A stretch of DNA of 64,000 bases from a virus (Duplodnaviria > Caudoviricetes). Below are positions 1-64,000 of the stretch, one piece after another. Each line of letters begins with the position of its first letter. Position 1 is the stretch's first letter. The notes beneath the pieces were generated by a model. The model was not told where the DNA came from, made no database searches, and saw only the letters and a list, made by a program, of their open reading frames with translations. A program made the position numbers and the translations under genes. The stretch is taken from the IMG/VR virus record IMGVR_UViG_3300033121_001167, positions 15,250 through 79,249 of that record; one strand, 5' to 3'.

Positions 1-62
1 TGCTCATTTACATCTGTGACGATGTCGAGTATTTCGTCTAATGTTTTATCAAAAAATGTCAT
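1..62 (-). CDS. 5' end of a gene running off the window (MTFFDKTLDEILDIVTDVNE...)
   Basis: ATG at 62 on the minus strand, open to the window edge, just downstream of a promoter. N-terminus resembles the KTIDEIL start of the methyltransferase at 3000-3605. Confidence 0.6.
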   Translation of the reverse strand, partial: MTFFDKTLDEILDIVTDVNE

Positions 63-79
63 AAGTGTTTTATTTTTTA

Positions 80-121
80 CAATTATACAAAAACTTTTTA
101 AATAATCCAAATTATTAACAG
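80..121 (-). promoter_or_regulatory. Bacteroidota-type sigma70 promoter
   Basis: Minus strand TGTTAATAATTTG (-33 TTTG at 108-111), 20 nt spacer, TATAATTG (-7 box, 80-87). Confidence 0.6.
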
Positions 122-300
122 ATTTTTAACAAATATAAACCAATAAGTGTAAGGATCACCCACCATAAGTTTTTCATTATCAAATAAACAAATCTGAAAT
201 TTCTTGTAGTTTGTGTGATTTTTAATTTGTCTGCCTTAATTCCATATCGGCGTAGATAGTCATACATTTTTTGAATATCGTGATCATATAGTGGCTTCAT
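115..300 (-). CDS. hypothetical protein with C-terminal hydrophobic segment
   Basis: 61 aa ORF, codirectional with neighbours. Confidence 0.55.
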   Translation of the reverse strand: MKPLYDHDIQKMYDYLRRYGIKADKLKITQTTRNFRFVYLIMKNLWWVILTLIGLYLLKIC

Positions 301-346
301 CTATAATAAATAATTTTGTTTTTACAATAATATTAAAAGTTTTTGA

Positions 347-577
347 TTATTGAGGAACAATCTTCCAATAGGATGGTTCACCTTCACGAAAATCGCCTTC
401 AACAAGTTCAAGTTTCCATCCATACGATTCCAACCATTCAACCAATTTAGGACTTTTTGAAATCTCATCATTTTTAAAAGTGAATCTACCATACGCAACC
501 GCACATTCAATGTTAACAATCGATTTCTTTAAAAGATTGTCCGAACTTGGATAATTTGTTTCTTCTGGTCTTAGCAT
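347..577 (-). CDS. hypothetical protein
   Basis: 76 aa ORF overlapping the upstream stop. Confidence 0.6.
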   Translation of the reverse strand: MLRPEETNYPSSDNLLKKSIVNIECAVAYGRFTFKNDEISKSPKLVEWLESYGWKLELVEGDFREGEPSYWKIVPQ

Positions 578-1617
578 AATTTTGAAATTTGATTTAAAAC
601 TTCTTCGTTTGTGATGAATGGTTTTTGTTTGAATAGATTATCAAAATTTTGTTTACTTGATTGTTCCAAAATACTCCACCATTCCCCCTTGTCCTTCGCA
701 GTACATTTACCGAGTGGGTTTAATTCATCCAATACGCCCATCCGTTTTTTTGGATGCCTCCTATTATGTGAATGGAGAATATTGCTAACATTGTACTGGA
801 CAAATTCATCGCCAAGCAGTTTTTTTGCAATGACACCCAGACTTACATCTTCGGAATTGTGGATGAGTGCGTGTGGAATGTTGATGCCACTCTTTAATAA
901 ATCTGTACTAAACCCGACACACGATCCGTCAAATCTGGGGTTATCAAAACTAACTATTTCGGTACTTTCAAACGGAATATTATTCACGTCCTCCATTTCC
1001 CCCCATGACATATAACCTTTACCAGATTCAATCGCATTAAATTGCCAATCTTCATCATCTACGAATTTAACATCCTTATATTTTGGATGTAAGGGTGCAA
1101 ACGAATTATCCCACAATTTTCTGTCGGCAAAATTTACAATGTATTTAGGCGTTATCGCTTTGACTGATTCATGCAATTGATCTAAAATTCTCAGTGTTTG
1201 GCTGGGCCATAATGAATCAGTTTCACTCCACAGAATTACATCTGCTTTGTCTTGGAAATCGTAACAAAAATCGCGCCTATAAGATGCTATGTTGTAAAAA
1301 TCGTGGGTCGTGGCTTTTTGATAAAATTTCAACTGTTTCTTAAAATTGCGGTCAAGTTTCAAATATACCAAATCCCCGAGCGCATTCTCATTATGCCGTT
1401 CGGTTTTACCAACAGGAATTGCATATCTTTGCCGGAAATACTCCCAATCCACCTTTTCAAGATATTGTTGGGTTGAAAAACAAAACTCAAAGGTAACATT
1501 TTCAGGATTTTCTATCCCTTCCAGCATTTTTTTACATGAATGAATGTGCTCATCCAACATTTCCAACTCGTAAAACTGGATCAAGCATCCGAAAATGTAT
1601 TTATTTTTTAAGATCAT
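571..1617 (-). CDS. putative glycosyltransferase (GT-A-like)
   Basis: 348 aa; DVILWSETD (DxD-like) motif, late H-x-H (HSHNR), located in a sugar-enzyme cluster. Confidence 0.5.
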   Translation of the reverse strand: MILKNKYIFGCLIQFYELEMLDEHIHSCKKMLEGIENPENVTFEFCFSTQQYLEKVDWEYFRQRYAIPVGKTERHNENALGDLVYLKLDRNFKKQLKFYQKATTHDFYNIASYRRDFCYDFQDKADVILWSETDSLWPSQTLRILDQLHESVKAITPKYIVNFADRKLWDNSFAPLHPKYKDVKFVDDEDWQFNAIESGKGYMSWGEMEDVNNIPFESTEIVSFDNPRFDGSCVGFSTDLLKSGINIPHALIHNSEDVSLGVIAKKLLGDEFVQYNVSNILHSHNRRHPKKRMGVLDELNPLGKCTAKDKGEWWSILEQSSKQNFDNLFKQKPFITNEEVLNQISKLC

Positions 1618-2185
1618 AATAAGGAAAAACGTTTCGGTCGTAATATTGTTTACAGTCGTTCATACAAAAATCAATTTCAATTTCGGAAACTGGGCGAAAG
1701 TGCCAAGCATCAACACCGACATTTATCATCTTGGGTTGGACTTTCCACAATCCATGAATATGTCCTGTAATTGCAAAATCAATTTGTGGGTTGTTGTGAA
1801 TTTCAGTTAGACAACCAGTCGGATAATGATTCAAATGCAACTGTTGCCCGTTCAATTCAATTGTATGATTTTCATAAATTTCATCAAAATAATCAGCCAA
1901 CAAATACAGTTTGTCTTCATCATAGTTTCCCACGATTAAATTCCATTTTATTTTTGGATTGTAGTCGCGCATTTGCCGCAAAATACGAATTGAATCAGAA
2001 TTGTATCCGAAAATGACATCACCCAAATGCCAAAATTCAGTCATCAGTTCGCAACTAATGAAATGATCTCGGATTGTTTCATTCTGTTCATCAATCGTAT
2101 TAAATGGACGATAAAATAGATTCGGGTTGCCATCAATACCAATCCGACTTTCACCCAAATGCCAATCGCTTGAAAAATACTTCAT
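1601..2185 (-). CDS. calcineurin-like metallophosphoesterase
   Basis: SDWHLG, HLGD, GNYD (GNHD variant), HYP and GHIH motifs. Confidence 0.85.
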   Translation of the reverse strand: MKYFSSDWHLGESRIGIDGNPNLFYRPFNTIDEQNETIRDHFISCELMTEFWHLGDVIFGYNSDSIRILRQMRDYNPKIKWNLIVGNYDEDKLYLLADYFDEIYENHTIELNGQQLHLNHYPTGCLTEIHNNPQIDFAITGHIHGLWKVQPKMINVGVDAWHFRPVSEIEIDFCMNDCKQYYDRNVFPYYDLKK

Positions 2186-2499
2186 TTAATAGATATTATT
2201 TTGTAATTTAATATAGGAAACTCCATTATGAATTGATGAGTTCGCTTATCTTCTTTGACGAAATATAAATCTCCATTGTATCGGGTGATATAAAATATTG
2301 ACTTTGCAGTTGTCCATGTTAAATCCAATATATTATTACCACACCCACAAAAATTTGCACGAATAACCGGAAAATCTGATATATGAATGTAGGTTTGATC
2401 TGCAATTATACGAGTGCCAATCAGTTCCAATTCTATTCGTTTGAAACTTGGCTGTGAATATGCAAATACCGGAAGTAACAGAAAATATAGTAATTTCAT
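2182..2499 (-). CDS. hypothetical exported protein
   Basis: Signal-peptide-like N-terminus MKLLYFLLLPVFAYSQ. Confidence 0.6.
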   Translation of the reverse strand: MKLLYFLLLPVFAYSQPSFKRIELELIGTRIIADQTYIHISDFPVIRANFCGCGNNILDLTWTTAKSIFYITRYNGDLYFVKEDKRTHQFIMEFPILNYKIISIK

Positions 2500-2993
2500 G
2501 TCGTTTTATACAAGCAAAAGCCACTAAGATCACCAACCAAGAATTTTACATCGCTGATGCCATAGCCAGAGACTGGATATTTTTTCCAAATCATTTTATA
2601 CAATTTATCTTTTTGTGGGTCTGTCTTTACACTACCATCTTTATGAACTGATATGATTGCAACACATTGTGGTTTCTTTTTTGCAATATATCGCTCAACT
2701 GCATCTTTGACAGTTTTATATAGAGCCAACGCCGAATTAAGTTCAAGATTGGTATATTTTGCGTCTTCCCCATTCACTGTGAAACTGACATTTACCAATT
2801 CTGTTATTTTGTCTTGTAAAAACGGGAGAAATTCAAATTCATTAATGTTAGTTTTTTCGTCAAATTCAACCACAATTTCAAGATCGTCCGCAGTTTTGAA
2901 TTTAGCAAAATGACCGCTCCAACGAATTGGATAAGATTTGACTGTGTTGAAATCTAAGATTTCCTTCAAGATTTCCATTAATGATATTTTCAT
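2496..2993 (-). CDS. hypothetical protein
   Basis: 165 aa ORF, ATGA-coupled; starts MKISLMEILKEI. Confidence 0.7.
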   Translation of the reverse strand: MKISLMEILKEILDFNTVKSYPIRWSGHFAKFKTADDLEIVVEFDEKTNINEFEFLPFLQDKITELVNVSFTVNGEDAKYTNLELNSALALYKTVKDAVERYIAKKKPQCVAIISVHKDGSVKTDPQKDKLYKMIWKKYPVSGYGISDVKFLVGDLSGFCLYKTT

Positions 2994-2999
2994 AATCTG

Positions 3000-3605
3000 T
3001 TATGTTAATTTACAAATCATTCCCTCTGCGTCTTTTCTCAAAATGCGCTCAGGACTTCCGCCAAAATTGTGACGCACATCATGCCCAATTGAACATACTT
3101 TTTCCAGTTGTCCAACATAAATTAGTTGTTGTACTGCTAAATAAACATCATCAAATAGTCCTACATCATCAAACACAAAATACACGTCCCCATCGGCGTG
3201 TTTTAAATTTTTTGCCCTACTAACATCCATCAGAATTTGATCGGTTGTGTGACCCGCATCTATCACAAACACTGATATTGGACTATGTGCGAAATTTGAA
3301 TCTACTGGAGTATCGTACAAATTCATCTCAATAAATTTGATATTACTCCGGTCAAAATTCAATTTTTGTGCAGCATCCATGTGTCCGGGTAAATTAATTG
3401 TGTAAACTTTGTTGAACAGATATGACAAAACCCGTGTTGTGCCACCTTTATGTGTTCCAAATTCTACGCAATTGAATTTTTGATGGTTGGGCAATGCTTT
3501 AAAAAAATTCCACAAATCCGTTTTAAACTTATTGGATGTAGTTGTAAGATTCGTGTGTTTGTCTTCACCAACTTCCAATAAAATTTCGTCAATTGTCTTA
3601 AACAT
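3000..3605 (-). CDS. class I SAM-dependent methyltransferase (Methyltransf_24-like)
   Basis: VEFGTHKGGT motif I; VIDAGHT; VFDD. Confidence 0.8.
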   Translation of the reverse strand: MFKTIDEILLEVGEDKHTNLTTTSNKFKTDLWNFFKALPNHQKFNCVEFGTHKGGTTRVLSYLFNKVYTINLPGHMDAAQKLNFDRSNIKFIEMNLYDTPVDSNFAHSPISVFVIDAGHTTDQILMDVSRAKNLKHADGDVYFVFDDVGLFDDVYLAVQQLIYVGQLEKVCSIGHDVRHNFGGSPERILRKDAEGMICKLT

Positions 3606-3816
3606 ATATAAAATTAAATTCAGTTTCTAACGGAAACAATAATCCGCCAATATGAGTTTGTGAAATGGATACGAAATCAACTACTCTCGCTTTCAGTTCA
3701 TCGTGTTGAATATCAGGCAATGCCCAATTTAATGGCAATTTAAAACTTATGGCTTTATCATCGGCCCAACACTTAATTTGTCCGTTCAAATTTACTTGGT
3801 ATGAAATTGTTCGCAT
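3598..3816 (-). CDS. hypothetical protein
   Basis: 72 aa coupled ORF. Confidence 0.6.
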   Translation of the reverse strand: MRTISYQVNLNGQIKCWADDKAISFKLPLNWALPDIQHDELKARVVDFVSISQTHIGGLLFPLETEFNFIYV

Positions 3817-4646
3817 TATTTTAAGATTAGTGGAGCAATGATGTCAAAATTGACTTTAAACGATGATGTTGGTTTGATTGGTAAGTTCAGTTCGGAACCA
3901 ATCCTTAACAATGTATCTTTTTTGACTGCATACAGTTCTTTTTCGGTTTTAAACAACATCTTGCACACGTCTAAAAACGATTTGGGAGACGGGTGCGCGG
4001 TCTTTGGATAAACTGAAGCCATAAATTGTCTATCAACAACGGACAATTCCGTATTTTCCTTTGTCGCAAATCCATCCATTGTCCAACTTGCTGGAAATGG
4101 GTACATCATAATAGATGATGTATCAGCTTCTGTCCCATTTGTTTGATCTTTGCTGTATTTATCCAGCACATTGTGACGAATGGTCGCTACATTCCAAGAA
4201 TTGGGCGGTTTACTCAAGTCTTTGATAACATTTGCTTCATTCCATTTAATGCCACCTTTTGGATTTTGGTGTTCATGCCCCATACCAATCGCATGCCCAA
4301 ATTCGTGGAGGACAACTCCTTTATCCAACCATCCCAGATTCAATGTTGGTTGGTTGGTTGGAATGTCCCTTGCATCGGTACCAATGTAAGACCATGCGCC
4401 ATCGTTCTCATCAAATGCTACTCTAATTTCACTATTTACGTCTTCACTTCTAACAAATTGCAAATTTACTACATCCATCCAATCCTTTAGCGCATTCATC
4501 ACAAATTGTTTTTGCGATTCTGTACCTTCCATAAATTTTACCCGCAGTTTTTGCCCGTTTGTCCAATATTTTTCTGGAAATGTGACGGCTTCTGCTGAAC
4601 GAGAAGTTAACTGGATTGGTAATTCTTTATCAATACAAAATTTCAT
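3816..4646 (-). CDS. metzincin zinc metalloprotease (astacin/M12A-like)
   Basis: HEFGHAIGMGHEH zinc motif and SIMMY Met-turn. Confidence 0.9.
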   Translation of the reverse strand: MKFCIDKELPIQLTSRSAEAVTFPEKYWTNGQKLRVKFMEGTESQKQFVMNALKDWMDVVNLQFVRSEDVNSEIRVAFDENDGAWSYIGTDARDIPTNQPTLNLGWLDKGVVLHEFGHAIGMGHEHQNPKGGIKWNEANVIKDLSKPPNSWNVATIRHNVLDKYSKDQTNGTEADTSSIMMYPFPASWTMDGFATKENTELSVVDRQFMASVYPKTAHPSPKSFLDVCKMLFKTEKELYAVKKDTLLRIGSELNLPIKPTSSFKVNFDIIAPLILK

Positions 4647-4735
4647 TTGTTATTCTCCCAAAAATTATAAGTGTGTATATTAAAAGTAGTGATAAAACAC
4701 TACAAAACAAAATTACGTCTAAAACTGCTGACCAT

Positions 4736-4978
4736 TTAACGGTTTTCATAATTTTGACTTAGTTTAATGGCCTTTTTTATATTATGATCTGATAAGATGA
4801 AAATTAAATCGGAAATGTTAGTCCAAAAACACTTACCAGTCGTCTTAGTGGATATTTTTGCACGATCTTCAAAAACATACTCCAAGACAAATCGCATTTG
4901 AGGTTTGGTCTGCCATTTTGTGTGGTAATTACAGCCAATTACAATGCTGGATTCGGTGAAGTTATGAATCAATTTCAT
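4736..4978 (-). CDS. hypothetical protein
   Basis: 80 aa ORF. Confidence 0.6.
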   Translation of the reverse strand: MKLIHNFTESSIVIGCNYHTKWQTKPQMRFVLEYVFEDRAKISTKTTGKCFWTNISDLIFILSDHNIKKAIKLSQNYENR

Positions 4979-5751
4979 GACAAACGCAACATGGTGGTTT
5001 GGCAGTTATCATACAAATATTCGTAAGTTTTTTTAAGCCAATGATTTACGTTTTTCACACCACCTTCCATCGCATTAAAATGGTAAATTCCCGGAATATC
5101 AGTAAATAACATTCGGTCATCTAAAATATTCTTCCTTGATAAATCCTGCATGTTAAACTGGTAGGGAAGCAATTTCACATAAATATCATTTTCGTTGGTA
5201 ATTAAGTTGCAAATTGGCTGGTCAGTTCCGACCCCGTACTTCTTTTGCACTTCACGAACCTTTGAATCATTTTCCCAATAAAAATCCATCAACTTTTCGT
5301 GGAATAGTATGAAGGTCGGGTTCGTTATCATAAATCCAGTATTGAAATATTTCCAAATATCAAATTTCTTAGTAAAATGGGTTGGAAACTCGTGTTGATA
5401 GTTTTCAATGCTTCGTATAATCCAATCATAGTCTCCATCATTATGAACTGCACAGAAATTATGGTCGCTCAATTCAAAGAAATTTGGGCAATGGGGATGG
5501 ACAATCGTATCAGCATCAACTAAACAAACCTGATCCACGGCTTCACCTGCAAGCAATTTATGCCAGTAATGTCGGAAGTAAATCGGACTGACGGATTCCA
5601 ATGGAAACAACGGCTCGTCTAATACCCGTAGTTCGCATTTATTTGCGTTACACCACACTTTCCATGACTCAATGGAGTATTTATACCCCTCCGAACTTTG
5701 GGGCTTGTGTGGGCTATTTATTGCGGTTATAAGAACGAAGTTATTTTTCAA
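4975..5751 (-). CDS. glycosyltransferase, GT8-like
   Basis: VDADT (DxD), FNTGFM, GTDQ, YHF motifs. Confidence 0.8.
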   Translation of the reverse strand: MKNNFVLITAINSPHKPQSSEGYKYSIESWKVWCNANKCELRVLDEPLFPLESVSPIYFRHYWHKLLAGEAVDQVCLVDADTIVHPHCPNFFELSDHNFCAVHNDGDYDWIIRSIENYQHEFPTHFTKKFDIWKYFNTGFMITNPTFILFHEKLMDFYWENDSKVREVQKKYGVGTDQPICNLITNENDIYVKLLPYQFNMQDLSRKNILDDRMLFTDIPGIYHFNAMEGGVKNVNHWLKKTYEYLYDNCQTTMLRLS

Positions 5752-6073
5752 TTTTATTACTCGGTTTATAAATTACACTTACTTCGGATTCTACCCAACA
5801 AACACTATCTTCATCAAATTTCCAACCCATCTCGTATGGAGTATAATTCGGATGACTTTGTAATGCCCAATCAAACCCGATGAGTTTGCGATTAAATTCT
5901 TGAACTGCCCATATTTTGTACCAATATGGTTCAGGTCGCTCATTTTTAATATATATCGGATCGTAATCTTCTGTAATTAGACGGAATATGCTATTGAAGA
6001 TGGGAGTTCCGTCCTCATTTAAATTGGATGGGTGGGTCTGGATGTAATCCAATAAAAATTGTTTTGCTGTCAT
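5741..6073 (-). CDS. hypothetical protein
   Basis: 110 aa ORF. Confidence 0.65.
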   Translation of the reverse strand: MTAKQFLLDYIQTHPSNLNEDGTPIFNSIFRLITEDYDPIYIKNERPEPYWYKIWAVQEFNRKLIGFDWALQSHPNYTPYEMGWKFDEDSVCWVESEVSVIYKPSNKIEK

Positions 6074-6373
6074 ATTGAAGTGTAAATTAAATATGCAATT
6101 AATGTAATTACAAATGATGTTAGTACATTGCGATAGTATATAACAATGCTTATGTCGGGCATCATCCGAAGAGTTTTCAAAGACCTAAAATACATCCCAA
6201 CATTACAAAGGATAAATAAAATAATGAACCAATAAACCATTTAAAATGTTTGTTTTAGTGTTGTACGGCGAAATTTATAGCATATAATTAAAAATGCTAT
6301 ACCACCAAGAATCATAACAACGTCTTCGGTAATAATGTAGTGCATATTTTTTCCTTTTATTTAGTTAAAAATT

Positions 6374-7456
6374 TCATTTCAACATATTATTTAATTCTTT
6401 GGAAATATGGACACACGTTGCAATTTTTCCACTGAATATGGAATATAATTGATTGTTGTGCTTTGTTATATAACTTGGGCGACCATCATCCTGTTCTCTG
6501 TTCGGAAGAACTGTCCGAACTGTGAACATTGAGCCAGCATAATATACATTATCACTTGCAAAATTTGGTCGCTTTTCAGTTGTTGGAATTGTTGGACTGC
6601 CATTAAAATTGAAAAAGTCGCGGCTGGCATTGATTATTTGCTTATGATTTGAGTTAGTGTATCCTTTTGTAATACCACAATTCAAATATGGGCGAATTTC
6701 AGAAGGAACTGTAAAAAACTTGCCGACTTGCCGTTCATGTATTGCTTCCTTTACATGCCCCATAATGTGGTAATATTCATTAAACCCATGCGGATCAATA
6801 CAACAAAACTCCCCATCCATAATTACCGCAGATTTTCCTTTCCATTCTCGCCCAACCGAAATAACGGGCTTTTCACACAATTCAAATTGATAATCAATAT
6901 GGTCATCTTCTGATAGTAAGAAATTCAAATTTGAATAGGTGCAATTTATTACAACATCAAATTCTGACATCATTTGTTTTGTGAATTGAGTATTTAATTT
7001 CACATCTATATTACACTTCCGCAATTTTTCGTTACAAATTAAATACAATTGCGCAATATCAAATGAATTTTCATGCACTTTGACGATCAAATCTAAATTT
7101 TCACATTTCAACAAATCAAGATTTTGAATTATTTCGTAATCAAGTTTGCTTGTTTCTAAAAATGTCAGGTATTGTTCTTTATCGGTCAGTGAATTGTTGG
7201 ACGCAATCGCATAATATCTATCAACTCCGTGATTGACTATACACCCATCAAATTCACGTTCAAATTCTTGGGTGGATTGTATCATTTCGTTTGAACGTGG
7301 ATAATGGTATCCTCTATGCAATCTGTACTGATTACATCCACTTGCTGAATTTAAAATTCCAGACGACATTTCAAACAAAGTGATGTTGTGCCGTTCTGAA
7401 AGTTTTATCGCAGATGTAATTCCAAAAATTCCTGCTCCAACAACTGCTATTTTCAT
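6374..7456 (-). CDS. FAD-dependent oxidoreductase (DAO-like)
   Basis: N-terminal GAGIFG Rossmann motif; ASGCNQYRLHRGYHYPR; C-terminal SGKI. Confidence 0.85.
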   Translation of the reverse strand: MKIAVVGAGIFGITSAIKLSERHNITLFEMSSGILNSASGCNQYRLHRGYHYPRSNEMIQSTQEFEREFDGCIVNHGVDRYYAIASNNSLTDKEQYLTFLETSKLDYEIIQNLDLLKCENLDLIVKVHENSFDIAQLYLICNEKLRKCNIDVKLNTQFTKQMMSEFDVVINCTYSNLNFLLSEDDHIDYQFELCEKPVISVGREWKGKSAVIMDGEFCCIDPHGFNEYYHIMGHVKEAIHERQVGKFFTVPSEIRPYLNCGITKGYTNSNHKQIINASRDFFNFNGSPTIPTTEKRPNFASDNVYYAGSMFTVRTVLPNREQDDGRPSYITKHNNQLYSIFSGKIATCVHISKELNNMLK

Positions 7457-7500
7457 ATATCAATTCCACTCTAAATAGTATTCCAGAAAAATTTATACAT

Positions 7501-7896
7501 TTATTTTCTTAACGTTAAAGGCACTCTGGCCTGTATTGAAAAAATAGGTTGATCCCGATAATAATCTACATTTATCAATAGACATTCTTTCCAATGTATT
7601 TCAAGATTGAGAGGAGTTATGTACCCTTTACCAACAGTATAATACATTGGAGGAAGTGCTACAAATACACTGAAATCCTTCACTTTAAATGCCCTAATCG
7701 CAAATTTCAAATCAATTCGGTGGTAATTGTCCAAATTACTATTTACAGTCAATCTTGCAAACGCAATTTTTACATTAGACTCTGCATGGGCATTAAACAT
7801 CCACGGGTCTTTGTCGGAAACAGTAAACCCGCCAAACACTTTATCTTGTGCAAGTGCAAGATTTGAAAGCAATAGAAAAAATGCGATTAGTCTCAT
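7501..7896 (-). CDS. exported beta-strand-rich protein (outer-membrane-like)
   Basis: Signal peptide MRLIAFFLLLSNLALAQ followed by alternating hydrophobic/polar strands. Confidence 0.55.
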   Translation of the reverse strand: MRLIAFFLLLSNLALAQDKVFGGFTVSDKDPWMFNAHAESNVKIAFARLTVNSNLDNYHRIDLKFAIRAFKVKDFSVFVALPPMYYTVGKGYITPLNLEIHWKECLLINVDYYRDQPIFSIQARVPLTLRK

Positions 7897-8670
7897 TTAT
7901 ACATATTTCGTTTTAATTAAATTCCAAACATCTTGCATTACCTGAACTCGCTGCTCAATAGGAAATCCAGTGAAATGCCATATTTTCCCATATTTTAGAA
8001 AATGCGGCCAAGTTCGTTCATCTTCCATAACAAACTGGTTCGGAAAAAGTTGCCAGTTGTTTATGAACATATTTTTTTTATGGATTGAAAGCAAATTCCA
8101 TTCCGGAGTTAATAACTCAACCTCAACATTTAGTTTTTGAATTACAAAATTCAACAAGGTTTGCTCCTTACCTCCACCTACGATTGAGTCTATTTCAGAT
8201 TGTCTGTTTAAATACAACCAACACAGTTCTTCAAATACTTTTAGGTTAGCCTTCCCGAAAAACAAAACTCCGGCGTTTAGATATTTAAACACATCCAATT
8301 TGACATTTGGGAAGAAATGCTGTCGCTGTCCAATGGATGAATACAGCCAATTCAAGTCACACAAATCGTTTACACCGTACATTTTGTCAGGTTCAATTTG
8401 GTCAAAAATGTTTGGAGCATCCCAGCGGATCATCGTATCACTGTCAACAATTCCGATTTTATCATAACCAACACCTTTTTGATAAATTAATTCCTTGGTC
8501 CATATAGGGTAAGTAAACCGCTTATCGTGCTCAGTACAAACAACCAAGTCAATGTTGTGGTTTTTACAATAGTATTCCCACGTTTTAAGCGAATATACTG
8601 CATAATCCGAACATTGGATTTGTTTGGATGGGTCGTTTATGTTGACGATATATACGAGGGTTTTACTCAT
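7897..8670 (-). CDS. glycosyltransferase, GT8-like (paralog of 4975-5751)
   Basis: VDSDT, LNAGV, KEQ, WHFTG motifs. Confidence 0.8.
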   Translation of the reverse strand: MSKTLVYIVNINDPSKQIQCSDYAVYSLKTWEYYCKNHNIDLVVCTEHDKRFTYPIWTKELIYQKGVGYDKIGIVDSDTMIRWDAPNIFDQIEPDKMYGVNDLCDLNWLYSSIGQRQHFFPNVKLDVFKYLNAGVLFFGKANLKVFEELCWLYLNRQSEIDSIVGGGKEQTLLNFVIQKLNVEVELLTPEWNLLSIHKKNMFINNWQLFPNQFVMEDERTWPHFLKYGKIWHFTGFPIEQRVQVMQDVWNLIKTKYV

Positions 8671-9084
8671 TCAGTGCAATTTATGAAATTCGTTAATTGA
8701 ATCAGATACATTTTCAACTTCAGTCACTACAAATGAATCCCATGTTGATTGTTTTATTCGCAATCTATACCACTGTTCCAATTGCATTTTATTGCTTAAA
8801 AATAATTGGTTTGGCTTCTTAATTAACTTCTTCAACAATCTTGGCTGAAAATATTGGCAGGATTGGATTGAAGTTATTTCTATCTCCACACCATATTTGC
8901 TATATGGCGACTCGTGACAATATGCGACGAGTTCCAAATGATTTTGTTTTAACTGTTCGGTATCTTCGTAGTGCATCAGTAAAAATGATATATTGTTATA
9001 CTTAACATGAGTACAATGAACCAAAACAGTATCCACAAATGCGCGTTTAGTTCTTCTCGTTCCATAGAATGTTATACGTTTCAT
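8671..9084 (-). CDS. hypothetical protein
   Basis: ORF; start at MKRITF chosen from overlap with the upstream gene. Confidence 0.55.
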   Translation of the reverse strand: MKRITFYGTRRTKRAFVDTVLVHCTHVKYNNISFLLMHYEDTEQLKQNHLELVAYCHESPYSKYGVEIEITSIQSCQYFQPRLLKKLIKKPNQLFLSNKMQLEQWYRLRIKQSTWDSFVVTEVENVSDSINEFHKLH

Positions 9085-9265
9085 CAAACGTTTCCACAAA
9101 TGAACCTAAGCAAACCAAACCAAGAAACACTACAAGTGTTTTACCAAGGAAATGCCATTTAAACGGGTCTGGTTCGTTGCTTATAAAATAGCAAATACCA
9201 TACGTCAGCAAAAATATCACAAAGTACAATACCAATGTTATTAAAAATGCAATTAATGATTTCAT
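9047..9265 (-). CDS. small membrane protein (2 TM)
   Basis: Two hydrophobic helices; start MKSLIAF. Confidence 0.6.
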   Translation of the reverse strand: MKSLIAFLITLVLYFVIFLLTYGICYFISNEPDPFKWHFLGKTLVVFLGLVCLGSFVETFDETYNILWNEKN

Positions 9266-9290
9266 TTTACAAAATTTTAATTTAGGTAAT

Positions 9291-9542
9291 TTATGTGGGT
9301 TTCCAATAACCAATTACACTCTTAACATTGTTATGATAAGCAGTGATAGTTCCTGTTTCAAATTTAATCGGGCTAAACACAAATCTGGTATAATTTGCAT
9401 CTATTAATTCCTTCATAAACTCCACAGTTTCAAACTCGTCATCGCTCAGTTCATACCAATTTTGAGGTTTTGGTGATGGGCACCCATTCGTGTCAAGCAG
9501 TATCCCAACTGTATCAGATCGGCATATAATCAGTCTTTTCAT
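9291..9542 (-). CDS. hypothetical protein
   Basis: 83 aa ATGA-coupled ORF. Confidence 0.6.
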   Translation of the reverse strand: MKRLIICRSDTVGILLDTNGCPSPKPQNWYELSDDEFETVEFMKELIDANYTRFVFSPIKFETGTITAYHNNVKSVIGYWKPT

Positions 9543-10492
9543 CTTACAAAATTTGGATGGTTGTGAATATGTTTTGGGTGGGGAACATCAATAAATTTGG
9601 CAAACTGTCCTTCGTCTTGTCTCGATGGCCTAATCATGACTTTTTTTGAGGTTGGTAATGGGCGGAGAACAAATTCAGTTCCTTCGAGCGAATCTGCCCA
9701 TTTTTTGTGAACAAAATTATCTGAATTGTATCGTATTTTTTCCAATCCAGTTTCAAAGTCCTTCCAATACTGAGGATCGCTCCGATAAATGAGTTCATAC
9801 CGAAGTTCCTTCCATTTGCCATTGACAAACCACGGATAATGTCGTACCCAAAACTTATCTGTGTATTTGAGTAATGGATAATTTTGCGACATAAATCCAT
9901 CCATTGCCCGTCTGTAATTTTGCATATTATCAAAACAGTAACAAAAACGACGGAATTTTGGGCTGACTTCGTTGATTGCTTCGCAATAATACTGCGTTTC
10001 AAGAAAGTCTCTCCAAACGCATTTTAGTCCTTCGCCGGGCATCAATTTTGAGATTTCCTCGCTAATAACATCTTTGTCTAATTCGTAAAGGAACGCATCC
10101 GGTTCCAATGGAAAAATGATTGTTCCTTCACTGACAAACGATTCTAAACCGTGTGTTATAGCATTCAAAAAGCATATATTTGCATCATAATTCTTATAGT
10201 CAATAATTTTACATTCAATATGTGGCAATTTGCCATCACCATCAAATTGGTTCCGTGTATATTCGGAAACAATATCTAACGTCATTTCATAATCAAATCC
10301 AGCATTGGTGTCTTCATAACACCATTTTTTGCGAAATTGGCTGTCAATCTCTTTCTTATTTTCAACGCCTCCCGGAAAAATACCAGTGTTTATAATTATT
10401 ACATCGGGTTCAATTACATCTATCATGTTCTGAATCCAATACTTCAAGAAATGGCTGCTGGCAAATTCTGGAATTATGACAATTTTTTTCAT
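9539..10492 (-). CDS. putative glycosyltransferase (GT-A-like)
   Basis: 317 aa; LEPDAF (DxD-like), late RHY and HPKH; cluster context. Confidence 0.5.
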   Translation of the reverse strand: MKKIVIIPEFASSHFLKYWIQNMIDVIEPDVIIINTGIFPGGVENKKEIDSQFRKKWCYEDTNAGFDYEMTLDIVSEYTRNQFDGDGKLPHIECKIIDYKNYDANICFLNAITHGLESFVSEGTIIFPLEPDAFLYELDKDVISEEISKLMPGEGLKCVWRDFLETQYYCEAINEVSPKFRRFCYCFDNMQNYRRAMDGFMSQNYPLLKYTDKFWVRHYPWFVNGKWKELRYELIYRSDPQYWKDFETGLEKIRYNSDNFVHKKWADSLEGTEFVLRPLPTSKKVMIRPSRQDEGQFAKFIDVPHPKHIHNHPNFVR

Positions 10493-10695
10493 TGTATCTG
10501 CGTTATTTTATAGCAATTGTAATTCACATACGGATCCTCAAACTCATCAACCTCCGCCTCATCCACTGCAACTAACAACTCCATAGAAATCAAGTTTTGA
10601 GCAATATATTTAGCCACAGTACATTTAAGCGCATCAAGTGTGATTTGTTGCTCTTCGTACACAACATCAAGATCAATATCAAGTTGTATTTTCAT
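10489..10695 (-). CDS. hypothetical acidic protein
   Basis: ATGA-coupled ORF starting MKIQLD. Confidence 0.55.
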   Translation of the reverse strand: MKIQLDIDLDVVYEEQQITLDALKCTVAKYIAQNLISMELLVAVDEAEVDEFEDPYVNYNCYKITQIQ

Positions 10696-11342
10696 AAATG
10701 TATAACTCCAATCCCTCCCCACATTTGATCTAAGTCGTTGGTGTCTGGATAGACTATTTCAGAGGTTTTATACTTCCCGCTTGCTTTCAATTCCTGCCAA
10801 AACTCACCGACATAAACATTTCGGTCATGGTGTCGTTTGGAGATTTGGATGTCGTGGAATGCAACAATGCCACCTTTCCGTACAAATGGGGAATAATCTA
10901 TCCAGTCTAACTTAACTCCGTTGTATGAATGATCCCCGTCAATGAAGAGAAAATCAATAAATGGCTTAGTGGTTTTAGAACCAGATAGTGATAATAATTC
11001 GGCTTGAGTTGCGGTGCTGTGACTATTTCCACGAATGAACTTACAATTCTTAAATTTAGTTTTGAACCATTCATCCCGATCATCCATTTCCTTCTCGCTG
11101 ATCCCTCCGTGAATTCCGCCATCACTTACATCAATTGAAATGTTCAGTCCATCCCAATTAATAGAATTCCACAAATAGAAAGTTCCGCCATACTTTGTCC
11201 CGATTTCCAGAATGTTGTATGGTTGAGTTGTATCGCGGCCGTCAAAGTGACGAGAGACTAAATCATACAATTCAGTTATTTCCTGACGGATTTGGGGCAT
11301 ATAAAGTGAATATGCTGTGTTTATATTATGTTCGTTATTCAT
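10692..11342 (-). CDS. class I SAM-dependent methyltransferase (Methyltransf_24-like)
   Basis: LEIGTKYGGT, IDFLFIDGDHSY, GGIVAFHD. Confidence 0.9.
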   Translation of the reverse strand: MNNEHNINTAYSLYMPQIRQEITELYDLVSRHFDGRDTTQPYNILEIGTKYGGTFYLWNSINWDGLNISIDVSDGGIHGGISEKEMDDRDEWFKTKFKNCKFIRGNSHSTATQAELLSLSGSKTTKPFIDFLFIDGDHSYNGVKLDWIDYSPFVRKGGIVAFHDIQISKRHHDRNVYVGEFWQELKASGKYKTSEIVYPDTNDLDQMWGGIGVIHL

Positions 11343-11586
11343 TAGTTTCTTTAAATATTTTCATCAGTACATCCGAGCCTCCACACACTTCAAAATTAGT
11401 TTGAGCGTCCCGAAAATCGTACTGAGCCAAACGTGTTTGGGTTTTAACGTGTGCAAGAATATCATCTACATTATCAAGCGCAGATACAGTTGACAATAAA
11501 GTCAGCATCGTCGTCTCCACTTTATCGGCGACATTAAGACGAATTAACATATCAACTTGTTCGTCGGTAAACTGATTGTAGCACAT
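11335..11586 (-). CDS. hypothetical protein
   Basis: 83 aa ORF. Confidence 0.6.
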   Translation of the reverse strand: MCYNQFTDEQVDMLIRLNVADKVETTMLTLLSTVSALDNVDDILAHVKTQTRLAQYDFRDAQTNFEVCGGSDVLMKIFKETNE

Positions 11587-11710
11587 AATTAAATTTTTGT
11601 TTTAACATTCGTCATCCATCATACTTCGCTGTCGGTCGCCCACGACCTCTTTGCTTGTATGACTCATTTCATTTTTTTTTGCTCATAATGCTACGCAGAT
11701 AACCCCTGAC

Positions 11711-11840
11711 TCACTGGAGGGCGAGGCGGAAGCCAACATAGTAGGCACGGATCGTCGGCACGAAGTTGCCGAGATCAGCGGAGCGGCAGCGCCGAGCATC
11801 GATGCTCCAGCTGCCGCCGCGAAGCACGCGGAGCCCGCCC
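11711..11840 (-). other. candidate DGR variable region (VR)
   Basis: C-terminal RGGSWSIDARRCRSADLGNFVPTIRAYYVGFRL. Positions that are Asn (AAY) in typical template repeats carry NNC/NNT codons (AGC ATC GAT CGC GAT GGC AAC TTC ATC GCC TAC TAT). No TR seen in the window. Confidence 0.5.
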
Positions 11841-12385
11841 GAATCCGGTCCTGTTGGGTTGATCTGCGGCTGCGGCTCGGATGGGTAGTCTCCAGACCAA
11901 TCTTGGCACCATTCCCACACGTTGCCGCTCATGTCGTGAATACCGAGTTCGTTGGGCTTTTTTGTGCCTACCGAGTGGGTGCGTAAGTTGGAGTTTTTAT
12001 ACCGCCAAGCGACTTCGTCCAAGTCGTCGCTGCCAGCGTATTTATATCCGTTGGAATAAATGCCTCCACGAGCAGCGTATTCCCATTCCGCTTCCGTTGG
12101 CAAGCGGTACGCTTTGCCCGTTAGCATGTTGAGTTTTTGGATGAACTCCTGACAGTCGGTCCAACTGACATTTTCTACGGGCAAGTCATCACCCTTGAAA
12201 TGGCTGGGATTGTCACCCATGACCGCAGCCCACTGTGCTTGCGTCACTGGGCATTTTCCGATGTAGAAGTCGGAAAGTGTGACTTCGTGCTGGGTTTCGT
12301 CGTCGTAGCGCCCGACTTCGTTCTCTGGGCTTCCCATCATAAACGTACCGCCTTGGACAAAAATCATTTCTGGCTCAAAATTCAT
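11711..12385 (-). CDS. FGE-sulfatase / C-type-lectin-fold protein, DGR-target-like, GC-rich
   Basis: GGTFMMGS, EVTLSDFYIGKCPVT, PVENVSW, RLPTEAEWEYAARGG, GIHDMSGNVWEW, RVLRGGSW...GFRL. Start set at MNFEPE (12385), below the promoter. Sampled lines are 50-70% GC versus about 30% in flanks. Confidence 0.92.
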   Translation of the reverse strand: MNFEPEMIFVQGGTFMMGSPENEVGRYDDETQHEVTLSDFYIGKCPVTQAQWAAVMGDNPSHFKGDDLPVENVSWTDCQEFIQKLNMLTGKAYRLPTEAEWEYAARGGIYSNGYKYAGSDDLDEVAWRYKNSNLRTHSVGTKKPNELGIHDMSGNVWEWCQDWSGDYPSEPQPQINPTGPDSGGLRVLRGGSWSIDARRCRSADLGNFVPTIRAYYVGFRLALQ

Positions 12386-12416
12386 AATAGCATTGCTTGT
12401 TTTAAAAATTATAGTA

Positions 12417-12458
12417 CAAAGGTATGGTAAATTTTCAGACAATTCCAAATCATTAACA
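12417..12458 (-). promoter_or_regulatory. Bacteroidota-type promoter driving the FGE/CLec gene
   Basis: TGTTAATGATTTG (-33 at 12446-12449), 21 nt spacer, TACCTTTG (12417-12424). A 16-mer is identical to the ssb promoter (12443-12458 = 55185-55200). Confidence 0.75.
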
Positions 12459-12800
12459 AATAGTTAACGTATCACTGGTCGTTGTTATGTGTGTCATTGT
12501 ACCACCTACAAACAAATTGAAATCATAGATTGGTTCACTACAAACGATCTCTTCAGTATTTAGTATTGTAATTTGTTCAGTATCGCTTCCAAAATCACAA
12601 CTTGGACATTTTCCCTTTGACGATATGTCCCATCTATGCCCATGTGAGCAAGAATAACTGGTCGTAGTTGTATTCATATCGTGGTGGTGGTATTTTCCGG
12701 CAGTATCATAATAAGGAGCACAATACATTGCAGTACATGTACTCATGCCCGGATAAACATTGGATTCGAGATTCTTTTCTTGGCAGACAGGACACTTCAT
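12453..12800 (-). CDS. Cys-rich (Zn-ribbon) hypothetical protein
   Basis: CPVC ... CSHGH ... CPSC; start MKCPVC, ATGA-coupled. Confidence 0.65.
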   Translation of the reverse strand: MKCPVCQEKNLESNVYPGMSTCTAMYCAPYYDTAGKYHHHDMNTTTTSYSCSHGHRWDISSKGKCPSCDFGSDTEQITILNTEEIVCSEPIYDFNLFVGGTMTHITTTSDTLTIC

Positions 12801-13021
12801 AAATAAGTTGGAGAACATTTGGGGCAAGAACACGAAATATTGTGAATACATATACCAAGCACTGAACGACCAGTACCACGGCATTGTGGGCAAGCGTCAT
12901 GCAAACATGGGTAAATTTGAGTTATAATTTTTTGCTGCTCATATTCTTTTTGAGTGAATGTTAGTGTAGTTGAGTAACTACATAATTCGGGGGTATATTT
13001 AAAATCATTTGAACTGGTCAT
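12797..13021 (-). CDS. small Cys-rich (Zn-finger) protein
   Basis: CLHDACPQCRGTG ... CIHNISCSCPKC. Confidence 0.65.
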   Translation of the reverse strand: MTSSNDFKYTPELCSYSTTLTFTQKEYEQQKIITQIYPCLHDACPQCRGTGRSVLGICIHNISCSCPKCSPTYL

Positions 13022-14000
13022 AAAGTCCTTCGGTTATTTCAAAATTATCAAATGTTTGGAGTTTCCTAACAGGTTCTCGTTTAGCCCATTCCCACATTTT
13101 AGTGAGGCCATCCTTCAACGAAGTTACACATTCAAGCCCTAAAATAATTCTGGCTTTGGTATGATCTGAAAATGCTGAATGCACTTCGTATATTGGAGGA
13201 TAATATTTTCGGTCAACTTTATGTCCAACTACTTCCTCCAATATATCAAGCATTTCTACAATGGTAAATTCATTATTAGCCCCCAAATTGAATGTTCCCA
13301 ACCGAGTATTTTCGGACGCTCCACATAACCACAGTGGGAGCATTAAGTCGTCAATACAAGTAAATGCACGGGTTTGGCTGCCATCTCCATAAATACTAAC
13401 AGGTTCATTATTAAGTATTTTACGCATGAAAATTCCAATAACGTTCCTATAAGAATCCCATAAGTTTTGGTTTACGCCATAGACTGAATGTGGTCGCACT
13501 ATGGTATATTCCAACCCATGTTGTTTCCAAGCGCATTGTAAATCCAATTCAACGGCAAACTTTCCAATACCATAGGAATCGCAAGGGATTGGGGTCATGT
13601 TTTCAGTAAATGGAGTTGGATTGTGTCCATACACAGCCATACTGGAAGCGAATACAAATCTTTTAACTTTATATTGTATTGCGTAATTTATCAAATTTGC
13701 ACTATCTACGATGTTACTTTGGTAGTAAAATTTTCGTTTAAAATTTGCTACACTTTCAGCGGCTTCGGCCGAAAAATGATAAACAATTTCAATGTTATGT
13801 CGTTGGAAAATATCAGTTAAATCGCTTCCGCAATCACGATAATAGAAAATACATTTCGGATTAACATATTCTAAAAAACCTCCAGAGAGATTGTCTATTC
13901 CAACCACGTCGTATTCTGGCTTATTTTCAACCAACCAGTTAACTAAATTACTACCTAACAATCCAGCATTTCCGGTTACTAAAATTGATTTGTTTTTCAT
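13005..14000 (-). CDS. NAD-dependent epimerase/dehydratase (extended SDR, NDP-sugar modifying)
   Basis: TGNAGLLG Rossmann variant, FASSMAVYG, YGIGK catalytic motif. Confidence 0.92.
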   Translation of the reverse strand: MKNKSILVTGNAGLLGSNLVNWLVENKPEYDVVGIDNLSGGFLEYVNPKCIFYYRDCGSDLTDIFQRHNIEIVYHFSAEAAESVANFKRKFYYQSNIVDSANLINYAIQYKVKRFVFASSMAVYGHNPTPFTENMTPIPCDSYGIGKFAVELDLQCAWKQHGLEYTIVRPHSVYGVNQNLWDSYRNVIGIFMRKILNNEPVSIYGDGSQTRAFTCIDDLMLPLWLCGASENTRLGTFNLGANNEFTIVEMLDILEEVVGHKVDRKYYPPIYEVHSAFSDHTKARIILGLECVTSLKDGLTKMWEWAKREPVRKLQTFDNFEITEGLYDQFK

Positions 14001-14359
14001 TCTGCAATTATTTTATCAATGTTATTTTTTGTAGTGGCTCTTAATTCATTCGCAGTTCTTGCCCGAAGTTCTTGTTTCAATATTTCAATTTGTGCTAACT
14101 TCGCTCTATCAGCCTGTCCAATTTCCAAATCCGACCAAACCAATTGCTCAACCAAATTACTAAATGTTCGTTTTTCTGAAATATATTCATAACCACTTTT
14201 GATTTCTGCAAATGCAGTTTCCAGTCGGTTTTTTATTTCATTTACAATTCCGGTTTGATGTTCAATTCTCTCATCATCGTCAAAAAAATATAGTTTAATT
14301 CGTTCAGTGATTAACCTGTCAATCAGCGCCGAAATAGTATCAATGTTTGTAATTCGCAA
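13997..14359 (-). CDS. helical hypothetical protein (DUF4254-like)
   Basis: SALIDRLITERIKLY resembles the IDRLSIL motif recalled for DUF4254. Confidence 0.35.
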   Translation of the reverse strand: MRITNIDTISALIDRLITERIKLYFFDDDERIEHQTGIVNEIKNRLETAFAEIKSGYEYISEKRTFSNLVEQLVWSDLEIGQADRAKLAQIEILKQELRARTANELRATTKNNIDKIIAE

Positions 14360-14999
14360 TATTAAATGCCTCCAACGTATTTTTAAATGGATTATTTTCT
14401 ATATTACTGGCCAGTGCCATCATTTCCTCGGCAATTTCTCTAATTTCATTTTGCGCATGTTCTGAATTTCTAAGTATTTGAAAATTAAAAAACGACCGCA
14501 TATTGAACATCACATCGTAAGTTATTTGGCTGTTATATGTCTTGAAATATCTGGCAGACTCTTTCGCCCGTTTCCTACCAAGAACTGGAGTTAAATCGGA
14601 CAGACAACCATGATACAATTCATTTCCCATCCTCGTATATTCATCCAACATATCCATCCAACTACTTTCTGGATTTACAGTTGTTCGTATGTCTTGCCAA
14701 TCACTTGGAAGATAATATTTGTCCTCCTTCAGTTCTTTATAGCGGGCACTCTCCGCATTCATAGAACTCATTCGGTGTTTCAAAAAATGAATATGAGTTG
14801 CAATGTCAGATGTCACTAAAAAATGAACTATACCTTTTTCAAATGGAGTGTAGTGACCATCTTTCCACAATTTTGCAATTAATTGTGGTATTCTATTGCG
14901 CTTCTCTTCACTTAAATCGCGACTGGTTGAAGTCCAAGCACTTTGAGCAATTATTTCATCACTCCCATAATGCCCAATTAGTTCAACTGTATTTTTCAT
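14340..14999 (-). CDS. thyX: flavin-dependent thymidylate synthase
   Basis: GHYTPFE and KHRMSSMNAESARY (RHRx7S variant), NAQ-like HAQNEIR. Confidence 0.9.
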   Translation of the reverse strand: MKNTVELIGHYGSDEIIAQSAWTSTSRDLSEEKRNRIPQLIAKLWKDGHYTPFEKGIVHFLVTSDIATHIHFLKHRMSSMNAESARYKELKEDKYYLPSDWQDIRTTVNPESSWMDMLDEYTRMGNELYHGCLSDLTPVLGRKRAKESARYFKTYNSQITYDVMFNMRSFFNFQILRNSEHAQNEIREIAEEMMALASNIENNPFKNTLEAFNIANYKH

Positions 15000-16036
15000 G
15001 TCCCAAACCCCTCCAATTTTGATAGCCAGTTATATGTGTGAACTACTAATTTTTCTGGATTGTATTGAGTGGCGTATTCCTTCCGCATATTTTCAACATA
15101 ATGTTGCTGGGAAGATTCCCAGTTTTCAAGTATGCTAACAATTTTATCGTTTATATCACTGTAATTCCATGCACAATTAACATACGTCATACCGGGTTTA
15201 TATACATTTGGAATAGTATTTATATGACTCATATCAGGTTTTATCAGGACTGCTCCGAGACTTGCTGCTTCAATATCTCTTGGCGCAATTTCGCCATATC
15301 CAAACGGAGCAACGATAATCTTACTTCTACTCATTAGATTGTAATATTCCTGTATCGGAACGTGAGCACCATTTACAAGTTTAGCAACCTTAACAGTTTC
15401 TGGCAAATTATCCAGATGTGAAATACAACGTCTGCGATGTCGGTCGTAATATCTGGAAGTTTCATTTAGAAATTCTAAATTTGCTTTGGCTGGATACGAA
15501 AACAATGCAAAAACATCAATGTCTTTCTTTGCGTCTTTGTATTGAAACCAGTTTGGCGTTATAGTTCCTAACCAGTTCGTACCACTTAATTGTATTCCAT
15601 TCATGTCAATGTCGGGGATGGAATAAGTAGAATATGGTAAATTAGATACTTCGTTCCAATATATGCGACCGTGCGGTGTTCCTCGCTTATAATCATCTAA
15701 GTTGGAGTATAATGTATTCTTTAACAAGAGTTTTGCTTTACTTTGTCGGAAGACTTCATAAGTTCCCATCATCGTCGCGCTGTCCTGCCCATCAAAAATT
15801 ACATAATCGCCTTCAACTTTATTGTCCAAAAACCACAATCCCCGGTTAATTGCTCGTTCAAGTGGGTGATTTTTATCACAAATTGATGCCTGACCTACCC
15901 ACGTTAAATCGCAATTATCGCCCTCAAATACAAATTCAACCCCAATGTCCTGAAATAAATGTTTTGCTTGGATGAACGGTCGGAATGTGGTCTCGTTCCT
16001 GTGCCTAAAAACTTCCGCTATTTTTATCTTTATCAT
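14996..16036 (-). CDS. glycosyltransferase (GT-B, Glyco_trans_1_2-like)
   Basis: SKIIVAPFGYGEIAPRDIEAASLGAVLIKP C-terminal GT-B motif. Confidence 0.75.
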   Translation of the reverse strand: MIKIKIAEVFRHRNETTFRPFIQAKHLFQDIGVEFVFEGDNCDLTWVGQASICDKNHPLERAINRGLWFLDNKVEGDYVIFDGQDSATMMGTYEVFRQSKAKLLLKNTLYSNLDDYKRGTPHGRIYWNEVSNLPYSTYSIPDIDMNGIQLSGTNWLGTITPNWFQYKDAKKDIDVFALFSYPAKANLEFLNETSRYYDRHRRRCISHLDNLPETVKVAKLVNGAHVPIQEYYNLMSRSKIIVAPFGYGEIAPRDIEAASLGAVLIKPDMSHINTIPNVYKPGMTYVNCAWNYSDINDKIVSILENWESSQQHYVENMRKEYATQYNPEKLVVHTYNWLSKLEGFGT

Positions 16037-16172
16037 ATACTTGTAATATTTTATACGCAATTCCCAACCACTCGTCGGATAAAATGATGAACAATCCTAC
16101 TATTGTCAGAATCAATACAAGTGATAATAAACTCCATAGTAAGAAGATTAGAAATGCACTAAAATATTTCAT
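16005..16172 (-). CDS. small membrane protein
   Basis: Long hydrophobic stretch; start MKYFSAF. Confidence 0.5.
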   Translation of the reverse strand: MKYFSAFLIFLLWSLLSLVLILTIVGLFIILSDEWLGIAYKILQVYDKDKNSGSF

Positions 16173-16860
16173 AAAATTTGTTTTGTTTAATTTGTCGTTG
16201 CAATTCTTTGACGTGAAAAATGCCATACCCAAAATCTGCAAATGGAAGTTTTGCCAAGTTATTCATTCCCAACAATTTCTCATGCACTGCACCTTCCCAT
16301 TTTATTTTATCGCTTCTACGATAGATACGACGTTGATAATCAGGCAAATTTACTAAATGCACTTTGTCAGATTTCAATCCATACAATTCAAGTACTGATT
16401 TAGTATCATAATCTAATTTTTGTATCATTTCAGTTGTAACATTCCATCCCCACGTTGTAGTCCATTCCTTTGTCAAGCCCTTTACTATATTGAAACGTGG
16501 TACATCATACGCATCAACATCTGCATTTTCTAACAGTAAAAATTTCAAAACTGTCAAAAGTTGTTTGGATGGTATCTCATCAGCGTCAATTAAAAAGATG
16601 TAATCACTTTTACATTGTTTGGCAAAATTGGATTTGAACGTACCAAAATCTTTATTTAATGGGTATTCTATATATTGAAAGTTGGGCATTTTTGAATGCC
16701 CACGAATGACGCTGATCACAGCATCAGTCACTTTTCCTTGATCTCCCTGTACTATAATTTCATCGCAATCTTCAACGAATGGGATTAACGTTTTTAGCAA
16801 TAATTCCAGTTCGGCGGATTCGTTATGGACAGGGATGCAATAACTGATTGATACTTTCAT
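16159..16860 (-). CDS. glycosyltransferase family 2
   Basis: ISYCIPVHNE, YIFLIDADE, W.G.VHE motifs. Confidence 0.88.
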   Translation of the reverse strand: MKVSISYCIPVHNESAELELLLKTLIPFVEDCDEIIVQGDQGKVTDAVISVIRGHSKMPNFQYIEYPLNKDFGTFKSNFAKQCKSDYIFLIDADEIPSKQLLTVLKFLLLENADVDAYDVPRFNIVKGLTKEWTTTWGWNVTTEMIQKLDYDTKSVLELYGLKSDKVHLVNLPDYQRRIYRRSDKIKWEGAVHEKLLGMNNLAKLPFADFGYGIFHVKELQRQIKQNKFYEIF

Positions 16861-16862
16861 TT

Positions 16863-17336
16863 TTAGTTTGGATTGGTGTCGTAAATTGTTGAATTAAGTT
16901 CGTGAAATTTGAAAAAAGCATCCTCAAATTCAAATTCACCAAACTCAATTGCATTCGTATCGTCCATAACAAACACATCCTCCCCAATCTTCATAGTCGC
17001 CCATGTAAAAGCGGGTGTAGGATTGTCACCAGCGGGCTTAAATTGCGCCACCTTCCACTTTTTTTCGTCTGGGTATAGTACAATGCCCCTACTAAATAAA
17101 GTCGTTTTATACCAAACCTGACGCGATTTAGACTCTACAAAACGAGTCTCCAAAACTATGTCGGGTGAAGTTTCTTCAAATCGTTCTATTGCTTCGCCCC
17201 CCTCAATCCAATCACCGTAGGTTTGATAACCAGTCTCCATGTCTAACGACATCATGGTGTTGGTCAACTCGTCAAATTCATCCAATACAGTCATTTTTCC
17301 TGTTATTGGACTTACACGATCATAATTTAGTCTCAT
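16863..17336 (-). CDS. hypothetical protein
   Basis: 157 aa ORF. Confidence 0.7.
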   Translation of the reverse strand: MRLNYDRVSPITGKMTVLDEFDELTNTMMSLDMETGYQTYGDWIEGGEAIERFEETSPDIVLETRFVESKSRQVWYKTTLFSRGIVLYPDEKKWKVAQFKPAGDNPTPAFTWATMKIGEDVFVMDDTNAIEFGEFEFEDAFFKFHELNSTIYDTNPN

Positions 17337-17338
17337 GG

Positions 17339-17512
17339 TTAAGGCTTTTTAATGTTATCAAGTAATTCTTTTACTTTTTTTAGTTGTTCGTCCGATTCGT
17401 TTATCATTTTGGACATAGTATCATTATTTTTTTGAATTTGTGTGTAAAGTCGCACAATGTAAACTAATGCCAGCAATGAACAAACTAATGAGATAGCGTT
17501 AACGGTAGTCAT
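17339..17512 (-). CDS. small N-terminally anchored protein (57 aa, absent from ORF track)
   Basis: Manual translation MTTVNAISLVCSLLALVYIVRLYTQIQKNN...KKP*; ATG overlaps the upstream stop. Confidence 0.6.
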   Translation of the reverse strand: MTTVNAISLVCSLLALVYIVRLYTQIQKNNDTMSKMINESDEQLKKVKELLDNIKKP

Positions 17513-18801
17513 GTTAATTTTTTAAGTTGTGGAAGTTTGAGTGACAATGTAGGTTTGGGCTGTACTGTGGCGTATTTGTCAAGTAACATTTCAAATCGTT
17601 CAGTCATTTTATCTAAACTGAAATTATCTTTTGTGTGTTTGATGTGCTTACGACTTTTTTCTAAACATTTCTCGTAGTTCTCAAAAACATGCCGCATAAT
17701 TTGGCTGCCCATCGCATAACTCGCAGTAAACCATTTTCCTTCTTTTGGTATCCATTGATTTGCAGCACTTGCATCAATTTGAGTGAGTGAACCGGGAATG
17801 AGGAAAGAAAATTGAGGATTTAAAAAATCAAGCGGTCCACCATAATTTGAACAAATAACGGGCTTTCCAGTCGTGGTAAATTCGGCAATAGGAAGACCCC
17901 ATGATTCGCCCTTTGTGAATGTAACAAACGCTTTAATTTTTGCGTGATTATACATCGTATTCATTTCGTCGTCAGTCAATTCACCATTCAACAAATAAAT
18001 ACTGGGCAATTTTCCATTAAATCCTTCGTCTCGTACAACTTCTTCTATTTGCTGAATTTTATCAATAATTCCATTCCGCTCAACATTACTAAATCCTGCC
18101 CCACTCGTTTTCAATACAAGTGCGGGCGCATTTTTTTTGTTTTTGAACGCATTAAAAAATGTATGAATTAAACCACTTACATTTTTTCGGTCTTCTCCAA
18201 ATCGTCCTTCCAACCAATGCCCACAATATAAAAATGCAAATGACTCCGGGATTTTATTCAATTGTTCAATTATAGGAGATTTTACAATGTTTGTTTTGTT
18301 ATAAATTTGTAAATCTGTTCCTTCAAACAATGTTTCAACAACACCCGTAAATTTAAGCGATTCTATGATTTGGTTTGTGACATTATCCCTTTTTTCAATT
18401 ACAGTTTCCTTCAGGACATCTACGTTGAATTGGGATGGAACAAGGACTAAATCCATTCGGTTGCAACCGGAAATAAAATCTGGAGGACAAATATTCGCCT
18501 CCGTAAGCGCCGTCACTCCAATAGAAACCTTCCCAACCTTTTGAAATTCGCTTGGAATTGTAACATGAATACTGATGTCTGGAACTTCTGTTAGATGGGG
18601 TACAATTTTCTGTAAAATTGCAATGTGATCTGGATTCGTTTGATCCAATGCAGTTTGTGGCGTAGTTCCCCAACGGATTGGCACTATTTTTAAATCGTAT
18701 TTATCCAATCTCAACAAAGATTTCGCTAAAATTCTGGAATGGATTCCATAACCAGCAACTGAAAAGATTGGACAAATTAAGGCAAGGGTAGGTTTATTCA
18801 T
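17509..18801 (-). CDS. glycosyltransferase GT4-like
   Basis: Start MNKPTL; SVAGYGIHSR; FTKGESWGLPIAEF. Confidence 0.88.
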   Translation of the reverse strand: MNKPTLALICPIFSVAGYGIHSRILAKSLLRLDKYDLKIVPIRWGTTPQTALDQTNPDHIAILQKIVPHLTEVPDISIHVTIPSEFQKVGKVSIGVTALTEANICPPDFISGCNRMDLVLVPSQFNVDVLKETVIEKRDNVTNQIIESLKFTGVVETLFEGTDLQIYNKTNIVKSPIIEQLNKIPESFAFLYCGHWLEGRFGEDRKNVSGLIHTFFNAFKNKKNAPALVLKTSGAGFSNVERNGIIDKIQQIEEVVRDEGFNGKLPSIYLLNGELTDDEMNTMYNHAKIKAFVTFTKGESWGLPIAEFTTTGKPVICSNYGGPLDFLNPQFSFLIPGSLTQIDASAANQWIPKEGKWFTASYAMGSQIMRHVFENYEKCLEKSRKHIKHTKDNFSLDKMTERFEMLLDKYATVQPKPTLSLKLPQLKKLT

Positions 18802-19012
18802 TATCAAACTTAATAAGTTGTTTATAGTGTTCTGTATTAGATACCATGTCTGCGACCATATCATGCGACGCATTTCCGTAGAGCCCGAAATTATATATTC
18901 CGCGTGAAAACCATTTAAAATCTGGATAATCGTTCGCCCATGCAATTTCTGCCAATTTTTCCACTCCATCCATCTCAATTGTTCCAAGTATGAACTTAAA
19001 CAGTCTTAACAT
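18794..19012 (-). CDS. hypothetical protein
   Basis: 72 aa coupled ORF. Confidence 0.55.
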   Translation of the reverse strand: MLRLFKFILGTIEMDGVEKLAEIAWANDYPDFKWFSRGIYNFGLYGNASHDMVADMVSNTEHYKQLIKFDNE

Positions 19013-19293
19013 AATTTCAATAACGTATTAAATTGTTCTCTGATTTCTTGTAAACTGATTAGCGGTTCGTCCGGGATGTCCATTAAATGAATTAATTGAT
19101 GGACAATACCTTCATCTCCAATCGTACATTCGCTTGGTAATTCCTTGAAATAGGATATGATACATGCTAAATGTGCAATTTTTATTATATTTTCTTTAAA
19201 TTGCAAATTCGTATAATTCACCACTTCCTCATAGCGAGTTTTTAATTCTCGGTATGACACTTCGTATTGATGATTATTGATTAGATAGGTCAT
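19006..19293 (-). CDS. hypothetical protein
   Basis: 95 aa coupled ORF. Confidence 0.6.
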   Translation of the reverse strand: MTYLINNHQYEVSYRELKTRYEEVVNYTNLQFKENIIKIAHLACIISYFKELPSECTIGDEGIVHQLIHLMDIPDEPLISLQEIREQFNTLLKLC

Positions 19294-19714
19294 TTGAAGT
19301 CTTTAAAATTGCACCCATCCCGCCAGTGTCTGGGTATTTTCCTCCGAATAATATCTGCTGTTCTTCTTGACTTAATTTAGCCAAAATTTTAGCACGTTTA
19401 AATTTCATTTCGGCTTCTTCAAGAATGAGGCATTCAGCCCACCACTCTCGCAAATCCTTTAATCGCAGATATTGCAACGATTTCGGCGAATTTAAAACAT
19501 GTGGGGCATGTAGATTCAATTCCTTGCAAGCAAGTATCAACAATTTTGTCAATGTTTCTATTTCATTGCATAAAGTATCATTTGAAACTTTTATGAAAAC
19601 ATTGAGTCTGCTTTCATCGGGTGGATATGTTGTCGGATCAACTTCATATTCCAATTCTGCCGAAGGAACATTTTGTTGTTCAATATCAAATGGAATTGGG
19701 GCTGGTTGTATCAT
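19274..19714 (-). CDS. hypothetical protein
   Basis: 146 aa ATGA-coupled ORF. Confidence 0.6.
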   Translation of the reverse strand: MIQPAPIPFDIEQQNVPSAELEYEVDPTTYPPDESRLNVFIKVSNDTLCNEIETLTKLLILACKELNLHAPHVLNSPKSLQYLRLKDLREWWAECLILEEAEMKFKRAKILAKLSQEEQQILFGGKYPDTGGMGAILKTSNDLSNQ

Positions 19715-21198
19715 ATTACGACTCCACTATTGGTTATTTTTTTACGAGAACTGACTTTTGTAAGTTCAAATCTCGGTTTAGGTTGCCACACCTCAAAAAG
19801 TTTATTGACCGATTGAGCAAATTTTGAGCACATCTTATCAGCAGACATTCCCGATTCATCGCCTAATACCCATTCACGACCGTGCAATCCTGATGCTGTG
19901 CGCTCTTCCCCAGACATATTATATACTTCCAGCAATTTATCAGCAACATCTTCAAATTTGCAACGGTCGTCAAAAATATACGGGGTTGGAATTGAACCTT
20001 GTAATGATCTGTTGGATGGAAATACTGGAAAGCACCAATCCCCGTGATGCTGGTATGTTCCAGCATGGTTGGATGGAATTTCAGTAGTCGGCTCAAACCA
20101 ATTACCATGTTCATCTTCAAATCTGCACTGATCTTGCAGCCCACCAGTCACATTTACCATGATGGGAGTGCCACTATGTAAAGATTCGAGTGAACTCAAT
20201 CCAAACCCCTCATTACTTCCGATTGAAATGGTCAAATCTGATAGATTATAGAACCAGTTCATTATTTTTTCTGGAAGCATTTCCTCGTTGAACAATACTT
20301 TGTAATCTGGGCAAATTGCTCGCTTAACTGCCATCAAATCCGTACCATTTTCATCTCGGATTGCAGTTTTCATAAACAAACAACAATGTTTGGCTTTTTC
20401 TTTTGGAAGTTTATCGCAAAATGTTTTAAACGCCAATATCACATCACCCGGATTTTTTCTTCGGATGTTCCGGTTGTTCCAGAATACAACGAAATCCACA
20501 TCATTTTTTGATTTAAAATCCGCCACGAATTTATCATATTCTGGATCGTTTTCAATCGGGTGGAATAGTTTTGGATTGATTCCGTGTGGAAGATACGTCA
20601 ACAGTGATTTGCCCGTTTCCGATGAACTGTTAGTATCCAAATCAATAAATTCAATATCTCCATATTTTAGAACTTCTTTGTGGATAATATGAGATTGTTT
20701 TGAAATGCCAAATAAAAGATCACAACTTGAATAGAATGGTAGATTCCAGTGTGGGATAGGTAAATCATCCCAAATTGCATTGTATATAATAGGAATTTTC
20801 CAATGTGTCCTTAATTCATGTTCCATCGGCCAAAACCAATAAAAATGCCGAGGATCGGTAAACAACATTATTGCATCTGGTTTTTCCAAATTCAATACTT
20901 CTCGCACAATGTCGGCAGAACCATATCCGTCCGAACAATAAATTTTTACATAGGAATGATCAATTCCTATTTCATTATTTACATCCTCAGACAAATCAAG
21001 TATCTTGCCATGATCTGGATGTTTAATTGCTGCACCAATTTGCACCCAATCAAATTCATTTGCCGTACCGAGTACCAATTCCCGAGACATCGTTGCAACT
21101 CCGCTTTTGAAGTTCAACTGGTCTGATAGCAACATGATTTTTTTCTTCTTAGGACGATTAAGATTAATTTTCTTTAGTTTTGGAAGTTGTATTTGCAT
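19711..21198 (-). CDS. glycosyltransferase GT4-like
   Basis: SGVATMSRE; NRNIRRKNPGD; SNEGFGLSSLES; NVTGGLQDQ. Confidence 0.9.
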   Translation of the reverse strand: MQIQLPKLKKINLNRPKKKKIMLLSDQLNFKSGVATMSRELVLGTANEFDWVQIGAAIKHPDHGKILDLSEDVNNEIGIDHSYVKIYCSDGYGSADIVREVLNLEKPDAIMLFTDPRHFYWFWPMEHELRTHWKIPIIYNAIWDDLPIPHWNLPFYSSCDLLFGISKQSHIIHKEVLKYGDIEFIDLDTNSSSETGKSLLTYLPHGINPKLFHPIENDPEYDKFVADFKSKNDVDFVVFWNNRNIRRKNPGDVILAFKTFCDKLPKEKAKHCCLFMKTAIRDENGTDLMAVKRAICPDYKVLFNEEMLPEKIMNWFYNLSDLTISIGSNEGFGLSSLESLHSGTPIMVNVTGGLQDQCRFEDEHGNWFEPTTEIPSNHAGTYQHHGDWCFPVFPSNRSLQGSIPTPYIFDDRCKFEDVADKLLEVYNMSGEERTASGLHGREWVLGDESGMSADKMCSKFAQSVNKLFEVWQPKPRFELTKVSSRKKITNSGVVI

Positions 21199-21208
21199 AA
21201 ATTAGTTA

Positions 21209-21230
21209 ATTGTGAAACTTTTTTCACAAT
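21209..21230. promoter_or_regulatory. 9-bp perfect inverted repeat in intergenic gap
   Basis: ATTGTGAAA-CTTT-TTTCACAAT at the boundary between the replication and GT modules. Confidence 0.4.
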
Positions 21231-21245
21231 AATTATCTTTTTTCT

Positions 21246-21647
21246 TTAAATTAAAACGACTGGTATTTTGAATTTTTCGGCCATTCGCAAAGTTTGTTTT
21301 ATGATTGGGTCATTTACACCCTCCTCCACCCCAACAATCAATTTGTCAATGTTTGATAGCATTTTTTTATAGCGGTCAAAATAATGACTGTAATGGTATG
21401 ATTTGTTGTAGTACTCTTTCTCGCATCCACTATACTGGTTATATCCGGAAAAGGATGGATTGTATTCAACATACGCCATTCCAAATTCTAAGGCGGTTTG
21501 CTTTACAACATATTCAATTCCAGATGTATTTCCGCCGCTCGCCACAGTCACCATCGTTCCAAAATGCTGCTTAATTTTGAACAGCAAGTCTTTAACTTTT
21601 CTGTTCTTATGTACAACATTCGTACCTCCGATTATTGCGATTTTCAT
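21246..21647 (-). CDS. SLOG/DprA-like Rossmann-fold protein
   Basis: MKIAIIGG ... VASGGNTSGIE; YFDRYKKML. Confidence 0.6.
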   Translation of the reverse strand: MKIAIIGGTNVVHKNRKVKDLLFKIKQHFGTMVTVASGGNTSGIEYVVKQTALEFGMAYVEYNPSFSGYNQYSGCEKEYYNKSYHYSHYFDRYKKMLSNIDKLIVGVEEGVNDPIIKQTLRMAEKFKIPVVLI

Positions 21648-22378
21648 TTACACCGATTTTTAGTAATTTCAATTGCAGATGGATTTATGTCGCATCCTAT
21701 AAACTTCCTCCCAAATTGTTGTGATACAATTGCGGTAGTTCCAGAGCCGAGGAAAAAATCTGCAACAGTATCTCCGACATTACTACTACACAGTACAATC
21801 CGTTGAAGTAGTTTTTCATGTTTTTCCGAAAAATAGGATGTCTTCTTTTTTACCTTCAGTCCACTTGGTATATCATCCCACACGTTTGTTGGAACAGTTC
21901 CTATGGCCAGTTTTTCAGGAGTAATATTTGGTCGGATCGTTGTTTTTGAAATTACCGATTTGTACGGTATTCGTATAGCCAAATCATTGAATGTGTAATT
22001 TTCAGATTTGGTATAAACTACAAGATAGTCGTGCTTTTTCGGAAATTCCCGCTTTCCATACCCACCTATATTATATTTCACTACAATTTCGTTTCTAAAA
22101 TTATTATATCCAAATATTTCGTCCATCATCACACGAATCCAATGGTTAATCCGTATATCGCATTGTAAATATATAGTTCCATCGTTGTGTAACACTCTAT
22201 ACATTTCCATTAATCTTGGGTGATAAAAATCGTATATTACATTTTTGTCGGCCACCAAATCAGCATAATCTGGAAAGATTTTCCCGGTACCGTATAAAAT
22301 ATCACAGTATATTAAATGTATCATTTCATCTTCTATACTGGATAATGTAATTAGATTATCTTCGCAATACAATTTCAT
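21644..22378 (-). CDS. N6/N4 DNA methyltransferase (beta class) with non-canonical DILY catalytic motif
   Basis: LIYCDILYG where DPPY is expected; RNEIVV; EKHEKLL; VADFFLGSGTT. Confidence 0.85.
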   Translation of the reverse strand: MKLYCEDNLITLSSIEDEMIHLIYCDILYGTGKIFPDYADLVADKNVIYDFYHPRLMEMYRVLHNDGTIYLQCDIRINHWIRVMMDEIFGYNNFRNEIVVKYNIGGYGKREFPKKHDYLVVYTKSENYTFNDLAIRIPYKSVISKTTIRPNITPEKLAIGTVPTNVWDDIPSGLKVKKKTSYFSEKHEKLLQRIVLCSSNVGDTVADFFLGSGTTAIVSQQFGRKFIGCDINPSAIEITKNRCK

Positions 22379-23331
22379 AAAATTATACGTTTATTTGATG
22401 GACACAAATCTTCTCTTTCTCTAAATTCACAATAGCGACAATTAAAGAAATTGCGACCTGTTTTTGCTTGAAAGTTGTATGTTGTATTATACGAGCCGTC
22501 CGGTAGAAAACAAGAATCTAAAAATTCTTGGAACATCTTTGTTACTTTATTGCATGTAACCTTTCCGTTACTCGGTTCAAACATCTGAATGCGTTTTTGT
22601 GCCCACAGAGAATCAGGATCAAGTTTTCGCTTCAATATCATATATTCAATATCTATCATATCAATCGGAATATCATATTGCTGCGAAAAATACACTTTGT
22701 ATAATACAAGTTGTGCGGTTTTAACTTCGTCCTTCTTATCCCATTGATTCCACCCCTTCGTACTGGTCTTGAAATCAACAATTCTATACCGACCAGTCTT
22801 TGTATTTTGTATCACCATATCCAAATATCCCATCAATACCACATTTAGTTTATTTGGATCTGGAGGCAATAATATTGGTATTTCAGTACCAACCAGCATT
22901 TCGTATTTTTTTGAAAAATATGCAGACCTGTGCTTTCTCAAGTATTGCAAGATTTCCAACCCATCCAGATAAAATTCGGTAAGTTCCTCTTTGGTGGAGA
23001 AGTGTTTACCTTGCTTTTCAATTTCGGCTGCGTAATTTGTTTTCAGTTCTTGCTTTAATAATTCCGAAAAATTGACTTCTTCTGATTTCTTAATCGTCTC
23101 TGTAAACAATACTTTAACCCACAATTGTATTATTGAGTGCATAGCGTCACCAAACACTGTGTGAATGCTGGCTTCTCGGTCTTTTAATTTATCAATATGG
23201 CATAATTTCCAATATAACGGGCATTTTTTAAAGTTACTAAATTGTGAATACGAAACAAATTTGGAATTTTCTGGCTTTTGGAGGTTTAAATCAAACTGTG
23301 GTGTGACGTATGATTCTTTTACTTGCCCCAT
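22375..23331 (-). CDS. PD-(D/E)XK exonuclease (RecB/Cas4-like)
   Basis: SYSQFSNFKKCP, FGDAMH, GYLD, VDFKTS, QLVLY, CRYC. Confidence 0.85.
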   Translation of the reverse strand: MGQVKESYVTPQFDLNLQKPENSKFVSYSQFSNFKKCPLYWKLCHIDKLKDREASIHTVFGDAMHSIIQLWVKVLFTETIKKSEEVNFSELLKQELKTNYAAEIEKQGKHFSTKEELTEFYLDGLEILQYLRKHRSAYFSKKYEMLVGTEIPILLPPDPNKLNVVLMGYLDMVIQNTKTGRYRIVDFKTSTKGWNQWDKKDEVKTAQLVLYKVYFSQQYDIPIDMIDIEYMILKRKLDPDSLWAQKRIQMFEPSNGKVTCNKVTKMFQEFLDSCFLPDGSYNTTYNFQAKTGRNFFNCRYCEFREREDLCPSNKRIIL

Positions 23332-23750
23332 TTGCCTTTTGATATGATTTGTGCTATGTTTGTATAATTTGAAATGTCGTCCAATGTGTCGTCCAATGTC
23401 TCCGTACTCACGGCGGCATCTGTTTGGATAAGATTCTTGTAACGGTTCAGTTTATCTTGCATCTTTAGATACAAATTTTGCATAGTTTCTTTCGGGGACA
23501 ACCCGTCCACCAAATTAGTATGACCATAATCACGATGCTTGCGGCAAAATAATTCAAATTGTGTGTTTTGTTGTGCAAGAAATAAATTGTAAGTTTCCGG
23601 ATAATTTTCGCGGACCCAATCTTCTGCATTTAATTCTTCGGGGTCTTCATTGTTTGATGGTGTCTCCACGGATACAACAGTAGATGAAGCATTTGGTCGC
23701 CTCAAATAATCTGACAATGCGATTTGATAAATTTTGTATTCTTTACTCAT
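23319..23750 (-). CDS. Nmad1/DUF1599-like nucleotide modification-associated protein
   Basis: FCRKHRDYG ... DKLNRYKNL ... ETLDDTLDDISNY. Confidence 0.7.
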   Translation of the reverse strand: MSKEYKIYQIALSDYLRRPNASSTVVSVETPSNNEDPEELNAEDWVRENYPETYNLFLAQQNTQFELFCRKHRDYGHTNLVDGLSPKETMQNLYLKMQDKLNRYKNLIQTDAAVSTETLDDTLDDISNYTNIAQIISKGKWGK

Positions 23751-24187
23751 ATTTGAAATTCTTTTTTAATTTTTTTATCGTCATACCCATACTTTCGTAT
23801 TTCGGATTTAACAGCATCAAGACCAGAATCAGTATTTGTCAAGATAGTCAAATAATCTTCCAATTCGCTTGTACTAATTTCCAGTTTGGGAGATAGGAAT
23901 TGTATGACTTTATCATACTTTTTTTCAGATTTGCTTGAAATGTATTTCGTAAAGAATTTCTTCTTTGGAAGCAAATCCAAATAAAAATTGTATAACTGTT
24001 CAGCAGACAATGCAGACGTATAGACCTGACACTCAGCGATCAAATCTAAATAATCCGGGTGCATACTTAACCAACGAGTGATCATGTAAGGCTGAAACTG
24101 CTTCTTGTCGGCTTCAGTCTGATCCTTCCACTTTATTTTGTTGAAGCAAATGTCGTTCAGTAAGTCAAAGATTGTCTTCTGTCGCAT
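23747..24187 (-). CDS. clamp loader small subunit (T4 gp62-like)
   Basis: FQPYMITRWLS ... QLYNFYLDLLPKKKFFTKY; context. Confidence 0.75.
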   Translation of the reverse strand: MRQKTIFDLLNDICFNKIKWKDQTEADKKQFQPYMITRWLSMHPDYLDLIAECQVYTSALSAEQLYNFYLDLLPKKKFFTKYISSKSEKKYDKVIQFLSPKLEISTSELEDYLTILTNTDSGLDAVKSEIRKYGYDDKKIKKEFQI

Positions 24188-24473
24188 TTTTAAATTTATT
24201 CTTTGTGGAGAATATTGTCGGCTTTGACTCCGATTCTAAGTTAAATTCCGGAGTATTTGTGACCGTAGTCCCTCCACTAGATGGAACTGTGAATGTTTGG
24301 ATCGGTGTAGTCTGTTTCACTGGAGAATCTACTACAATATTAAAATTTGGACGTGTTACTTCCTGAAAATGTCCAGATTTGATATTGATAGGCAATTTGT
24401 TATATTCCCATTCATTTAGAACAGTACCAAGTCCGTGACGACTCCATGCTTTTACACATTTAAAAGTTTTCAA
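24165..24473 (-). CDS. hypothetical protein
   Basis: 102 aa ORF. Confidence 0.6.
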   Translation of the reverse strand: MKTFKCVKAWSRHGLGTVLNEWEYNKLPINIKSGHFQEVTRPNFNIVVDSPVKQTTPIQTFTVPSSGGTTVTNTPEFNLESESKPTIFSTKNKFKNATEDNL

Positions 24474-24485
24474 AGTTTATTTCCT

Positions 24486-24746
24486 TTATATAATTAGTTT
24501 ACCAGATGGTTCATTCTTTTCTTCAAATTCTGGCAAATCTGGAAGAAATTCTTTCAACAATTCTCCACATTCAGTACATTTTAGAACGGGAAGAAATACG
24601 AATTGATCTTGAGGCGATCCGGTGAGCAATCGCGAAACTCGTCTAACCATTACTGGCTGTTCAAAAAATGAGTTATTGCACTTTCGGCACTGTACGGCCG
24701 AAGTATCGCTTGGGGCTACTTGTATATTTCCACTTTGGGCTTGCAT
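24486..24746 (-). CDS. Zn-ribbon protein
   Basis: Start MQAQSG; CRKC ... CTEC. Confidence 0.7.
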   Translation of the reverse strand: MQAQSGNIQVAPSDTSAVQCRKCNNSFFEQPVMVRRVSRLLTGSPQDQFVFLPVLKCTECGELLKEFLPDLPEFEEKNEPSGKLII

Positions 24747-24948
24747 ATTCAAATGGTTTTGAAAAATATGTTTGTAAATTAACGTTTTCTGATACCAAAT
24801 CAAGTACTTTATTGCGAAGTTGGCTGTCTGGTTGATACAGTCCATGCTTTGCACGGCCGGCAATCATCAGCAATTCCTCGGCTTCAGCAATTAGCAGCAA
24901 TAAATATCTAATTTCTTGTTCATTTAATGATAAACTGTATTCTTTCAC
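24673..24948 (-). CDS. hypothetical protein
   Basis: 91 aa, ATGA-coupled to the clamp-loader C-part; overlaps the next gene by 74 nt. Confidence 0.45.
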   Translation of the reverse strand: MKEYSLSLNEQEIRYLLLLIAEAEELLMIAGRAKHGLYQPDSQLRNKVLDLVSENVNLQTYFSKPFEYASPKWKYTSSPKRYFGRTVPKVQ

Positions 24949-26126
24949 TTTAAATCCCGTAAAATATTTATGAACATTGCAGCAATTTGAATTTCTCCAT
25001 CCACTACATTCAAGATTCGGTGCTGGTAGTCTGCTATATGAAGTATAATTTGAGCCTTTTTTCCATCAGGAACAAACTCATCCAAGTTATCATATAAATA
25101 TTTAAACAGTTCATCAAATTGTCTAACTTTTGCATCTGCAATGATTTGACGGATGGTAGTAAATGCAGTTTTCACATCTCCGCCTGTTTTAATAGCATCC
25201 AATATTTTTGGGCAATAATCACTCCCAGCAATGTCTTGTGTTGAATATATCAGTTCTCCAGTATTTGAGTTGTGTTGACAGTAATTCAACATCGCTCGCT
25301 GGTCTGGATAGAATTGATTTACTATCTTCACTATATCCTTCGGATCATATTTGACGTTTTCCTTAGTCAAAATATTCGCGATGTTCCGACAAACCAATTT
25401 GATTGGTGGGGATTGGATCAAAAACGGGGAACATCGTGATACAATGGAGGGTAAAAACTTTTCTATATAGTTGCCAGTAAGAAAGTATCTTGTATGTTTA
25501 CTTGTCGTTTCAATGATCTGATTGAGTGCTGATTGCGCGTTGGGGCTAAATCCAGAAAACTCATCACAAATAACAATTTTCCAACGTTTAAATCCAACCG
25601 ATGTCGCAAATGATTTAATCTTGTCTCTAACTGTGTCAATCCCATTTTCATCAGATGCGTTAAGATATAATACATCCGCATCCAACGCATTTGCAATCAA
25701 TTTACAACAACTTGTATTGTGACAAATAATACCAGAACTCGTTAGATATTCATGCGGATAATCCAACGAAATATCAAAAACATCGCAGGGCTGGTCGCCC
25801 GTTGTCTTTGATACAATGGGAATCATATTATTATCTGCATCAATAATATGATTAACAGATTTAATAAATCTGAATGTCCCGTCAACTTGTTTCACCAAAT
25901 GCTTATTATCGCATTTAATAGATGCCCCGTTTGCAAATGTAAATGTGTTGACAACGCCTCGTTTTTTAACGAATGCGTTTATTGGCTGCATCCCATTCGG
26001 GGTATTAATTTTTATCTCTCTATCTGGAATTTGGATAGTGTCATAAAAATCATTATTCATCTCCAGAAAATTAAACAATTCTCCAATCGGGATTTGTAAT
26101 TTATAGGTACTTTTCAACGAAGTCAT
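24945..26126 (-). CDS. clamp loader large subunit (gp44/RFC) C-part preceded by a 137-aa C-intein
   Basis: IntC 25716-26126 ends VFDISLDYPHEYLTSSGIICHN; extein starts T(+1)SCCK; LNASDENGID, ICDEF (Walker B), SIVSRC. Confidence 0.92.
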   Translation of the reverse strand: MTSLKSTYKLQIPIGELFNFLEMNNDFYDTIQIPDREIKINTPNGMQPINAFVKKRGVVNTFTFANGASIKCDNKHLVKQVDGTFRFIKSVNHIIDADNNMIPIVSKTTGDQPCDVFDISLDYPHEYLTSSGIICHNTSCCKLIANALDADVLYLNASDENGIDTVRDKIKSFATSVGFKRWKIVICDEFSGFSPNAQSALNQIIETTSKHTRYFLTGNYIEKFLPSIVSRCSPFLIQSPPIKLVCRNIANILTKENVKYDPKDIVKIVNQFYPDQRAMLNYCQHNSNTGELIYSTQDIAGSDYCPKILDAIKTGGDVKTAFTTIRQIIADAKVRQFDELFKYLYDNLDEFVPDGKKAQIILHIADYQHRILNVVDGEIQIAAMFINILRDLK

Positions 26127-27558
26127 ATATCAAATTGTTATTTTCAGTAAATGTCGTTTCGGACTTAATTCTGAGTAGTGTAAAACCGTGTCGCTCGCAT
26201 AATTCAGTTTTAAATTTATCATTTTCTATTGATTTTTCAGATGAATGCCAAAAAACACCATCATATTCAATAATTAATTTTTTTGACAATATTGTAAAAT
26301 CATAAAATTTTAATTTTTTAGTATTTTTATCAAAAATATAATATTCCGAACTACCACCTATTCCAAAATAAATATCTTCTCGCAGTACTCCACGTTTTCG
26401 TAAAAATTTAAACATCGGAATGAAATATTTCAAAGATTCCTTTGATGCCTTTCCAAACGGAACTGCTCTACTTTTAAGTAATTTTTCATACAACTCAGTT
26501 GCCAATTCAACATCGTATGCACATTTTTTTAAACAATAGTTAAAACTTTTAGAATCTTGAGATTTATAAATTCTGGACAGTTCTTCTTCACTTTTTTGCT
26601 CAAACGTCTGCTTTCGCTTTTCATAAATTTGTTGCTGTATTTGTTCGGATTCTTCAAGAGTGCAATTGAATCGTTTTTGAATATTCTCCAATGTATTTAA
26701 TTGTTGCGATTCGGAAACTTTCAGTTTTGCAGTATCACTATCATATCCCCGTTCTAACCAATACTCTACGCATCTAACGCTAAATTTCTTCTGTTCTTCG
26801 GGAGTATATTTTTCTTGTCGTTTTTGATTATTTCGTTTCTGATATTCTGAATCTCTAAATACAGTAGGTTTATTCGCATAATATGCAGCCAATACAGCAT
26901 CAATTTCATGATCGTCTGTATATCCTTCAAATTTCAATCCCAAACGAGAATATCTATATGGCTTCTTCTCTACCATTGCAGATTTCAATAATCTGTGTAT
27001 ATCATCCTCATTGTTTCCTCTATCTCGGAGGCCATTCAATGAATGCAGCGTACCGATTTGAAGCGGGCGCAATTCCAAAATGGATTTAATGTATCGCTCT
27101 TTTCCAGTCTCAGTCCAAAAATCATCGTAAAATGAATCATGCAACTTTTTATAAAATTTTTTTCGGATTAGCCAGTGTATTATTTTTAATGTTTGTGAAA
27201 ACGTATAACCTTTCTCCAGCCAAAACGAGTTTTCTAAAAATTTGGTATATAAATTTTCGGAGCGCACTCGCAATTTTGCACGTTCATTATTTTTGTAATG
27301 ACCAAGTAACTTCCGGTGGATTTTTGTTATCGGGTACCACCTGTTCCAATAACCCTGCACTCTATAATCCGATAATTTTCCAGTTTCCAAGCACAATGGT
27401 AAATATTGAGAATAATGCAATTGCATATATTCTTCAAACGAAATGCCACAGGCGGTTAAATGTTTAATAAAATTTCCAAATGTAGAATATTTCTTTCCAT
27501 TGATCTTTGAAAGTAGAACATTATCACTGCGCAATTCAAGCGTTTTTGGGTCAATCAT
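26101..27558 (-). mobile_element. free-standing homing endonuclease (Vsr/DUF559/EDxHD-like) inside the split clamp-loader gene
   Basis: C-terminal YDFTILSKKLIIEYDGVFWH...DKFK; repeated helical DNA-binding segments; lies between the two intein halves. Confidence 0.8.
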
Positions 27559-27617
27559 CTTTACCTCGTATATTTATGTAAATAAGTGAATTTACATATA
27601 AATATACTTGGTAAAAA

Positions 27618-27866
27618 TCAAACTATAAATGCCGACAGTAATTTAAGTTCAGATTCAGTTAACTCAATCTCAATAGTAACTTCTTCCGAAAAATCAAGAC
27701 ATTTACCAGTTCCGCTCTTTTCAGAATATAGAATTAAATTCGGGACTGAATTAGTTTCAATCCAGTACTTTACCTTCGCAATAAACTCCTCATTCCCAAC
27801 ATAATCATCAATTGTTTTGGGTTCATATTTTCTTGCCCAAATGAGTTCATCAAATACAGTTGTCAT
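27618..27866 (-). CDS. clamp loader large subunit N-part plus 27-aa N-intein
   Basis: WARKYEPKTIDDYVGN (RFC box II), SGTGK Walker A, then CLDFSEEVTIEIE... (intein block A, 27621-27701) and stop. Confidence 0.92.
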   Translation of the reverse strand: MTTVFDELIWARKYEPKTIDDYVGNEEFIAKVKYWIETNSVPNLILYSEKSGTGKCLDFSEEVTIEIELTESELKLLSAFIV

Positions 27867-28912
27867 AGTTCTTTCAATAAATTTACGAATGGTTTGTTTG
27901 AATAATATTTAGTCGTAATCTGTTCAGTATCTGATTTCATTTTTTCGGCAATTTCGTCATATCTTCCAACCCGGTCTATAAACAAATCTGCCAGTTGTGC
28001 GCGACTTCGCATCAAATACAAATATTTATTGTGTCGTGCTTTAGTAAGCAGACTCGGATATTGATATTCCTTCGGGAAAACTTGGTAATACATTAGCCGA
28101 CTTGGTACCATTGGAACAACGCCATTGCACATACCTTCCCACAACAATACTGGATTAGTCTCTGCAACTTGCGAACAAAACATAAGTTTTGATTGCTGTA
28201 ATAAATTCCGATAAGCCGTCCGAGAACTGTGGGTATCATACGCATAAATAAAATTCAAATTAGTCAATTCTCCCTCAAGACCACGAAATGCGTTGACTTG
28301 CATATCGTTAGTTACTTTATATGGAAAAACTATCAAATTTTTTCTCTCCATGTCAAGTTTCTTGACTCTGGATATATATTCAAAAGGATAACCAGTCACT
28401 CTGATTGAATTTGAATTTGCAACTCGCCCATATTTCCCCTCAAACAAATCAATCTCATTTTCAGATAAAAAGCAATTGTAGTCATACGCATTAAAAAGTG
28501 CGTATTCAAATTGACGACCAAACGTTTTACTTGCACCCTTAAACCGTTGCCACATTGGACTAAATTGGTTGTATAGTGAATCTCCCCATACACCAATCAT
28601 CGTTATATTCAGTTTATATTCGTCCCGAAAATAACATAACGGGACGGCAATATAATTCCACGCATTTGTGAAAATAAATACATCGCCGTCCCGTATCTTT
28701 CCAGTTTCTACCATGTTCATCAACACTTTCAATTGTATTGATTTATAGTAGGTGTCCGCAAAAAGAGCCGATTCGTGTGAAATTGTGGTGCCATCTACAA
28801 TTTTTATATCATATTTAGCGAAATCACCATTCCACCAACATTCTCTCCAATAATTTTCTATCGGAGCGCCCAATTCCGTGACAATGAAAAGCGTTTTACG
28901 CCGCATCCCCAA
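27863..28912 (-). CDS. divergent GT-B glycosyltransferase-like protein (possible DNA modification)
   Basis: YKSIQL...GDVFIFTNAWN...IGVW...AYDYNCF resembles phage GTs I recall near base-modification genes; sits inside the replication operon. Confidence 0.5.
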   Translation of the reverse strand: MGMRRKTLFIVTELGAPIENYWRECWWNGDFAKYDIKIVDGTTISHESALFADTYYKSIQLKVLMNMVETGKIRDGDVFIFTNAWNYIAVPLCYFRDEYKLNITMIGVWGDSLYNQFSPMWQRFKGASKTFGRQFEYALFNAYDYNCFLSENEIDLFEGKYGRVANSNSIRVTGYPFEYISRVKKLDMERKNLIVFPYKVTNDMQVNAFRGLEGELTNLNFIYAYDTHSSRTAYRNLLQQSKLMFCSQVAETNPVLLWEGMCNGVVPMVPSRLMYYQVFPKEYQYPSLLTKARHNKYLYLMRSRAQLADLFIDRVGRYDEIAEKMKSDTEQITTKYYSNKPFVNLLKEL

Positions 28913-29102
28913 TCACCTCTAAAATTTTTGTTTCGGCCACAGAAGTCAACTCCCAATCAATTGTGGAACCTTCATACTTTTCAGTGACATACGCTTCCAC
29001 ATCTGTAACACTAACTGCCTTGACTAAATATTGTTCAGTCACTTTTTGAATTTTACCGTTATCATTTTCAGTGCGGCATTTTACTTTTGCAATGTAATAC
29101 AT
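28896..29102 (-). CDS. DUF4494-like protein
   Basis: YIAKVK...NGKIQKVTEQYLVKAVSVTDVEA; family typical of Bacteroidota. Confidence 0.7.
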   Translation of the reverse strand: MYYIAKVKCRTENDNGKIQKVTEQYLVKAVSVTDVEAYVTEKYEGSTIDWELTSVAETKILEVIGDAA

Positions 29103-29113
29103 AATTTTGTGTT

Positions 29114-29263
29114 TTAATTGTTATTGAAATATTTGGTATTGAACCAAGTTTTGACGTAATCAATCGTGAAATGGACTTCATTATGACCAAGCAAAAATGT
29201 AAGAATGCTTGGGTGATTGTCTCCGCATAGACCAATCAAATGCGTAATCGTATGTACTATCAT
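29114..29263 (-). CDS. small protein (49 aa, absent from ORF track)
   Basis: MIVHTITHLIGLCGDNHPSILT...; ATGA-coupled. Confidence 0.55.
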   Translation of the reverse strand: MIVHTITHLIGLCGDNHPSILTFLLGHNEVHFTIDYVKTWFNTKYFNNN

Positions 29264-29436
29264 GGCGTTTTGCTTTCTAAAATGTATGCTAAATCGTTTT
29301 TCACAAACACTTCAAATGAAGTATCAGTTGTAAGAACGTCCAAAATGCGCGTCCATGAACTTAAATCGTAAGGGGGTTCTATGGCTAATCGCACACCATA
29401 TTCGTCCTTAATCCATTTTTCTATTAAATTTCTCAT
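29260..29436 (-). CDS. small protein (58 aa, absent from ORF track)
   Basis: MRNLIEKWIKDEYG...; ATGA-coupled to the clamp stop. Confidence 0.55.
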   Translation of the reverse strand: MRNLIEKWIKDEYGVRLAIEPPYDLSSWTRILDVLTTDTSFEVFVKNDLAYILESKTP

Positions 29437-30167
29437 GCAATATCAACCCTTGTTGTCATGTAAGATGTTTGCCAATCCTCACCGACAAAATTCAACACCA
29501 TCAAACCAGCCAGTGAAATTGAAACGGATGCAGTCAAGCAGTCTTTATTGGCTTCAAAAATATCACCAATCAGATTTGCACTAAATGCGATTAAATCTGA
29601 AATTTGCTGTGTGACTTCTCCTTGCAAATTTAGTGTAATTCGGGTGGTGTTTGTGGTTGGGTGGTAATTAAGTACAAGTTCTATGTTCTCACCATCTGTA
29701 AATATAGCCAAATTTACATTCTTGTCCGATGTTTTCAATGCGGATAGTGACTTTGTGAATCGACTCATCGTCTCCTTGTCCAAATCAAATTTAATGTGCA
29801 TATCCGGACGATTGGTAATTTCTGGAACTTCGGGAATTACGTCCAGACTGGCCAACAAGAATTTTGCACTAACTGCACTGTCGTCAAATTGCAAGGAGAC
29901 CGCCTTATTTCGCTCGTAGCCGAGTTTCATGTCAAAGTCCGTATCCAATGCTCCTAAGATGTTTTTAAGCGCAACTGGGTCAAAAATACCGAACTCTGTG
30001 GCTTCAAAATCAAAGTCGTTAAATGTTACATCGGCGCGAAATGTTTTGATGGGCTCATCACGGTGGACTATGGTTAACGTTTTGTCCTGAATCTTCCAAC
30101 GGGCTGGTTGACAACGACCCGACAAATTGTACTTGGAAACGATGTTTTGAATTTTACTTTTTTGCAT
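29433..30167 (-). CDS. sliding clamp (T4 gp45-like)
   Basis: 244 aa; EFGIFDPVALKNIL, AKFLLASLDVI; adjacent to clamp-loader and PolB genes. Confidence 0.8.
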   Translation of the reverse strand: MQKSKIQNIVSKYNLSGRCQPARWKIQDKTLTIVHRDEPIKTFRADVTFNDFDFEATEFGIFDPVALKNILGALDTDFDMKLGYERNKAVSLQFDDSAVSAKFLLASLDVIPEVPEITNRPDMHIKFDLDKETMSRFTKSLSALKTSDKNVNLAIFTDGENIELVLNYHPTTNTTRITLNLQGEVTQQISDLIAFSANLIGDIFEANKDCLTASVSISLAGLMVLNFVGEDWQTSYMTTRVDIA

Positions 30168-30468
30168 TTTTAGTTTTCAAATTTAGATAAATAGTATATT
30201 GGTCTTCAATTAGATTGAAATTTTGGTGGATATTGCCGAGTTTGGTAGGCCGTTGCGAATTAAATTTTATATAATGTTGTCTATAAGATGTTAATCCGTC
30301 AACTGGATATAAATGCTCATACACTTTATCTGGGTGTCTATACAAATATTCATTGAATCGCTCAATATAATTTGTATCTACAACTACACCCAAAAATCGC
30401 TTAACTTTTCGTCCAGTCAGCCTCAACAATATCATTTTGATAAATTTCAACATCATCCATAATATCAA
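30154..30468 (-). CDS. hypothetical protein
   Basis: 104 aa ORF; start uncertain. Confidence 0.5.
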   Translation of the reverse strand: MILWMMLKFIKMILLRLTGRKVKRFLGVVVDTNYIERFNEYLYRHPDKVYEHLYPVDGLTSYRQHYIKFNSQRPTKLGNIHQNFNLIEDQYTIYLNLKTKNAKK

Positions 30469-30586
30469 TTAACCGATCAAAAATAAATTTATCAGATGGA
30501 TAATTTAGTTCAAACCCGGATGTTATATCTAAGACTGGATATATGAACTTTTGGTTTGTAATATCCCAAACTCTAAATTTTATCAT
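30401..30586 (-). CDS. short YopX-like protein
   Basis: MIKFRVWD ... EIYQNDIV. Confidence 0.5.
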   Translation of the reverse strand: MIKFRVWDITNQKFIYPVLDITSGFELNYPSDKFIFDRLIDIMDDVEIYQNDIVEADWTKS

Positions 30587-30932
30587 AACTTTGAATTAAA
30601 TTATGAAGGTGTAGCCAACCCTCTCTATCTACTATTTCATTAATCATATTGATACAATCTACACGACGAAATCTCCCAATATCCATACCATCGGAAAGGC
30701 AGTCGTTCTTAAATAACTCATTAAATGCGTCCTCTCTGCTATCTTTCACATAGTAATCAAGACCTCGCAAATATTCAATTACATAGTTCACATCTATACC
30801 ATCAAGTATTTCATCTGGTGTGTATTTTCTAACGATGGTGTCGAGAGTGAACAATTCGTTAAATTCTTCGACTAACTCTCTGCGAGTCATGTCTTTTAAA
30901 AATTTTCGCACGTCTTCAAATTCAAGTGTCAT
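30573..30932 (-). CDS. hypothetical acidic protein
   Basis: Start MTLEF downstream of a promoter. Confidence 0.65.
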   Translation of the reverse strand: MTLEFEDVRKFLKDMTRRELVEEFNELFTLDTIVRKYTPDEILDGIDVNYVIEYLRGLDYYVKDSREDAFNELFKNDCLSDGMDIGRFRRVDCINMINEIVDREGWLHLHNLIQSYDKI

Positions 30933-30947
30933 GTTTTTTATTTTATA

Positions 30948-30979
30948 CAATGATACAATAATTTTCCGTATTTTGCAAC
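30948..30979 (-). promoter_or_regulatory. Bacteroidota-type promoter
   Basis: GTTG (30976-30979), 20 nt spacer, TATCATTG (30948-30955). Confidence 0.55.
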
Positions 30980-31007
30980 TTTTATTTGTTAATGATTTGC
31001 AAATAAG

Positions 31008-33548
31008 TTAAAAGAAATTACTTTGTTCTTGCAATTGAACTGTGCCGAATCCCAAATCCTTCCAAATAGTATCCAATTTACTAATTAGTGTGTTATTGAA
31101 GACTTTTTCCTTATCAATGAATCGCTCCACAAATTCTAAAATTTCTGGCGGATCGTCATATCCTCGTATTGCCATCGTTTCAAACCCGTATGGATTTTGC
31201 CGCATATAAGCATATAAGATTTTATCGCCATCATCAAATGGTGGCAATGATTCAATTTTATGCAATTCAAGCAATTTATTGTAATTTTGAGCCGATTTTA
31301 TGTGGATTGGTGTTCCTTTTTGCCCATGACTGTATTTACTTATCTCTTTAACGGATGTGGGTAACATAATATCAGCCAACGGACTTTTGGTATAAATTGA
31401 TTTGAAATCCTGCACTTTTTTATTCAAATCACTGACTGTCATATCATGCAGAATGTCAACGATCAATTCCTTCATCAATTTACGAAATGCTTTTGGAAAT
31501 GATGAACGGACTACATCAAATCCTTTAATGTCGGGTTCCTCAACCGGAACTCCCTTCTTGTTTATAATCCACATTGCGTACCGTTTCTTGGCTTGTCCCC
31601 AAAATGCCGATTTTGCAATGACTTCTTGTTTGATGTTCAAGTAATGCGTATCAACATTATGAAGTTTTTTAGCATACACATCATAGGATTTATTGATAAA
31701 TGTTTGAATTTCAGTTGCAAATTTTAAAGTTCTTGATACGAGTTCATGTTCCTCGTCACCATCGTATTCAAGTCTGATGAGTGGTAATACAGGTAAAAAT
31801 ATACTATCAGTATCGCCCGCAATTACATAATCAACGCCCGATGTTTTAATTCGTGTATTGTAAAAATGATTCGCCCCACGAATTGAAAATTGAATTACGG
31901 ATTGCCCAGTCAATGTTATACTTTCACCCACATCTTTATTGTAAAATCTAAACGACGGGAGCAATAAAACTCCATAAAACGAGTTAAGCAAAATCTTTTG
32001 AATCAACTGCTTTTGATCGTAATATTTGTATTTCTCCATATCACCAGCAATCCCATATTCTTCTGCAAGTTTACTCAGCCGCTTACGCTCATCAAACCAC
32101 ATTGTTAGGATTGACGGAAGAAGCCCTTGTTTTGATTTTGTGAACATTACACCATTGCTGGCAATTGTGACATTTTTTTCTTGGATGTACAACCAAAAAT
32201 TATCATGCCCCACTTCAATGATTTGATCTGGTTCGTCAAATGCCGTATTCTGTAAACTGGTATATATTTGTATTTTATATACTTTGCCAACCTTTTTTTC
32301 CCAATCCGCTTCGTTCCAGTTCAACACTTTACCAAACCTCGTTTCTGGACTCACATTTAAAGTTCTAATCAACGATGGATATAGTGAAGTTAAATCTTGG
32401 TCAATAACATATTTGTAAATACCGACCGTCGGCGGTTTGACCATTGCGCCTTCTGCCTGTGTCGCATCATTAGTATTTTCAGAACGAATTGCTATAAAAT
32501 TATTTTTCTTACAATACGTCAATGCCGCACCATCCAGATATTTGGATGAAAACGGATAATCATCATACGGAACGTGTCCTGCATGACAAATACCACGAGC
32601 AGTATCAATTAGATTTTTCTTCCTATCCAGTGAAACAATCAACTCAACATCATTTACGTTATACTCAATGAATCCGTCAATATCATTTTCATACAATTCA
32701 TCTAATGTTCCATCATACTTAAATTTACCACGTTTGAGTTCTTTTTGAGAAATTGCCTCCAACGTATATGAACTTTCCTCGTTGTATGTAAATTTCTTAT
32801 ACAACTGGAGATAATCCATTTGTGCAATACCAGCAATGTTGACGACAATATCCCGCTTCGTTACTTGTCGTTCTTCAGTTATCCCGATTGGACTTAATTT
32901 TCTGGCATAGTTTATACCCAAAACATTTTCAATCCTATTATGCAAATATGGTATATCGTACACGTCCCCATTCCATGAACTAACAAGATCTGGCTTAATT
33001 TTATTCCAATGCGAGACAAATGCCTGTAATAGTTCAGATTCTTTCCTGTAAACTTTTACATAGACTTCAATTGTATTCTCAGTTTCAGTAACTTTTATCT
33101 GTTTTTTACAATCAGTCAGTTTGCCCTTTTCATTAAGCAGTAGGCACACATACTTTTGATTTTTTGTATCGTAATATGCAATGGATGTAATTTTATTTTT
33201 TGCTTCCTTAGCGGTTGAATAACGAAGTCCTTTCTCTACCTCAATGTCAAAAAATAACACGGTCAAATTAACTGCGACATCATCCGTTTCATAATACCGA
33301 TCAATCAAAGTGCGAGTTGAAACTGGAACATCATGTTCAAATACCATCCCCGCTTTTTCCGCCTCTTTACCCCAACTTGTAACTTTTTTAACTTTTAGTC
33401 CAGTTAATGTAGTGTGTTCTCCTTTTGAATCAACAACATACGCATATTTCTTGTAATCAAAAACTTCATATTCTTTATCGTTATGCTTACCATCCGTCCA
33501 TAAATGGATTTGGTTGGTTTTTCGGTCATAATAAAAGTTTTTATACAT
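31008..33548 (-). CDS. family B DNA polymerase (T4 gp43-like)
   Basis: FDIE, SWNGDVYDIPY, YNVND exo motifs; DLTSLYPS, KILLNSFYG, GDTDS pol motifs. No intein. Confidence 0.97.
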   Translation of the reverse strand: MYKNFYYDRKTNQIHLWTDGKHNDKEYEVFDYKKYAYVVDSKGEHTTLTGLKVKKVTSWGKEAEKAGMVFEHDVPVSTRTLIDRYYETDDVAVNLTVLFFDIEVEKGLRYSTAKEAKNKITSIAYYDTKNQKYVCLLLNEKGKLTDCKKQIKVTETENTIEVYVKVYRKESELLQAFVSHWNKIKPDLVSSWNGDVYDIPYLHNRIENVLGINYARKLSPIGITEERQVTKRDIVVNIAGIAQMDYLQLYKKFTYNEESSYTLEAISQKELKRGKFKYDGTLDELYENDIDGFIEYNVNDVELIVSLDRKKNLIDTARGICHAGHVPYDDYPFSSKYLDGAALTYCKKNNFIAIRSENTNDATQAEGAMVKPPTVGIYKYVIDQDLTSLYPSLIRTLNVSPETRFGKVLNWNEADWEKKVGKVYKIQIYTSLQNTAFDEPDQIIEVGHDNFWLYIQEKNVTIASNGVMFTKSKQGLLPSILTMWFDERKRLSKLAEEYGIAGDMEKYKYYDQKQLIQKILLNSFYGVLLLPSFRFYNKDVGESITLTGQSVIQFSIRGANHFYNTRIKTSGVDYVIAGDTDSIFLPVLPLIRLEYDGDEEHELVSRTLKFATEIQTFINKSYDVYAKKLHNVDTHYLNIKQEVIAKSAFWGQAKKRYAMWIINKKGVPVEEPDIKGFDVVRSSFPKAFRKLMKELIVDILHDMTVSDLNKKVQDFKSIYTKSPLADIMLPTSVKEISKYSHGQKGTPIHIKSAQNYNKLLELHKIESLPPFDDGDKILYAYMRQNPYGFETMAIRGYDDPPEILEFVERFIDKEKVFNNTLISKLDTIWKDLGFGTVQLQEQSNFF

Positions 33549-33551
33549 ATT

Positions 33552-35123
33552 TTAAAAAAAATCAGTACGTTCAACTGAAATGTTATTTTCCGGTTTAATT
33601 TCTCGGTTTAGCACATATTTACTATACAATTGTCCTCTATTCTCCTTTGCGTGTAAAATACGCGCATTTGCAATATCACAATATTCTGGACTAATTTCAG
33701 TACCGACACAAGGAATTTCTAAAATTTCACATGCCATTGGAATTGATCCCGACCCCACAAACGGATCAAAGAATAATTGAGGGTTTGGAGTCTTGAATAA
33801 CTGTAAAATTTTAAGACACAAAGACAGTGGTTTTACTGTCGGATGTATATTTGCAACTTTAGTGCGTCGTTGTTGTTGTTCAGAATCATGTACTGATTTA
33901 CACCCACAGGTATAATAGTTAGACCCCGATGGGAGACTTTTGTCGTGGATTGGGCATCTCGGTAAAGTATCGCCTAATCCTGATCCAGATGTTAATATTT
34001 TGTTGTGAGTCTCAAATTTACTCATTCCGAGATCACGTTCCGATTTGCTAACTTTTGGGCAATAAATATACAAATCATAATCTTCTGAATCATAATCACA
34101 TTTATGCAAAATTTTTGAACATCCTCCTATATCACCGTATGTTCTTCCAGCAGGTTCTCCAGTACTTTCGGACCAAATTCCACCAGATTTAGAACCTTCT
34201 CCTGTGTATTCTTGTACTTTTTTAAGTCCACTTTGCGAATCCAGCAATTCGGAGGCTTCGGAATTTACGAATGTTTGGGCCGGAAATCTGCCGTCTGGAG
34301 CAGTATATTCTAAAACTGAATTTCCCGACTGAAACCATGATTTATTGTTACTTCCAGTTCTATTTCCAGAATAACTGCCTCCCTTATTCAACCGATCATC
34401 ATCTGGCAATGTAACTCTGGACGAATCAATATTCAACGCGCCACACAAACAATCCATATCTCCATTTTCATACGCCAATGTGTCGTGCAGACACGATCCC
34501 GTTTTGTATGGCTTTTGGAAAACCATAATTGTTTCATTTGTTTGTTTTAATGGGGAGATGGAGTATTTAAATCCGCCGTATTTTTGGGCTAATTTATGTG
34601 AGCCAATCGCTTTATAATTAATTACCGGGTCAGTATTTGAAAATGTTCTACCATCGGTATATCCATTACCATCATCTATTGTAGATATATTTCGTGTGCC
34701 AGTTATAGACGATGCCCCAACCACTTCCCGTTCCTCTCCAAAATGCTTATCCAAATTTTTACTTAAATCAGATGACTTTGGAAAGGAAGATGCAAAATAC
34801 CAATACAAACTTTGTTGTTCATTAAATCCCGCCAAACACGCATAATATTTATTCAACATGACTTGGCGATCCATGCCAAACATAACAACCCGGCCGCCAT
34901 GTTTTAATATACGATGTGCCTCTATAAACCATTCTTCCCAAAATTTGCCGTCCGGTTGGCCCCATTTATTCATAAAATCAACCGCTTTTTTATAATCTGG
35001 CTTTCCGTCTTCTCGGATAATCACCTCACTTCCAAGTGCATACGGAGGATCGGTAAAAATAACGTCAACCGAATTTGATTTCATCGTTTTCATCCGGTCA
35101 ATGCAGTTTATGGTTTCTATCAT
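33552..35123 (-). CDS. N6/N4 DNA methyltransferase with large internal insertion
   Basis: FTDPPY; HPTVKP; DPFVGSGS. Confidence 0.88.
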   Translation of the reverse strand: MIETINCIDRMKTMKSNSVDVIFTDPPYALGSEVIIREDGKPDYKKAVDFMNKWGQPDGKFWEEWFIEAHRILKHGGRVVMFGMDRQVMLNKYYACLAGFNEQQSLYWYFASSFPKSSDLSKNLDKHFGEEREVVGASSITGTRNISTIDDGNGYTDGRTFSNTDPVINYKAIGSHKLAQKYGGFKYSISPLKQTNETIMVFQKPYKTGSCLHDTLAYENGDMDCLCGALNIDSSRVTLPDDDRLNKGGSYSGNRTGSNNKSWFQSGNSVLEYTAPDGRFPAQTFVNSEASELLDSQSGLKKVQEYTGEGSKSGGIWSESTGEPAGRTYGDIGGCSKILHKCDYDSEDYDLYIYCPKVSKSERDLGMSKFETHNKILTSGSGLGDTLPRCPIHDKSLPSGSNYYTCGCKSVHDSEQQQRRTKVANIHPTVKPLSLCLKILQLFKTPNPQLFFDPFVGSGSIPMACEILEIPCVGTEISPEYCDIANARILHAKENRGQLYSKYVLNREIKPENNISVERTDFF

Positions 35124-36344
35124 TCAATAAAATTTATGAACATTATATAAAAATGGAGCAATTCTCTTTTTTGCAATATCTATATATTCTGGATTTATTT
35201 CAAACCCGATGAAGTTTCGTCCATGTTTTAAAGCAACTAATGCAGTTGTACCCGACCCCATAAATGGGTCAATTACAACAGAAGGAATCGTGTCGGAAGT
35301 TTCACATTTGCATGTTTGTTCCCACCCAACACACTTAAATTGTTGCACTGTGTCCGTTAAAAATGAAGATGTTTTTCCATGTCTTCCTTTTGACTGCTCT
35401 AATTTGTGATAATCTCTTGATCCGGGTGCCCACGATACGTTTAAGTCGTCAGTTTTTTCAAAAATTCGCTGATACGGCTTTCCGCATTCTACACAACATC
35501 CATACTCAGGTGTACCCGTTTTTATACAGGGCTCTACTAAGGCTTCCGGGTATCCCGCTACATGTTGTCCATTTGCTCCAGGCTGCAAATTGATTCTCCA
35601 AACATTACGCATGTTTGCCATCCCATGTCCAACAGCCTTGAGATTTCCATTTGTTTTTCTCCCTCCGTTTGCTTTGAATGATCCGATTTGTTGTGCAACG
35701 TCCTGTGATAATCTTCCAACCGAACTTTCGGATATTGGTTCTTTGACGGAAAATTGGTCAAAATAATATGTATCGTTTTTCGTCAACATGAACACATATT
35801 CAAAACTTCTACTAAATCTGTCAGTACAAGATTCTGGCATCGCGCTACCTTCCCTAACTTGTCCGCTTGTAGCCTTAGCCCAAATTATTGTATCCCTATG
35901 ATACCATCCAGAATCTGATAATGCCATCACTAACCGATGTGGAACATTCATCAATTCTTTTCGCTTCATTCCGGTAGGAATATACCCACTGTTTGGAATT
36001 ATTCCAGATGAACACCCATTGGTTCCGGACTTACTATTCCACACAGAATCGTGTATTTCTCCAGATTTATTTCGCCCCTTGTTACTGCCAGCGTAACTAT
36101 CTCCGATGTTGAGATATAGTACACCAGTAGGTTTCAAACACCTACGAATTTCGTTAAATATAGATACTAAATTAACGATATAGTCTTGAAGTGTTTCTTC
36201 TTTTCCTATTTCGCGTAAATTATCGTGAGTATATGAGCGGAGTCCAAAATACGGAGGACTCGTGACACAGCAATCAATTGAATTGTCGGGGAGTTTTTTC
36301 AATCCTTCCAAACAATCTTCGTTATAAATAATATTTATATCCAT
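35124..36344 (-). CDS. DNA methyltransferase, SPPY type (N4C-like)
   Basis: [10 protein letters not shown]; RDTIIWAK; HVAGYP; DPFMGSGTT. Confidence 0.9.
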
Positions 36345-36733
36345 ATAATTTTTAGGGGCAATCCAAATTTTTGTGCAGTGTCAATCATGTTTTTACTTCC
36401 CAGAGAACCTGTGGTGAATACGATACAGTGGGTTGAATTTTTCGCCATTTCTGTATTTCTAAACGGTCCTGCTCGTTTTCCATGTTTATCCCAATCCGGT
36501 ATAAATCGTTCTACCTTTAATTTAAACTGCTCAGCAAATCGCTCTCCCAATTTATCTGCACCATTGGCAGTTCCAGAAATAATCGTCACATCTTTAAATT
36601 TTATCATTGCTTCTATGTTCTCAGATATTGGCAAATCTGGATCAAACAACTGGCTGTAAACAAAGGATATGACTTCTTTTCTCAATAAGTCATAATCATC
36701 AAATGTGCGACTCCCTGCTATAATTAAGCGCAT
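36335..36733 (-). CDS. SLOG (DUF2493/YspA-like) protein
   Basis: MRLIIAGSR; ISGTANGAD; AGPFRN. Confidence 0.85.
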
Positions 36734-37310
36734 TATATAAACTCGGCTTCAATTTGTAAATTAAATTGTGAATATAATCCAGTGTTTTTGATCTTGAAGA
36801 CATCAAACTAAACCCAAAATCAAGCAACATCTTTTTGACTGTGATGGTTTGAGTGCTACGGGTATGAGCAAATTTACGATTAGCCATTTGTCGTTCCAAC
36901 TCGTCACCAAGTTTTGGACTTTGACCATACACCATAAATTCTAAATTTATTGCACTACTCCACACCGCCACAACACTATAAACTCGCGGATCTTTGAAAT
37001 AAGTGGCTTTTTCTGGTGTAGTATCATTCCACGTTCCTGCCCACGTTTTTGACGTGATTGAACATTGTTTAATCTCCAGAAATTTATCTTCTGTTGAGTG
37101 TTTTGCATCAAATCCATGTTTACCCCAATTTATTAACGAATAACCAAGTTCATTGGCAACAATTGCGTCTCGCAATGTACCAATTGTGGTGTCAGTGTCG
37201 GTTAAATTAAATTGATGCTGAAATTTTGATAATTTATTTAGTGCGTAAGTTCCATTACTTACAAATTCATGTGTTATGGGGACAAATTCCCCACGTTGAA
37301 AATAGTCCAT
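36699..37310 (-). CDS. putative type II restriction endonuclease, PvuII-like PD-(D/E)XK
   Basis: GKHGFDAK-x7-LEIKQ parallels PvuII GREGNDAV...YELKS; about 200 aa; upstream of an SPPY MTase. Confidence 0.55.
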   Translation of the reverse strand: MDYFQRGEFVPITHEFVSNGTYALNKLSKFQHQFNLTDTDTTIGTLRDAIVANELGYSLINWGKHGFDAKHSTEDKFLEIKQCSITSKTWAGTWNDTTPEKATYFKDPRVYSVVAVWSSAINLEFMVYGQSPKLGDELERQMANRKFAHTRSTQTITVKKMLLDFGFSLMSSRSKTLDYIHNLIYKLKPSLYNALNYSRESHI

Positions 37311-37329
37311 TTAGTAGTTTTTGAGTTAA

Positions 37330-37674
37330 TTATCCTACGATCTCTATATCGTTGCTATAAGACCGAATTAGCACACGGGTTTGCTTATAAAGACCGACCA
37401 ATTCTGTTTTATCGGCAATCGCTAAATATTTGAAGTAATCTGGATTGTCTTTTGAATTTTTATAATCAAAACAAAAATCGTTTCGTCCCCAAGTTAGTGA
37501 AGTTGTAAACGTTTCCTCGGGATATTTTAGTTCAACCAATTTACAATGTAGTCCAGTAAACCCATTCAAATGAACTTTGAAAATGCCATCAAAATCGCAA
37601 TTTTCGTTGTACATTTTAAATTTCATTCGTAGTAAACAGCCATCAGTTATTTCGTTGCCATTTTTATCCAACAT
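37330..37674 (-). CDS. hypothetical protein (YopX-like DKNGNEI motif)
   Basis: MLDKNGNEITDG. Confidence 0.55.
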   Translation of the reverse strand: MLDKNGNEITDGCLLRMKFKMYNENCDFDGIFKVHLNGFTGLHCKLVELKYPEETFTTSLTWGRNDFCFDYKNSKDNPDYFKYLAIADKTELVGLYKQTRVLIRSYSNDIEIVG

Positions 37675-37990
37675 TTTTCAATTTGTTTTCAATTTTAACT
37701 AACGAAGCCAGCAATCGTTTATACTCATCCCGGGTTGATTTCATACTGTCAACTGCATTTGCATTTTTTTTACACTCCAGTATCATATCGTAAACTGCTT
37801 TTGCAGTCAACGGCTCAATTTGTTTTCCTTCAAGTTCTTGATTAACTAAATTAAGATATGAATAAATTGCATTATAGTCTCGATCAAATGCTGTGACACA
37901 TTGGTCAAATGTTCCAGTCATTTCCAAAAGTTTAGATTCAAAATGTTCTCTCGCATATGGACGATATTTATTTTCTATCAATAAAATCAT
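37664..37990 (-). CDS. hypothetical protein
   Basis: 108 aa coupled ORF. Confidence 0.6.
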   Translation of the reverse strand: MILLIENKYRPYAREHFESKLLEMTGTFDQCVTAFDRDYNAIYSYLNLVNQELEGKQIEPLTAKAVYDMILECKKNANAVDSMKSTRDEYKRLLASLVKIENKLKNVG

Positions 37991-38207
37991 TTATTCTTTT
38001 GTTGAATTTTTTATATAACCGCCAATATGGTTCATCCGAGAGATATTCAAGCGAGTATTCACATAAACTATACCCGAATTCAATACGTTCACCATTTTTA
38101 AAAAAGTCTTGCAACGTAAGACCAGTCAGTTTGAAAAGTTGAGAGTCAAAGTACTCCAGTGCATCTGGAGCGCATTCATCTTCAACCAATAAAAGTTGTT
38201 TTACCAT
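37968..38207 (-). CDS. hypothetical protein
   Basis: 79 aa coupled ORF. Confidence 0.6.
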   Translation of the reverse strand: MVKQLLLVEDECAPDALEYFDSQLFKLTGLTLQDFFKNGERIEFGYSLCEYSLEYLSDEPYWRLYKKFNKRINDFIDRK

Positions 38208-38521
38208 GATACTGAAATTAGATAATTTCCTTCCTCAATTAGACCCTTTGTGCAAAGGGCATCCAATATTGGACGGATGGTATATGAATTTGTATCGAAC
38301 GGTTTACCATCAATCAAGTCTTGAATTGGTTTAACCTGTTCAGGGGATTTCATTTTAGAAATTGGCATAATTGAACGATAGTCATAACAACTGTCGTTAT
38401 TCCATTCCATCTCAACAACAATTTCATAATCCGCTAATTGTGGGAATGTTTTTTGGATTAAGTTTTCCAATTCCCAAAAATCAATGTAGATTATTTCAAA
38501 TTTTTCATGTTTAAGATTCAT
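38201..38521 (-). CDS. hypothetical protein
   Basis: 106 aa coupled ORF. Confidence 0.65.
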   Translation of the reverse strand: MNLKHEKFEIIYIDFWELENLIQKTFPQLADYEIVVEMEWNNDSCYDYRSIMPISKMKSPEQVKPIQDLIDGKPFDTNSYTIRPILDALCTKGLIEEGNYLISVSW

Positions 38522-38830
38522 ACGGAACTATAAATTAATTTTTGGTAGTTTACTTAATGTTTGATTATTGCTCCTGCCCCATTGTAGGTCCGATGATACT
38601 GCGACGACCTTTCTTTCGTATTCGGCAATTATTTTTCTTGACATACTTCAAAACCCTTAATGCGGCTGGACTAACCTGTGGTTGATTCATACGTTATACA
38701 GTTTAGAATTTTTTTATTTTTTCGTTGAATTTATTTATCTGTGCGTCTATTATGCGGCCATATTTTATAGACCGATATAACGCATACAGTGAAAGGAGGA
38801 ATCCGAGAGTAGAAAGTATCATAAAATTTA

Positions 38831-39082
38831 TTAAAAAAATGTATTGATATGTGGTTCAATCTTAATAGTTAATCCGTATGTCCTATACTTTTCTCTAAAC
38901 ATTTTACGGTCATCGGACGGATTATAATAATTTTCGTTATTAATTTTCTTGTATATTTTTTTATCAGCAGTATCCATAGCAAGCATTTGTTTAGATTTCA
39001 ATGCCGATAAATATTTTTCCACATCCGGCGCGCTACCAATGAACGATTCAGTTACAAATCCAGTTACAATTACTTTAAACAT
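38831..39082 (-). CDS. hypothetical protein
   Basis: 83 aa coupled ORF. Confidence 0.6.
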   Translation of the reverse strand: MFKVIVTGFVTESFIGSAPDVEKYLSALKSKQMLAMDTADKKIYKKINNENYYNPSDDRKMFREKYRTYGLTIKIEPHINTFF

Positions 39083-39536
39083 TATACAATTTAGAATTTT
39101 TCAATGAATTGCAAAACTCATCCATGTCATGGATTGGGTTGCCATAATATTTATGAAATCCGGTCTTAGCCTTTAAAGGATTTTTTAACCGTTCCTCAAT
39201 CCGCAACCGAACTTCAATTGTATCACGGAAAGAAGGCTTCCAATCCTGTCTCATAATAGGGCTAAACTCCTCCACGTTCAACGATGTGGTAGGATTGAAG
39301 CCTCTACGTCGCATTTCCTCATTAACCGATTGTAGGCGATTTTTTAGGTATTGTAAGCGAGGCTTGAAAAAATTTATATGACCAGTACCTAAAGTGAATT
39401 GGTTGGGTACTTTGCCTTTAATAATTCCCCCATCTTTTCGCAATGCACCACTTATCATGGTGATTTCAACTGACTCGGCGATTAAATGTTGATCGGATAG
39501 GTATTGAGGATTACAACCTACATTAATCCTTGACAT
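39075..39536 (-). CDS. denV: pyrimidine-dimer DNA glycosylase (T4 endonuclease V)
   Basis: MSRINV...LSDQHLIAESVE (catalytic Glu retained); FTLGTGHINFF; EMRRRGF. Confidence 0.9.
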   Translation of the reverse strand: MSRINVGCNPQYLSDQHLIAESVEITMISGALRKDGGIIKGKVPNQFTLGTGHINFFKPRLQYLKNRLQSVNEEMRRRGFNPTTSLNVEEFSPIMRQDWKPSFRDTIEVRLRIEERLKNPLKAKTGFHKYYGNPIHDMDEFCNSLKNSKLYNV

Positions 39537-39551
39537 AAAATATATTTTTTG

Positions 39552-39593
39552 CAAAGATACGACAATTTTTGGAATTTTGCAAGCACATTAACA
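39552..39593 (-). promoter_or_regulatory. Bacteroidota-type promoter upstream of denV
   Basis: TGTTAATGTGCTTG, 20 nt spacer, TATCTTTG (39552-39559). Confidence 0.7.
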
Positions 39594-40037
39594 TCCAGTT
39601 GATCCAAACCCATTTTCAGAGCGAATGGTTGGAGTTAATTTGTCAATTTGGGTAAAATTGACTTGGTGGACTGGTTCAAAATATAATTGTCCAATCCGGT
39701 CCCCCACTTTAAACGGAAAGGGATCATATCTGATCCAATCATCATATAAATAACTCGGAATTGCCCTAAACCTAAATTGTAGTTCTCCTCTGTAATCACA
39801 ATCAATCTGACCGGGACTATTTTGAACTAACCACTTGTATTTTGTGAAACTACTGCGGGGAACTAAAACACCTTTCCACCCAACCGGAATTTCAAGTGCG
39901 AATCCAAGATATGCAACAAAAAAATCATCGCTAATTCGTTCAATTCTATCACAAAAAACGTCAAAACACGCATCATTTTCATGTTGTTTTTGCGGAATTT
40001 GAGCAGTAGGACTCAGTTTAAGAATTTTTATGTTCAT
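39588..40037 (-). CDS. dut: trimeric dUTPase
   Basis: ACFDV, PRSS, GQIDCDYRGE, RIGQL, RSENGFGSTG. Confidence 0.93.
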   Translation of the reverse strand: MNIKILKLSPTAQIPQKQHENDACFDVFCDRIERISDDFFVAYLGFALEIPVGWKGVLVPRSSFTKYKWLVQNSPGQIDCDYRGELQFRFRAIPSYLYDDWIRYDPFPFKVGDRIGQLYFEPVHQVNFTQIDKLTPTIRSENGFGSTGC

Positions 40038-40386
40038 TTTGATTTATAAGTTTAACGAGATTTACAATAGCAACAAATGCTACCGGACGATCACATTCAA
40101 TACATGCAGTGCCAAATTGATCTAAGTAGGATGAACCTACCCAATGAGTATCATTAGTTAAATTATCGCAATATATTAAAATTTTACGATAAACGTCCAT
40201 CAACCATTGCCAATCCACTGGCAAATCTTTATGGGTTCTCCATTTTTTGCAACCCAACATGAAACTGGTATTCGGATTTATCCAACCCGATACTTTAATT
40301 CCATTTTTTATATATGGAGAAGTCCACGGAAAATATTGGTATCCCATAAATTTAGCCAATAATTTCTTATCTTCTATATCGTACAT
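40018..40386 (-). CDS. hypothetical protein
   Basis: 122 aa ORF. Confidence 0.6.
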   Translation of the reverse strand: MYDIEDKKLLAKFMGYQYFPWTSPYIKNGIKVSGWINPNTSFMLGCKKWRTHKDLPVDWQWLMDVYRKILIYCDNLTNDTHWVGSSYLDQFGTACIECDRPVAFVAIVNLVKLINQNEHKNS

Positions 40387-40389
40387 ACG

Positions 40390-40704
40390 TTAAAAAATTT
40401 CTTGATTGCCCTTTAAAACTTGATAAAAACAACCTTGCCCGGTAAAGCATTTTAGAATGTATCCATGCAATTCATAAGCATATAGTATAAATGCTTCGTC
40501 CTGATAAGTTACATCATTTCCGTATTCTTTGAAATATTGGATGACGCACTCAAACAAAATTGAATTTCCCTCAATACCTTTGTCATACAGTTTGGATTGA
40601 TATTTTTCCTCCCACAGCAAAAATCGCTCAAATACTTCTCCAGCATTTGAAAGTGGAATTGTGTCCAGATAATCCAAAAACCGTTCATACTGCTTATTTG
40701 TCAT
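40390..40704 (-). CDS. hypothetical protein
   Basis: 104 aa ORF. Confidence 0.6.
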   Translation of the reverse strand: MTNKQYERFLDYLDTIPLSNAGEVFERFLLWEEKYQSKLYDKGIEGNSILFECVIQYFKEYGNDVTYQDEAFILYAYELHGYILKCFTGQGCFYQVLKGNQEIF

Positions 40705-41035
40705 ATTTTTCTCGTTTTTTCAATTCATTAAACAAATCTTGGATTTGGCCGTCTTCAGTCAGCCCGACATATTTTCGCAGATACTCCGCAACTGGAACTG
40801 ACTTTTTCAACTTCGTGTAATAGTCAACCGTCAATTTATTCAATGAGTTGATTATATGCGAGGTTTCCATATTTTCAATTAACAATAGTCCGGAAGTTGC
40901 TGATGCGTAATATCCACTTGGAATACCACCCGATATTTGACTTGCGTCAATCGTCTCTTTTGCCAATTTCGCGTAATCAAGAATTTGTTGCCAAGTTCCA
41001 GCAAATTCAACGCCATTTTTAAATTTGTATTTCAT
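40694..41035 (-). CDS. hypothetical protein
   Basis: 113 aa ORF. Confidence 0.65.
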   Translation of the reverse strand: MKYKFKNGVEFAGTWQQILDYAKLAKETIDASQISGGIPSGYYASATSGLLLIENMETSHIINSLNKLTVDYYTKLKKSVPVAEYLRKYVGLTEDGQIQDLFNELKKREKYDK

Positions 41036-41037
41036 GT

Positions 41038-42081
41038 TTAGTGTTTGTTTAATTCGTAAAGAAATTTTGTACCAGCATCAAGATTTCTGGTATATGAATT
41101 GGATTGAATAAAAATATCGTACTTTCTTGCGCATTCCATATTTCTTGGACTGCGTGTTCCAGAGGTTCCAAACGGAAGGCCCATTTGTTCGCGGCACCAA
41201 GTTGTGTTGGTTATGGTTTCTCCAGTGAGTTTGTCAATAAAGAGTACTTCCTTGTTTGCCTGTATTTTTTCACTTTCAATAAACTGATAGTACCCTTTAC
41301 CAGTCTTGTAATGCAATCCCATACTCTCAACAAATTCTTTAATTTTAACTGTATGAGTAACATTCACAACTTGAAAATTACCAAGCGTTTCAAAACTTAC
41401 ACTTACGGATTCTGGTTCAACGCCGTTCAGTTTGGCAAACATATTTGCCAGCGAAATGTTTGTTTTAAACTCGGGTTTGCTTTGTTGAAATTGATCCAGT
41501 GTATCGTTTTGTTTGTGGGCAATTCCCAGAATGTAGTCGGTAATGTGACTAAACTGGCTCAAATCCAATTTAATCCCACCAGACAATTTTGCCATTCCTT
41601 CATAAAAAGAAATTGCATGACGATTCCCAAGTGCTTGAATGGCATAGATTGGAATGTCCACCTCTCCAAGTTTTGTACTCTCCTCTTTCCAATCGTACAT
41701 TTCTTGAACTCCCCCACTCCGATCTCCTTTACTGTGTGGAAGTTCATCCCCGATCATAACTGCAATTTTATCGGAAGTTCCCCACGAAAATGATTGAAGT
41801 TCGTGTAAGACATACGAATACGCTTCCTTCGCATCACCACCGCCATTACTTGAACCACGATTAATGAATTCAACAATTTTTTGCTTATCGTTTGTCAAAT
41901 CTAATCTCTGAATCAAATCTCGGTCACAATAATCGTTATGGATGATGATACCAACCCGCAATTCTGGAATTAATTTAAACAATTGGTCAACTAACTCTTT
42001 AATCTGCGACCGAACTTGTCGTCGGACGGATGACATACTTCCTGTGTCATCAAACGAAATTACCAAATCTAATGGTTTCAT
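41038..42081 (-). CDS. von Willebrand factor A domain protein
   Basis: MIDAS motif SFDDTGSM; GGGDAKEAY; IGDELPH. Confidence 0.85.
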   Translation of the reverse strand: MKPLDLVISFDDTGSMSSVRRQVRSQIKELVDQLFKLIPELRVGIIIHNDYCDRDLIQRLDLTNDKQKIVEFINRGSSNGGGDAKEAYSYVLHELQSFSWGTSDKIAVMIGDELPHSKGDRSGGVQEMYDWKEESTKLGEVDIPIYAIQALGNRHAISFYEGMAKLSGGIKLDLSQFSHITDYILGIAHKQNDTLDQFQQSKPEFKTNISLANMFAKLNGVEPESVSVSFETLGNFQVVNVTHTVKIKEFVESMGLHYKTGKGYYQFIESEKIQANKEVLFIDKLTGETITNTTWCREQMGLPFGTSGTRSPRNMECARKYDIFIQSNSYTRNLDAGTKFLYELNKH

Positions 42082-42185
42082 TTGTTACCTTTTTTGGTTT
42101 ACACCTCGGAGATTTATCCACGGCATGGTGATATAATACGAATGCTAAAATTAGGTGCAATAAGAGCACCAAACATGTTGTTGTT

Positions 42186-42830
42186 TTATTTTTCAATCAA
42201 TAAATTTTTAACTACTGGCTTTGACATCCAATGTTCTGACGTTTGAACGTGACCTTTCCTGACCAATTTAACCACATTCTTTTTAAAATCATCGTACCGA
42301 AACTGCTCAATATTGCGTATTACCAACCCCTCAATTTTTGTTTTATCCAGACTTTGATATATCTCCTTGACAATCTTCTCATCGTACTTCCCGACATAGT
42401 AAATTTTTGGAAACGAAAATCCAAAAGCATCAGCATAATATTTGGTTTCGTCCCAACTTAAACACTCATTCTTTTCATTCCAGATATTCAGCAAAAAACA
42501 ATAAGTGGGTAGTGAATCATAAAAAATTGAATGGTGGGCATAACAATTTTCAAACACAAACCGCCATCCTTCTGGAATTTCGTGTTGAAAAGTTGCTGCA
42601 AATGCTTTTGACCAACTACGAGATGGATGATCTCCACTATCAAGTGAACGAGCGTGGGTGTCAGTTTTATAAACACTGAGCGACTCGCCGTCCATTTTCT
42701 CCGAAACAACTACATCAAATGTCTTGAATAATTCATAATCATCCAATGACATCATTCGGTCATCATTTTGCAGACCCTCCGAAAATGGTAAGTGGAATGT
42801 TTTTGGATACTTGACTTTAGAAGTTTCCAT
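42186..42830 (-). CDS. RNA ligase (nucleotidyltransferase superfamily)
   Basis: YPKTFHLPFS; SEKMDGE motif I; FEN; EGLVIR; KLVR. Confidence 0.85.
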   Translation of the reverse strand: METSKVKYPKTFHLPFSEGLQNDDRMMSLDDYELFKTFDVVVSEKMDGESLSVYKTDTHARSLDSGDHPSRSWSKAFAATFQHEIPEGWRFVFENCYAHHSIFYDSLPTYCFLLNIWNEKNECLSWDETKYYADAFGFSFPKIYYVGKYDEKIVKEIYQSLDKTKIEGLVIRNIEQFRYDDFKKNVVKLVRKGHVQTSEHWMSKPVVKNLLIEK

Positions 42831-43713
42831 ATTCACATTGTAAAGTTTTTAAACCTAAATTTCTCCACATTTCAACTACTTGGTCACGATCATCAATTAC
42901 TGCGATTACGTTGTATTTTGGCTCAATATATTCCCAAAATATCTCTTCCTTAATAATCGAGTCCTTTCGTTGATCTCCAGTTTTACGCATTATCAACTGA
43001 TTACATGTGATTCCATTATGGGCAAGCCAGTTTCTGGTTTCATTTTTGCAATTGTCCTCGCGACCACTTACGATCAATACCTTGTAAAATGCACCAAGTC
43101 TATTCACAATAGTTTTGACTGATACATCACAATCATCCAATTGAACTTTTGTGTAATCATACGGGCTTCGTTTTCCACTTGTATGAGCCAATGTACCATC
43201 AATATCCACAATGATAGCATCGTTCTTCTTCTCATCATGCACTGGTGCGATATACCGCTTCACGACTGGTGGGGCGACTTTGAAATCAAAACTATCAAGC
43301 AACTGTAAATAATCCTTCCATTGCTTTTTAATCACATCTTTTCCAACGGATCGTTCGCGTTTTAAATCACGTTCAATTGCAGTTTCCAAAGGTATGCCAA
43401 ATATCTGGTAAGTGACTGTGGCAGTATGTTTTACAATACTGGCAATCGCATCAATGTATTTTGATTTGAGATTAGTAGCATCATAAATGACATTGTAACC
43501 ATTGTTGATCAACGTGTCAATACTTGATTTTACCATCTTTGTAATGATGGTTTCAAGTTTGGTGTCAACGACACCCTTATTTTGCCAAACATAGCGAAAA
43601 TCGTCACGAGAAACGATACACCATTTGTCGTTTTTAGCAACAAAGTCTTTAGCCCACGTTGATTTTCCACTGGCTGAAATCCCGATTAGAATTTTCAGTT
43701 CACACTTCTTCAT
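42817..43713 (-). CDS. pseT: polynucleotide kinase/3'-phosphatase (T4 PseT-like)
   Basis: GISASGKST P-loop, SRDDFR, DATN; C-terminal HAD DIDGTLA, SGR, DDRDQVV. Confidence 0.92.
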   Translation of the reverse strand: MKKCELKILIGISASGKSTWAKDFVAKNDKWCIVSRDDFRYVWQNKGVVDTKLETIITKMVKSSIDTLINNGYNVIYDATNLKSKYIDAIASIVKHTATVTYQIFGIPLETAIERDLKRERSVGKDVIKKQWKDYLQLLDSFDFKVAPPVVKRYIAPVHDEKKNDAIIVDIDGTLAHTSGKRSPYDYTKVQLDDCDVSVKTIVNRLGAFYKVLIVSGREDNCKNETRNWLAHNGITCNQLIMRKTGDQRKDSIIKEEIFWEYIEPKYNVIAVIDDRDQVVEMWRNLGLKTLQCEYGNF

Positions 43714-44131
43714 CGCAATCATATTCTGGATCGTGTGTAAATGAAAATGTATCCACTTCTCTGTTAAGTTCTGAACAGGAAGAATATAGTTTTAATTCCA
43801 CTGTTAACATATCGCCAACAATTTCGGATATTTCGTTAATCTGAATACAGGTAGAGCGTTTAGTCTCGTGATCATTGTACCATACACCATTCCCTTGTAT
43901 TCCACAGGGAAGATGGTTATACATATCAAGATCATCAAGTGTACTTTCATAATCAAAGCACCAATCGTTCAGATAATCGCCGCCATCAACATCCGTAAAA
44001 TGGATTTTAATATTCCTTCTCTCAGGTGTTGAATCAATCGTGAGGGTGAAGTTTTCTAATGGAGACTCCTCGCCGATATACCATCCCATGTCAATCATTT
44101 GTTGTCCGGTCAAAAACAATTCCGTTTGCAT
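43700..44131 (-). CDS. hypothetical acidic protein
   Basis: Start MQTELF downstream of a promoter. Confidence 0.65.
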   Translation of the reverse strand: MQTELFLTGQQMIDMGWYIGEESPLENFTLTIDSTPERRNIKIHFTDVDGGDYLNDWCFDYESTLDDLDMYNHLPCGIQGNGVWYNDHETKRSTCIQINEISEIVGDMLTVELKLYSSCSELNREVDTFSFTHDPEYDCDEEV

Positions 44132-44162
44132 AAGTAAGTAAGTTTTGTTGTTAATAATACTA

Positions 44163-44194
44163 CAAAGATACGGCAATTTTTAACAGTTTGCAAA
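44163..44194 (-). promoter_or_regulatory. consensus Bacteroidota promoter
   Basis: TTTG (44191-44194), 20 nt spacer, TATCTTTG (44163-44170). Two TTTGCAAA palindromes (44187-44194, 44200-44207) overlap or flank the -33 box. Confidence 0.75.
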
Positions 44195-44234
44195 TTTATT
44201 TTGCAAATGAAATGTTAACGCAAGAATTTCGCAA

Positions 44235-44801
44235 TTAGCGTTCTTTCCATCCACTGTATTTTTTACGCCAAGTTTTTGGATTTGATTTCGTACCAGCAAG
44301 CCCCCACAAACCAAGTTTATTTCGTTTTGCAGTTGCTTGCAATTCTTTTAACCGTTTAGTTTCTAATTTTGGCATATTTGCTTCATCGCGAAACCAAGCA
44401 TGTCCGTTTTTCAGCATAAAAACACTCACATCAACACTGTCAACAAAAACTCGGCAAACTGATCGATCAAACATGTCGGTATAAACTGGAACAATTTGCA
44501 ATTGTTTACCACGAACTAATCTTCGCAGTACGTCGGCGGCTTCCAAAGAACCGGGCTGACGTTTTGTAACATAAATGGATGGACGTTCCGGAGCATCAAT
44601 TCCATATAATCTAATATGGTACGTCGTATCTGTCACTATGGTGTCATTTATAGCAAAAGTTTTTACAGTTGGACTATCGCCATCAAAACAACCTATACCA
44701 ACTGCTGTGTATGATTGTGTTTTAACCGATTTAAACTGATGTATAGTAGTACAATTTGCAAACAGAAGTGCAAAAATTACCAAATAAAATGCAGATTTCA
44801 T
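44235..44801 (-). CDS. thermonuclease (SNase family) with lipoprotein-like leader
   Basis: FDGD ... IRLYGIDAPE ... DMFDRSVC; LFANC lipobox-like. Confidence 0.85.
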   Translation of the reverse strand: MKSAFYLVIFALLFANCTTIHQFKSVKTQSYTAVGIGCFDGDSPTVKTFAINDTIVTDTTYHIRLYGIDAPERPSIYVTKRQPGSLEAADVLRRLVRGKQLQIVPVYTDMFDRSVCRVFVDSVDVSVFMLKNGHAWFRDEANMPKLETKRLKELQATAKRNKLGLWGLAGTKSNPKTWRKKYSGWKER

Positions 44802-44986
44802 AATTTATTTCCTTTTATTATTGCTCTATATTGAAGAATTAGTATTGAAGGGATTATTAAAATACCCATTGTTTGAAAAATTGAAATTTCGCAAATGTGG
44901 AAATAGTCCAACCATTCGTTTATCAAAAATTGCAAAAGTAAAACAATTACAATCCATATAATGATGTACTTAATCGTTTCACTCAT
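44798..44986 (-). CDS. small membrane protein (2 TM)
   Basis: 62 aa hydrophobic ORF. Confidence 0.55.
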   Translation of the reverse strand: MSETIKYIIIWIVIVLLLQFLINEWLDYFHICEISIFQTMGILIIPSILILQYRAIIKGNKL

Positions 44987-45329
44987 AACTGATTGAATTT
45001 AGATAAATTTGATCGGGCATTAATTGTGTAAGAATTTGAAATAATGTTTTTACGATGTACGGGAGCGATGTGTTTTCAACATTCAAACAGTCAAACAAAT
45101 CAATATCGGCATCGTCAACTGACTTAATTAACTTGTTTTCAATCATCGCTACAAACCACGACTCAATATCAATTCCATTTATCATCAATGTTGTTGGCAG
45201 CGAATGCTCAGCCCCAATTTCAACTGTGAATGCTAATGATGTTGGACGCACTTTCCCATTTTCAAGAATGTTGAAATGGATTGGTCGTATTGCAATTGTT
45301 TGTCGGAAATACCCTGTTTCTATTTTCAT
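44979..45329 (-). CDS. hypothetical protein, possibly degenerate QueD/PTPS T-fold
   Basis: Pattern FTVEI...LMINGIDI...ENTS...SISYE echoes QueD, but the His/Cys metal ligands are absent. Confidence 0.3.
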   Translation of the reverse strand: MKIETGYFRQTIAIRPIHFNILENGKVRPTSLAFTVEIGAEHSLPTTLMINGIDIESWFVAMIENKLIKSVDDADIDLFDCLNVENTSLPYIVKTLFQILTQLMPDQIYLNSISYE

Positions 45330-45337
45330 AATTTATT

Positions 45338-46354
45338 TCATTTTAGTTCACACTGTCCTCCACTGCATGCCAGTTCACCAGTCAAATCAGTGTTGTCATC
45401 CAACTCAATGACTTTGGTTAGGTCAACGGCAGTTAAGGTTTTTAATAACTCACTATATTCATCTTCAGTGCAGTCTGTAAATGGGGCTTGTATATATGTC
45501 CCGTTATCATATGGGAGTACGGAAAGCCCATTATAATACTTTTTGTTTTTCCACATCCATTTTCCTACCTCCTCCCATTCTTCAGGTTTAATTGACACGG
45601 TGGCTGACACATTATGAGTATTTTGTCCGTCAATGTGGGCTGGTTTAATCCATTCAACATAAAACTTCTTAATTCTTTCAAGTAAATCAAGCGGGGATTC
45701 GCTTCTTAAAATTGCATTATCCGGGGCCTTTTGTGGAATTGAAATAACTGCGGTATCATGCGGGCGGAAGTATTCATCTTCTACCAATTCAGGATGATAA
45801 ATTGATAAATATGTGTAAATTGCTTCGTTTTTATTAACACGGATCCGCCGAATATAATAATCATTATGCCAAGCATGAATTCCACTTGATGTCCCCAATA
45901 CCAAACTGCTCGTTCCTGCCGGTTTTACGCAGGTTGTTCTGGCTGATGAATTTATACCAATTAATTTAGCCACTTGTTTATTGGTTTCATTTACTAAATT
46001 GGCCGCGGCAGTTAAATTAAAATGTTGGGCCTTTCCACTTCCTATCCCGGTCATCGAAATTCCCAATAGTGCATCTTTTTCAGTAGTTCGTTGCCAAATT
46101 AGCCTCAAATAATGGAAATCGGTATAACTCGCTTGTAATGTACCAATTATCGTAGCAGCCCGCACCCGAGAATTTAAATCTTCCTGCGATTCGATATCCG
46201 AAACATTCACTTCACATAAATTACAAAATTGAAATGGTCTAAGGGCGATTTCACAATTATGTACCAAAAGTCCATTCGCAAAGAAATTATGATTATTTTC
46301 AACTGAAATATCATAAACATCTACAACAACTTCTATCTGTCTAATCTTTAACAT
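45338..46354 (-). CDS. nrdJ: class II ribonucleotide reductase C-part preceded by a 33-aa C-intein
   Basis: IntC 46256-46354 VYDISVENNHNFFANGLLVHN, then C(+1)EIAL; CVKPAGT; HNVSAT; C-terminal CSGGQC. Confidence 0.95.
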   Translation of the reverse strand: MLKIRQIEVVVDVYDISVENNHNFFANGLLVHNCEIALRPFQFCNLCEVNVSDIESQEDLNSRVRAATIIGTLQASYTDFHYLRLIWQRTTEKDALLGISMTGIGSGKAQHFNLTAAANLVNETNKQVAKLIGINSSARTTCVKPAGTSSLVLGTSSGIHAWHNDYYIRRIRVNKNEAIYTYLSIYHPELVEDEYFRPHDTAVISIPQKAPDNAILRSESPLDLLERIKKFYVEWIKPAHIDGQNTHNVSATVSIKPEEWEEVGKWMWKNKKYYNGLSVLPYDNGTYIQAPFTDCTEDEYSELLKTLTAVDLTKVIELDDNTDLTGELACSGGQCELK

Positions 46355-47387
46355 TTATATTATCCTTTGAGTCTATTAACGCATTTTTAATGAAATTAAA
46401 GTCCTTATCTGGGTTCTTTTGAGTCAAAATATACCGCAAACCATTTTCTTTTGAATAGTTCATAGCCGCTAAAATCTTATTTTCATAATAATCTTGAAGT
46501 GGTTGATTGTAGAAACCACCTTTGGTTTCAAATAAAATCAATTCACTATCAATTTCAATAAGAAAGTCAGGAATGTGAAAGCCATCCTTATTTATTGTTT
46601 CAATTCTAATAGTTTCATATTCCCACCAAATTCCAGTTTCTTCAAAAAACTCAATAAATGATTTCTCAAATCCACTTTTCACATATATATTTTCTTGCAA
46701 TTTGCGATTAAATTTGAAACCAGTGAGTATTTCATGTTTAAAAAAACTTGGACGGATTTTCTTTATCCTTGTATTATTTCTGATTGTATTAACTCCATGA
46801 ATCCTGGTCCACAATCTTTGTATTTCGTCATCTGGCAATGTGTCTAACCACTCAGTGGTTGGAATGATATTGTTGGTAATAAGCAGGATCAATTTCGTGA
46901 ATTCATCTTCCCAATTATTAAATCGTTGTATGATTTGTTTTTTGCGGCAAATTACACTCTTTGAATAATCTGATCTAAATTTAGAATATGCCTTAAGAAT
47001 TTCATCATCTGACATGAAATCACATTCAATACCATTATTTCTAAGCCTTGACCGTTTAAAATTTACCGAATTGACTTCGGTATTGAATAGTTTGCCAGGT
47101 TGCATTAAAGTCTTTTGGTATAATTCACTCCCATTCTTTGAAAGAAATTTCATCTTCTTTGAATGTTCTGGTCGAGAAATACCAAACTTTGGTTCACATA
47201 TAGTATTTCCACATGTTCGTTTCAAATACTTCCCAATAAGACTTTGGGCACTATTAACTAATAATTTAATTTTACCACATTTGCATTTTGGTGATGTATT
47301 TCTACATAAATAATTGGCGGTATCTAAGTCAAGATTATGAAATGTGGCTAATTCAATTATGTCTTCAATCGGCGTTTTTATTTTCAT
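46341..47387 (-). mobile_element. free-standing homing endonuclease (T7 endoI/TnsA-like PD-(D/E)XK) inside split nrdJ
   Basis: EYETIRI...PDFLI...FETKG; N-terminal CKC...TC Zn motif; overlaps both nrdJ halves. Confidence 0.78.
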
Positions 47388-48655
47388 ATTTCCACTAACT
47401 CATCCATTTCATCTAAATTTTGCGCTTCAACCCAACCACGATTGGTCGTGTAAATTTTATGATCTGGTGTACATCTTATTACCTTTCCATTATATTCAAG
47501 TTCAATTAAAGTTTTGGATTTTTTAGTTAAAATTCCATCAGTAATACGATTCCATTCAAGTTGGTTGGTATCTTCATTCAATGTCAATACAAATGGCCCA
47601 ATTAAATTAGTTTGACATATATCAACTAAATTTTTAATTGGAATTTGGTATGATTGAGTTAAACTCCCATCAATATTTTCATCTCGAACTGTAATTAAAG
47701 TATCACCAACTAAACAGCATGGGTTGGTTCCCCAGTCCTTATCATTTGTCAAATAAATTCCTGGTTCTCCAGCATTACTCAATTCAATACGTTTCCATAA
47801 ATCAAAGAAAAATTCCTCTGTAACTTTATGCCGCAATAAAACTGCGCTATTGTTTGCTCTACCTCGTTGTGAATTCAATTCCCACCAGTTTCCGCTTTTG
47901 CATGAAATCATTTCGTCGTCATTTGCACTAAATAGTGAGATTAGGGCTGCGCGACGAATACCACCGGCCAACACCGAGTCTGCAATGTGACAAATAATGT
48001 CATGTACTTCAATAGGACGTAGTTTATCGCCATTATTTTTTGATTCTAAAATGCCTTCAATTTTAATCAAACATTCCTTCAATGGTTGTGGTCCGGGTGC
48101 CTTACCACCAGATGTAATCAGCCGAACTCCCTTTGGGCGAATGTCGCCAAAATCAAAAACAATTTTAGACCCGCCGTAAAAATACGATTTCATCAATGTT
48201 TTGATTGCGTCCGCCCACCCTTCAATGTTATCGGCAATTAACCACCGTCTGGTTCTGTCTTGTTTCGGCTTTACAATTTCGGGAAGTTTTTCAACATGAT
48301 GATGTTGTACTGAAAATCCAATACCAGTACCACCCAGCAACAAAAACATAATTTCAGAAAACGCTCGCCAATCATCAACTGGAAGGTATGCACAATTGTA
48401 AATTCGCGTCGGATTTAATTCAATTGGCTTTCCCGCAAATTGCATACTCCGCATGGATGGAAGTATTTTTTTATCATATACTAATTTATACGCATTTTCA
48501 ATCTCGTCACTTAATTCTGGAAATTTTTTTAAGTGCATTTCCTTGTTTCTATCAACCAGTTCACTCCACGTTTCACGTCTTTGTTTTTCTGGTATGTATT
48601 TAGCATACTTCATAAAAACAGTAATATCACTTAAAATTCTTTGGCTTAATTCCAT
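47384..48655 (-). CDS. nrdJ: class II ribonucleotide reductase N-part plus 110-aa N-intein
   Basis: PSMRSMQFAG, YNCAY, GGTGIGFS, GEPG, GTNPC, then CLVGDT...RCTPDHKI (IntN 47387-47716). Confidence 0.95.
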   Translation of the reverse strand: MELSQRILSDITVFMKYAKYIPEKQRRETWSELVDRNKEMHLKKFPELSDEIENAYKLVYDKKILPSMRSMQFAGKPIELNPTRIYNCAYLPVDDWRAFSEIMFLLLGGTGIGFSVQHHHVEKLPEIVKPKQDRTRRWLIADNIEGWADAIKTLMKSYFYGGSKIVFDFGDIRPKGVRLITSGGKAPGPQPLKECLIKIEGILESKNNGDKLRPIEVHDIICHIADSVLAGGIRRAALISLFSANDDEMISCKSGNWWELNSQRGRANNSAVLLRHKVTEEFFFDLWKRIELSNAGEPGIYLTNDKDWGTNPCCLVGDTLITVRDENIDGSLTQSYQIPIKNLVDICQTNLIGPFVLTLNEDTNQLEWNRITDGILTKKSKTLIELEYNGKVIRCTPDHKIYTTNRGWVEAQNLDEMDELVEI

Positions 48656-50059
48656 TTAAAATAAATCCATGTTTTGAGGTTCTTGTCTGTGTGAATTCAG
48701 TGCATTTTGGACTCGCTGTGATGCTAATTGAAGTCCGTATTCATCGTCGGTCATCATTTCTTTTGTCTTGACTGTTTTTCCAGTCGTCGTATTTTCATTA
48801 TATACTTCAAATTTACCAACTGACGTATCAAACCGCATAGGAAATGTCATTCCATCCGGTCCAAGCCTGTTTTTTGATATGTGTAATCTTGCTACATTGT
48901 TTATTTTATCTTTTGGTCTGCGAGAGACTGACATCATAAAATCCAATGCGAACAACTTGGCAAAACTGTTTGATACTGAGTCATTTTCTATCACATCTTT
49001 ATCAAGCCCACTTCTGTTCGTTTGGTCACAACCCCATAGTGCAAATCCCTCTCTCCCGCAAAGTCCTCGTAAATCTTTATATAATTCGCCAAGTACTTTG
49101 TCCTCCCGCATATTGTTATTATACGGGATTATTAAAAGTTCTGGATAATCAAGTACTACTAAGTCCGGCACAATTCCCAATAATTTAAGTCGCTTAATAT
49201 CAGTTTCTAATGCCCGAATTGACAAAGTACTTGGCGGAAATTCTTTGATAATCAGTTTTCCCGAAAATTTTGAAATTGTACGTTTAATTTGCGAAATATT
49301 ATATTTCAAATCATCAAACGTAATACCCGTCATAATACTGTCATACCGCCTTGCTACATAATTTGCATCAAGTTCCAGTGTATAGTGGACAACTACTTTT
49401 CCCGATTTCAATGCCTCTGCTCCAAGTTGACATAAAATCCAACTTTTGCCAACTCCGGTTGGTGCCATTACAATTCCAAATTTTCCTTTTGGGAGCCCGC
49501 CGCCCATTATGTCATCTATAACTCCCCACCCAGTCTTAACTCTCGGATTCTCCGTAATTTCAGTATAACGGACATCAATATCTTTTAAATAATCAAGCCC
49601 GTTAGACTCTGTTTTTTGTCCTTTTTGACGGGCAGCAATTAGTACTTCAACTGCTTCGTCTATCATTCCTTTTTGTAGCAATTCAATTGATTCAGGATAC
49701 GCATTTTTAATCAACTGATGACGGCAAAATTCAAAAATTCGGTCTTTAATGAATTGTAAATCAGTTGCTTCCTTTGTATGAAAAAATACATCCTTTAAAC
49801 AACTTAAAACTTCATCCTTGAATAATGTGTCATGCTTTAAATTACTGATTTGAATTTTGAATACTTCCCATGTTGGAGGAGTTTTGTACTCGTTGAAATA
49901 ACTGTAAATTTGTTCAATCAGCCATTTTAGAGCACGATTTTCAAAATATGCAGGTTCAAGTTTATCACTTATATCACTTAAAAATTCACGGTCTAATATT
50001 AATGATGCGACGATTTTTGATTGTGTGTTGTAATCATATTCATTTATTGTGTTGACCAT
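48656..50059 (-). CDS. replicative helicase (DnaB/gp41-like)
   Basis: APTGVGKS Walker A, HYTLE, VLDY, QTNR, SKNRLG. Confidence 0.92.
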   Translation of the reverse strand: MVNTINEYDYNTQSKIVASLILDREFLSDISDKLEPAYFENRALKWLIEQIYSYFNEYKTPPTWEVFKIQISNLKHDTLFKDEVLSCLKDVFFHTKEATDLQFIKDRIFEFCRHQLIKNAYPESIELLQKGMIDEAVEVLIAARQKGQKTESNGLDYLKDIDVRYTEITENPRVKTGWGVIDDIMGGGLPKGKFGIVMAPTGVGKSWILCQLGAEALKSGKVVVHYTLELDANYVARRYDSIMTGITFDDLKYNISQIKRTISKFSGKLIIKEFPPSTLSIRALETDIKRLKLLGIVPDLVVLDYPELLIIPYNNNMREDKVLGELYKDLRGLCGREGFALWGCDQTNRSGLDKDVIENDSVSNSFAKLFALDFMMSVSRRPKDKINNVARLHISKNRLGPDGMTFPMRFDTSVGKFEVYNENTTTGKTVKTKEMMTDDEYGLQLASQRVQNALNSHRQEPQNMDLF

Positions 50060-51081
50060 ACCACTAAACTGTTAAAAGTTGAATTTAGCCAATGATCCAA
50101 ATTTTTAAATGAATCAATAAGCCCATCCTCGCGTATAAATCGGTTAAACGCCGTCCTATTCATTTTATTGATTGGACTCCTCAGCAAATCCATAATTTGT
50201 ATTTTCGTGCTGCTTGAAATGTCCGTATCATGTAATTGCATTAGGTCATAATTTCTATCCATTATTTCCCTCCCAGCAATTATGTTTTTAAACACTTGTT
50301 TTGGCTTTTTTTCAGTCTCAACGATCTCTTGGCTGCGGGTATATAAGTAGTCAAGGTCAACTACTTTTTCTGTGATTTCTGGAAAGGATTTTAACAATGT
50401 TTTCAATCCAATCCCGGGTATTCCACCAATATTGTCCGAATCATCGCCAGTCAAAACTCTGTACGTCAAATAATTGGATGGGTGCAGTCCTAATTCATTT
50501 TTTATTTCCAAAGGTGTGTATAATTTTTTCTTCGTAGGGCTATACACCTCAACCTTATCACTCACTAACTGCAAAAAATCTCGGTCTGTACTTACAATTC
50601 TAATTTTGTTTTCAGTTTTGTCGTAGTAATTAGCTGCAATGAACGCGACTACATCATCCGCTTCAACATGGTCAATACAAAATAACTGGATCGGCAACAA
50701 TGTTAAATACTGTGCAGCACGAAGAATTTGACTTCGTTTTGATTTTTCTTCGTCTTCGGACGTGACAAAAATATCTCTACGCATACTCGTTTTACTTGAA
50801 CGATTTGCTTTATATTCCGCATAAACTTTTTTTCTGCGAGACGATCCGCCCTTTCCGTCAAAAACTACAATACAACGGGTTGGATTAAACTCTCGGATAT
50901 TTATTCCGATACTACGCAGAAATCCAAGCGTAGCACCAACATGTTCCCCATTTTCAGTGATTGGAAATCCTGCCGCCCAAATTCGAATCCACAAATTCGT
51001 ACCATCAATGATCAATACTCGATCATCAACATTACTTGGTAATTGGTCAGTTTTTGAAAAAATATTGGATAGATCAATCAT
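50044..51081 (-). CDS. 5'-3' exonuclease / T4 RNase H-like (FEN family)
   Basis: IIDG, VVFDGKGG, YKANR, EADDV, STDRDFLQL, GDDSDNIGGIPGIG. Confidence 0.92.
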   Translation of the reverse strand: MIDLSNIFSKTDQLPSNVDDRVLIIDGTNLWIRIWAAGFPITENGEHVGATLGFLRSIGINIREFNPTRCIVVFDGKGGSSRRKKVYAEYKANRSSKTSMRRDIFVTSEDEEKSKRSQILRAAQYLTLLPIQLFCIDHVEADDVVAFIAANYYDKTENKIRIVSTDRDFLQLVSDKVEVYSPTKKKLYTPLEIKNELGLHPSNYLTYRVLTGDDSDNIGGIPGIGLKTLLKSFPEITEKVVDLDYLYTRSQEIVETEKKPKQVFKNIIAGREIMDRNYDLMQLHDTDISSSTKIQIMDLLRSPINKMNRTAFNRFIREDGLIDSFKNLDHWLNSTFNSLVVWSTQ

Positions 51082-52087
51082 TCAACAAATTGGTTATAAA
51101 TTCTATTTTAGATTCATCAGATTCAAGCAGTTCCCAATCATATTGCCAAATTATATAGAATTTATAACCATTATCAATGGCCCTACTATACTTTTCATTA
51201 TCAGATTCCCAAACATCAGAAACAAGTAAGTTGCGATGTGCATCATAGTGATCTTCCTCGTAAAATCTTGGGTCAAAATGCCAATAAGACCCGTTATATT
51301 CAATTATGGTGTTTTTAAATTCAATTACAATATCCCATGATTTTCCAAATTTAATCAAATTACCATCAACATAATCTTCAGGATAAATAAAATCTTTTAC
51401 AATTCTAAACACATCATCTTGGCCCTTACTACCAAATAAGTGTTTAGTTTTTGAAAATACACCAGTTTCCCATTGTCGTTTTGTATTCTCGGATAATAAC
51501 TTTTTTGTTTCTTCACTAACAACTCTTTTTGGTGGTCGCCAGCCAGTAGCGAATCGAGCCAATGCTACTTCAGATTGACGTTTTCGGGTCTCGTCTGAAA
51601 CAATTTTCCCAGTATTCCCTAAGGCAATCTTTTTTCGATGTTCTGGAGTTAGCCTACCACCGCAATTTCTTAATCGATTTTCAGTTCTTTTCTTGATTAC
51701 TTCGGGCGTTTGAGTTTTACCATCATCAATCAACTTTTGCATTGACTTTCGACTTATTTCTTTGAGCGCCAAGCCGTATTCAGTATCCTTATTTTCTTCC
51801 CAGAATTTACGAATTGATTCAGTACGCTTGGCTTGAGTATTTGGGGGGCACTTTCTGCCAGTCAATGCAATTGTGATCTTCTTACCAACATACGTTCGTC
51901 GTTTTTTGAGTATTATTTTATAAATTTCATGTGAATCTTTATCATATTCAGCATAAAAATTTTGCTTCATTTGGTTTATTTCAGGTCTTCGATATTTGTA
52001 TAATCGTTCAATTGAAGCAAAGCCAAATATTTCGTTAGTCTCATCTAAAAATAACGCATAGATTTCATCATTAGTTAATAATATCAT
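51074..52087 (-). mobile_element. free-standing homing endonuclease, NUMOD3 repeats plus Vsr/DUF559-like nuclease
   Basis: EHRKKIALGNTGKIVSDETRKRQS repeats; WDIV...IIEYNGSYWH...IWQYDW. Confidence 0.8.
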
Positions 52088-52128
52088 TTAATAAGTTTAT
52101 TTTCAATTAAATATTTTTCAATCAATTC

Positions 52129-52509
52129 CTAATCAGCAAATGGACGAGGGCTGAAATCGGGAGCAAACTTCAACGGACAACCAAGTGCCGCATCATCTAT
52201 GAATAGGTGTGCATGGCACTTTGGAGATGTTGTCCATGAATTTTGTGTTGGATTTTGTTGAATGCCATAACGTGGTATATCGTTTTCAGCAAACCACTCT
52301 ACAGCCTGAGTTAAAAAATCTCCAGAATGAATTTTATAACCGTCTTCCAGCACCTGTTCTTCCTGACTATCACTTCTCATAGTCCATAAAATTAACTGAT
52401 GACCAGCATAAACTAATTTTCTTAAAACGGGTGCTGCACCTACATCATGCCCAACTTCAGGAAAAGAATGTGTGACACATGTCCCATCAAAATCTATAGC
52501 AATAATCAA
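52129..52509 (-). CDS. HAD-family phosphatase (BT0820-like)
   Basis: IAIDFDGT, LILWTMR, FIDD. Confidence 0.82.
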   Translation of the reverse strand: MIIAIDFDGTCVTHSFPEVGHDVGAAPVLRKLVYAGHQLILWTMRSDSQEEQVLEDGYKIHSGDFLTQAVEWFAENDIPRYGIQQNPTQNSWTTSPKCHAHLFIDDAALGCPLKFAPDFSPRPFAD

Positions 52510-53015
52510 TCATTTAACAAAATTTTAAAACATTCATATTCTTTTTTTGCACCAGTAAGCGCATTATGAATTTTCGGTTCTGGTTCAATGCCAAGCATTC
52601 CGCATATTTTAAACATACTATATGATCCACCAAACCTCTGATAACCAAGCGAATGTAAGTCAACAGTTCTAAAGAAAAACGGAAAATCTTTAATCTTTCG
52701 TTGCTTTTTGTGAATTTCTTTAAGATACTGAAGGTCAAATCCTGCAATATTATGTCCAGCAAGCATTGTACTTCTACTACTCGCCCATTTGACAAATTTT
52801 TGATACAATTGCACTGCACTTTGTTTTCGCGGATCAGTTATCTGCTCCATCGTAAATCCATTGATTTTCAACGCTTCGTCAGTTACAATTGAATTGACCG
52901 AAATTCTACATTCTTCATAGAATTCATCGCCAGTGTCATAATCAACTGCACCAAGTGAAACGATTGAAGTGGTTTGTGGGTCAATACCCGTAGTTTCTAA
53001 ATCAATTATTATCAT
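52506..53015 (-). CDS. DEDDh 3'-5' exonuclease
   Basis: DLETTG, GHNIAGFD, HNALTGA. Confidence 0.88.
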   Translation of the reverse strand: MIIIDLETTGIDPQTTSIVSLGAVDYDTGDEFYEECRISVNSIVTDEALKINGFTMEQITDPRKQSAVQLYQKFVKWASSRSTMLAGHNIAGFDLQYLKEIHKKQRKIKDFPFFFRTVDLHSLGYQRFGGSYSMFKICGMLGIEPEPKIHNALTGAKKEYECFKILLND

Positions 53016-53019
53016 AGTT

Positions 53020-54153
53020 TTAGTCTTCTTCTATATTTGTATCAATTTCAATATCATCAATTCCAAAATCATCATCCAGTTTGTATTTCATAATATACGC
53101 ATCACAAATTTGCTTGTATATCATTTCCTTCAAAGCAGGATCGTCGGTTAATAATTTTTTAAAATGTTTGGATTGGAATTTTTTAGTTACTTCTTCTCCA
53201 GTTTCGCCATCTACATACACATAACTGTAAGATGAACCACTTTGTTTGAGGAAACCAAATTCTTTAAGAACAGTCAACCATCCACCATAATTGTCCAGCC
53301 CACTCTCATAATACATATCAAGTTTTACTTTTCTGCGAGGTGGTCCAAGTCGGTTTTTCACTACACTTACCTCAATTTGCTCACCTACTGGAACATTCGC
53401 CACTTTAATTGCGCCAAGTTTTTTCACTCGCAATCTAACAGATGCAGTGAATGGAATTGCATTTCCGCCAGTAGTGGTAAATTTATCGGAAAATAATCCG
53501 GCATTCATATTTGCTCGTAATTGATTGATTAAAACGAGCCCAATTTTCCGACCAATCAGTAGTCCGGGTATCTTGCGCATCGCCTTTGAATTTATGATTG
53601 CCTTTGCAGTTGCGTATCCGTCTTTTCCATAATCGGCTTCAAGTTCTGTTAATGTACTTGCTCCCATCACACTATCAATTACAATTAAAAGTGGTTTGTT
53701 TGTATTTGATGCGACTGCTCGTTCAATCATCAATGCCACAGCATCATACACTTCTTCTAATGCCCGAAGTCTATCAATGTATATTAGTTTGTCTGGGTCC
53801 AATCCGAGTGACACATAGAAATCTAACATACCAACTGCTTTCTCAGTATCAAATAATACACCAGTTCCGCCCATTTTTTGACATTCGGCTAACATTGTGG
53901 CTGCTAAAAGACTCTTTCCACTCCCCTCCAAGCCACTTATCTCCAAAATTCCACCAAGCCCCATTGTTCCGCCATTTGGACGATTAGATACAGCTAAATC
54001 CAATATATCACTTCCACTTTTTACCCAACCTGTAACTAAGTTTGCATTTGTAAGATACCCGGCTGCATCTGGAAATTCTTTATATTTTTTGTTTATTACA
54101 GACAATACATCGTCTGCCAAATTATCAATCACTTCTGCTTTAGTTTTGGCCAT
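53020..54153 (-). CDS. recA: RecA/UvsX recombinase
   Basis: GLEGSGKS, FDTE, IDSV, INQLR, GGNAIPF, VVKNRLGPP. Confidence 0.93.
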   Translation of the reverse strand: MAKTKAEVIDNLADDVLSVINKKYKEFPDAAGYLTNANLVTGWVKSGSDILDLAVSNRPNGGTMGLGGILEISGLEGSGKSLLAATMLAECQKMGGTGVLFDTEKAVGMLDFYVSLGLDPDKLIYIDRLRALEEVYDAVALMIERAVASNTNKPLLIVIDSVMGASTLTELEADYGKDGYATAKAIINSKAMRKIPGLLIGRKIGLVLINQLRANMNAGLFSDKFTTTGGNAIPFTASVRLRVKKLGAIKVANVPVGEQIEVSVVKNRLGPPRRKVKLDMYYESGLDNYGGWLTVLKEFGFLKQSGSSYSYVYVDGETGEEVTKKFQSKHFKKLLTDDPALKEMIYKQICDAYIMKYKLDDDFGIDDIEIDTNIEED

Positions 54154-54167
54154 AGGGAAAATTAGTT

Positions 54168-54209
54168 AAAAAAGACTACCCACAATCGCATAGATAATGA
54201 GTAGTCTTT
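54168..54209 (-). terminator. intrinsic terminator after ssb
   Basis: AAAGACTAC/GTAGTCTTT 9-bp stem, followed on the minus strand by a T-tract. Confidence 0.65.
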
Positions 54210-54235
54210 ATGATTAAAACAAAGTGGATTAAAAA

Positions 54236-55096
54236 TTAAAACGGCATATCATCGTCATCTGGTTTTGCCGGGCTATCCATATCATTGAACAGCGTATCAA
54301 AATCGTCAACGATTTCATTTATAGTTGATGTGGATGTAGAAGTAGGCACCGCTGTTGCTACTTCTTTCTTTGGCTCAGGAGTCTTCACATTCAAGTATTT
54401 TTCCACAGCCGCAAGTAATTCATCATAACTTGGTTCTGTAAACAAAGTTTTCAATTCGGGCATCGCGTTGATTTTTTCAAGTACCGCTTTATCTTCAGTT
54501 GCAACCGTAGATTTTCGTGCTGGGATGATTTTTGTGCTCGGATAATCCGTACCATTCACTTCAGGTGGTGAATAAACCACTTTCAAATCAGTGCCAGTTT
54601 TCAAATCTGACAAATCGCCCCACTCTTCATCGGCAAAATATTCAAGCAGCGATTCGTAGATTTTTTTCGTAAATCCCCAATATTTTGGGCCTTCATGTTC
54701 CTTTCCGCGAATCAAAACCGCGACATAGTAACGGTCGGCTGGCTCAAGTTTACGACGAAAATTAGCCAATGCCATCCACTCGTCCTTCGGAATTTTAGTA
54801 CCTTCTGGGATAATTGCATTATACGCTTCAACTGCCGGATCCCTGCGATCAAACTGACAAGGGGCAAGCCAAGTTTTACCAAAATTGTAATAAAATTTCA
54901 GTTCACTGAATGGCATTTCTGAATTGTAAATGTTTGGTAGAATACGGATGTTGTATTCTCCTGCTGCCGCTTGCCCTGTGGAGGTTTTTGTAGCAGTTGG
55001 TTTCCAAAATAAATCTTGGTTTCCACCAGTTTGTGGAGTTTTTGTTTGCGTTTCCTTCAACGCAGCCAGTTTGGCTCGGATTTGTTCTACATTCAT
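54236..55096 (-). CDS. single-stranded DNA-binding protein (T4 gp32-like)
   Basis: FWKP...IRILP, acidic C-terminal tail DDDDMPF; context. Confidence 0.85.
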   Translation of the reverse strand: MNVEQIRAKLAALKETQTKTPQTGGNQDLFWKPTATKTSTGQAAAGEYNIRILPNIYNSEMPFSELKFYYNFGKTWLAPCQFDRRDPAVEAYNAIIPEGTKIPKDEWMALANFRRKLEPADRYYVAVLIRGKEHEGPKYWGFTKKIYESLLEYFADEEWGDLSDLKTGTDLKVVYSPPEVNGTDYPSTKIIPARKSTVATEDKAVLEKINAMPELKTLFTEPSYDELLAAVEKYLNVKTPEPKKEVATAVPTSTSTSTINEIVDDFDTLFNDMDSPAKPDDDDMPF

Positions 55097-55159
55097 GTTT
55101 TCAAAATGGTTTGGTTAGAAAAATTGATAACAACCAGTACTTTAACTGGTATTTATTTA

Positions 55160-55200
55160 CAATAATACAGAATATTTTTGAGATTTCCAAATCATTAACA
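55160..55200 (-). promoter_or_regulatory. Bacteroidota-type promoter upstream of ssb
   Basis: TGTTAATGATTTG, 20 nt spacer, TATTATTG (55160-55167). Confidence 0.7.
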
Positions 55201-55214
55201 GGTCATTTGCATTT

Positions 55215-55922
55215 TTATCTTATTATTTTTAATTCGTGATAATTTGTTCCAACCTTCAAGTGGAATGGAATTTGATCAAATATTTTTATTAAATTTTTAA
55301 GAAATTGTTTCCCATCTTCATGGCAATAATCAAGCAAAAATGAATCATAGGTGTAAAGTACTAATTTTGTTTTTGTAGTTTCGGTTAAATTTAGCAATTG
55401 ATCAATCAGATTGCTGTTAAATTCTGTTTCAAGATTCTGCAATAAATAATTGAATATTTTGCTTTGATTGAAGCCGTTCAATTTTTTCGTATCAATTTTA
55501 CGACCAAACAACAACGTCTTCAATTCCCCGCTCAAGTAAGACTGATAGAATTGATGTGTTAATTCGTGTATTTCTTTAAATGGGGATAGATGTTGATATT
55601 GTTGCTCAATTCCACCATAAATCTGTTTGAATGTTAATTCCTTCGCTCGTGCAATGTCGTCACTTGTTGGATTATCTGTGTTGAAATAAACTTTACTAAG
55701 TTCCAGATAGATGTTCTTCGGGAATGGCTTGCTTATTATCAGGTAGATCAAATATAAGTGGAATCCTGACAAGTCAATTTCAATTAAACAGCCGCCATCA
55801 AATCTGGAAACGAATCGCTTACGACTTCCATCAGTTTTGTTCAACGCCGCATAATTTACATTGTTGAAGTGGTTTGACGGACGACCAGTTAGAGTGTATG
55901 GATTGAATTCACAGTGTTCCAT
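55215..55922 (-). CDS. family A polymerase-like protein, C-terminal (palm/fingers) half
   Basis: LTGRPS, EIDLSGFH (motif A), RAKELTFKQIYG (motif B), YTYDSFLLD (motif C). Confidence 0.75.
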   Translation of the reverse strand: MEHCEFNPYTLTGRPSNHFNNVNYAALNKTDGSRKRFVSRFDGGCLIEIDLSGFHLYLIYLIISKPFPKNIYLELSKVYFNTDNPTSDDIARAKELTFKQIYGGIEQQYQHLSPFKEIHELTHQFYQSYLSGELKTLLFGRKIDTKKLNGFNQSKIFNYLLQNLETEFNSNLIDQLLNLTETTKTKLVLYTYDSFLLDYCHEDGKQFLKNLIKIFDQIPFHLKVGTNYHELKIIR

Positions 55923-56148
55923 TATTTACAATTTTAACAAACTCGATATCTTCTTCACGGATTTTATCACGTTCCCATACTTTATTTAAAACATCAGTCC
56001 AATTAAAACCATCGATTTCAACCAATTTCACAGTCGTATTGAATCCTGATTTAAAATTAAGACGACAAAGATAAGTTTGTAGCAATGCTCCACGAAAGTA
56101 AAGTGCTATATCACATGGAGAATCAATACATGACATCCAAAGAACCAA
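55909..56148 (-). CDS. hypothetical protein (inside split polA-like locus)
   Basis: Overlaps both neighbours; start uncertain. Confidence 0.5.
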   Translation of the reverse strand: MVLWMSCIDSPCDIALYFRGALLQTYLCRLNFKSGFNTTVKLVEIDGFNWTDVLNKVWERDKIREEDIEFVKIVNNGTL

Positions 56149-56363
56149 TTTGGCATTGTTATTTCGTCAATATGATTTTGAAATTCATCACTTTTTGGAA
56201 ATAGGCGACGAGTCCGCATAGAATGTCGACGTTTGTCAAACCCATCTACCCATTCACTTGATATTTCATTTGTAACTGGATTGTGAAAAAACGTTGGAAG
56301 ATCTAATTTGATTAGATTATCACCACATATTCCAATTTCCTTTAATTCTTCAATCGTTGTCAT
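56106..56363 (-). CDS. hypothetical protein (inside split polA-like locus)
   Basis: 85 aa coupled ORF. Confidence 0.6.
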   Translation of the reverse strand: MTTIEELKEIGICGDNLIKLDLPTFFHNPVTNEISSEWVDGFDKRRHSMRTRRLFPKSDEFQNHIDEITMPNWFFGCHVLILHVI

Positions 56364-56673
56364 TCTTCAACCAGTTTAATCTTCCAATTGGAAGTGATGT
56401 GGAATATGCGTCATGTTGCTGTCTATCTAAATCAGATAATGAATAAACTGGTGAAATACCATATTCATAACCAATACTGTTCTCATCAATAGTAATTGTG
56501 ATGAATTTTTGTTTATTTCTAAATTCAAACACAATCTTATCTAAATCGCCACAAACGGCCTCGATAAATTGATGGAATACATCTGGTAAATTATTGATAA
56601 ATCGCTTGGCGTTATCTTTGATAATTTGATCTACACTAAGCGAATCAATTTCTTGTAAATATTCAGTTTCCAT
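56350..56673 (-). CDS. hypothetical protein (inside split polA-like locus)
   Basis: 107 aa coupled ORF. Confidence 0.6.
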   Translation of the reverse strand: METEYLQEIDSLSVDQIIKDNAKRFINNLPDVFHQFIEAVCGDLDKIVFEFRNKQKFITITIDENSIGYEYGISPVYSLSDLDRQQHDAYSTSLPIGRLNWLKNDND

Positions 56674-56905
56674 ACATCGAATAATTGAGCGGAAGGTTAT
56701 TCTCTTTGTAATATTCAGACAATTTTGTGATTAAATATTCTAATGTATCATATCTAACTAACCAAGAAGTAGGAACGGGATCAAACCGCTCATCCATTTT
56801 AGATTTCAATTCAATTTGTTGATCTATGATTTCTTTCAGAGGTGGTACATTCCCACTATGAAGAACTGATTTAATTAAATCTTGATCAAATTGTATAGAG
56901 GCCAT
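56663..56905 (-). CDS. hypothetical protein (inside split polA-like locus)
   Basis: Start MASIQF overlaps the end of the polA-like N-half. Confidence 0.55.
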   Translation of the reverse strand: MASIQFDQDLIKSVLHSGNVPPLKEIIDQQIELKSKMDERFDPVPTSWLVRYDTLEYLITKLSEYYKENNLPLNYSMYGN

Positions 56906-57437
56906 TCTTTTCAATTTTTGCTAAATTCGTGATCATTTTATCATATTGTAAAAATACATCGTCCATCACAAAGTTTTTACATCCAACAACCCACCTATCC
57001 TTTATTTCACGACAATAATCCAACCACTTCATAATAGGGATACAATCGTTTAAATTTTGTTGGGTCGGATATAAATGCCAAAACTGACGGACTGTATTCG
57101 GAATTTGCAAATTCTTATCTAATCGTTCATTTGTCATAAACCAAAATGCCAACTGCGCATCATAATCTTGCGTAGAATCGCTCAAATATTTTTTCTGGTA
57201 TATAGTGTTACCTCGTGAAAGAAAGTCGCTTAGAAACGAAATTTGGTACTGGTCACAATCGTTGTGATTTGTACCGACTATCCATTCCTCATACGTTTCA
57301 AGTCCATAAAAATATACAAACGAAATACGATTTTGACACCAATGCTTTTTATGATCTGAGAGTACCGGAATCCATAATGTTTTTTGATCCATGAACTTGG
57401 TAAATTGGGACTCAAGTCGTGAATCTAAGAAGTTCAT
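56886..57437 (-). CDS. family A polymerase-like protein, N-terminal (exonuclease-like) half
   Basis: IPVLSDH...NDCIPIMKWLDYC...LAKIEKNGL; in recalled homologues this runs directly into the GRPSN segment. Confidence 0.55.
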   Translation of the reverse strand: MNFLDSRLESQFTKFMDQKTLWIPVLSDHKKHWCQNRISFVYFYGLETYEEWIVGTNHNDCDQYQISFLSDFLSRGNTIYQKKYLSDSTQDYDAQLAFWFMTNERLDKNLQIPNTVRQFWHLYPTQQNLNDCIPIMKWLDYCREIKDRWVVGCKNFVMDDVFLQYDKMITNLAKIEKNGLYTI

Positions 57438-58120
57438 TTCAATCTACTATTTGTTATTTCAATATAGTCACAATTGTTATCACAGCCTTCATATCGTCTG
57501 TTTTCATTCTTTGCTGCCAATAAAAACGTACCAGACCCACAAAAGGGATCAATCACTAAATCACGGGCATTACTAAAAATCCTAACTAAGCGTTCGCCCA
57601 ATTGTAGCGGCTTTTGTGTTGGATGATTGACACGTTCACTTGACCACGGAACAATAGGTGAAATATCTGTCCATACATTGGACAATGATCTGAATTCATT
57701 TCCATTTTTCAGTCCCATCCCGCCAGTTTTTTTCTTTATAGTTGAGTATTCTTTGTTAAACGTGTATTTTGAAGTTTTTGTAAACCACAAAATGTCTTCA
57801 CGAGTTGACGTAAAATTTGTTTTAGCGCCTCTACCTTTTATTCGGTCATAAATTAACCAATTTTGCAATGTAAATCCGACTGATTCAAATTCAGTTTTAG
57901 TTTTCAAAACATTTGACCAACCACAAAAAATGATTACATTTCCAGTATCCTTTAATATTTCAAAGGATTTTTTTGCAAAATATGACCAGTCAACAATATC
58001 TGGAGCATCCCAACTATTTGATTGGTAGTTTATACCATACGGAGGATCGGTACAAATCATATCCACCGATTTGGGCAATTTTGTATTTAGGAAGTCAACG
58101 TAATCACAAGTTTCAATCAT
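57434..58120 (-). CDS. N6/N4 DNA methyltransferase (beta class)
   Basis: CTDPPYG, HPTQKP, IDPFCGSGT. Confidence 0.92.
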   Translation of the reverse strand: MIETCDYVDFLNTKLPKSVDMICTDPPYGINYQSNSWDAPDIVDWSYFAKKSFEILKDTGNVIIFCGWSNVLKTKTEFESVGFTLQNWLIYDRIKGRGAKTNFTSTREDILWFTKTSKYTFNKEYSTIKKKTGGMGLKNGNEFRSLSNVWTDISPIVPWSSERVNHPTQKPLQLGERLVRIFSNARDLVIDPFCGSGTFLLAAKNENRRYEGCDNNCDYIEITNSRLK

Positions 58121-58126
58121 TATTCA

Positions 58127-58171
58127 CAAATATACGAATATTATTTGAAGTTTCCAAATTTTTTTTGTTAA
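58127..58171 (-). promoter_or_regulatory. Bacteroidota-type promoter opening the replication module
   Basis: TTTG (58155-58158), 20 nt spacer, TATATTTG (58127-58134); GTTAAC upstream. Confidence 0.75.
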
Positions 58172-58190
58172 CGAAATCACAATGGCTGTT

Positions 58191-58760
58191 TCAACGATAA
58201 AATTCCAACGGATCAGTCAAAAATGACGCAATTCCGGGAAACTTTAGTGAGTTTGAAACTATATGTGTTAAATTTAATTGGCGAGCATCATTTTGAGGAA
58301 TTTTACTTATCACCCAATCCAGTTTTATTCGGTTCCAAATTACACCATTTATACCGGGCTTGTTTTGTGTGTTGATACCATTGTATTGCTGGACATCAAT
58401 TTCAAGAATCGTATATAAAGGATTGTTACGCTTTTGAATTAAAAATCGTTCAATTCGACCAGTCTTGTAATCATCCAACGTCGGGGTTGGTTGGTATGAA
58501 ACAGGTGTGAGTGATTTGTTGACTCCGCTTCCAGTTAACTGGTTGTATTTCAGGATGTCTTGGGTTGGATTTAACCGAAGTTCAAATAGTTCAACACTTT
58601 TTGGTTCTGGCTGAAATCCTGTAAACCGCTGGCCCGTTGGAAGTATGTGAAAACTACCAATATAAACACTACCATCTTCCAATACAAACTCATTTCCTTC
58701 CGAGTACTGTCCCGTTAGGATTTGATGAAGTGCGAAGTATGGTCTTTGGATACGGGGCAT
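58191..58760 (-). CDS. putative virion/baseplate-associated protein
   Basis: 189 aa; last gene of the structural block. Confidence 0.5.
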   Translation of the reverse strand: MPRIQRPYFALHQILTGQYSEGNEFVLEDGSVYIGSFHILPTGQRFTGFQPEPKSVELFELRLNPTQDILKYNQLTGSGVNKSLTPVSYQPTPTLDDYKTGRIERFLIQKRNNPLYTILEIDVQQYNGINTQNKPGINGVIWNRIKLDWVISKIPQNDARQLNLTHIVSNSLKFPGIASFLTDPLEFYR

Positions 58761-58897
58761 TATATGAGCGGAAATTCTTTAATTATGTCAATTGCATTAA
58801 ATGGAACTGAATTTAAGGTATAGCATCCCTCTTTGTAAAAGTTTGGGTCGGCATATATTTTAAATTCATGGCCTATTTTATTTAAGTCTATACTCAT
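58760..58897 (-). CDS. small hypothetical protein (45 aa)
   Basis: Manual translation MSIDLNKIGHEFK...; TAATG-coupled. Confidence 0.5.
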   Translation of the reverse strand: MSIDLNKIGHEFKIYADPNFYKEGCYTLNSVPFNAIDIIKEFPLI

Positions 58898-59015
58898 TTA
58901 ACTTTCGTTCAAGTAAATGGGCTTGTTCTTTCTCTTCAAATTCTTGCTCTAAGTTGAGTTCAGAATAATTAAAATATCGACGGAATTTTTCGAGCATTAC
59001 GTCTCTTAATTTCAT
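58878..59015 (-). CDS. small hypothetical protein (45 aa)
   Basis: Manual translation MKLRDVMLEKFRRY... Confidence 0.5.
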   Translation of the reverse strand: MKLRDVMLEKFRRYFNYSELNLEQEFEEKEQAHLLERKLNEYRLK

Positions 59016-59025
59016 TTAGTTGTTT

Positions 59026-61035
59026 TTAAAGTTGAATATATTGTATATTTGGGTAGTACGCAAGTATGCCTTCTATTTTTGTGACGTAATCAGACTGCTG
59101 GAACTGATGTGATGTTTTCGTGACCATGAAATATGACTTATATTGTTCACGCCATTTTCGCGGAACTTGAGTACTACTCACTGCATTTCCGGGAGTCAAT
59201 CCATACACTCCATCAATTTCCAAACTAATAGACAACCCCGGATAATGTACCGATTCATCCGTTGCTGTTTGTGGATTGTTGTGATACAATCTACCCATAA
59301 CTGATTTTAGAGCATTTATATCCTGACCATTGAATTTATTTTGACCGACATTACCCGGATTTTTAAGCAATGAGTCCTTGTCAGTTTTTGCTTTGCTATA
59401 TTCCTTCTCACGTTGTTCTTTCAATTCGTTCGTACAATTTCTAAGGGCTGAAACTGAATCTCCATTCTTAGAACTACCAACAAACATTGCGGCTTTATAT
59501 TCTTGGCTACCAACATTTGATTGGACTTCACATGTTCTGGTTGAACCATCCCCGTCAACTGGGTCAAATACAATACATTGCAACGTATCAGTTACTCCGT
59601 AGTTTTGATCTACCACTAACATTTTTTGATTGTCAGTTGGATGTTCAATTAGTCGTAATGCAATCGCTCCACCAGTACATGCGCTAATTTGGTCGGCAAC
59701 TTTTTCAAAAAAGTTTATGACGTTAATTACTTCATTTCCAGTATCTTTAACGTCAACTTGGTCTGCGTTGGCTTCTCGTTTTTGCGTCGCTTCGCTGAAT
59801 GCGGATGATATAATATCACGATGGACTAAAATATTTTGAATTTTAACATCGCCAGATGTATTACATTTTACTGCACCCAAATTTTTACAATCTGCGTCAA
59901 AATCTTTACCAGCCCCGTTTGAATTTTTATAGTTTGCGTCACCGAGTAATAATACGTTTATTGGGTCGCCCGATGTAATTCCTTGAGCAATTTTACATTT
60001 TGAATATTCAGGGTCAAATTCAATTTTTAAAATTGAAAATTCCTTTCGTTCATGTGCGACACCACAACTTAAAGATCGTAGTAATTGGTCGTTTAAAATG
60101 CGATTCACAACATAGCCAATACTAACAAATACTTGATTGTTCGCCGATTCAACCTCATTACTGGCTAAACTGGTATTTTTTACTATCCCGCCAATCCAAC
60201 CAGTGAATGTTTGCCACATTCCCCGCAAATGGTCTCCATTGTAAACTACAATTGCCGCACTTTGATCTTGAGAACCCGGACTGTAATCTTTAAATGAAGT
60301 TATCACTTCACCATCTTCCAATTCGTCAATTGATTTATCGCCGTTTTTTTGAGCATCCGACGCAATTAATTGAGCAACACCTTTTACCGAATGTTTTAAT
60401 TTATCCTGCCCAGTTAGAAAGAATAATGGACCGCTCGTTCCACTTTGCCCATTGCCATTTATCGCATTACACCCATTACAAACTACAATCTGCATGTCCA
60501 GATTTCTAATAGCAGTCCCAGAACTGACAGCGGTAAATGTTGCAATCCAGTGACCTTCACTGTTTGTATTGAAGGAAAAACTTGCAACTTTGTAATTTGT
60601 AAGTGTAGTGACTGGTTGTGGAACTCCCCATGTATTTTTATAACCAAAACTTACATCAATTTCATTTCCGGGCAATAAAAAATATTTCTGAACTTGTTCA
60701 AAATCCGTGATTGAATAACAACGTATAGTTGCAGATATTTTTCTTGCCAGTCCCCAATCCCCACCATTTTCCAAATTTACGGATTCTAAATCTGGACTTG
60801 GCTTAAAGTTTGGTCGGTATGTCGTATCCCACGTCGTTCGTTCTTTTGGTAAGTACATACTTCCTCCACCACCACAACTTTTGTCACGACCAGTAATTTG
60901 AACCCAACATGGATTTCTGACAGACGCGGATTGGCCATTCGCAGTTTGAACTTTATCAAGCAAATTACGACGGCCTTGTAATATTTTAATTACATTGCCT
61001 TCTTTTGGGTTTCTACGATATACCGATTCTGCCAT
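59026..61035 (-). CDS. putative baseplate hub (gp27-like) protein
   Basis: 669 aa; C-terminal SLEIDG...GN...FMVTKTSHQF...TKIEG pattern; follows a tailX-like gene. Confidence 0.55.
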   Translation of the reverse strand: MAESVYRRNPKEGNVIKILQGRRNLLDKVQTANGQSASVRNPCWVQITGRDKSCGGGGSMYLPKERTTWDTTYRPNFKPSPDLESVNLENGGDWGLARKISATIRCYSITDFEQVQKYFLLPGNEIDVSFGYKNTWGVPQPVTTLTNYKVASFSFNTNSEGHWIATFTAVSSGTAIRNLDMQIVVCNGCNAINGNGQSGTSGPLFFLTGQDKLKHSVKGVAQLIASDAQKNGDKSIDELEDGEVITSFKDYSPGSQDQSAAIVVYNGDHLRGMWQTFTGWIGGIVKNTSLASNEVESANNQVFVSIGYVVNRILNDQLLRSLSCGVAHERKEFSILKIEFDPEYSKCKIAQGITSGDPINVLLLGDANYKNSNGAGKDFDADCKNLGAVKCNTSGDVKIQNILVHRDIISSAFSEATQKREANADQVDVKDTGNEVINVINFFEKVADQISACTGGAIALRLIEHPTDNQKMLVVDQNYGVTDTLQCIVFDPVDGDGSTRTCEVQSNVGSQEYKAAMFVGSSKNGDSVSALRNCTNELKEQREKEYSKAKTDKDSLLKNPGNVGQNKFNGQDINALKSVMGRLYHNNPQTATDESVHYPGLSISLEIDGVYGLTPGNAVSSTQVPRKWREQYKSYFMVTKTSHQFQQSDYVTKIEGILAYYPNIQYIQL

Positions 61036-61340
61036 TAGAATTGCTTTTCGTTAAATAAAGTCTCAACATCTCCACTATTCAACGGAAATGGTATTCGCAG
61101 TCTAAACCCGATTGGAGGTTTGATTGTTGCTGCTGCCAGTTTGTTTGCTCTCGCTAAAATTACCCAATATCGTACATCTCCATAATATTCATTTGCAATG
61201 AGATCAAGACGATCACTTATTTTTGTGATGATATAAATGTCTGAACTTTTTCGTTCAAATTTGGGGTAATACAACGATTCATACCGGCGTTTTCCATCGG
61301 CAGTTTTAATTACATCAGCAAATTCTTGATAGCGTTGCAT
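61035..61340 (-). CDS. tail protein X / LysM-like baseplate protein
   Basis: DRLDLIANEYYGDVRYWVILARAN...LRIP. Confidence 0.8.
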   Translation of the reverse strand: MQRYQEFADVIKTADGKRRYESLYYPKFERKSSDIYIITKISDRLDLIANEYYGDVRYWVILARANKLAAATIKPPIGFRLRIPFPLNSGDVETLFNEKQF

Positions 61341-61390
61341 TATTTACCCACAATATGAGATTTAAGACTATTATTCGTTTGATCCAATTT

Positions 61391-61918
61391 TTAAATAAAA
61401 TATCTTGAACTTGCATCAGGTCTTCGCCCAAGACTATTTGCAAGCACTTTAATCGTCATGTTAACATCTGTATAGAGTGGCCGTAAATCTTTCCAAGGCG
61501 ATTCAGGTTTCCAATCATAAGTCAAACTTGTGATAACACCGTATCCTTTATGTAATTTTCCAATCTGGAACAATACATGAGGACTGTTGTATCCACTTCC
61601 AGTCTTATAAATCGGGTAAGTCATTCTGCCAAGTCTTGCAAGTAAAAAATCGTGATTATGTTCATGTTCTCTATCATCCAACGCAACTACAAAAAATGAT
61701 AAATTGATTTGCCGATTTGCACCACCATAGAAGACTTTGGGGTCAGCACGACCCATGTCAAAATATTCATTGTAGGATGGGCTGGAACTGTCATTGATTG
61801 AAGTTATATGTGCTTCAAAATTTAGTTTCCATTCCTGTTCCTTTAATGCTCCTACTCCCGGATCGTGTCTCCAGAAATAGAACATTTCTTTTTTAAAGTC
61901 CGAACGTGGTCTTGGCAT
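61391..61918 (-). CDS. tail tube/baseplate initiator-like protein
   Basis: FEAHITSINDS...GRAD...Y...RQINLSF...ITSLTYDW pattern; position after the TMP. Confidence 0.6.
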   Translation of the reverse strand: MPRPRSDFKKEMFYFWRHDPGVGALKEQEWKLNFEAHITSINDSSSPSYNEYFDMGRADPKVFYGGANRQINLSFFVVALDDREHEHNHDFLLARLGRMTYPIYKTGSGYNSPHVLFQIGKLHKGYGVITSLTYDWKPESPWKDLRPLYTDVNMTIKVLANSLGRRPDASSRYFI

Positions 61919-61921
61919 ATA

Positions 61922-62200
61922 TTAAGTTGCCCAATATCTAAAATGACTAATATCTACTGAATTGTATTTTCTATGTGGAGTTGAGACATCTATCAGTTTA
62001 TTCGTTGCTGGATCAAAATAACCCACTGCATACGTTGAATCTGCTTTTGAAATCAAAAATAATTGCACATTGACTGGTGGCATAGTATCAAACGATGTAA
62101 ATTTTTTTGAAATTCCAGTATTTTCTGTTAGTTCACGTTTTACTTCCATAATGAGTGGTTTGAGTAGTTTAATTGCCCGTTGCTTTTGACTTGGTGTCAT
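61922..62200 (-). CDS. 92-aa hypothetical protein, paralog A
   Basis: 74/92 identical to 62475-62753 by manual alignment. Confidence 0.75.
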   Translation of the reverse strand: MTPSQKQRAIKLLKPLIMEVKRELTENTGISKKFTSFDTMPPVNVQLFLISKADSTYAVGYFDPATNKLIDVSTPHRKYNSVDISHFRYWAT

Positions 62201-62205
62201 TTTTT

Positions 62206-62433
62206 TTATTCCTTTGTTTTTAAATATAATTTATAATCAATCCTTGAGATTGGGTTTTTGAGGTCATCCTTATGTTGTTTCCAGTATTCAATAAATTGCA
62301 ATGATAATTCTTTAAACGTATCAGCAGTCACCAAAGTTTTTCCTACTTTGGTTTTTGGATTTCTATACATGAATGACGGTTTGTCGGTTTTATAATTCAA
62401 TCCGCAGTCAAAATTTCCCCATTTAGTTGCCAT
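62206..62433 (-). CDS. hypothetical protein between the duplicates
   Basis: 75 aa ORF. Confidence 0.6.
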   Translation of the reverse strand: MATKWGNFDCGLNYKTDKPSFMYRNPKTKVGKTLVTADTFKELSLQFIEYWKQHKDDLKNPISRIDYKLYLKTKE

Positions 62434-62474
62434 TTTAATACCTTTTTAAAGTCCGAACGTGGTCTTGGCATATA

Positions 62475-62753
62475 TTAAGTTGCCCAATATCTAAAATATT
62501 TAATATCTACTGAACTATATGTTCTATGCGCATTTGCTACATCTACCAGTTTATTCGTTGCCGGATCAAAATAACCCACTGCATACGTTGAATCTGCTTT
62601 TGAAATCAAAAATAATTGCACATTGGCTGGAGGCATCGTGTCAAACGATGTAAATTTTTTAGAAATTCCGGTATTTTCGGTTAGTTCGCGTTTTACTTCC
62701 ATGATGAGTGGTTTTAAAATTTGCTTAAATTTGTTCCGTTGTCCATTTGTCAT
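62475..62753 (-). CDS. 92-aa hypothetical protein, paralog B
   Basis: Paralog of 61922-62200. Confidence 0.75.
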   Translation of the reverse strand: MTNGQRNKFKQILKPLIMEVKRELTENTGISKKFTSFDTMPPANVQLFLISKADSTYAVGYFDPATNKLVDVANAHRTYSSVDIKYFRYWAT

Positions 62754-62767
62754 TTTTTGAAATGCTC

Positions 62768-64000
62768 CTAATTGTTATTTTGTTTTCTAATTATATCCCC
62801 AACCCTTTGCCCATCCATATGGACTACGAGTTGCTGTTTTAATTGCAATTCCATAAGTTGATTCAGTTTCATAAGCAGCATTTCCACTTTTGATAAATCC
62901 CCAATCTCGTCATTGCTATAATTATCAGATGACTTTTGCTTTTCAAATTGACCCTGTTGAATATTATTTTGATTGAATTTTGGATATTCAATTTTTACAT
63001 CCTGCGCAACTGATTCCCGTTTCGGTTCCTTAACTTGAACGTCCTGTGCGACGGATTGTTTACTCGGAGCAAAAGGTTTAACAAGTGGGGTTTGAATTGG
63101 GGAAATTTTAACTTGCGTATTATCCCGCTCAACTTTTGGTTGAATTTCGGTGAGCGGTTCAATTTGGCGAGTAATTTTAGCATCAACTCCAATCTCATCA
63201 AAGTTTTTAAGTTTTTCAATATTTGTAAGATCAACATTTTCAAGAACTTTTGTCAAATCTATCAAATTTGTAACTAAACTTCCAATGGAATTCGCCACAA
63301 TATACAACGGATTTGCCAAATTTCCAACTATTTGCAAATCTTTAACAAATCCACCACTGAATAACGACTGAATTCCGCTCATTGCGTTGAGTGTGAACAT
63401 TGCACCACTGATTGAAATTAAACCAGCCGATAATCCAAAAAGTGAACTAACTGAAACTTTAGTCAATTCCATCAACGAACTGCCCAAATCAATTAGGGGT
63501 GATGGATTTAGTGACTTCATACTGGAATTTAATGTGATTAGGGAGCCAGAAAATAATATAAGAGAAACACTTGCTGCACCAATTGCCATCGCTCCGGCTA
63601 AAATTACTGGAGAAATCATCCCAAATATACCAACAGTTGCGCCAAAAGCAACAAGTGCAACACCCGCTTTTGCCAATCCTTCCCATCCAATGTTGTTAAA
63701 TTTTTCCAACGCAAACGCAAGTGGTATAAGTGATGCACCAATTGCTGCAATGGCAACCGAACCAAGTAATAACGCTGGTGAAATTCCAGACATAACACTT
63801 CCTATAACACCAAGACCAATTAGTGCAACACCCGCTTTTGCCAATCCTTCCCATCCAATGTTGTTAAATTTTTCCAACGCAAACGCAAGTGGTATAAGTG
63901 ATGCACCAATTGCTGCAATGGCAACCGAACCAAGTAATAACGCTGGTGAAATTCCAGACATAACACTTCCTATAACACCAAGACCAATTAGTGCAACACC
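62768..64000 (-). CDS. tape measure protein, 3' part (5' end outside window)
   Basis: Ala/Gly/Leu-rich helical repeats with periodic W; upstream of tube/tailX/hub genes; frame open to the edge. Confidence 0.8.
   Translation of the reverse strand, partial: GVALIGLGVIGSVMSGISPALLLGSVAIAAIGASLIPLAFALEKFNNIGWEGLAKAGVALIGLGVIGSVMSGISPALLLGSVAIAAIGASLIPLAFALEKFNNIGWEGLAKAGVALVAFGATVGIFGMISPVILAGAMAIGAASVSLILFSGSLITLNSSMKSLNPSPLIDLGSSLMELTKVSVSSLFGLSAGLISISGAMFTLNAMSGIQSLFSGGFVKDLQIVGNLANPLYIVANSIGSLVTNLIDLTKVLENVDLTNIEKLKNFDEIGVDAKITRQIEPLTEIQPKVERDNTQVKISPIQTPLVKPFAPSKQSVAQDVQVKEPKRESVAQDVKIEYPKFNQNNIQQGQFEKQKSSDNYSNDEIGDLSKVEMLLMKLNQLMELQLKQQLVVHMDGQRVGDIIRKQNNN
63654..64000 (-). repeat. perfect 168-bp (56-aa) tandem repeat in the TMP
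   Basis: Units start at 63654, 63822 and 63990; the first two are nucleotide-identical. Confidence 0.92.

Follow-up and report, generated by a model that had tools for sequence, protein, structure and literature searches.

How a phage gene can bear the marks of a DGR when the phage carries no DGR machinery is the question raised by gene A, a GC-rich gene on the minus strand of the window (the whole stretch of 64,000 nucleotides that was analyzed). To our knowledge, phage DGRs have been described with their machinery in the same phage, and DGR surveys begin from the reverse transcriptase (RT); targets on replicons that lack an RT are therefore invisible to such surveys. No description of a target-only phage genome was found, either in full-text literature searches, which were aimed elsewhere, or in a term search of the survey by Roux et al., which came back empty.

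In this study, gene A was followed from the window into the remainder of its genome, into related phages and into cellular genomes. What emerges is an apparently complete phage genome with multiple genes that appear to have been written by a DGR and with no machinery for doing so, the scaffold defined by the template being found also in a bacterial conflict-system sensor. The positions of the features at the locus are collected in Table 1.

Gene A, its fold and its promoter

The minus-strand open reading frame of gene A occupies 11711..12448 in full, and the start codon adopted here is the ATG that is shared with the paralogs. Residues 4-222 match the Pfam FGE-sulfatase family (PF03781; E = 4e-53), and neither a signal peptide nor an additional domain is evident in the sequence. 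The closest solved relative by sequence is TvpA, a DGR variable protein of Treponema denticola (PDB entry 2Y3C; E = 2.3e-40), whereas true FGEs score about 1e-23. The preliminary description had taken the locus for an FGE/C-type-lectin gene, and the real reading frame, the Pfam match and the rank of TvpA uphold this assignment. With SUMF1/FGE, gene A has the PF03781 family and the overall fold in common. A single Cys is present in the stretch that is relevant to FGE catalysis, within a CRSA motif, and the catalytic Cys pair of human FGE presumably falls on non-Cys residues of gene A. Since this pair appears to be missing and true FGEs score far below TvpA, the product of gene A is probably, judged by its sequence, a binding module and not a formylglycine-generating enzyme. 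The variable segment forms the C-terminus of the protein, comprising the last ~34 codons ahead of a conserved GFRLA.

The gene had been described as GC-rich within a genome of about 30% GC. The first part stands, with 52% GC in the gene body and 69% in the final 138 nt, but the phage background is ∼36%. The GC content at third codon positions (GC3) rises from 0.61 in the body to 0.76 in the variable region (VR), compared with 0.31 in polB, the DNA polymerase gene of the phage.

Upstream of the gene, a Bacteroidota-type promoter of the form TTTG-N21-TACCTTTG was found by pattern matching at 12417-12449, where it is overlapped by the 16-mer TTCCAAATCATTAACA. This 16-mer occurs exactly twice, at 12443-12458 and at 55185-55200, and none of 100 shuffles reached the observed count. 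The second occurrence lies upstream of a gene for a gp32-like SSB, so that gene A and ssb do share the 16-mer in their upstream regions, as had been noted. The SSB itself (window 54236-55096) has 286 residues and an acidic DDDDMPF tail, and the upstream 16-mer that it has in common with cassette A reads TGTTAATGATTTGGAA on the coding strand. The leader TACCTTTGTACTATAATTTTTAAAAC is identical in cassette copies A, B and C, which are introduced below, and in A and B the identical leader measures ~33 nt; it was considered as a general phage promoter and rejected, as it occurs once in the window.

Table 1. Features at the gene A locus (positions in the window).
Feature	Position	Strand	Description
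Gene A	11711..12385	-	Stand-alone FGE-sulfatase/C-type-lectin-fold protein, 224 aa; start ATG at 12385 conserved among paralogs
Promoter region	12417..12458	-	Bacteroidota-type -33 TTTG and -7 TACCTTTG, plus upstream 16-mer
Variable region (VR)	11735..11835	-	~34 inferred template adenines and ~12 AAY-type codons, from a nine-sequence alignment
GC-rich 15-mer GGCTTCCGCCTCGCC	11720..11734	-	3' edge of the VR; identical in 8/9 class-1 copies
IMH-like 24-mer CTCCAGTGAGTCAGGGGTTATCTG	11696..11719	-	Contains the stop codon (11711-11713); adenines invariant
Conserved non-coding tail	11614..11695	-	95% identical between A and B, gene bodies ~82%
Stem-loop in the tail (predicted)	11619-11662	-	Outer stem TCATAC/GTATGA; apical hairpin GGTCG-TGGG-CGACC at 11634-11647

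Paralogous cassettes on a ~206-kb phage map

At least four copies of the cassette (A, B, C and A2) are present in a phage map of ~206 kb. Copy B (G000:C1:2479-3135) was found on searching the whole 79-kb record from which the window is taken (G000); it lies 24.5 kb from gene A and just outside the window, and hence was not seen in the preliminary description. It is this copy that makes the case for a DGR target. The mismatches between A and B are concentrated in the final ~100 coding bases, and the identities given in Table 1 hold for the coding bodies and for the ~100-nt non-coding 3' tail. Copy C is truncated by the start of the G000 contig. A 20-mer from the 3' tail led to a 127-kb IMG/VR contig (3300033121_000954; G004), which carries two more copies. 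In A, B and A2 the cassette consists of the promoter, a gene for an FGE-type C-type-lectin protein of ~220 residues and the conserved 3' tail; the tail of C differs. Related phages have a fifth, extra tandem FGE copy.

The two contigs are read, on the basis of their sequences, as one circular map of ~206 kb with four cassettes. The last 77 nt of G000 (window 63924-64000) are exactly the first 77 nt of G004, the junction region including L038:1-150, and this junction falls inside the tandem repeats of a giant minus-strand gene of >2000 aa. The second junction closes via copy C: nucleotides 1-313 of G000 equal 2905-3217, copy B contains the 77 nt with which G004 ends, and an independent ENA contig (L033) bridges the gap. 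The modules are complementary, with replication and glycan genes on G000 and the tail sheath, portal and head protease on G004. Furthermore, the CheckV completeness values of 41% and 69% sum to 110% of the expected length, or about one genome. The alternative that G004 is a separate relative was rejected: apart from the cassette it has no nucleotide similarity to G000 and almost no proteins in common with it, and the 77-nt overlap marks it as the other half of one genome.

The 313-nt segment at G000:C1:1-313 and its exact duplicate span the promoter plus 77 codons in the FGE copies C and B, and they bracket amidase and lysozyme-like genes. Such an exact duplication signals recent gene conversion, and it explains the break in the G000 contig. 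Similarly, the final 200 nt of G004 are found again at 28198. Locus A is in addition a site of divergence between strains: L029:9578-10781 corresponds to window 11592-12813, where the cassette is 78% identical and the flanks are 92-95% identical, and the L029 cassette has another VR scaffold (class 2) and another C-terminal tail (ALAPQSVG). A divergent cassette between similar flanks indicates that locus A is a hotspot of cassette exchange.

The preliminary description had noted no RT, Avd or template repeat (TR) in 64 kb and had proposed a search for an RT of the DGR clade. This absence can now be extended to ~206 kb. No RVT_1 domain was found in G000 (E ≤ 10) or G004 (E ≤ 1), and no Avd (PF05635) in either contig; the map contains nothing that matches a DGR RT protein, no YxDD reading frame with a DGR motif, no template repeat and no further VR-like DNA. 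It is therefore highly probable that the phage has no DGR machinery, in which case the template is, or was, located elsewhere.

The variable region and its 3' flank

Nine class-1 copies were aligned, namely A, its strain variant L050, B, A2, C, L033b, L027, L051 and the bacterial copy L026. Across a 121-nt zone 80 columns are invariant, none of which is A (C 36, G 30, T 14), and 34 of the 41 variable columns have A in at least one copy; the remaining seven are mostly third-position C/T changes. In the 80 nt directly upstream of this zone, by comparison, 15 of 68 invariant columns are A (22%). In an alignment of seven copies, 36 of 40 variable columns fall at codon positions 1-2, giving NNC/NNT codons, and the pattern which had been pointed out at the C-terminus of gene A is far beyond chance. 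If A is placed at all variable columns, a template with ~12 AAY codons results, the translation of which would be approximately ...RGGSW-NN-DAQ-N-CRSA-N-x-NNN-EPT-N..NN-I-GFR. The CTC codon at the conserved Arg, which the preliminary description had already set apart from adenine mutagenesis, is a G-to-T change limited to copy A and the near-identical strain L050, and is an ordinary substitution.

The variation is confined to this segment. Copies A2, C, L033b, L027 and L051 have no differences in the 86 nt preceding the VR and 4-30 differences within 106 nt, with 19-30 pairwise VR differences in nine of the ten pairs; likewise, four VR alleles are found on nearly identical bodies in the P0003 cluster (90% protein identity). 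This pattern means that the VR alone has been replaced, which is hard to achieve by recombination with a bacterial gene that is 64% identical (see below) and is exactly what is expected of DGR retrohoming. The writing would then have taken place on gene bodies that were resident in the phage or of the phage type. Even with no TR at hand, the way in which paralogs and strains differ leaves the DGR origin of the variation secure, and the footprint of adenine mutagenesis over nine copies, together with TvpA as the best solved relative, agrees with the earlier reading of gene A as a DGR target; we hold a DGR origin of the VR with strong confidence.

The boundary of the variation is sharp at the 15-mer and the 24-mer. 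The one change in the 15-mer, in L027, is at an inferred A column, and the 24-mer, the adenines of which are retained, is identical in A, B, A2, L033b, L051 and the Saprospiraceae gene described below. By analogy with the Bordetella phage BPP-1 (PMC3240598), the 15-mer and the 24-mer would represent the GC-rich element and the IMH of a DGR target site.

The predicted fold of the tail beyond the 24-mer is the same in A, B and L029, while A2 and L033a pair through T-G wobble. Its apical hairpin has a 5-bp stem and a TGGG loop, and is located about 50-70 nt beyond the region of homology/IMH-like element. The published hairpin consensus, which is for phage DGRs only, has a GC-rich stem of 7-10 bp and a 4-nt GRNA loop at 4-34 bp from the VR (PMC3240598). 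The tail hairpin does not fit this consensus and its role is uncertain. Copy C and L027 are without the tail, yet their VRs differ. A search of the 3' tail against Rfam gave nothing near threshold, and its folding energy is no better than that of shuffled sequences.

Origin and possible rewriting of the variable regions

A metagenome scan returned a bacterial copy of the VR on a short contig of ~55% GC (L026), and the full gene (P0162) is present on a 7.8-kb contig (L046). P0162 has 903 residues, EAD11 forming its N-terminal and FGE its C-terminal domain, and a reading of its sequence suggests a hydrophobic segment and putative Asp-rich repeats. The bodies of this gene and gene A are 64% identical, whereas 35 of 36 third codon positions agree in the VR. 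In the 3' flank the 15-mer and 24-mer are identical at 39/39 nt, and the next 100 nt are 60% identical. The neighboring genes encode YifB/ComM, PorP/SprF and a GldK-like protein, and they have 92% identity to proteins of Saprospiraceae MAGs, which places L046 in the Saprospiraceae. The proposal that gene A was captured from a cell is thus supported both by its cell-like codon composition and by a Saprospiraceae gene that agrees with it in the VR scaffold and in all 39 nt of the 3' flank. Neither an RT nor a TR is present on the 7.8-kb contig. It does carry an Avd-family (PF05635) gene, at L046:2207-2593, which is located 1.1 kb upstream of the EAD11-FGE target.

The template was sought with degenerate VR/TR patterns. 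Scans of IMG/VR, metagenome contigs and species genomes returned only further VRs. Neither the phage nor IMG/VR (including with the class-2 scaffold), metagenome contigs, species genomes or GenBank phages yielded a template repeat, these being incomplete collections, as L046 itself was missed by the metagenome scan. The preliminary description had named the absence of any TR-like copy as an outcome that would count against it, and this is what has so far been found in the collections scanned. The sole other match, in Akkermansia, lies inside a giant multi-FGE protein and was rejected as chance. An unrelated 136-kb phage (G001), in which an FGE homolog and a DGR-type RT lie 56 kb apart, was likewise set aside because no TR matched, and it has no bearing on the present phage; a weak 26-nt match there is AT-rich and was attributed to chance. 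The FGE gene of this phage is itself GC-rich, again with no matching TR. G001 has few long reading frames under code 11 and its DGR-type RT (L006:1114-2100, with an IGNYLSQ motif) is interrupted by one TAG, and on this reading of its sequence TAG may be reassigned.

The evidence on whether the VR is still being rewritten is divided. Over 5.9 kb, a 9.9-kb JGI contig (L050) differs from the window at three bases, all of which are in the VR, and this restriction to the VR argues for ongoing rewriting, as does the better conservation of the 3' elements than of the coding sequence. The changes in L050 are, however, ATC>TAC in an AAY-type codon and a synonymous C>T change (GGC>GGT); a single codon and a synonymous change are not the re-randomization expected of full retrohoming, which argues against it. 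In addition, the exact protein P0006 is found on 14 contigs from several samples, the VR of copy C is identical in three assemblies (G004, L033 and L051), and a fragment of A2-type VR (30 bases of a loose end) is present in the sequencing run that contains the window. These recurring alleles give the appearance of stable VRs, and the lack of a template in every collection scanned points in the same direction. Logan contigs, which are assembled such that rare variants are dropped, contain paralog VRs and breaks at repeats, with a piece of the copy A VR at the depth of its flanks. Overall, continued writing of the VR is plausible, with the odds leaning slightly against it.

Four explanations for these VRs were weighed. 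That no DGR was involved, and that the NNC pattern arose from ordinary diversifying selection acting on a binding pocket together with a GC-rich codon bias, would accord with the preference of high GC3 for NNC codons and with the FGE C-terminus being a known ligand-contact region. Selection would nevertheless not strip invariant A from 80 columns, synonymous sites included, with 22% A just upstream, nor would it keep 35/36 third positions between phage and bacterial genes with bodies that are 64% alike, and this explanation is scarcely credible. A DGR of the phage itself, hidden in sequence missing from both contigs (within FGE repeats that were collapsed, or within the gene of tandem repeats at the junctions), is improbable. 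Both junctions do lie in repeats, leaving copy number and extra paths ambiguous, and relatives have an additional tandem FGE copy; against this, the contigs already amount to 110% of the length expected by CheckV, their replication and structural modules complement each other, no unique sequence is needed to close either junction, and IMG/VR, which includes contigs of this assembly, has no TR that matches the scaffold.

The main rival is that the VRs are frozen relics, written by a DGR of an ancestral phage that has since been lost, or before or during capture, and now forming a fixed family that is shuffled by recombination and gene conversion. The ~206 kb without RT, Avd or TR, the identical VR alleles that recur across samples and contigs, the ongoing gene conversion seen in the duplicated ends of G000 and G004 and the cassette swapping at locus A in L029 would all follow from it. 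It is less easily reconciled with the 3' tail and IMH, which are 95-100% identical while the bodies have drifted to 82-89%, suggesting that target-site elements are still selected, with the location of all three G000-L050 differences inside the VR, or with a GC3 near cellular values despite the phage GC3 of 0.31. We consider relics possible though rather unlikely. The best explanation is that the cassettes are orphan DGR targets supplied by a cellular DGR, to which we assign a probability of roughly 0.5; a cellular writer is what we infer from the material as a whole.

With a cellular DGR as the supplier, the following mechanism may be proposed. The carrier would be a T4-like myophage of Bacteroidota, of ~206 kb, with paralogous cassettes. 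For the final ~100 nt of each gene, an AAC-rich template repeat would have been reverse-transcribed in an error-prone manner, and the cDNA would replace that segment only, with the GC-rich 15-mer and the IMH-like 24-mer as anchors. The most likely writer would be a multi-target DGR of a Saprospiraceae-type host, the EAD11-FGE membrane sensor of which has the same scaffold and IMH, and any phage copy that enters a cell in which this DGR is expressed would itself be a legitimate target in trans. From a host-type promoter, the gene would express a soluble module that binds ligand in a hypervariable pocket. It may tentatively be suggested that a jumbo phage of the virulent type keeps four to five retrohoming-competent cassettes that the host DGR rewrites during infection and, given that the same VR scaffold is found on the EAD11 membrane sensor of the host, that the soluble copies may be decoys or competitors of host antigen sensors.

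Several known systems resemble parts of this arrangement. In the DGR of Treponema denticola (PDB entry 2Y3C; PMC4891356; PMC5758913), the VR of TvpA is likewise placed at the extreme C-terminus of an FGE-type C-type-lectin fold, and one template there serves several targets, some of which are distant from the RT (PMC4891356; PMC5758913); however, the Treponema RT and TR share a genome with all of the targets, whereas the target-bearing phage described here has neither. The BPP-1 DGR (Mtd; PMC3240598) is phage-borne, and at the end of its VR a GC-rich element precedes an IMH with unmutagenized adenines, with an inverted repeat downstream, the 15-mer being the analogue of its (GC)14 element (PMC3240598). 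In contrast to the present phage, which has no machinery and a bare-domain protein, BPP-1 has avd-TR-brt beside a target that is a tail-fiber tip, and the hairpin here is shorter and more distant with another loop. Clade-5 cellular DGRs of multicellular bacteria, such as Thiohalocapsa PB-PSB1, diversify remote targets in trans within one chromosome (PMC10907252). They have multiple FGE/C-type-lectin targets, some of which lack a local RT or TR and match a distant TR at non-adenine sites, and their targets are fused to EAD/STAND conflict-system domains (PMC10907252), comparable to the EAD11-FGE architecture of P0162. Their action in trans is within a chromosome (PMC10907252), whereas the orphan targets here are on a phage genome of the virulent type, and no cognate TR was found for them in the collections scanned. 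RT-remote targets and trans action are thus documented within single genomes (PMC5758913; PMC10907252), and Wu et al. did not expect remote targets for phage-associated DGRs (PMC5758913).

DGR-diversified proteins with EAD and FGE domains have been proposed to act as an 'antigen sensor' (PMC10907252). If rewriting in trans is true, the phage would be a virus that uses the targeted-mutagenesis system of its host, and it would provide a direct handle on the proposed sensor role of DGR-diversified C-type-lectin proteins (PMC10907252). Even if the VRs are frozen, the copies document traffic of a DGR target cassette between Saprospiraceae and their phages.

Among the closest homologs are also cellular TIR_2-FGE fusions (P0023, P0016 and P0092). 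Two of these, P0016 and P0092, are from Saprospiraceae MAGs, and P0023 has the C-terminal GFRLASQ tail seen in the phage copies. Runs with a small share of the sequence loosely suggest river, wastewater and digester habitats.

Follow-up and report, generated by a model that had tools for sequence, protein, structure and literature searches.

The system most similar to the locus reported here is divPolA1, which was described computationally as a thumb-truncated, proofreading-dead second family A polymerase (Yutin et al. 2024). In that account the proteins are products of single genes in 14 phages, and in the main text the word "split" is used only of a tree. Other phage polymerases have been described in two pieces. 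The gp43 of Aeromonas phages 25 and 44RR is encoded by two cistrons, 43A and 43B (Petrov et al., in PMC2988022); as summarised there for these T4-related phages, this split PolB co-purifies and is active, the cistrons are separated by a short untranslated stretch in one of the phages and by a larger insert in another, and one insert carries a seg-type homing endonuclease. In the chimallivirus PhiKZ, the split PolB (DNAP-N and DNAP-C) forms a stable 1:1 complex and has a clamp-like third subunit, and the abstract describes no cargo slot (PMC13648687). In the S-SBP1 type of T7-like cyanophages, the exo/pol PolA is reported to be cut between the exonuclease and polymerase domains via a +1 frameshift, giving adjacent genes without cargo, whose two products are predicted to assemble (Czernecki et al. 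2023, PMC10201439; 10.1101/325100). Split-intein fractured genes, as presented by Dassa et al. (2009, PMC2677866), are enzyme halves with other ORFs, an endonuclease among them, in between.

I analysed a window of 64,000 nucleotides from a Caudoviricetes virus (positions 15,250 to 79,249 of IMG/VR record IMGVR_UViG_3300033121_001167), in which two cistrons, here called polN and polC, are predicted to encode the two parts of a divPolA1 (Table 1). The locus resembles divPolA1 of Yutin et al. (2024), as far as described there, in the truncated thumb, the co-resident regular polymerase, and the SSB, recombinase, and 5'-3' exonuclease genes downstream, and probably also in the lack of conserved exonuclease acidic residues; it differs in having two cistrons with cargo between them. 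It has the two-cistron form of a phage polymerase in common with gp43, but gp43 is a family B replicase broken in another domain, whereas the enzyme here is a second family A polymerase, and no homing endonuclease was found in the gap by the profile searches given below. PhiKZ shows that such polymerase splits can be functional, although its enzyme belongs to family B. Compared with the S-SBP1 type, which is likewise a family A enzyme, the break falls within the polymerase domain, where the stump of the thumb is, the subfamily is another one, and the gaps range from 30 nt to 2.5 kb. Unlike the fractured genes of Dassa et al., the polymerase break has no intein and the gap no endonuclease in the same searches.

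Table 1. Positions of the split polymerase, the gap ORFs, and neighbouring genes in the window
Feature	Position	Strand	Description
N6/N4 DNA methyltransferase	57434..58120	-	Pfam PF01555, E=8e-41; directly upstream of polN
polN	56886..57437	-	N-terminal subunit of the putative split divPolA1; 183 aa; probably inactive exonuclease-like domain and first helices of the polymerase domain
gap ORF A	56663..56914	-	83 aa from TTG 56914; 80 aa from ATG 56905
gap ORF B	56350..56673	-	107 aa
gap ORF C	56106..56363	-	85 aa; member of Cfam (a cargo family of ~110 aa)
gap ORF D	55909..56148	-	79 aa; shares its last 14 nt with the polC start
polC	55215..55922	-	C-terminal subunit of the putative split divPolA1; 235 aa; palm and fingers; motifs TGRPSN, A, B, and C; own ATG
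gp32-like SSB	54236..55096	-	downstream module of polC
UvsX/RecA recombinase	53020..54153	-	downstream module of polC
DnaQ-like exonuclease	52506..53015	-	downstream module of polC
5'-3' exonuclease	50044..51081		further downstream
family B DNA polymerase (PolB)	31008..33548	-	846 aa; PF00136, 115 bits; PF03104, 90 bits

The polN stop codon and the polC ATG are 963 nt apart, and four overlapping ORFs lie inside this gap. Neighbouring ORFs of the six-ORF minus-strand run overlap by 11-43 nt; ORF A overlaps the polN end by ~20-29 nt, and polN and the methyltransferase gene upstream share 4 nt, at the start of the former and the stop of the latter. The GC content of the gap (0.29-0.35) is the same as that of the polymerase halves. 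The split arrangement is not an assembly artefact, because the region is spanned by a DNA contig (X7) from a run of another study, which covers 55716-57027 with 0 differences, and by three RNA-library contigs, which cover 54200-58745 and are collinear with the window. A sigma-70 promoter scan, which leaves Bacteroidota-type promoters outside its scope, gave 18 hits against 21.8 expected from shuffles, and a terminator scan gave 5 against 2.8 expected, showing no excess. The replication/recombination module downstream (52506..55096, minus strand) has the same gene order as that after the single-gene polymerase of Flavobacterium phage immuto. PolB is the regular polymerase of this phage, and the split divPolA1 is not its only one. 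About 7 kb away, the RNR gene is in pieces, likely as a split-intein fractured gene.

The protein encoded by polN ends in LAKIEKNGLYTI before the stop codon (motif IEKNGLYTI), and that encoded by polC starts with MEHCEFNPYTLTGRPSN. Taken together, they are collinear, without overlap or loss, with the single proteins of immuto (441 aa), Microcystis phage Mel-JY01 (408 aa), and an uncultured 484-kb phage (452 aa), polN matching residues 1 to ~185 of unsplit relatives. In these relatives the IE.NG motif and YNPYT.TGRPSN are separated by 4 to ~30 residues, as in P0005 (IEQNGFYPEFTEYNPYT), and about 6 residues (YTI and MEH) lie at the break point in the window. The original prediction, which described a PolA-like gene apparently fractured by four small ORFs and placed IEKNGL and YNPYT.TGRPSN a few residues apart in one polypeptide of related phages, is confirmed in its observation. 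The single proteins of relatives are about 400-470 aa in length.

The assignment of polN and polC to divPolA1 follows from sequence comparison and a structure model. A tblastn search with polC found the immuto protein annotated as "DNA polymerase family A" (E=9e-22, 31.8% identity, 91% of the query). Neither polN nor polC matched PF00476 at E<=0.01, and a six-frame scan of the 79-kb record gave no match to this profile at E<=1; among the relatives, P0001 passes (42.7 bits; cut-off 34.3) and P0013 scores 26.2 bits. The family profile matches the Klenow fragment at E=9.2e-9, pairing IE.NG with Klenow IERNG and TGRPS with TGRLSS and leaving ~85-100 Klenow residues between them unmatched. In the model of the unsplit relative P0005 (pLDDT 96.6), residues 184-218, the expected thumb site, contain no helix; Foldseek placed this model with Pol theta, Pol1, Pol nu, and Klenow at E=1e-12 to 3e-14, and its TMq to Klenow 1kfd including the exonuclease domain was 0.77. 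The break position is a short surface loop where the thumb domain of an ordinary Pol I emerges. An exo/pol break of the S-SBP1 type was considered and rejected: polN runs through IEKNG, the equivalent of Klenow IERNG, and the two genes are 963 nt apart.

Both halves keep the residues that characterise the family. The near-invariant H32, H58, P134, E176, and G179 are all in polN, and polC retains 17 of 17 family-invariant columns, including R14, D50 (motif A), K94/F98/Y102 (motif B), and D193 (motif C); D50, K94, Y102, and D193 are invariant across 52 sequences. In the first ~180 residues of 80 aligned full-length members, E181 is the sole Asp or Glu conserved in at least 90%, a count made column by column. 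In the alignment to Klenow, motif C reads YDS against HDE, and a His replaces the motif A Glu, which I take to be the steric gate. The relatives of polC form 903 clusters at 50% identity; in 134 of the best 150 among these 903 family representatives, the protein is at least 392 aa long.

Could the halves be joined at the protein level? A split intein or other protein splicing would have a precedent in the same phage, since the window RNR is in pieces with Intein_splicing matches at the break (47384..48655, E=8e-7; 45338..46354, E=2e-6). However, polN and polC are flush with the unsplit relatives and have no extra pieces of ~100 aa or ~35 aa at the break; the tail ends in YTI and the head starts with MEHCEF, with no Cys- or Ser-initiated N-intein block. 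None of polN, polC, and ORFs A-D matched a Pfam family at E<=0.01, and the RNR halves matched PF14890 with the same library as a positive control. Protein splicing of this polymerase is thus barely conceivable. The earlier statement that the four ORFs contain neither intein ends nor a nuclease agrees with the zero matches that Pfam and PHROGs gave for all six ORFs (polN, A-D, and polC) at E<=0.01.

Is the split found in other phages? Related loci were sought with a single protein as the query. Among 59 related loci, the gene is unsplit in 31 and split at the same residue, with polN upstream, in 17; five have a polC right after a stop with the contig ending before polN, in three the contig runs out before the upstream sequence can be read, and three have a short or no polC match. 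The 17 split loci represent 13 gap types, or 14 including the window, and the gap lengths are about 30, 240, 240, 340, 367, 575, 650, 963, 1120, 1470, 1640, 1750, 2420, and 2545 nt. In the split loci, the N half ends in IE.NG[ILF].. with the stop within 3-7 residues. Of the 14 gap types, 12 have an ATG at the homologous position where the C half starts, M[FLI]E[YH].E[YFH]; in L043 and L051 there is no ATG at this position, and the C halves would begin at a TTG or at an ATG 4-13 codons upstream. In four loci (L004, L006, L008, and L012), the stop codon of polN and the ATG that follows overlap (ATGA), and the last cargo stop abuts or overlaps the polC ATG. The split state spans lineages with only 50-60% protein identity. 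Judged from sequence, the split is inherited and common to a clade rather than private to this phage, so the nearest relatives normally carry two separate genes. The question raised at the outset, whether the homologues are normally separate genes, has a divided answer: they are in the nearest relatives, and in the wider family the polymerase is one gene.

The same loci bear on a possible repair at the RNA level, in which the gap would be a group I or II intron, or a bypass or readthrough device would restore one polypeptide. Group I introns are classically found in phage polymerase genes, the frames would join neatly at the break, and in L015/L016 the halves are in one frame, separated by a single TGA and 30 nt. 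Yet 30 nt is too short for a self-splicing intron, and both the stop and the ATG are kept there; across the split loci, the gaps are packed edge to edge with same-strand ORFs and have no common non-coding ends. The C-half ATG conserved in most gap types argues against both introns and bypass, and 963 nt is far above the 50-nt bypass of T4 gene 60, as given in 10.1101/2022.08.31.505936. Rfam gave 0 matches at E<=1 over 54000-59000 and 0 at the gathering threshold over nine split loci (98 kb). The RNA-library contigs, from three runs of one study, cross the region without a joint; they show that the unspliced form is present, not its transcription, ends, or level. Because contigs from RNA libraries can include DNA and miss rare forms, splicing at a low level could still occur. 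Taken together, an intron or bypass is highly improbable, and the idea of an unrecognised splicing or bypass event, one of the three options first proposed, is not supported.

Next, the gap contents were compared. L043 is a close relative, with DNA identities to the window of 93% in polN and polC and 95-98.6% in the flanks; its gap is 334 nt long and contains one 120-aa ORF unrelated to the window cargo. Homology between the two is lost precisely at the stop of polN and at the start of polC. Recurring gap cargo (DUF1508, DUF5662, Cfam, ATP-grasp R2K, DUF4419, and DUF3307) appears in varying order. The gap between the cistrons is best read as a fast-turnover accessory-gene slot. The four ORFs of the window do not travel together, a point on which the original prediction had called for a check, as clear relatives in other gaps were found for ORF C only. 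The methyltransferase gene upstream of polN is missing from L043 (blastn), which makes it another indel cassette.

ORF A has no BLAST relative in other gaps or on the 79-kb record and no usable Atlas match. An HMM of four cargo proteins of ~215 aa matched ORF B over positions 16-86 (E=0.0015 in a search of this gap's pieces only), and sub-threshold Atlas leads gave TM 0.71-0.78 to the first half of hypothetical proteins of 184-208 aa. ORF B is possibly a truncated N-terminal remnant of a DUF5662-containing cargo gene of ~215 aa that is intact in relatives. Cfam copies are located in the gaps of L004/L018, L012, L014, and L044 (tblastn from ORF C, E about 1e-7). The Cfam HMM matches ORF C over positions 10-81 (E=5.5e-11), and the C-terminal part is missing in frame. 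In ORF D, the same HMM aligns over positions 83-107, collinear after the ORF C match, at an E of 0.095, which is not significant alone. Because this match continues that of ORF C, it suggests that the first ~27 residues of ORF D are the missing Cfam C-terminus in another frame and that C and D make up a frameshifted gene. Beyond these residues, ORF D has no relatives. ORF B and the C+D gene may be decayed copies of cargo genes. Searches for related loci, by a method that reaches close relatives only, found nothing with ORF B and only its own contig with the L012 copy of Cfam; a fold prediction for Cfam from four sequences was unusable (pLDDT 41.6).

How the split arose is a separate question. 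A homing endonuclease or mobile cassette might have made it (genes in pieces, cf. mobE in nrdA), the endonuclease being lost since, with the present cargo left behind and the enzyme still working as two subunits. A free-standing ORF with PHROG matches to HNH/homing endonucleases lies nearby (51074..52087), an endonuclease-like ORF (46341..47387) sits between the RNR halves, and polN and polC diverge more from L043 than their flanks do, as co-conversion would give; a precedent is described in PMC2988022. Against this, no endonuclease family was found by Pfam among the four gap ORFs of the window and 32 of relatives, or by PHROGs among the same four and 20 of the 32. An endonuclease origin thus seems unlikely. 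It bears solely on how the split originated and does not conflict with a two-subunit enzyme.

Both halves are under purifying selection. The dN/dS of polN is 0.25 between the window and L043, which exceeds the polC value, and 0.09 in two further split pairs; that of polC is 0.06 between the window and L043 and 0.06-0.10 across split pairs. I estimate a probability of roughly 75% that the split divPolA1 works as two subunits held together non-covalently and that the gap between its cistrons is a cargo slot. On this reading, the gene would have been cut at the loop that replaces the thumb, each half would be translated from its own start codon, and I infer that polN and polC assemble non-covalently into a single enzyme. 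The split would be old and common to a clade of related phages. Since the two cistrons must be co-transcribed, the gap would behave as gene boundaries elsewhere in these phages do, where small accessory genes are inserted, shuffled, decayed, and replaced by recombination, and the four ORFs of the window would be cargo, neither parts of the polymerase nor a splicing device. The enzyme probably performs short-patch synthesis beside PolB, with the neighbouring SSB, recombinase, and exonucleases, as the missing thumb and the gene context suggest. With PolB present, it need not be essential. Two of the options first proposed, an enzyme of two subunits and the insertion of a cargo cassette into a tolerant linker, both fit the separate cistrons and the variable gap.

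A contrary view is that the split gene is in decay, with at least one half dead and all synthesis done by PolB. PolB is indeed present together with a clamp loader, signs of decay are seen in ORFs B, C, and D of the gap, and according to PMC11348598 the activity of divPolA1 is so far a prediction. On the other hand, dN/dS values of 0.06-0.25 for both halves between split pairs, the invariant catalytic-motif residues that are all kept, the conserved start context of polC, and the retention of the split across the lineages mentioned above make decay very unlikely.

A single ancient split is not established, because unsplit proteins interleave with split ones on quick trees: the unsplit L009, P0004, P0005, P0006, and P0010 are nested among split proteins. 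The pattern needs four changes on these trees, of which the well-supported branches force only one; the trees are quick ones with weak inner support, and L043 is absent from the second. A more elaborate scenario is that divPolA1 has been cut and re-joined repeatedly at the same residue, the gap being retained as a privileged, fast-exchanging expression slot with co-transcription and translational coupling to the replication module, in which some cargo (DUF1508, DUF5662, and Cfam) may target the polymerase or host defences. I regard it as doubtful.

A natural two-piece divPolA1 would indicate that a chain break can be tolerated in the loop where the thumb is missing, and it may provide a design at hand for reconstitution work and for studies of how a Pol I without a thumb grips DNA. 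This locus may serve as a clean natural example of a split gene becoming an accessory-gene slot. Such loci could help gene callers not to mislabel split enzymes as fragments and could help in finding new small phage genes. One more candidate is P0017 (226 aa), which starts with MAPIENCEYTHYNPYT and may be a further split form.

Neither polN nor polC, the two outer ORFs, had a Pfam or PHROGs match at E<=0.01. By tblastn, polC found a single 441-aa gene of Flavobacterium phage immuto annotated as a family A polymerase, a single 408-aa gene of Microcystis phage Mel-JY01, and a single 452-aa gene of an uncultured 484-kb phage. Together, polN and polC align with these three single proteins end to end, in order and with nothing missing, as expected from the original prediction of a fractured single gene. 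A whole-library search with polC gave 903 representative clusters (E<=1e-3); in the best 150 of these, 134 have at least 392 aa and match polC in their C-terminal half. Among the nine inspected of the ten shortest proteins, only P0003 and P0017 start at the break, the others being fragments. A family profile of 80 full-length members matched the Klenow fragment (E=9.2e-9) with motifs A, B, and C in register, and the immuto protein exceeds the Pfam DNA_pol_A cut-off. The predicted fold of an unsplit relative, P0005 (pLDDT 96.6, pTM 0.93), is similar along its entire length to family A polymerases (TMq 0.77 to Klenow 1kfd). By these comparisons, polN and polC are one polymerase in two pieces.

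In the profile alignment, IE.NG pairs with Klenow IERNG and TGRPS with TGRLSS, while about 85-100 Klenow residues between them are unmatched; residues 184-218 of the P0005 model have no helix. The thumb is evidently absent from this family, as judged from the alignment and the model, and the exonuclease-like domain has no conserved acidic residue. The family has an invariant His (polC residue 55) where Klenow motif A has a Glu, which I take to be the steric gate, and its motif C is YDS, not HDE (polC residues 193-194 Asp-Ser; alignments A2/A4). T7 RNA polymerase has HDS as its motif C. If both assignments are true, the family may select sugars differently from Pol I. The name divPolA1 was given to a polymerase of 14 phages around immuto, which has a truncated thumb and an inactivated exonuclease, is always accompanied by a regular polymerase, and is followed by replication genes (Yutin et al. 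2024). The window enzyme is a divPolA1: it is thumbless, a PolB is encoded in the same genome (with a clamp-loader gene nearby), and the genes after polC are those for an SSB, a UvsX-like recombinase, a DnaQ-like exonuclease, and a 5'-3' exonuclease. In the main text of Yutin et al. 2024, the word "split" refers to a tree only, and no split divPolA1 is reported.

Coordinates of features in the window and in related loci
Feature	Position	Strand	Remark
polN	56886..57437	-	183 aa, C-terminal end ...LAKIEKNGLYTI*
polC	55215..55922	-	235 aa, N-terminal start MEHCEFNPYTLTGRPSN
Upstream protein	58191..58760	-	about 189 aa; relatives: L002 3818-4444, L003 3948-4334, most loci
N6/N4 DNA methyltransferase	57434..58120	-	
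N6/N4 DNA methyltransferase	21644..22378		
N6/N4 DNA methyltransferase	33552..35123		
N6/N4 DNA methyltransferase	35124..36344	-	
PolB	31008..33548		
HNH/homing-endonuclease-like ORF	51074..52087	-	337 aa, free-standing
RNR gene in pieces	45338..48655	-	class II
RNR piece	47384..48655	-	RNR N-terminal domains, intein N-splicing region
ORF between RNR pieces	46341..47387	-	348 aa, weak Phage_endo_I match
RNR piece	45338..46354	-	intein C-splicing region, then RNR barrel
Region with the short gap, L015	1366-1445		

All genes around the split polymerase lie on the minus strand. The polN stop is followed by the polC ATG after 963 nt, and this gap is occupied by four ORFs (A to D from polN to polC; 83, 107, 85, and 79 aa), which overlap each other as well as polN and polC. 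The GC content is level through polN, the gap, and polC. The source record is a 79-kb fragment estimated to be 41% complete. The split arrangement recurs in other data sets: a contig from a DNA run of another study is identical to 55716-57027 (0 differences), and contigs from three RNA libraries are collinear with the window over 54200-58745. Since the latter contigs (X1-X3, from three runs) match the window to 58745, with four substitutions ahead of the break, and then continue into unrelated sequence, another strain differs upstream of 58745, within or before the 189-aa gene. The product of this gene belongs to no known family; the gene is conserved as the immediate upstream neighbour of divPolA1 in almost every related locus, whether the polymerase is split or not.

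Is the split common among relatives? For this, 59 related loci (GenBank phages, IMG/VR, and metagenomes) were sorted by the state of the gene; two of the contigs occur in two collections (L045 = L007, L055 = L019). The polymerase is a single ORF in 31 loci and split with polN found upstream in 17; in five others polC starts just past a stop but the contig ends before polN, three lie on contigs that end too early for the upstream region to be read, and three have a short polC match or none. The 17 split loci represent 13 gap types. With the window included (14 types), the shortest gap has 30 nt (L015/L016) and the longest about 2545 nt (L014). The N-half stops 3-7 residues past IE.NG in every type, and the C-half ATG is at the same position in 12 of the 14 (MFEY.., MLEH.., MIEY.., MEHC..), while in L043 and L051 the C-half would begin at a TTG there or at an ATG lying 4-13 codons further upstream. 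Adjacent cistrons show stop/start overlaps (ATGA, TAATG, TGATG), as in translationally coupled operons. Between split pairs, dN/dS is 0.25 and 0.09 for polN and 0.06-0.10 for polC, indicating purifying selection on both halves, and the window polC retains 17 of 17 invariant residues. A pseudogene or decaying remnant is contradicted by dN/dS and motif conservation. The split is inherited, at a precise position, across the clade. In quick trees, unsplit proteins sit among split lineages, and four changes are needed, only one of which is forced by supported branches; a single split and repeated cutting with re-fusion may both be compatible with these trees.

In relatives, every gap ORF has the same orientation as the polymerase, and these ORFs come from a small pool of families recurring in varied combinations: DUF1508, DUF5662, the approximately 110-aa Cfam, an ATP-grasp R2K protein, DUF4419, DUF3307, and families of 109/119, 84, and 69 aa. 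L043, a near-identical strain, gives the most informative comparison: it is 95-98.6% identical to the window in the flanking DNA and 93% identical in polN and polC. Its gap, however, holds another sequence, 334 nt long, whose single 120-aa ORF is unrelated, and homology ends precisely at the stop codon of polN and at the start of polC. Other whole-gene indels between the two also lie at gene boundaries, e.g., the methyltransferase gene adjoining polN upstream is missing in L043 (it is present in L013), and two stretches of about 520-545 nt are found in L043 only. Because of this pattern, the gap is seen to behave like an ordinary gene boundary of a mosaic phage genome. It is best described as a fast-turnover slot for accessory genes, in line with the idea of a cargo cassette at a tolerant linker. 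The window has four N6/N4 DNA methyltransferase genes in all; in the 523-aa product, the methylase domain is spread over residues 19-486, a sign of a possible insertion.

The four window ORFs do not travel together as a group. ORF C belongs to Cfam (E=5.5e-11) but is missing the family C-terminus. A match to that C-terminus lies in the ORF D frame, and since it is collinear but weak (E=0.095), a frameshift separating ORF C from ORF D is only likely. ORF B weakly resembles the N-terminal part of DUF5662-bearing cargo proteins of about 215 aa (E=0.0015 in a very small search space; sub-threshold Atlas leads as well), and the order B to C/D parallels DUF5662 to Cfam in L012. No relatives were found for ORF A or the rest of ORF D in the other gaps, or for ORF A in the Atlas.

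An intron or another RNA-level device could restore one polypeptide, and unrecognised splicing had been considered. This is very unlikely: Rfam at E<=1 gave 0 matches over 54000-59000 of the window and 0 in nine split loci at the gathering threshold, the ends of the gap are coding sequence and show no conservation, and even the 30-nt gap has its own stop and ATG. No joint was seen in the RNA-library contigs, a weak point because these are contigs only and may derive from DNA. In L015 and L016, the halves share one reading frame, with only a single TGA and then ten sense codons between the end of the N-half and the ATG of the C-half, which looks like a slot emptied by deletion; stop-codon readthrough would yield a fused protein there.

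The locus is regarded as a genuine two-cistron form of divPolA1, the thumbless second polymerase; the break lies at the thumb stump and is shared across the clade. The two halves presumably bind each other, given their conservation and precedents such as the 43A/43B PolB of Aeromonas phages (PMC2988022), the split PolB of PhiKZ (PMC13648687), and the split exo/pol PolA of T7-like phages (PMC10201439). Since split phage polymerases with inserts are already known for PolB and another PolA subfamily, the split divPolA1 with its accessory slot is counted as a variant, not a new kind, and involves no new mechanism.

Joining of the halves by a split intein or other protein splicing is very unlikely, even more so than an intron. 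As first observed, the break has no intein signature: polN and polC are flush with the unsplit alignment, and Pfam finds no intein in either half, whereas it detects one in the ribonucleotide reductase (RNR) halves of the same window. None of the 36 gap ORFs scanned (all by Pfam; the four of the window and 20 from relatives also by PHROGs) encodes a recognisable endonuclease. The split may have originated through a since-lost homing endonuclease, which would leave the present working of the locus unchanged. A free-standing ORF with PHROG HNH/homing-endonuclease matches is flanked by the 5'-3' exonuclease gene on one side and a small HAD-like gene on the other. The arrangement of the RNR pieces resembles the split-intein "fractured gene" type of Dassa et al. 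2009.
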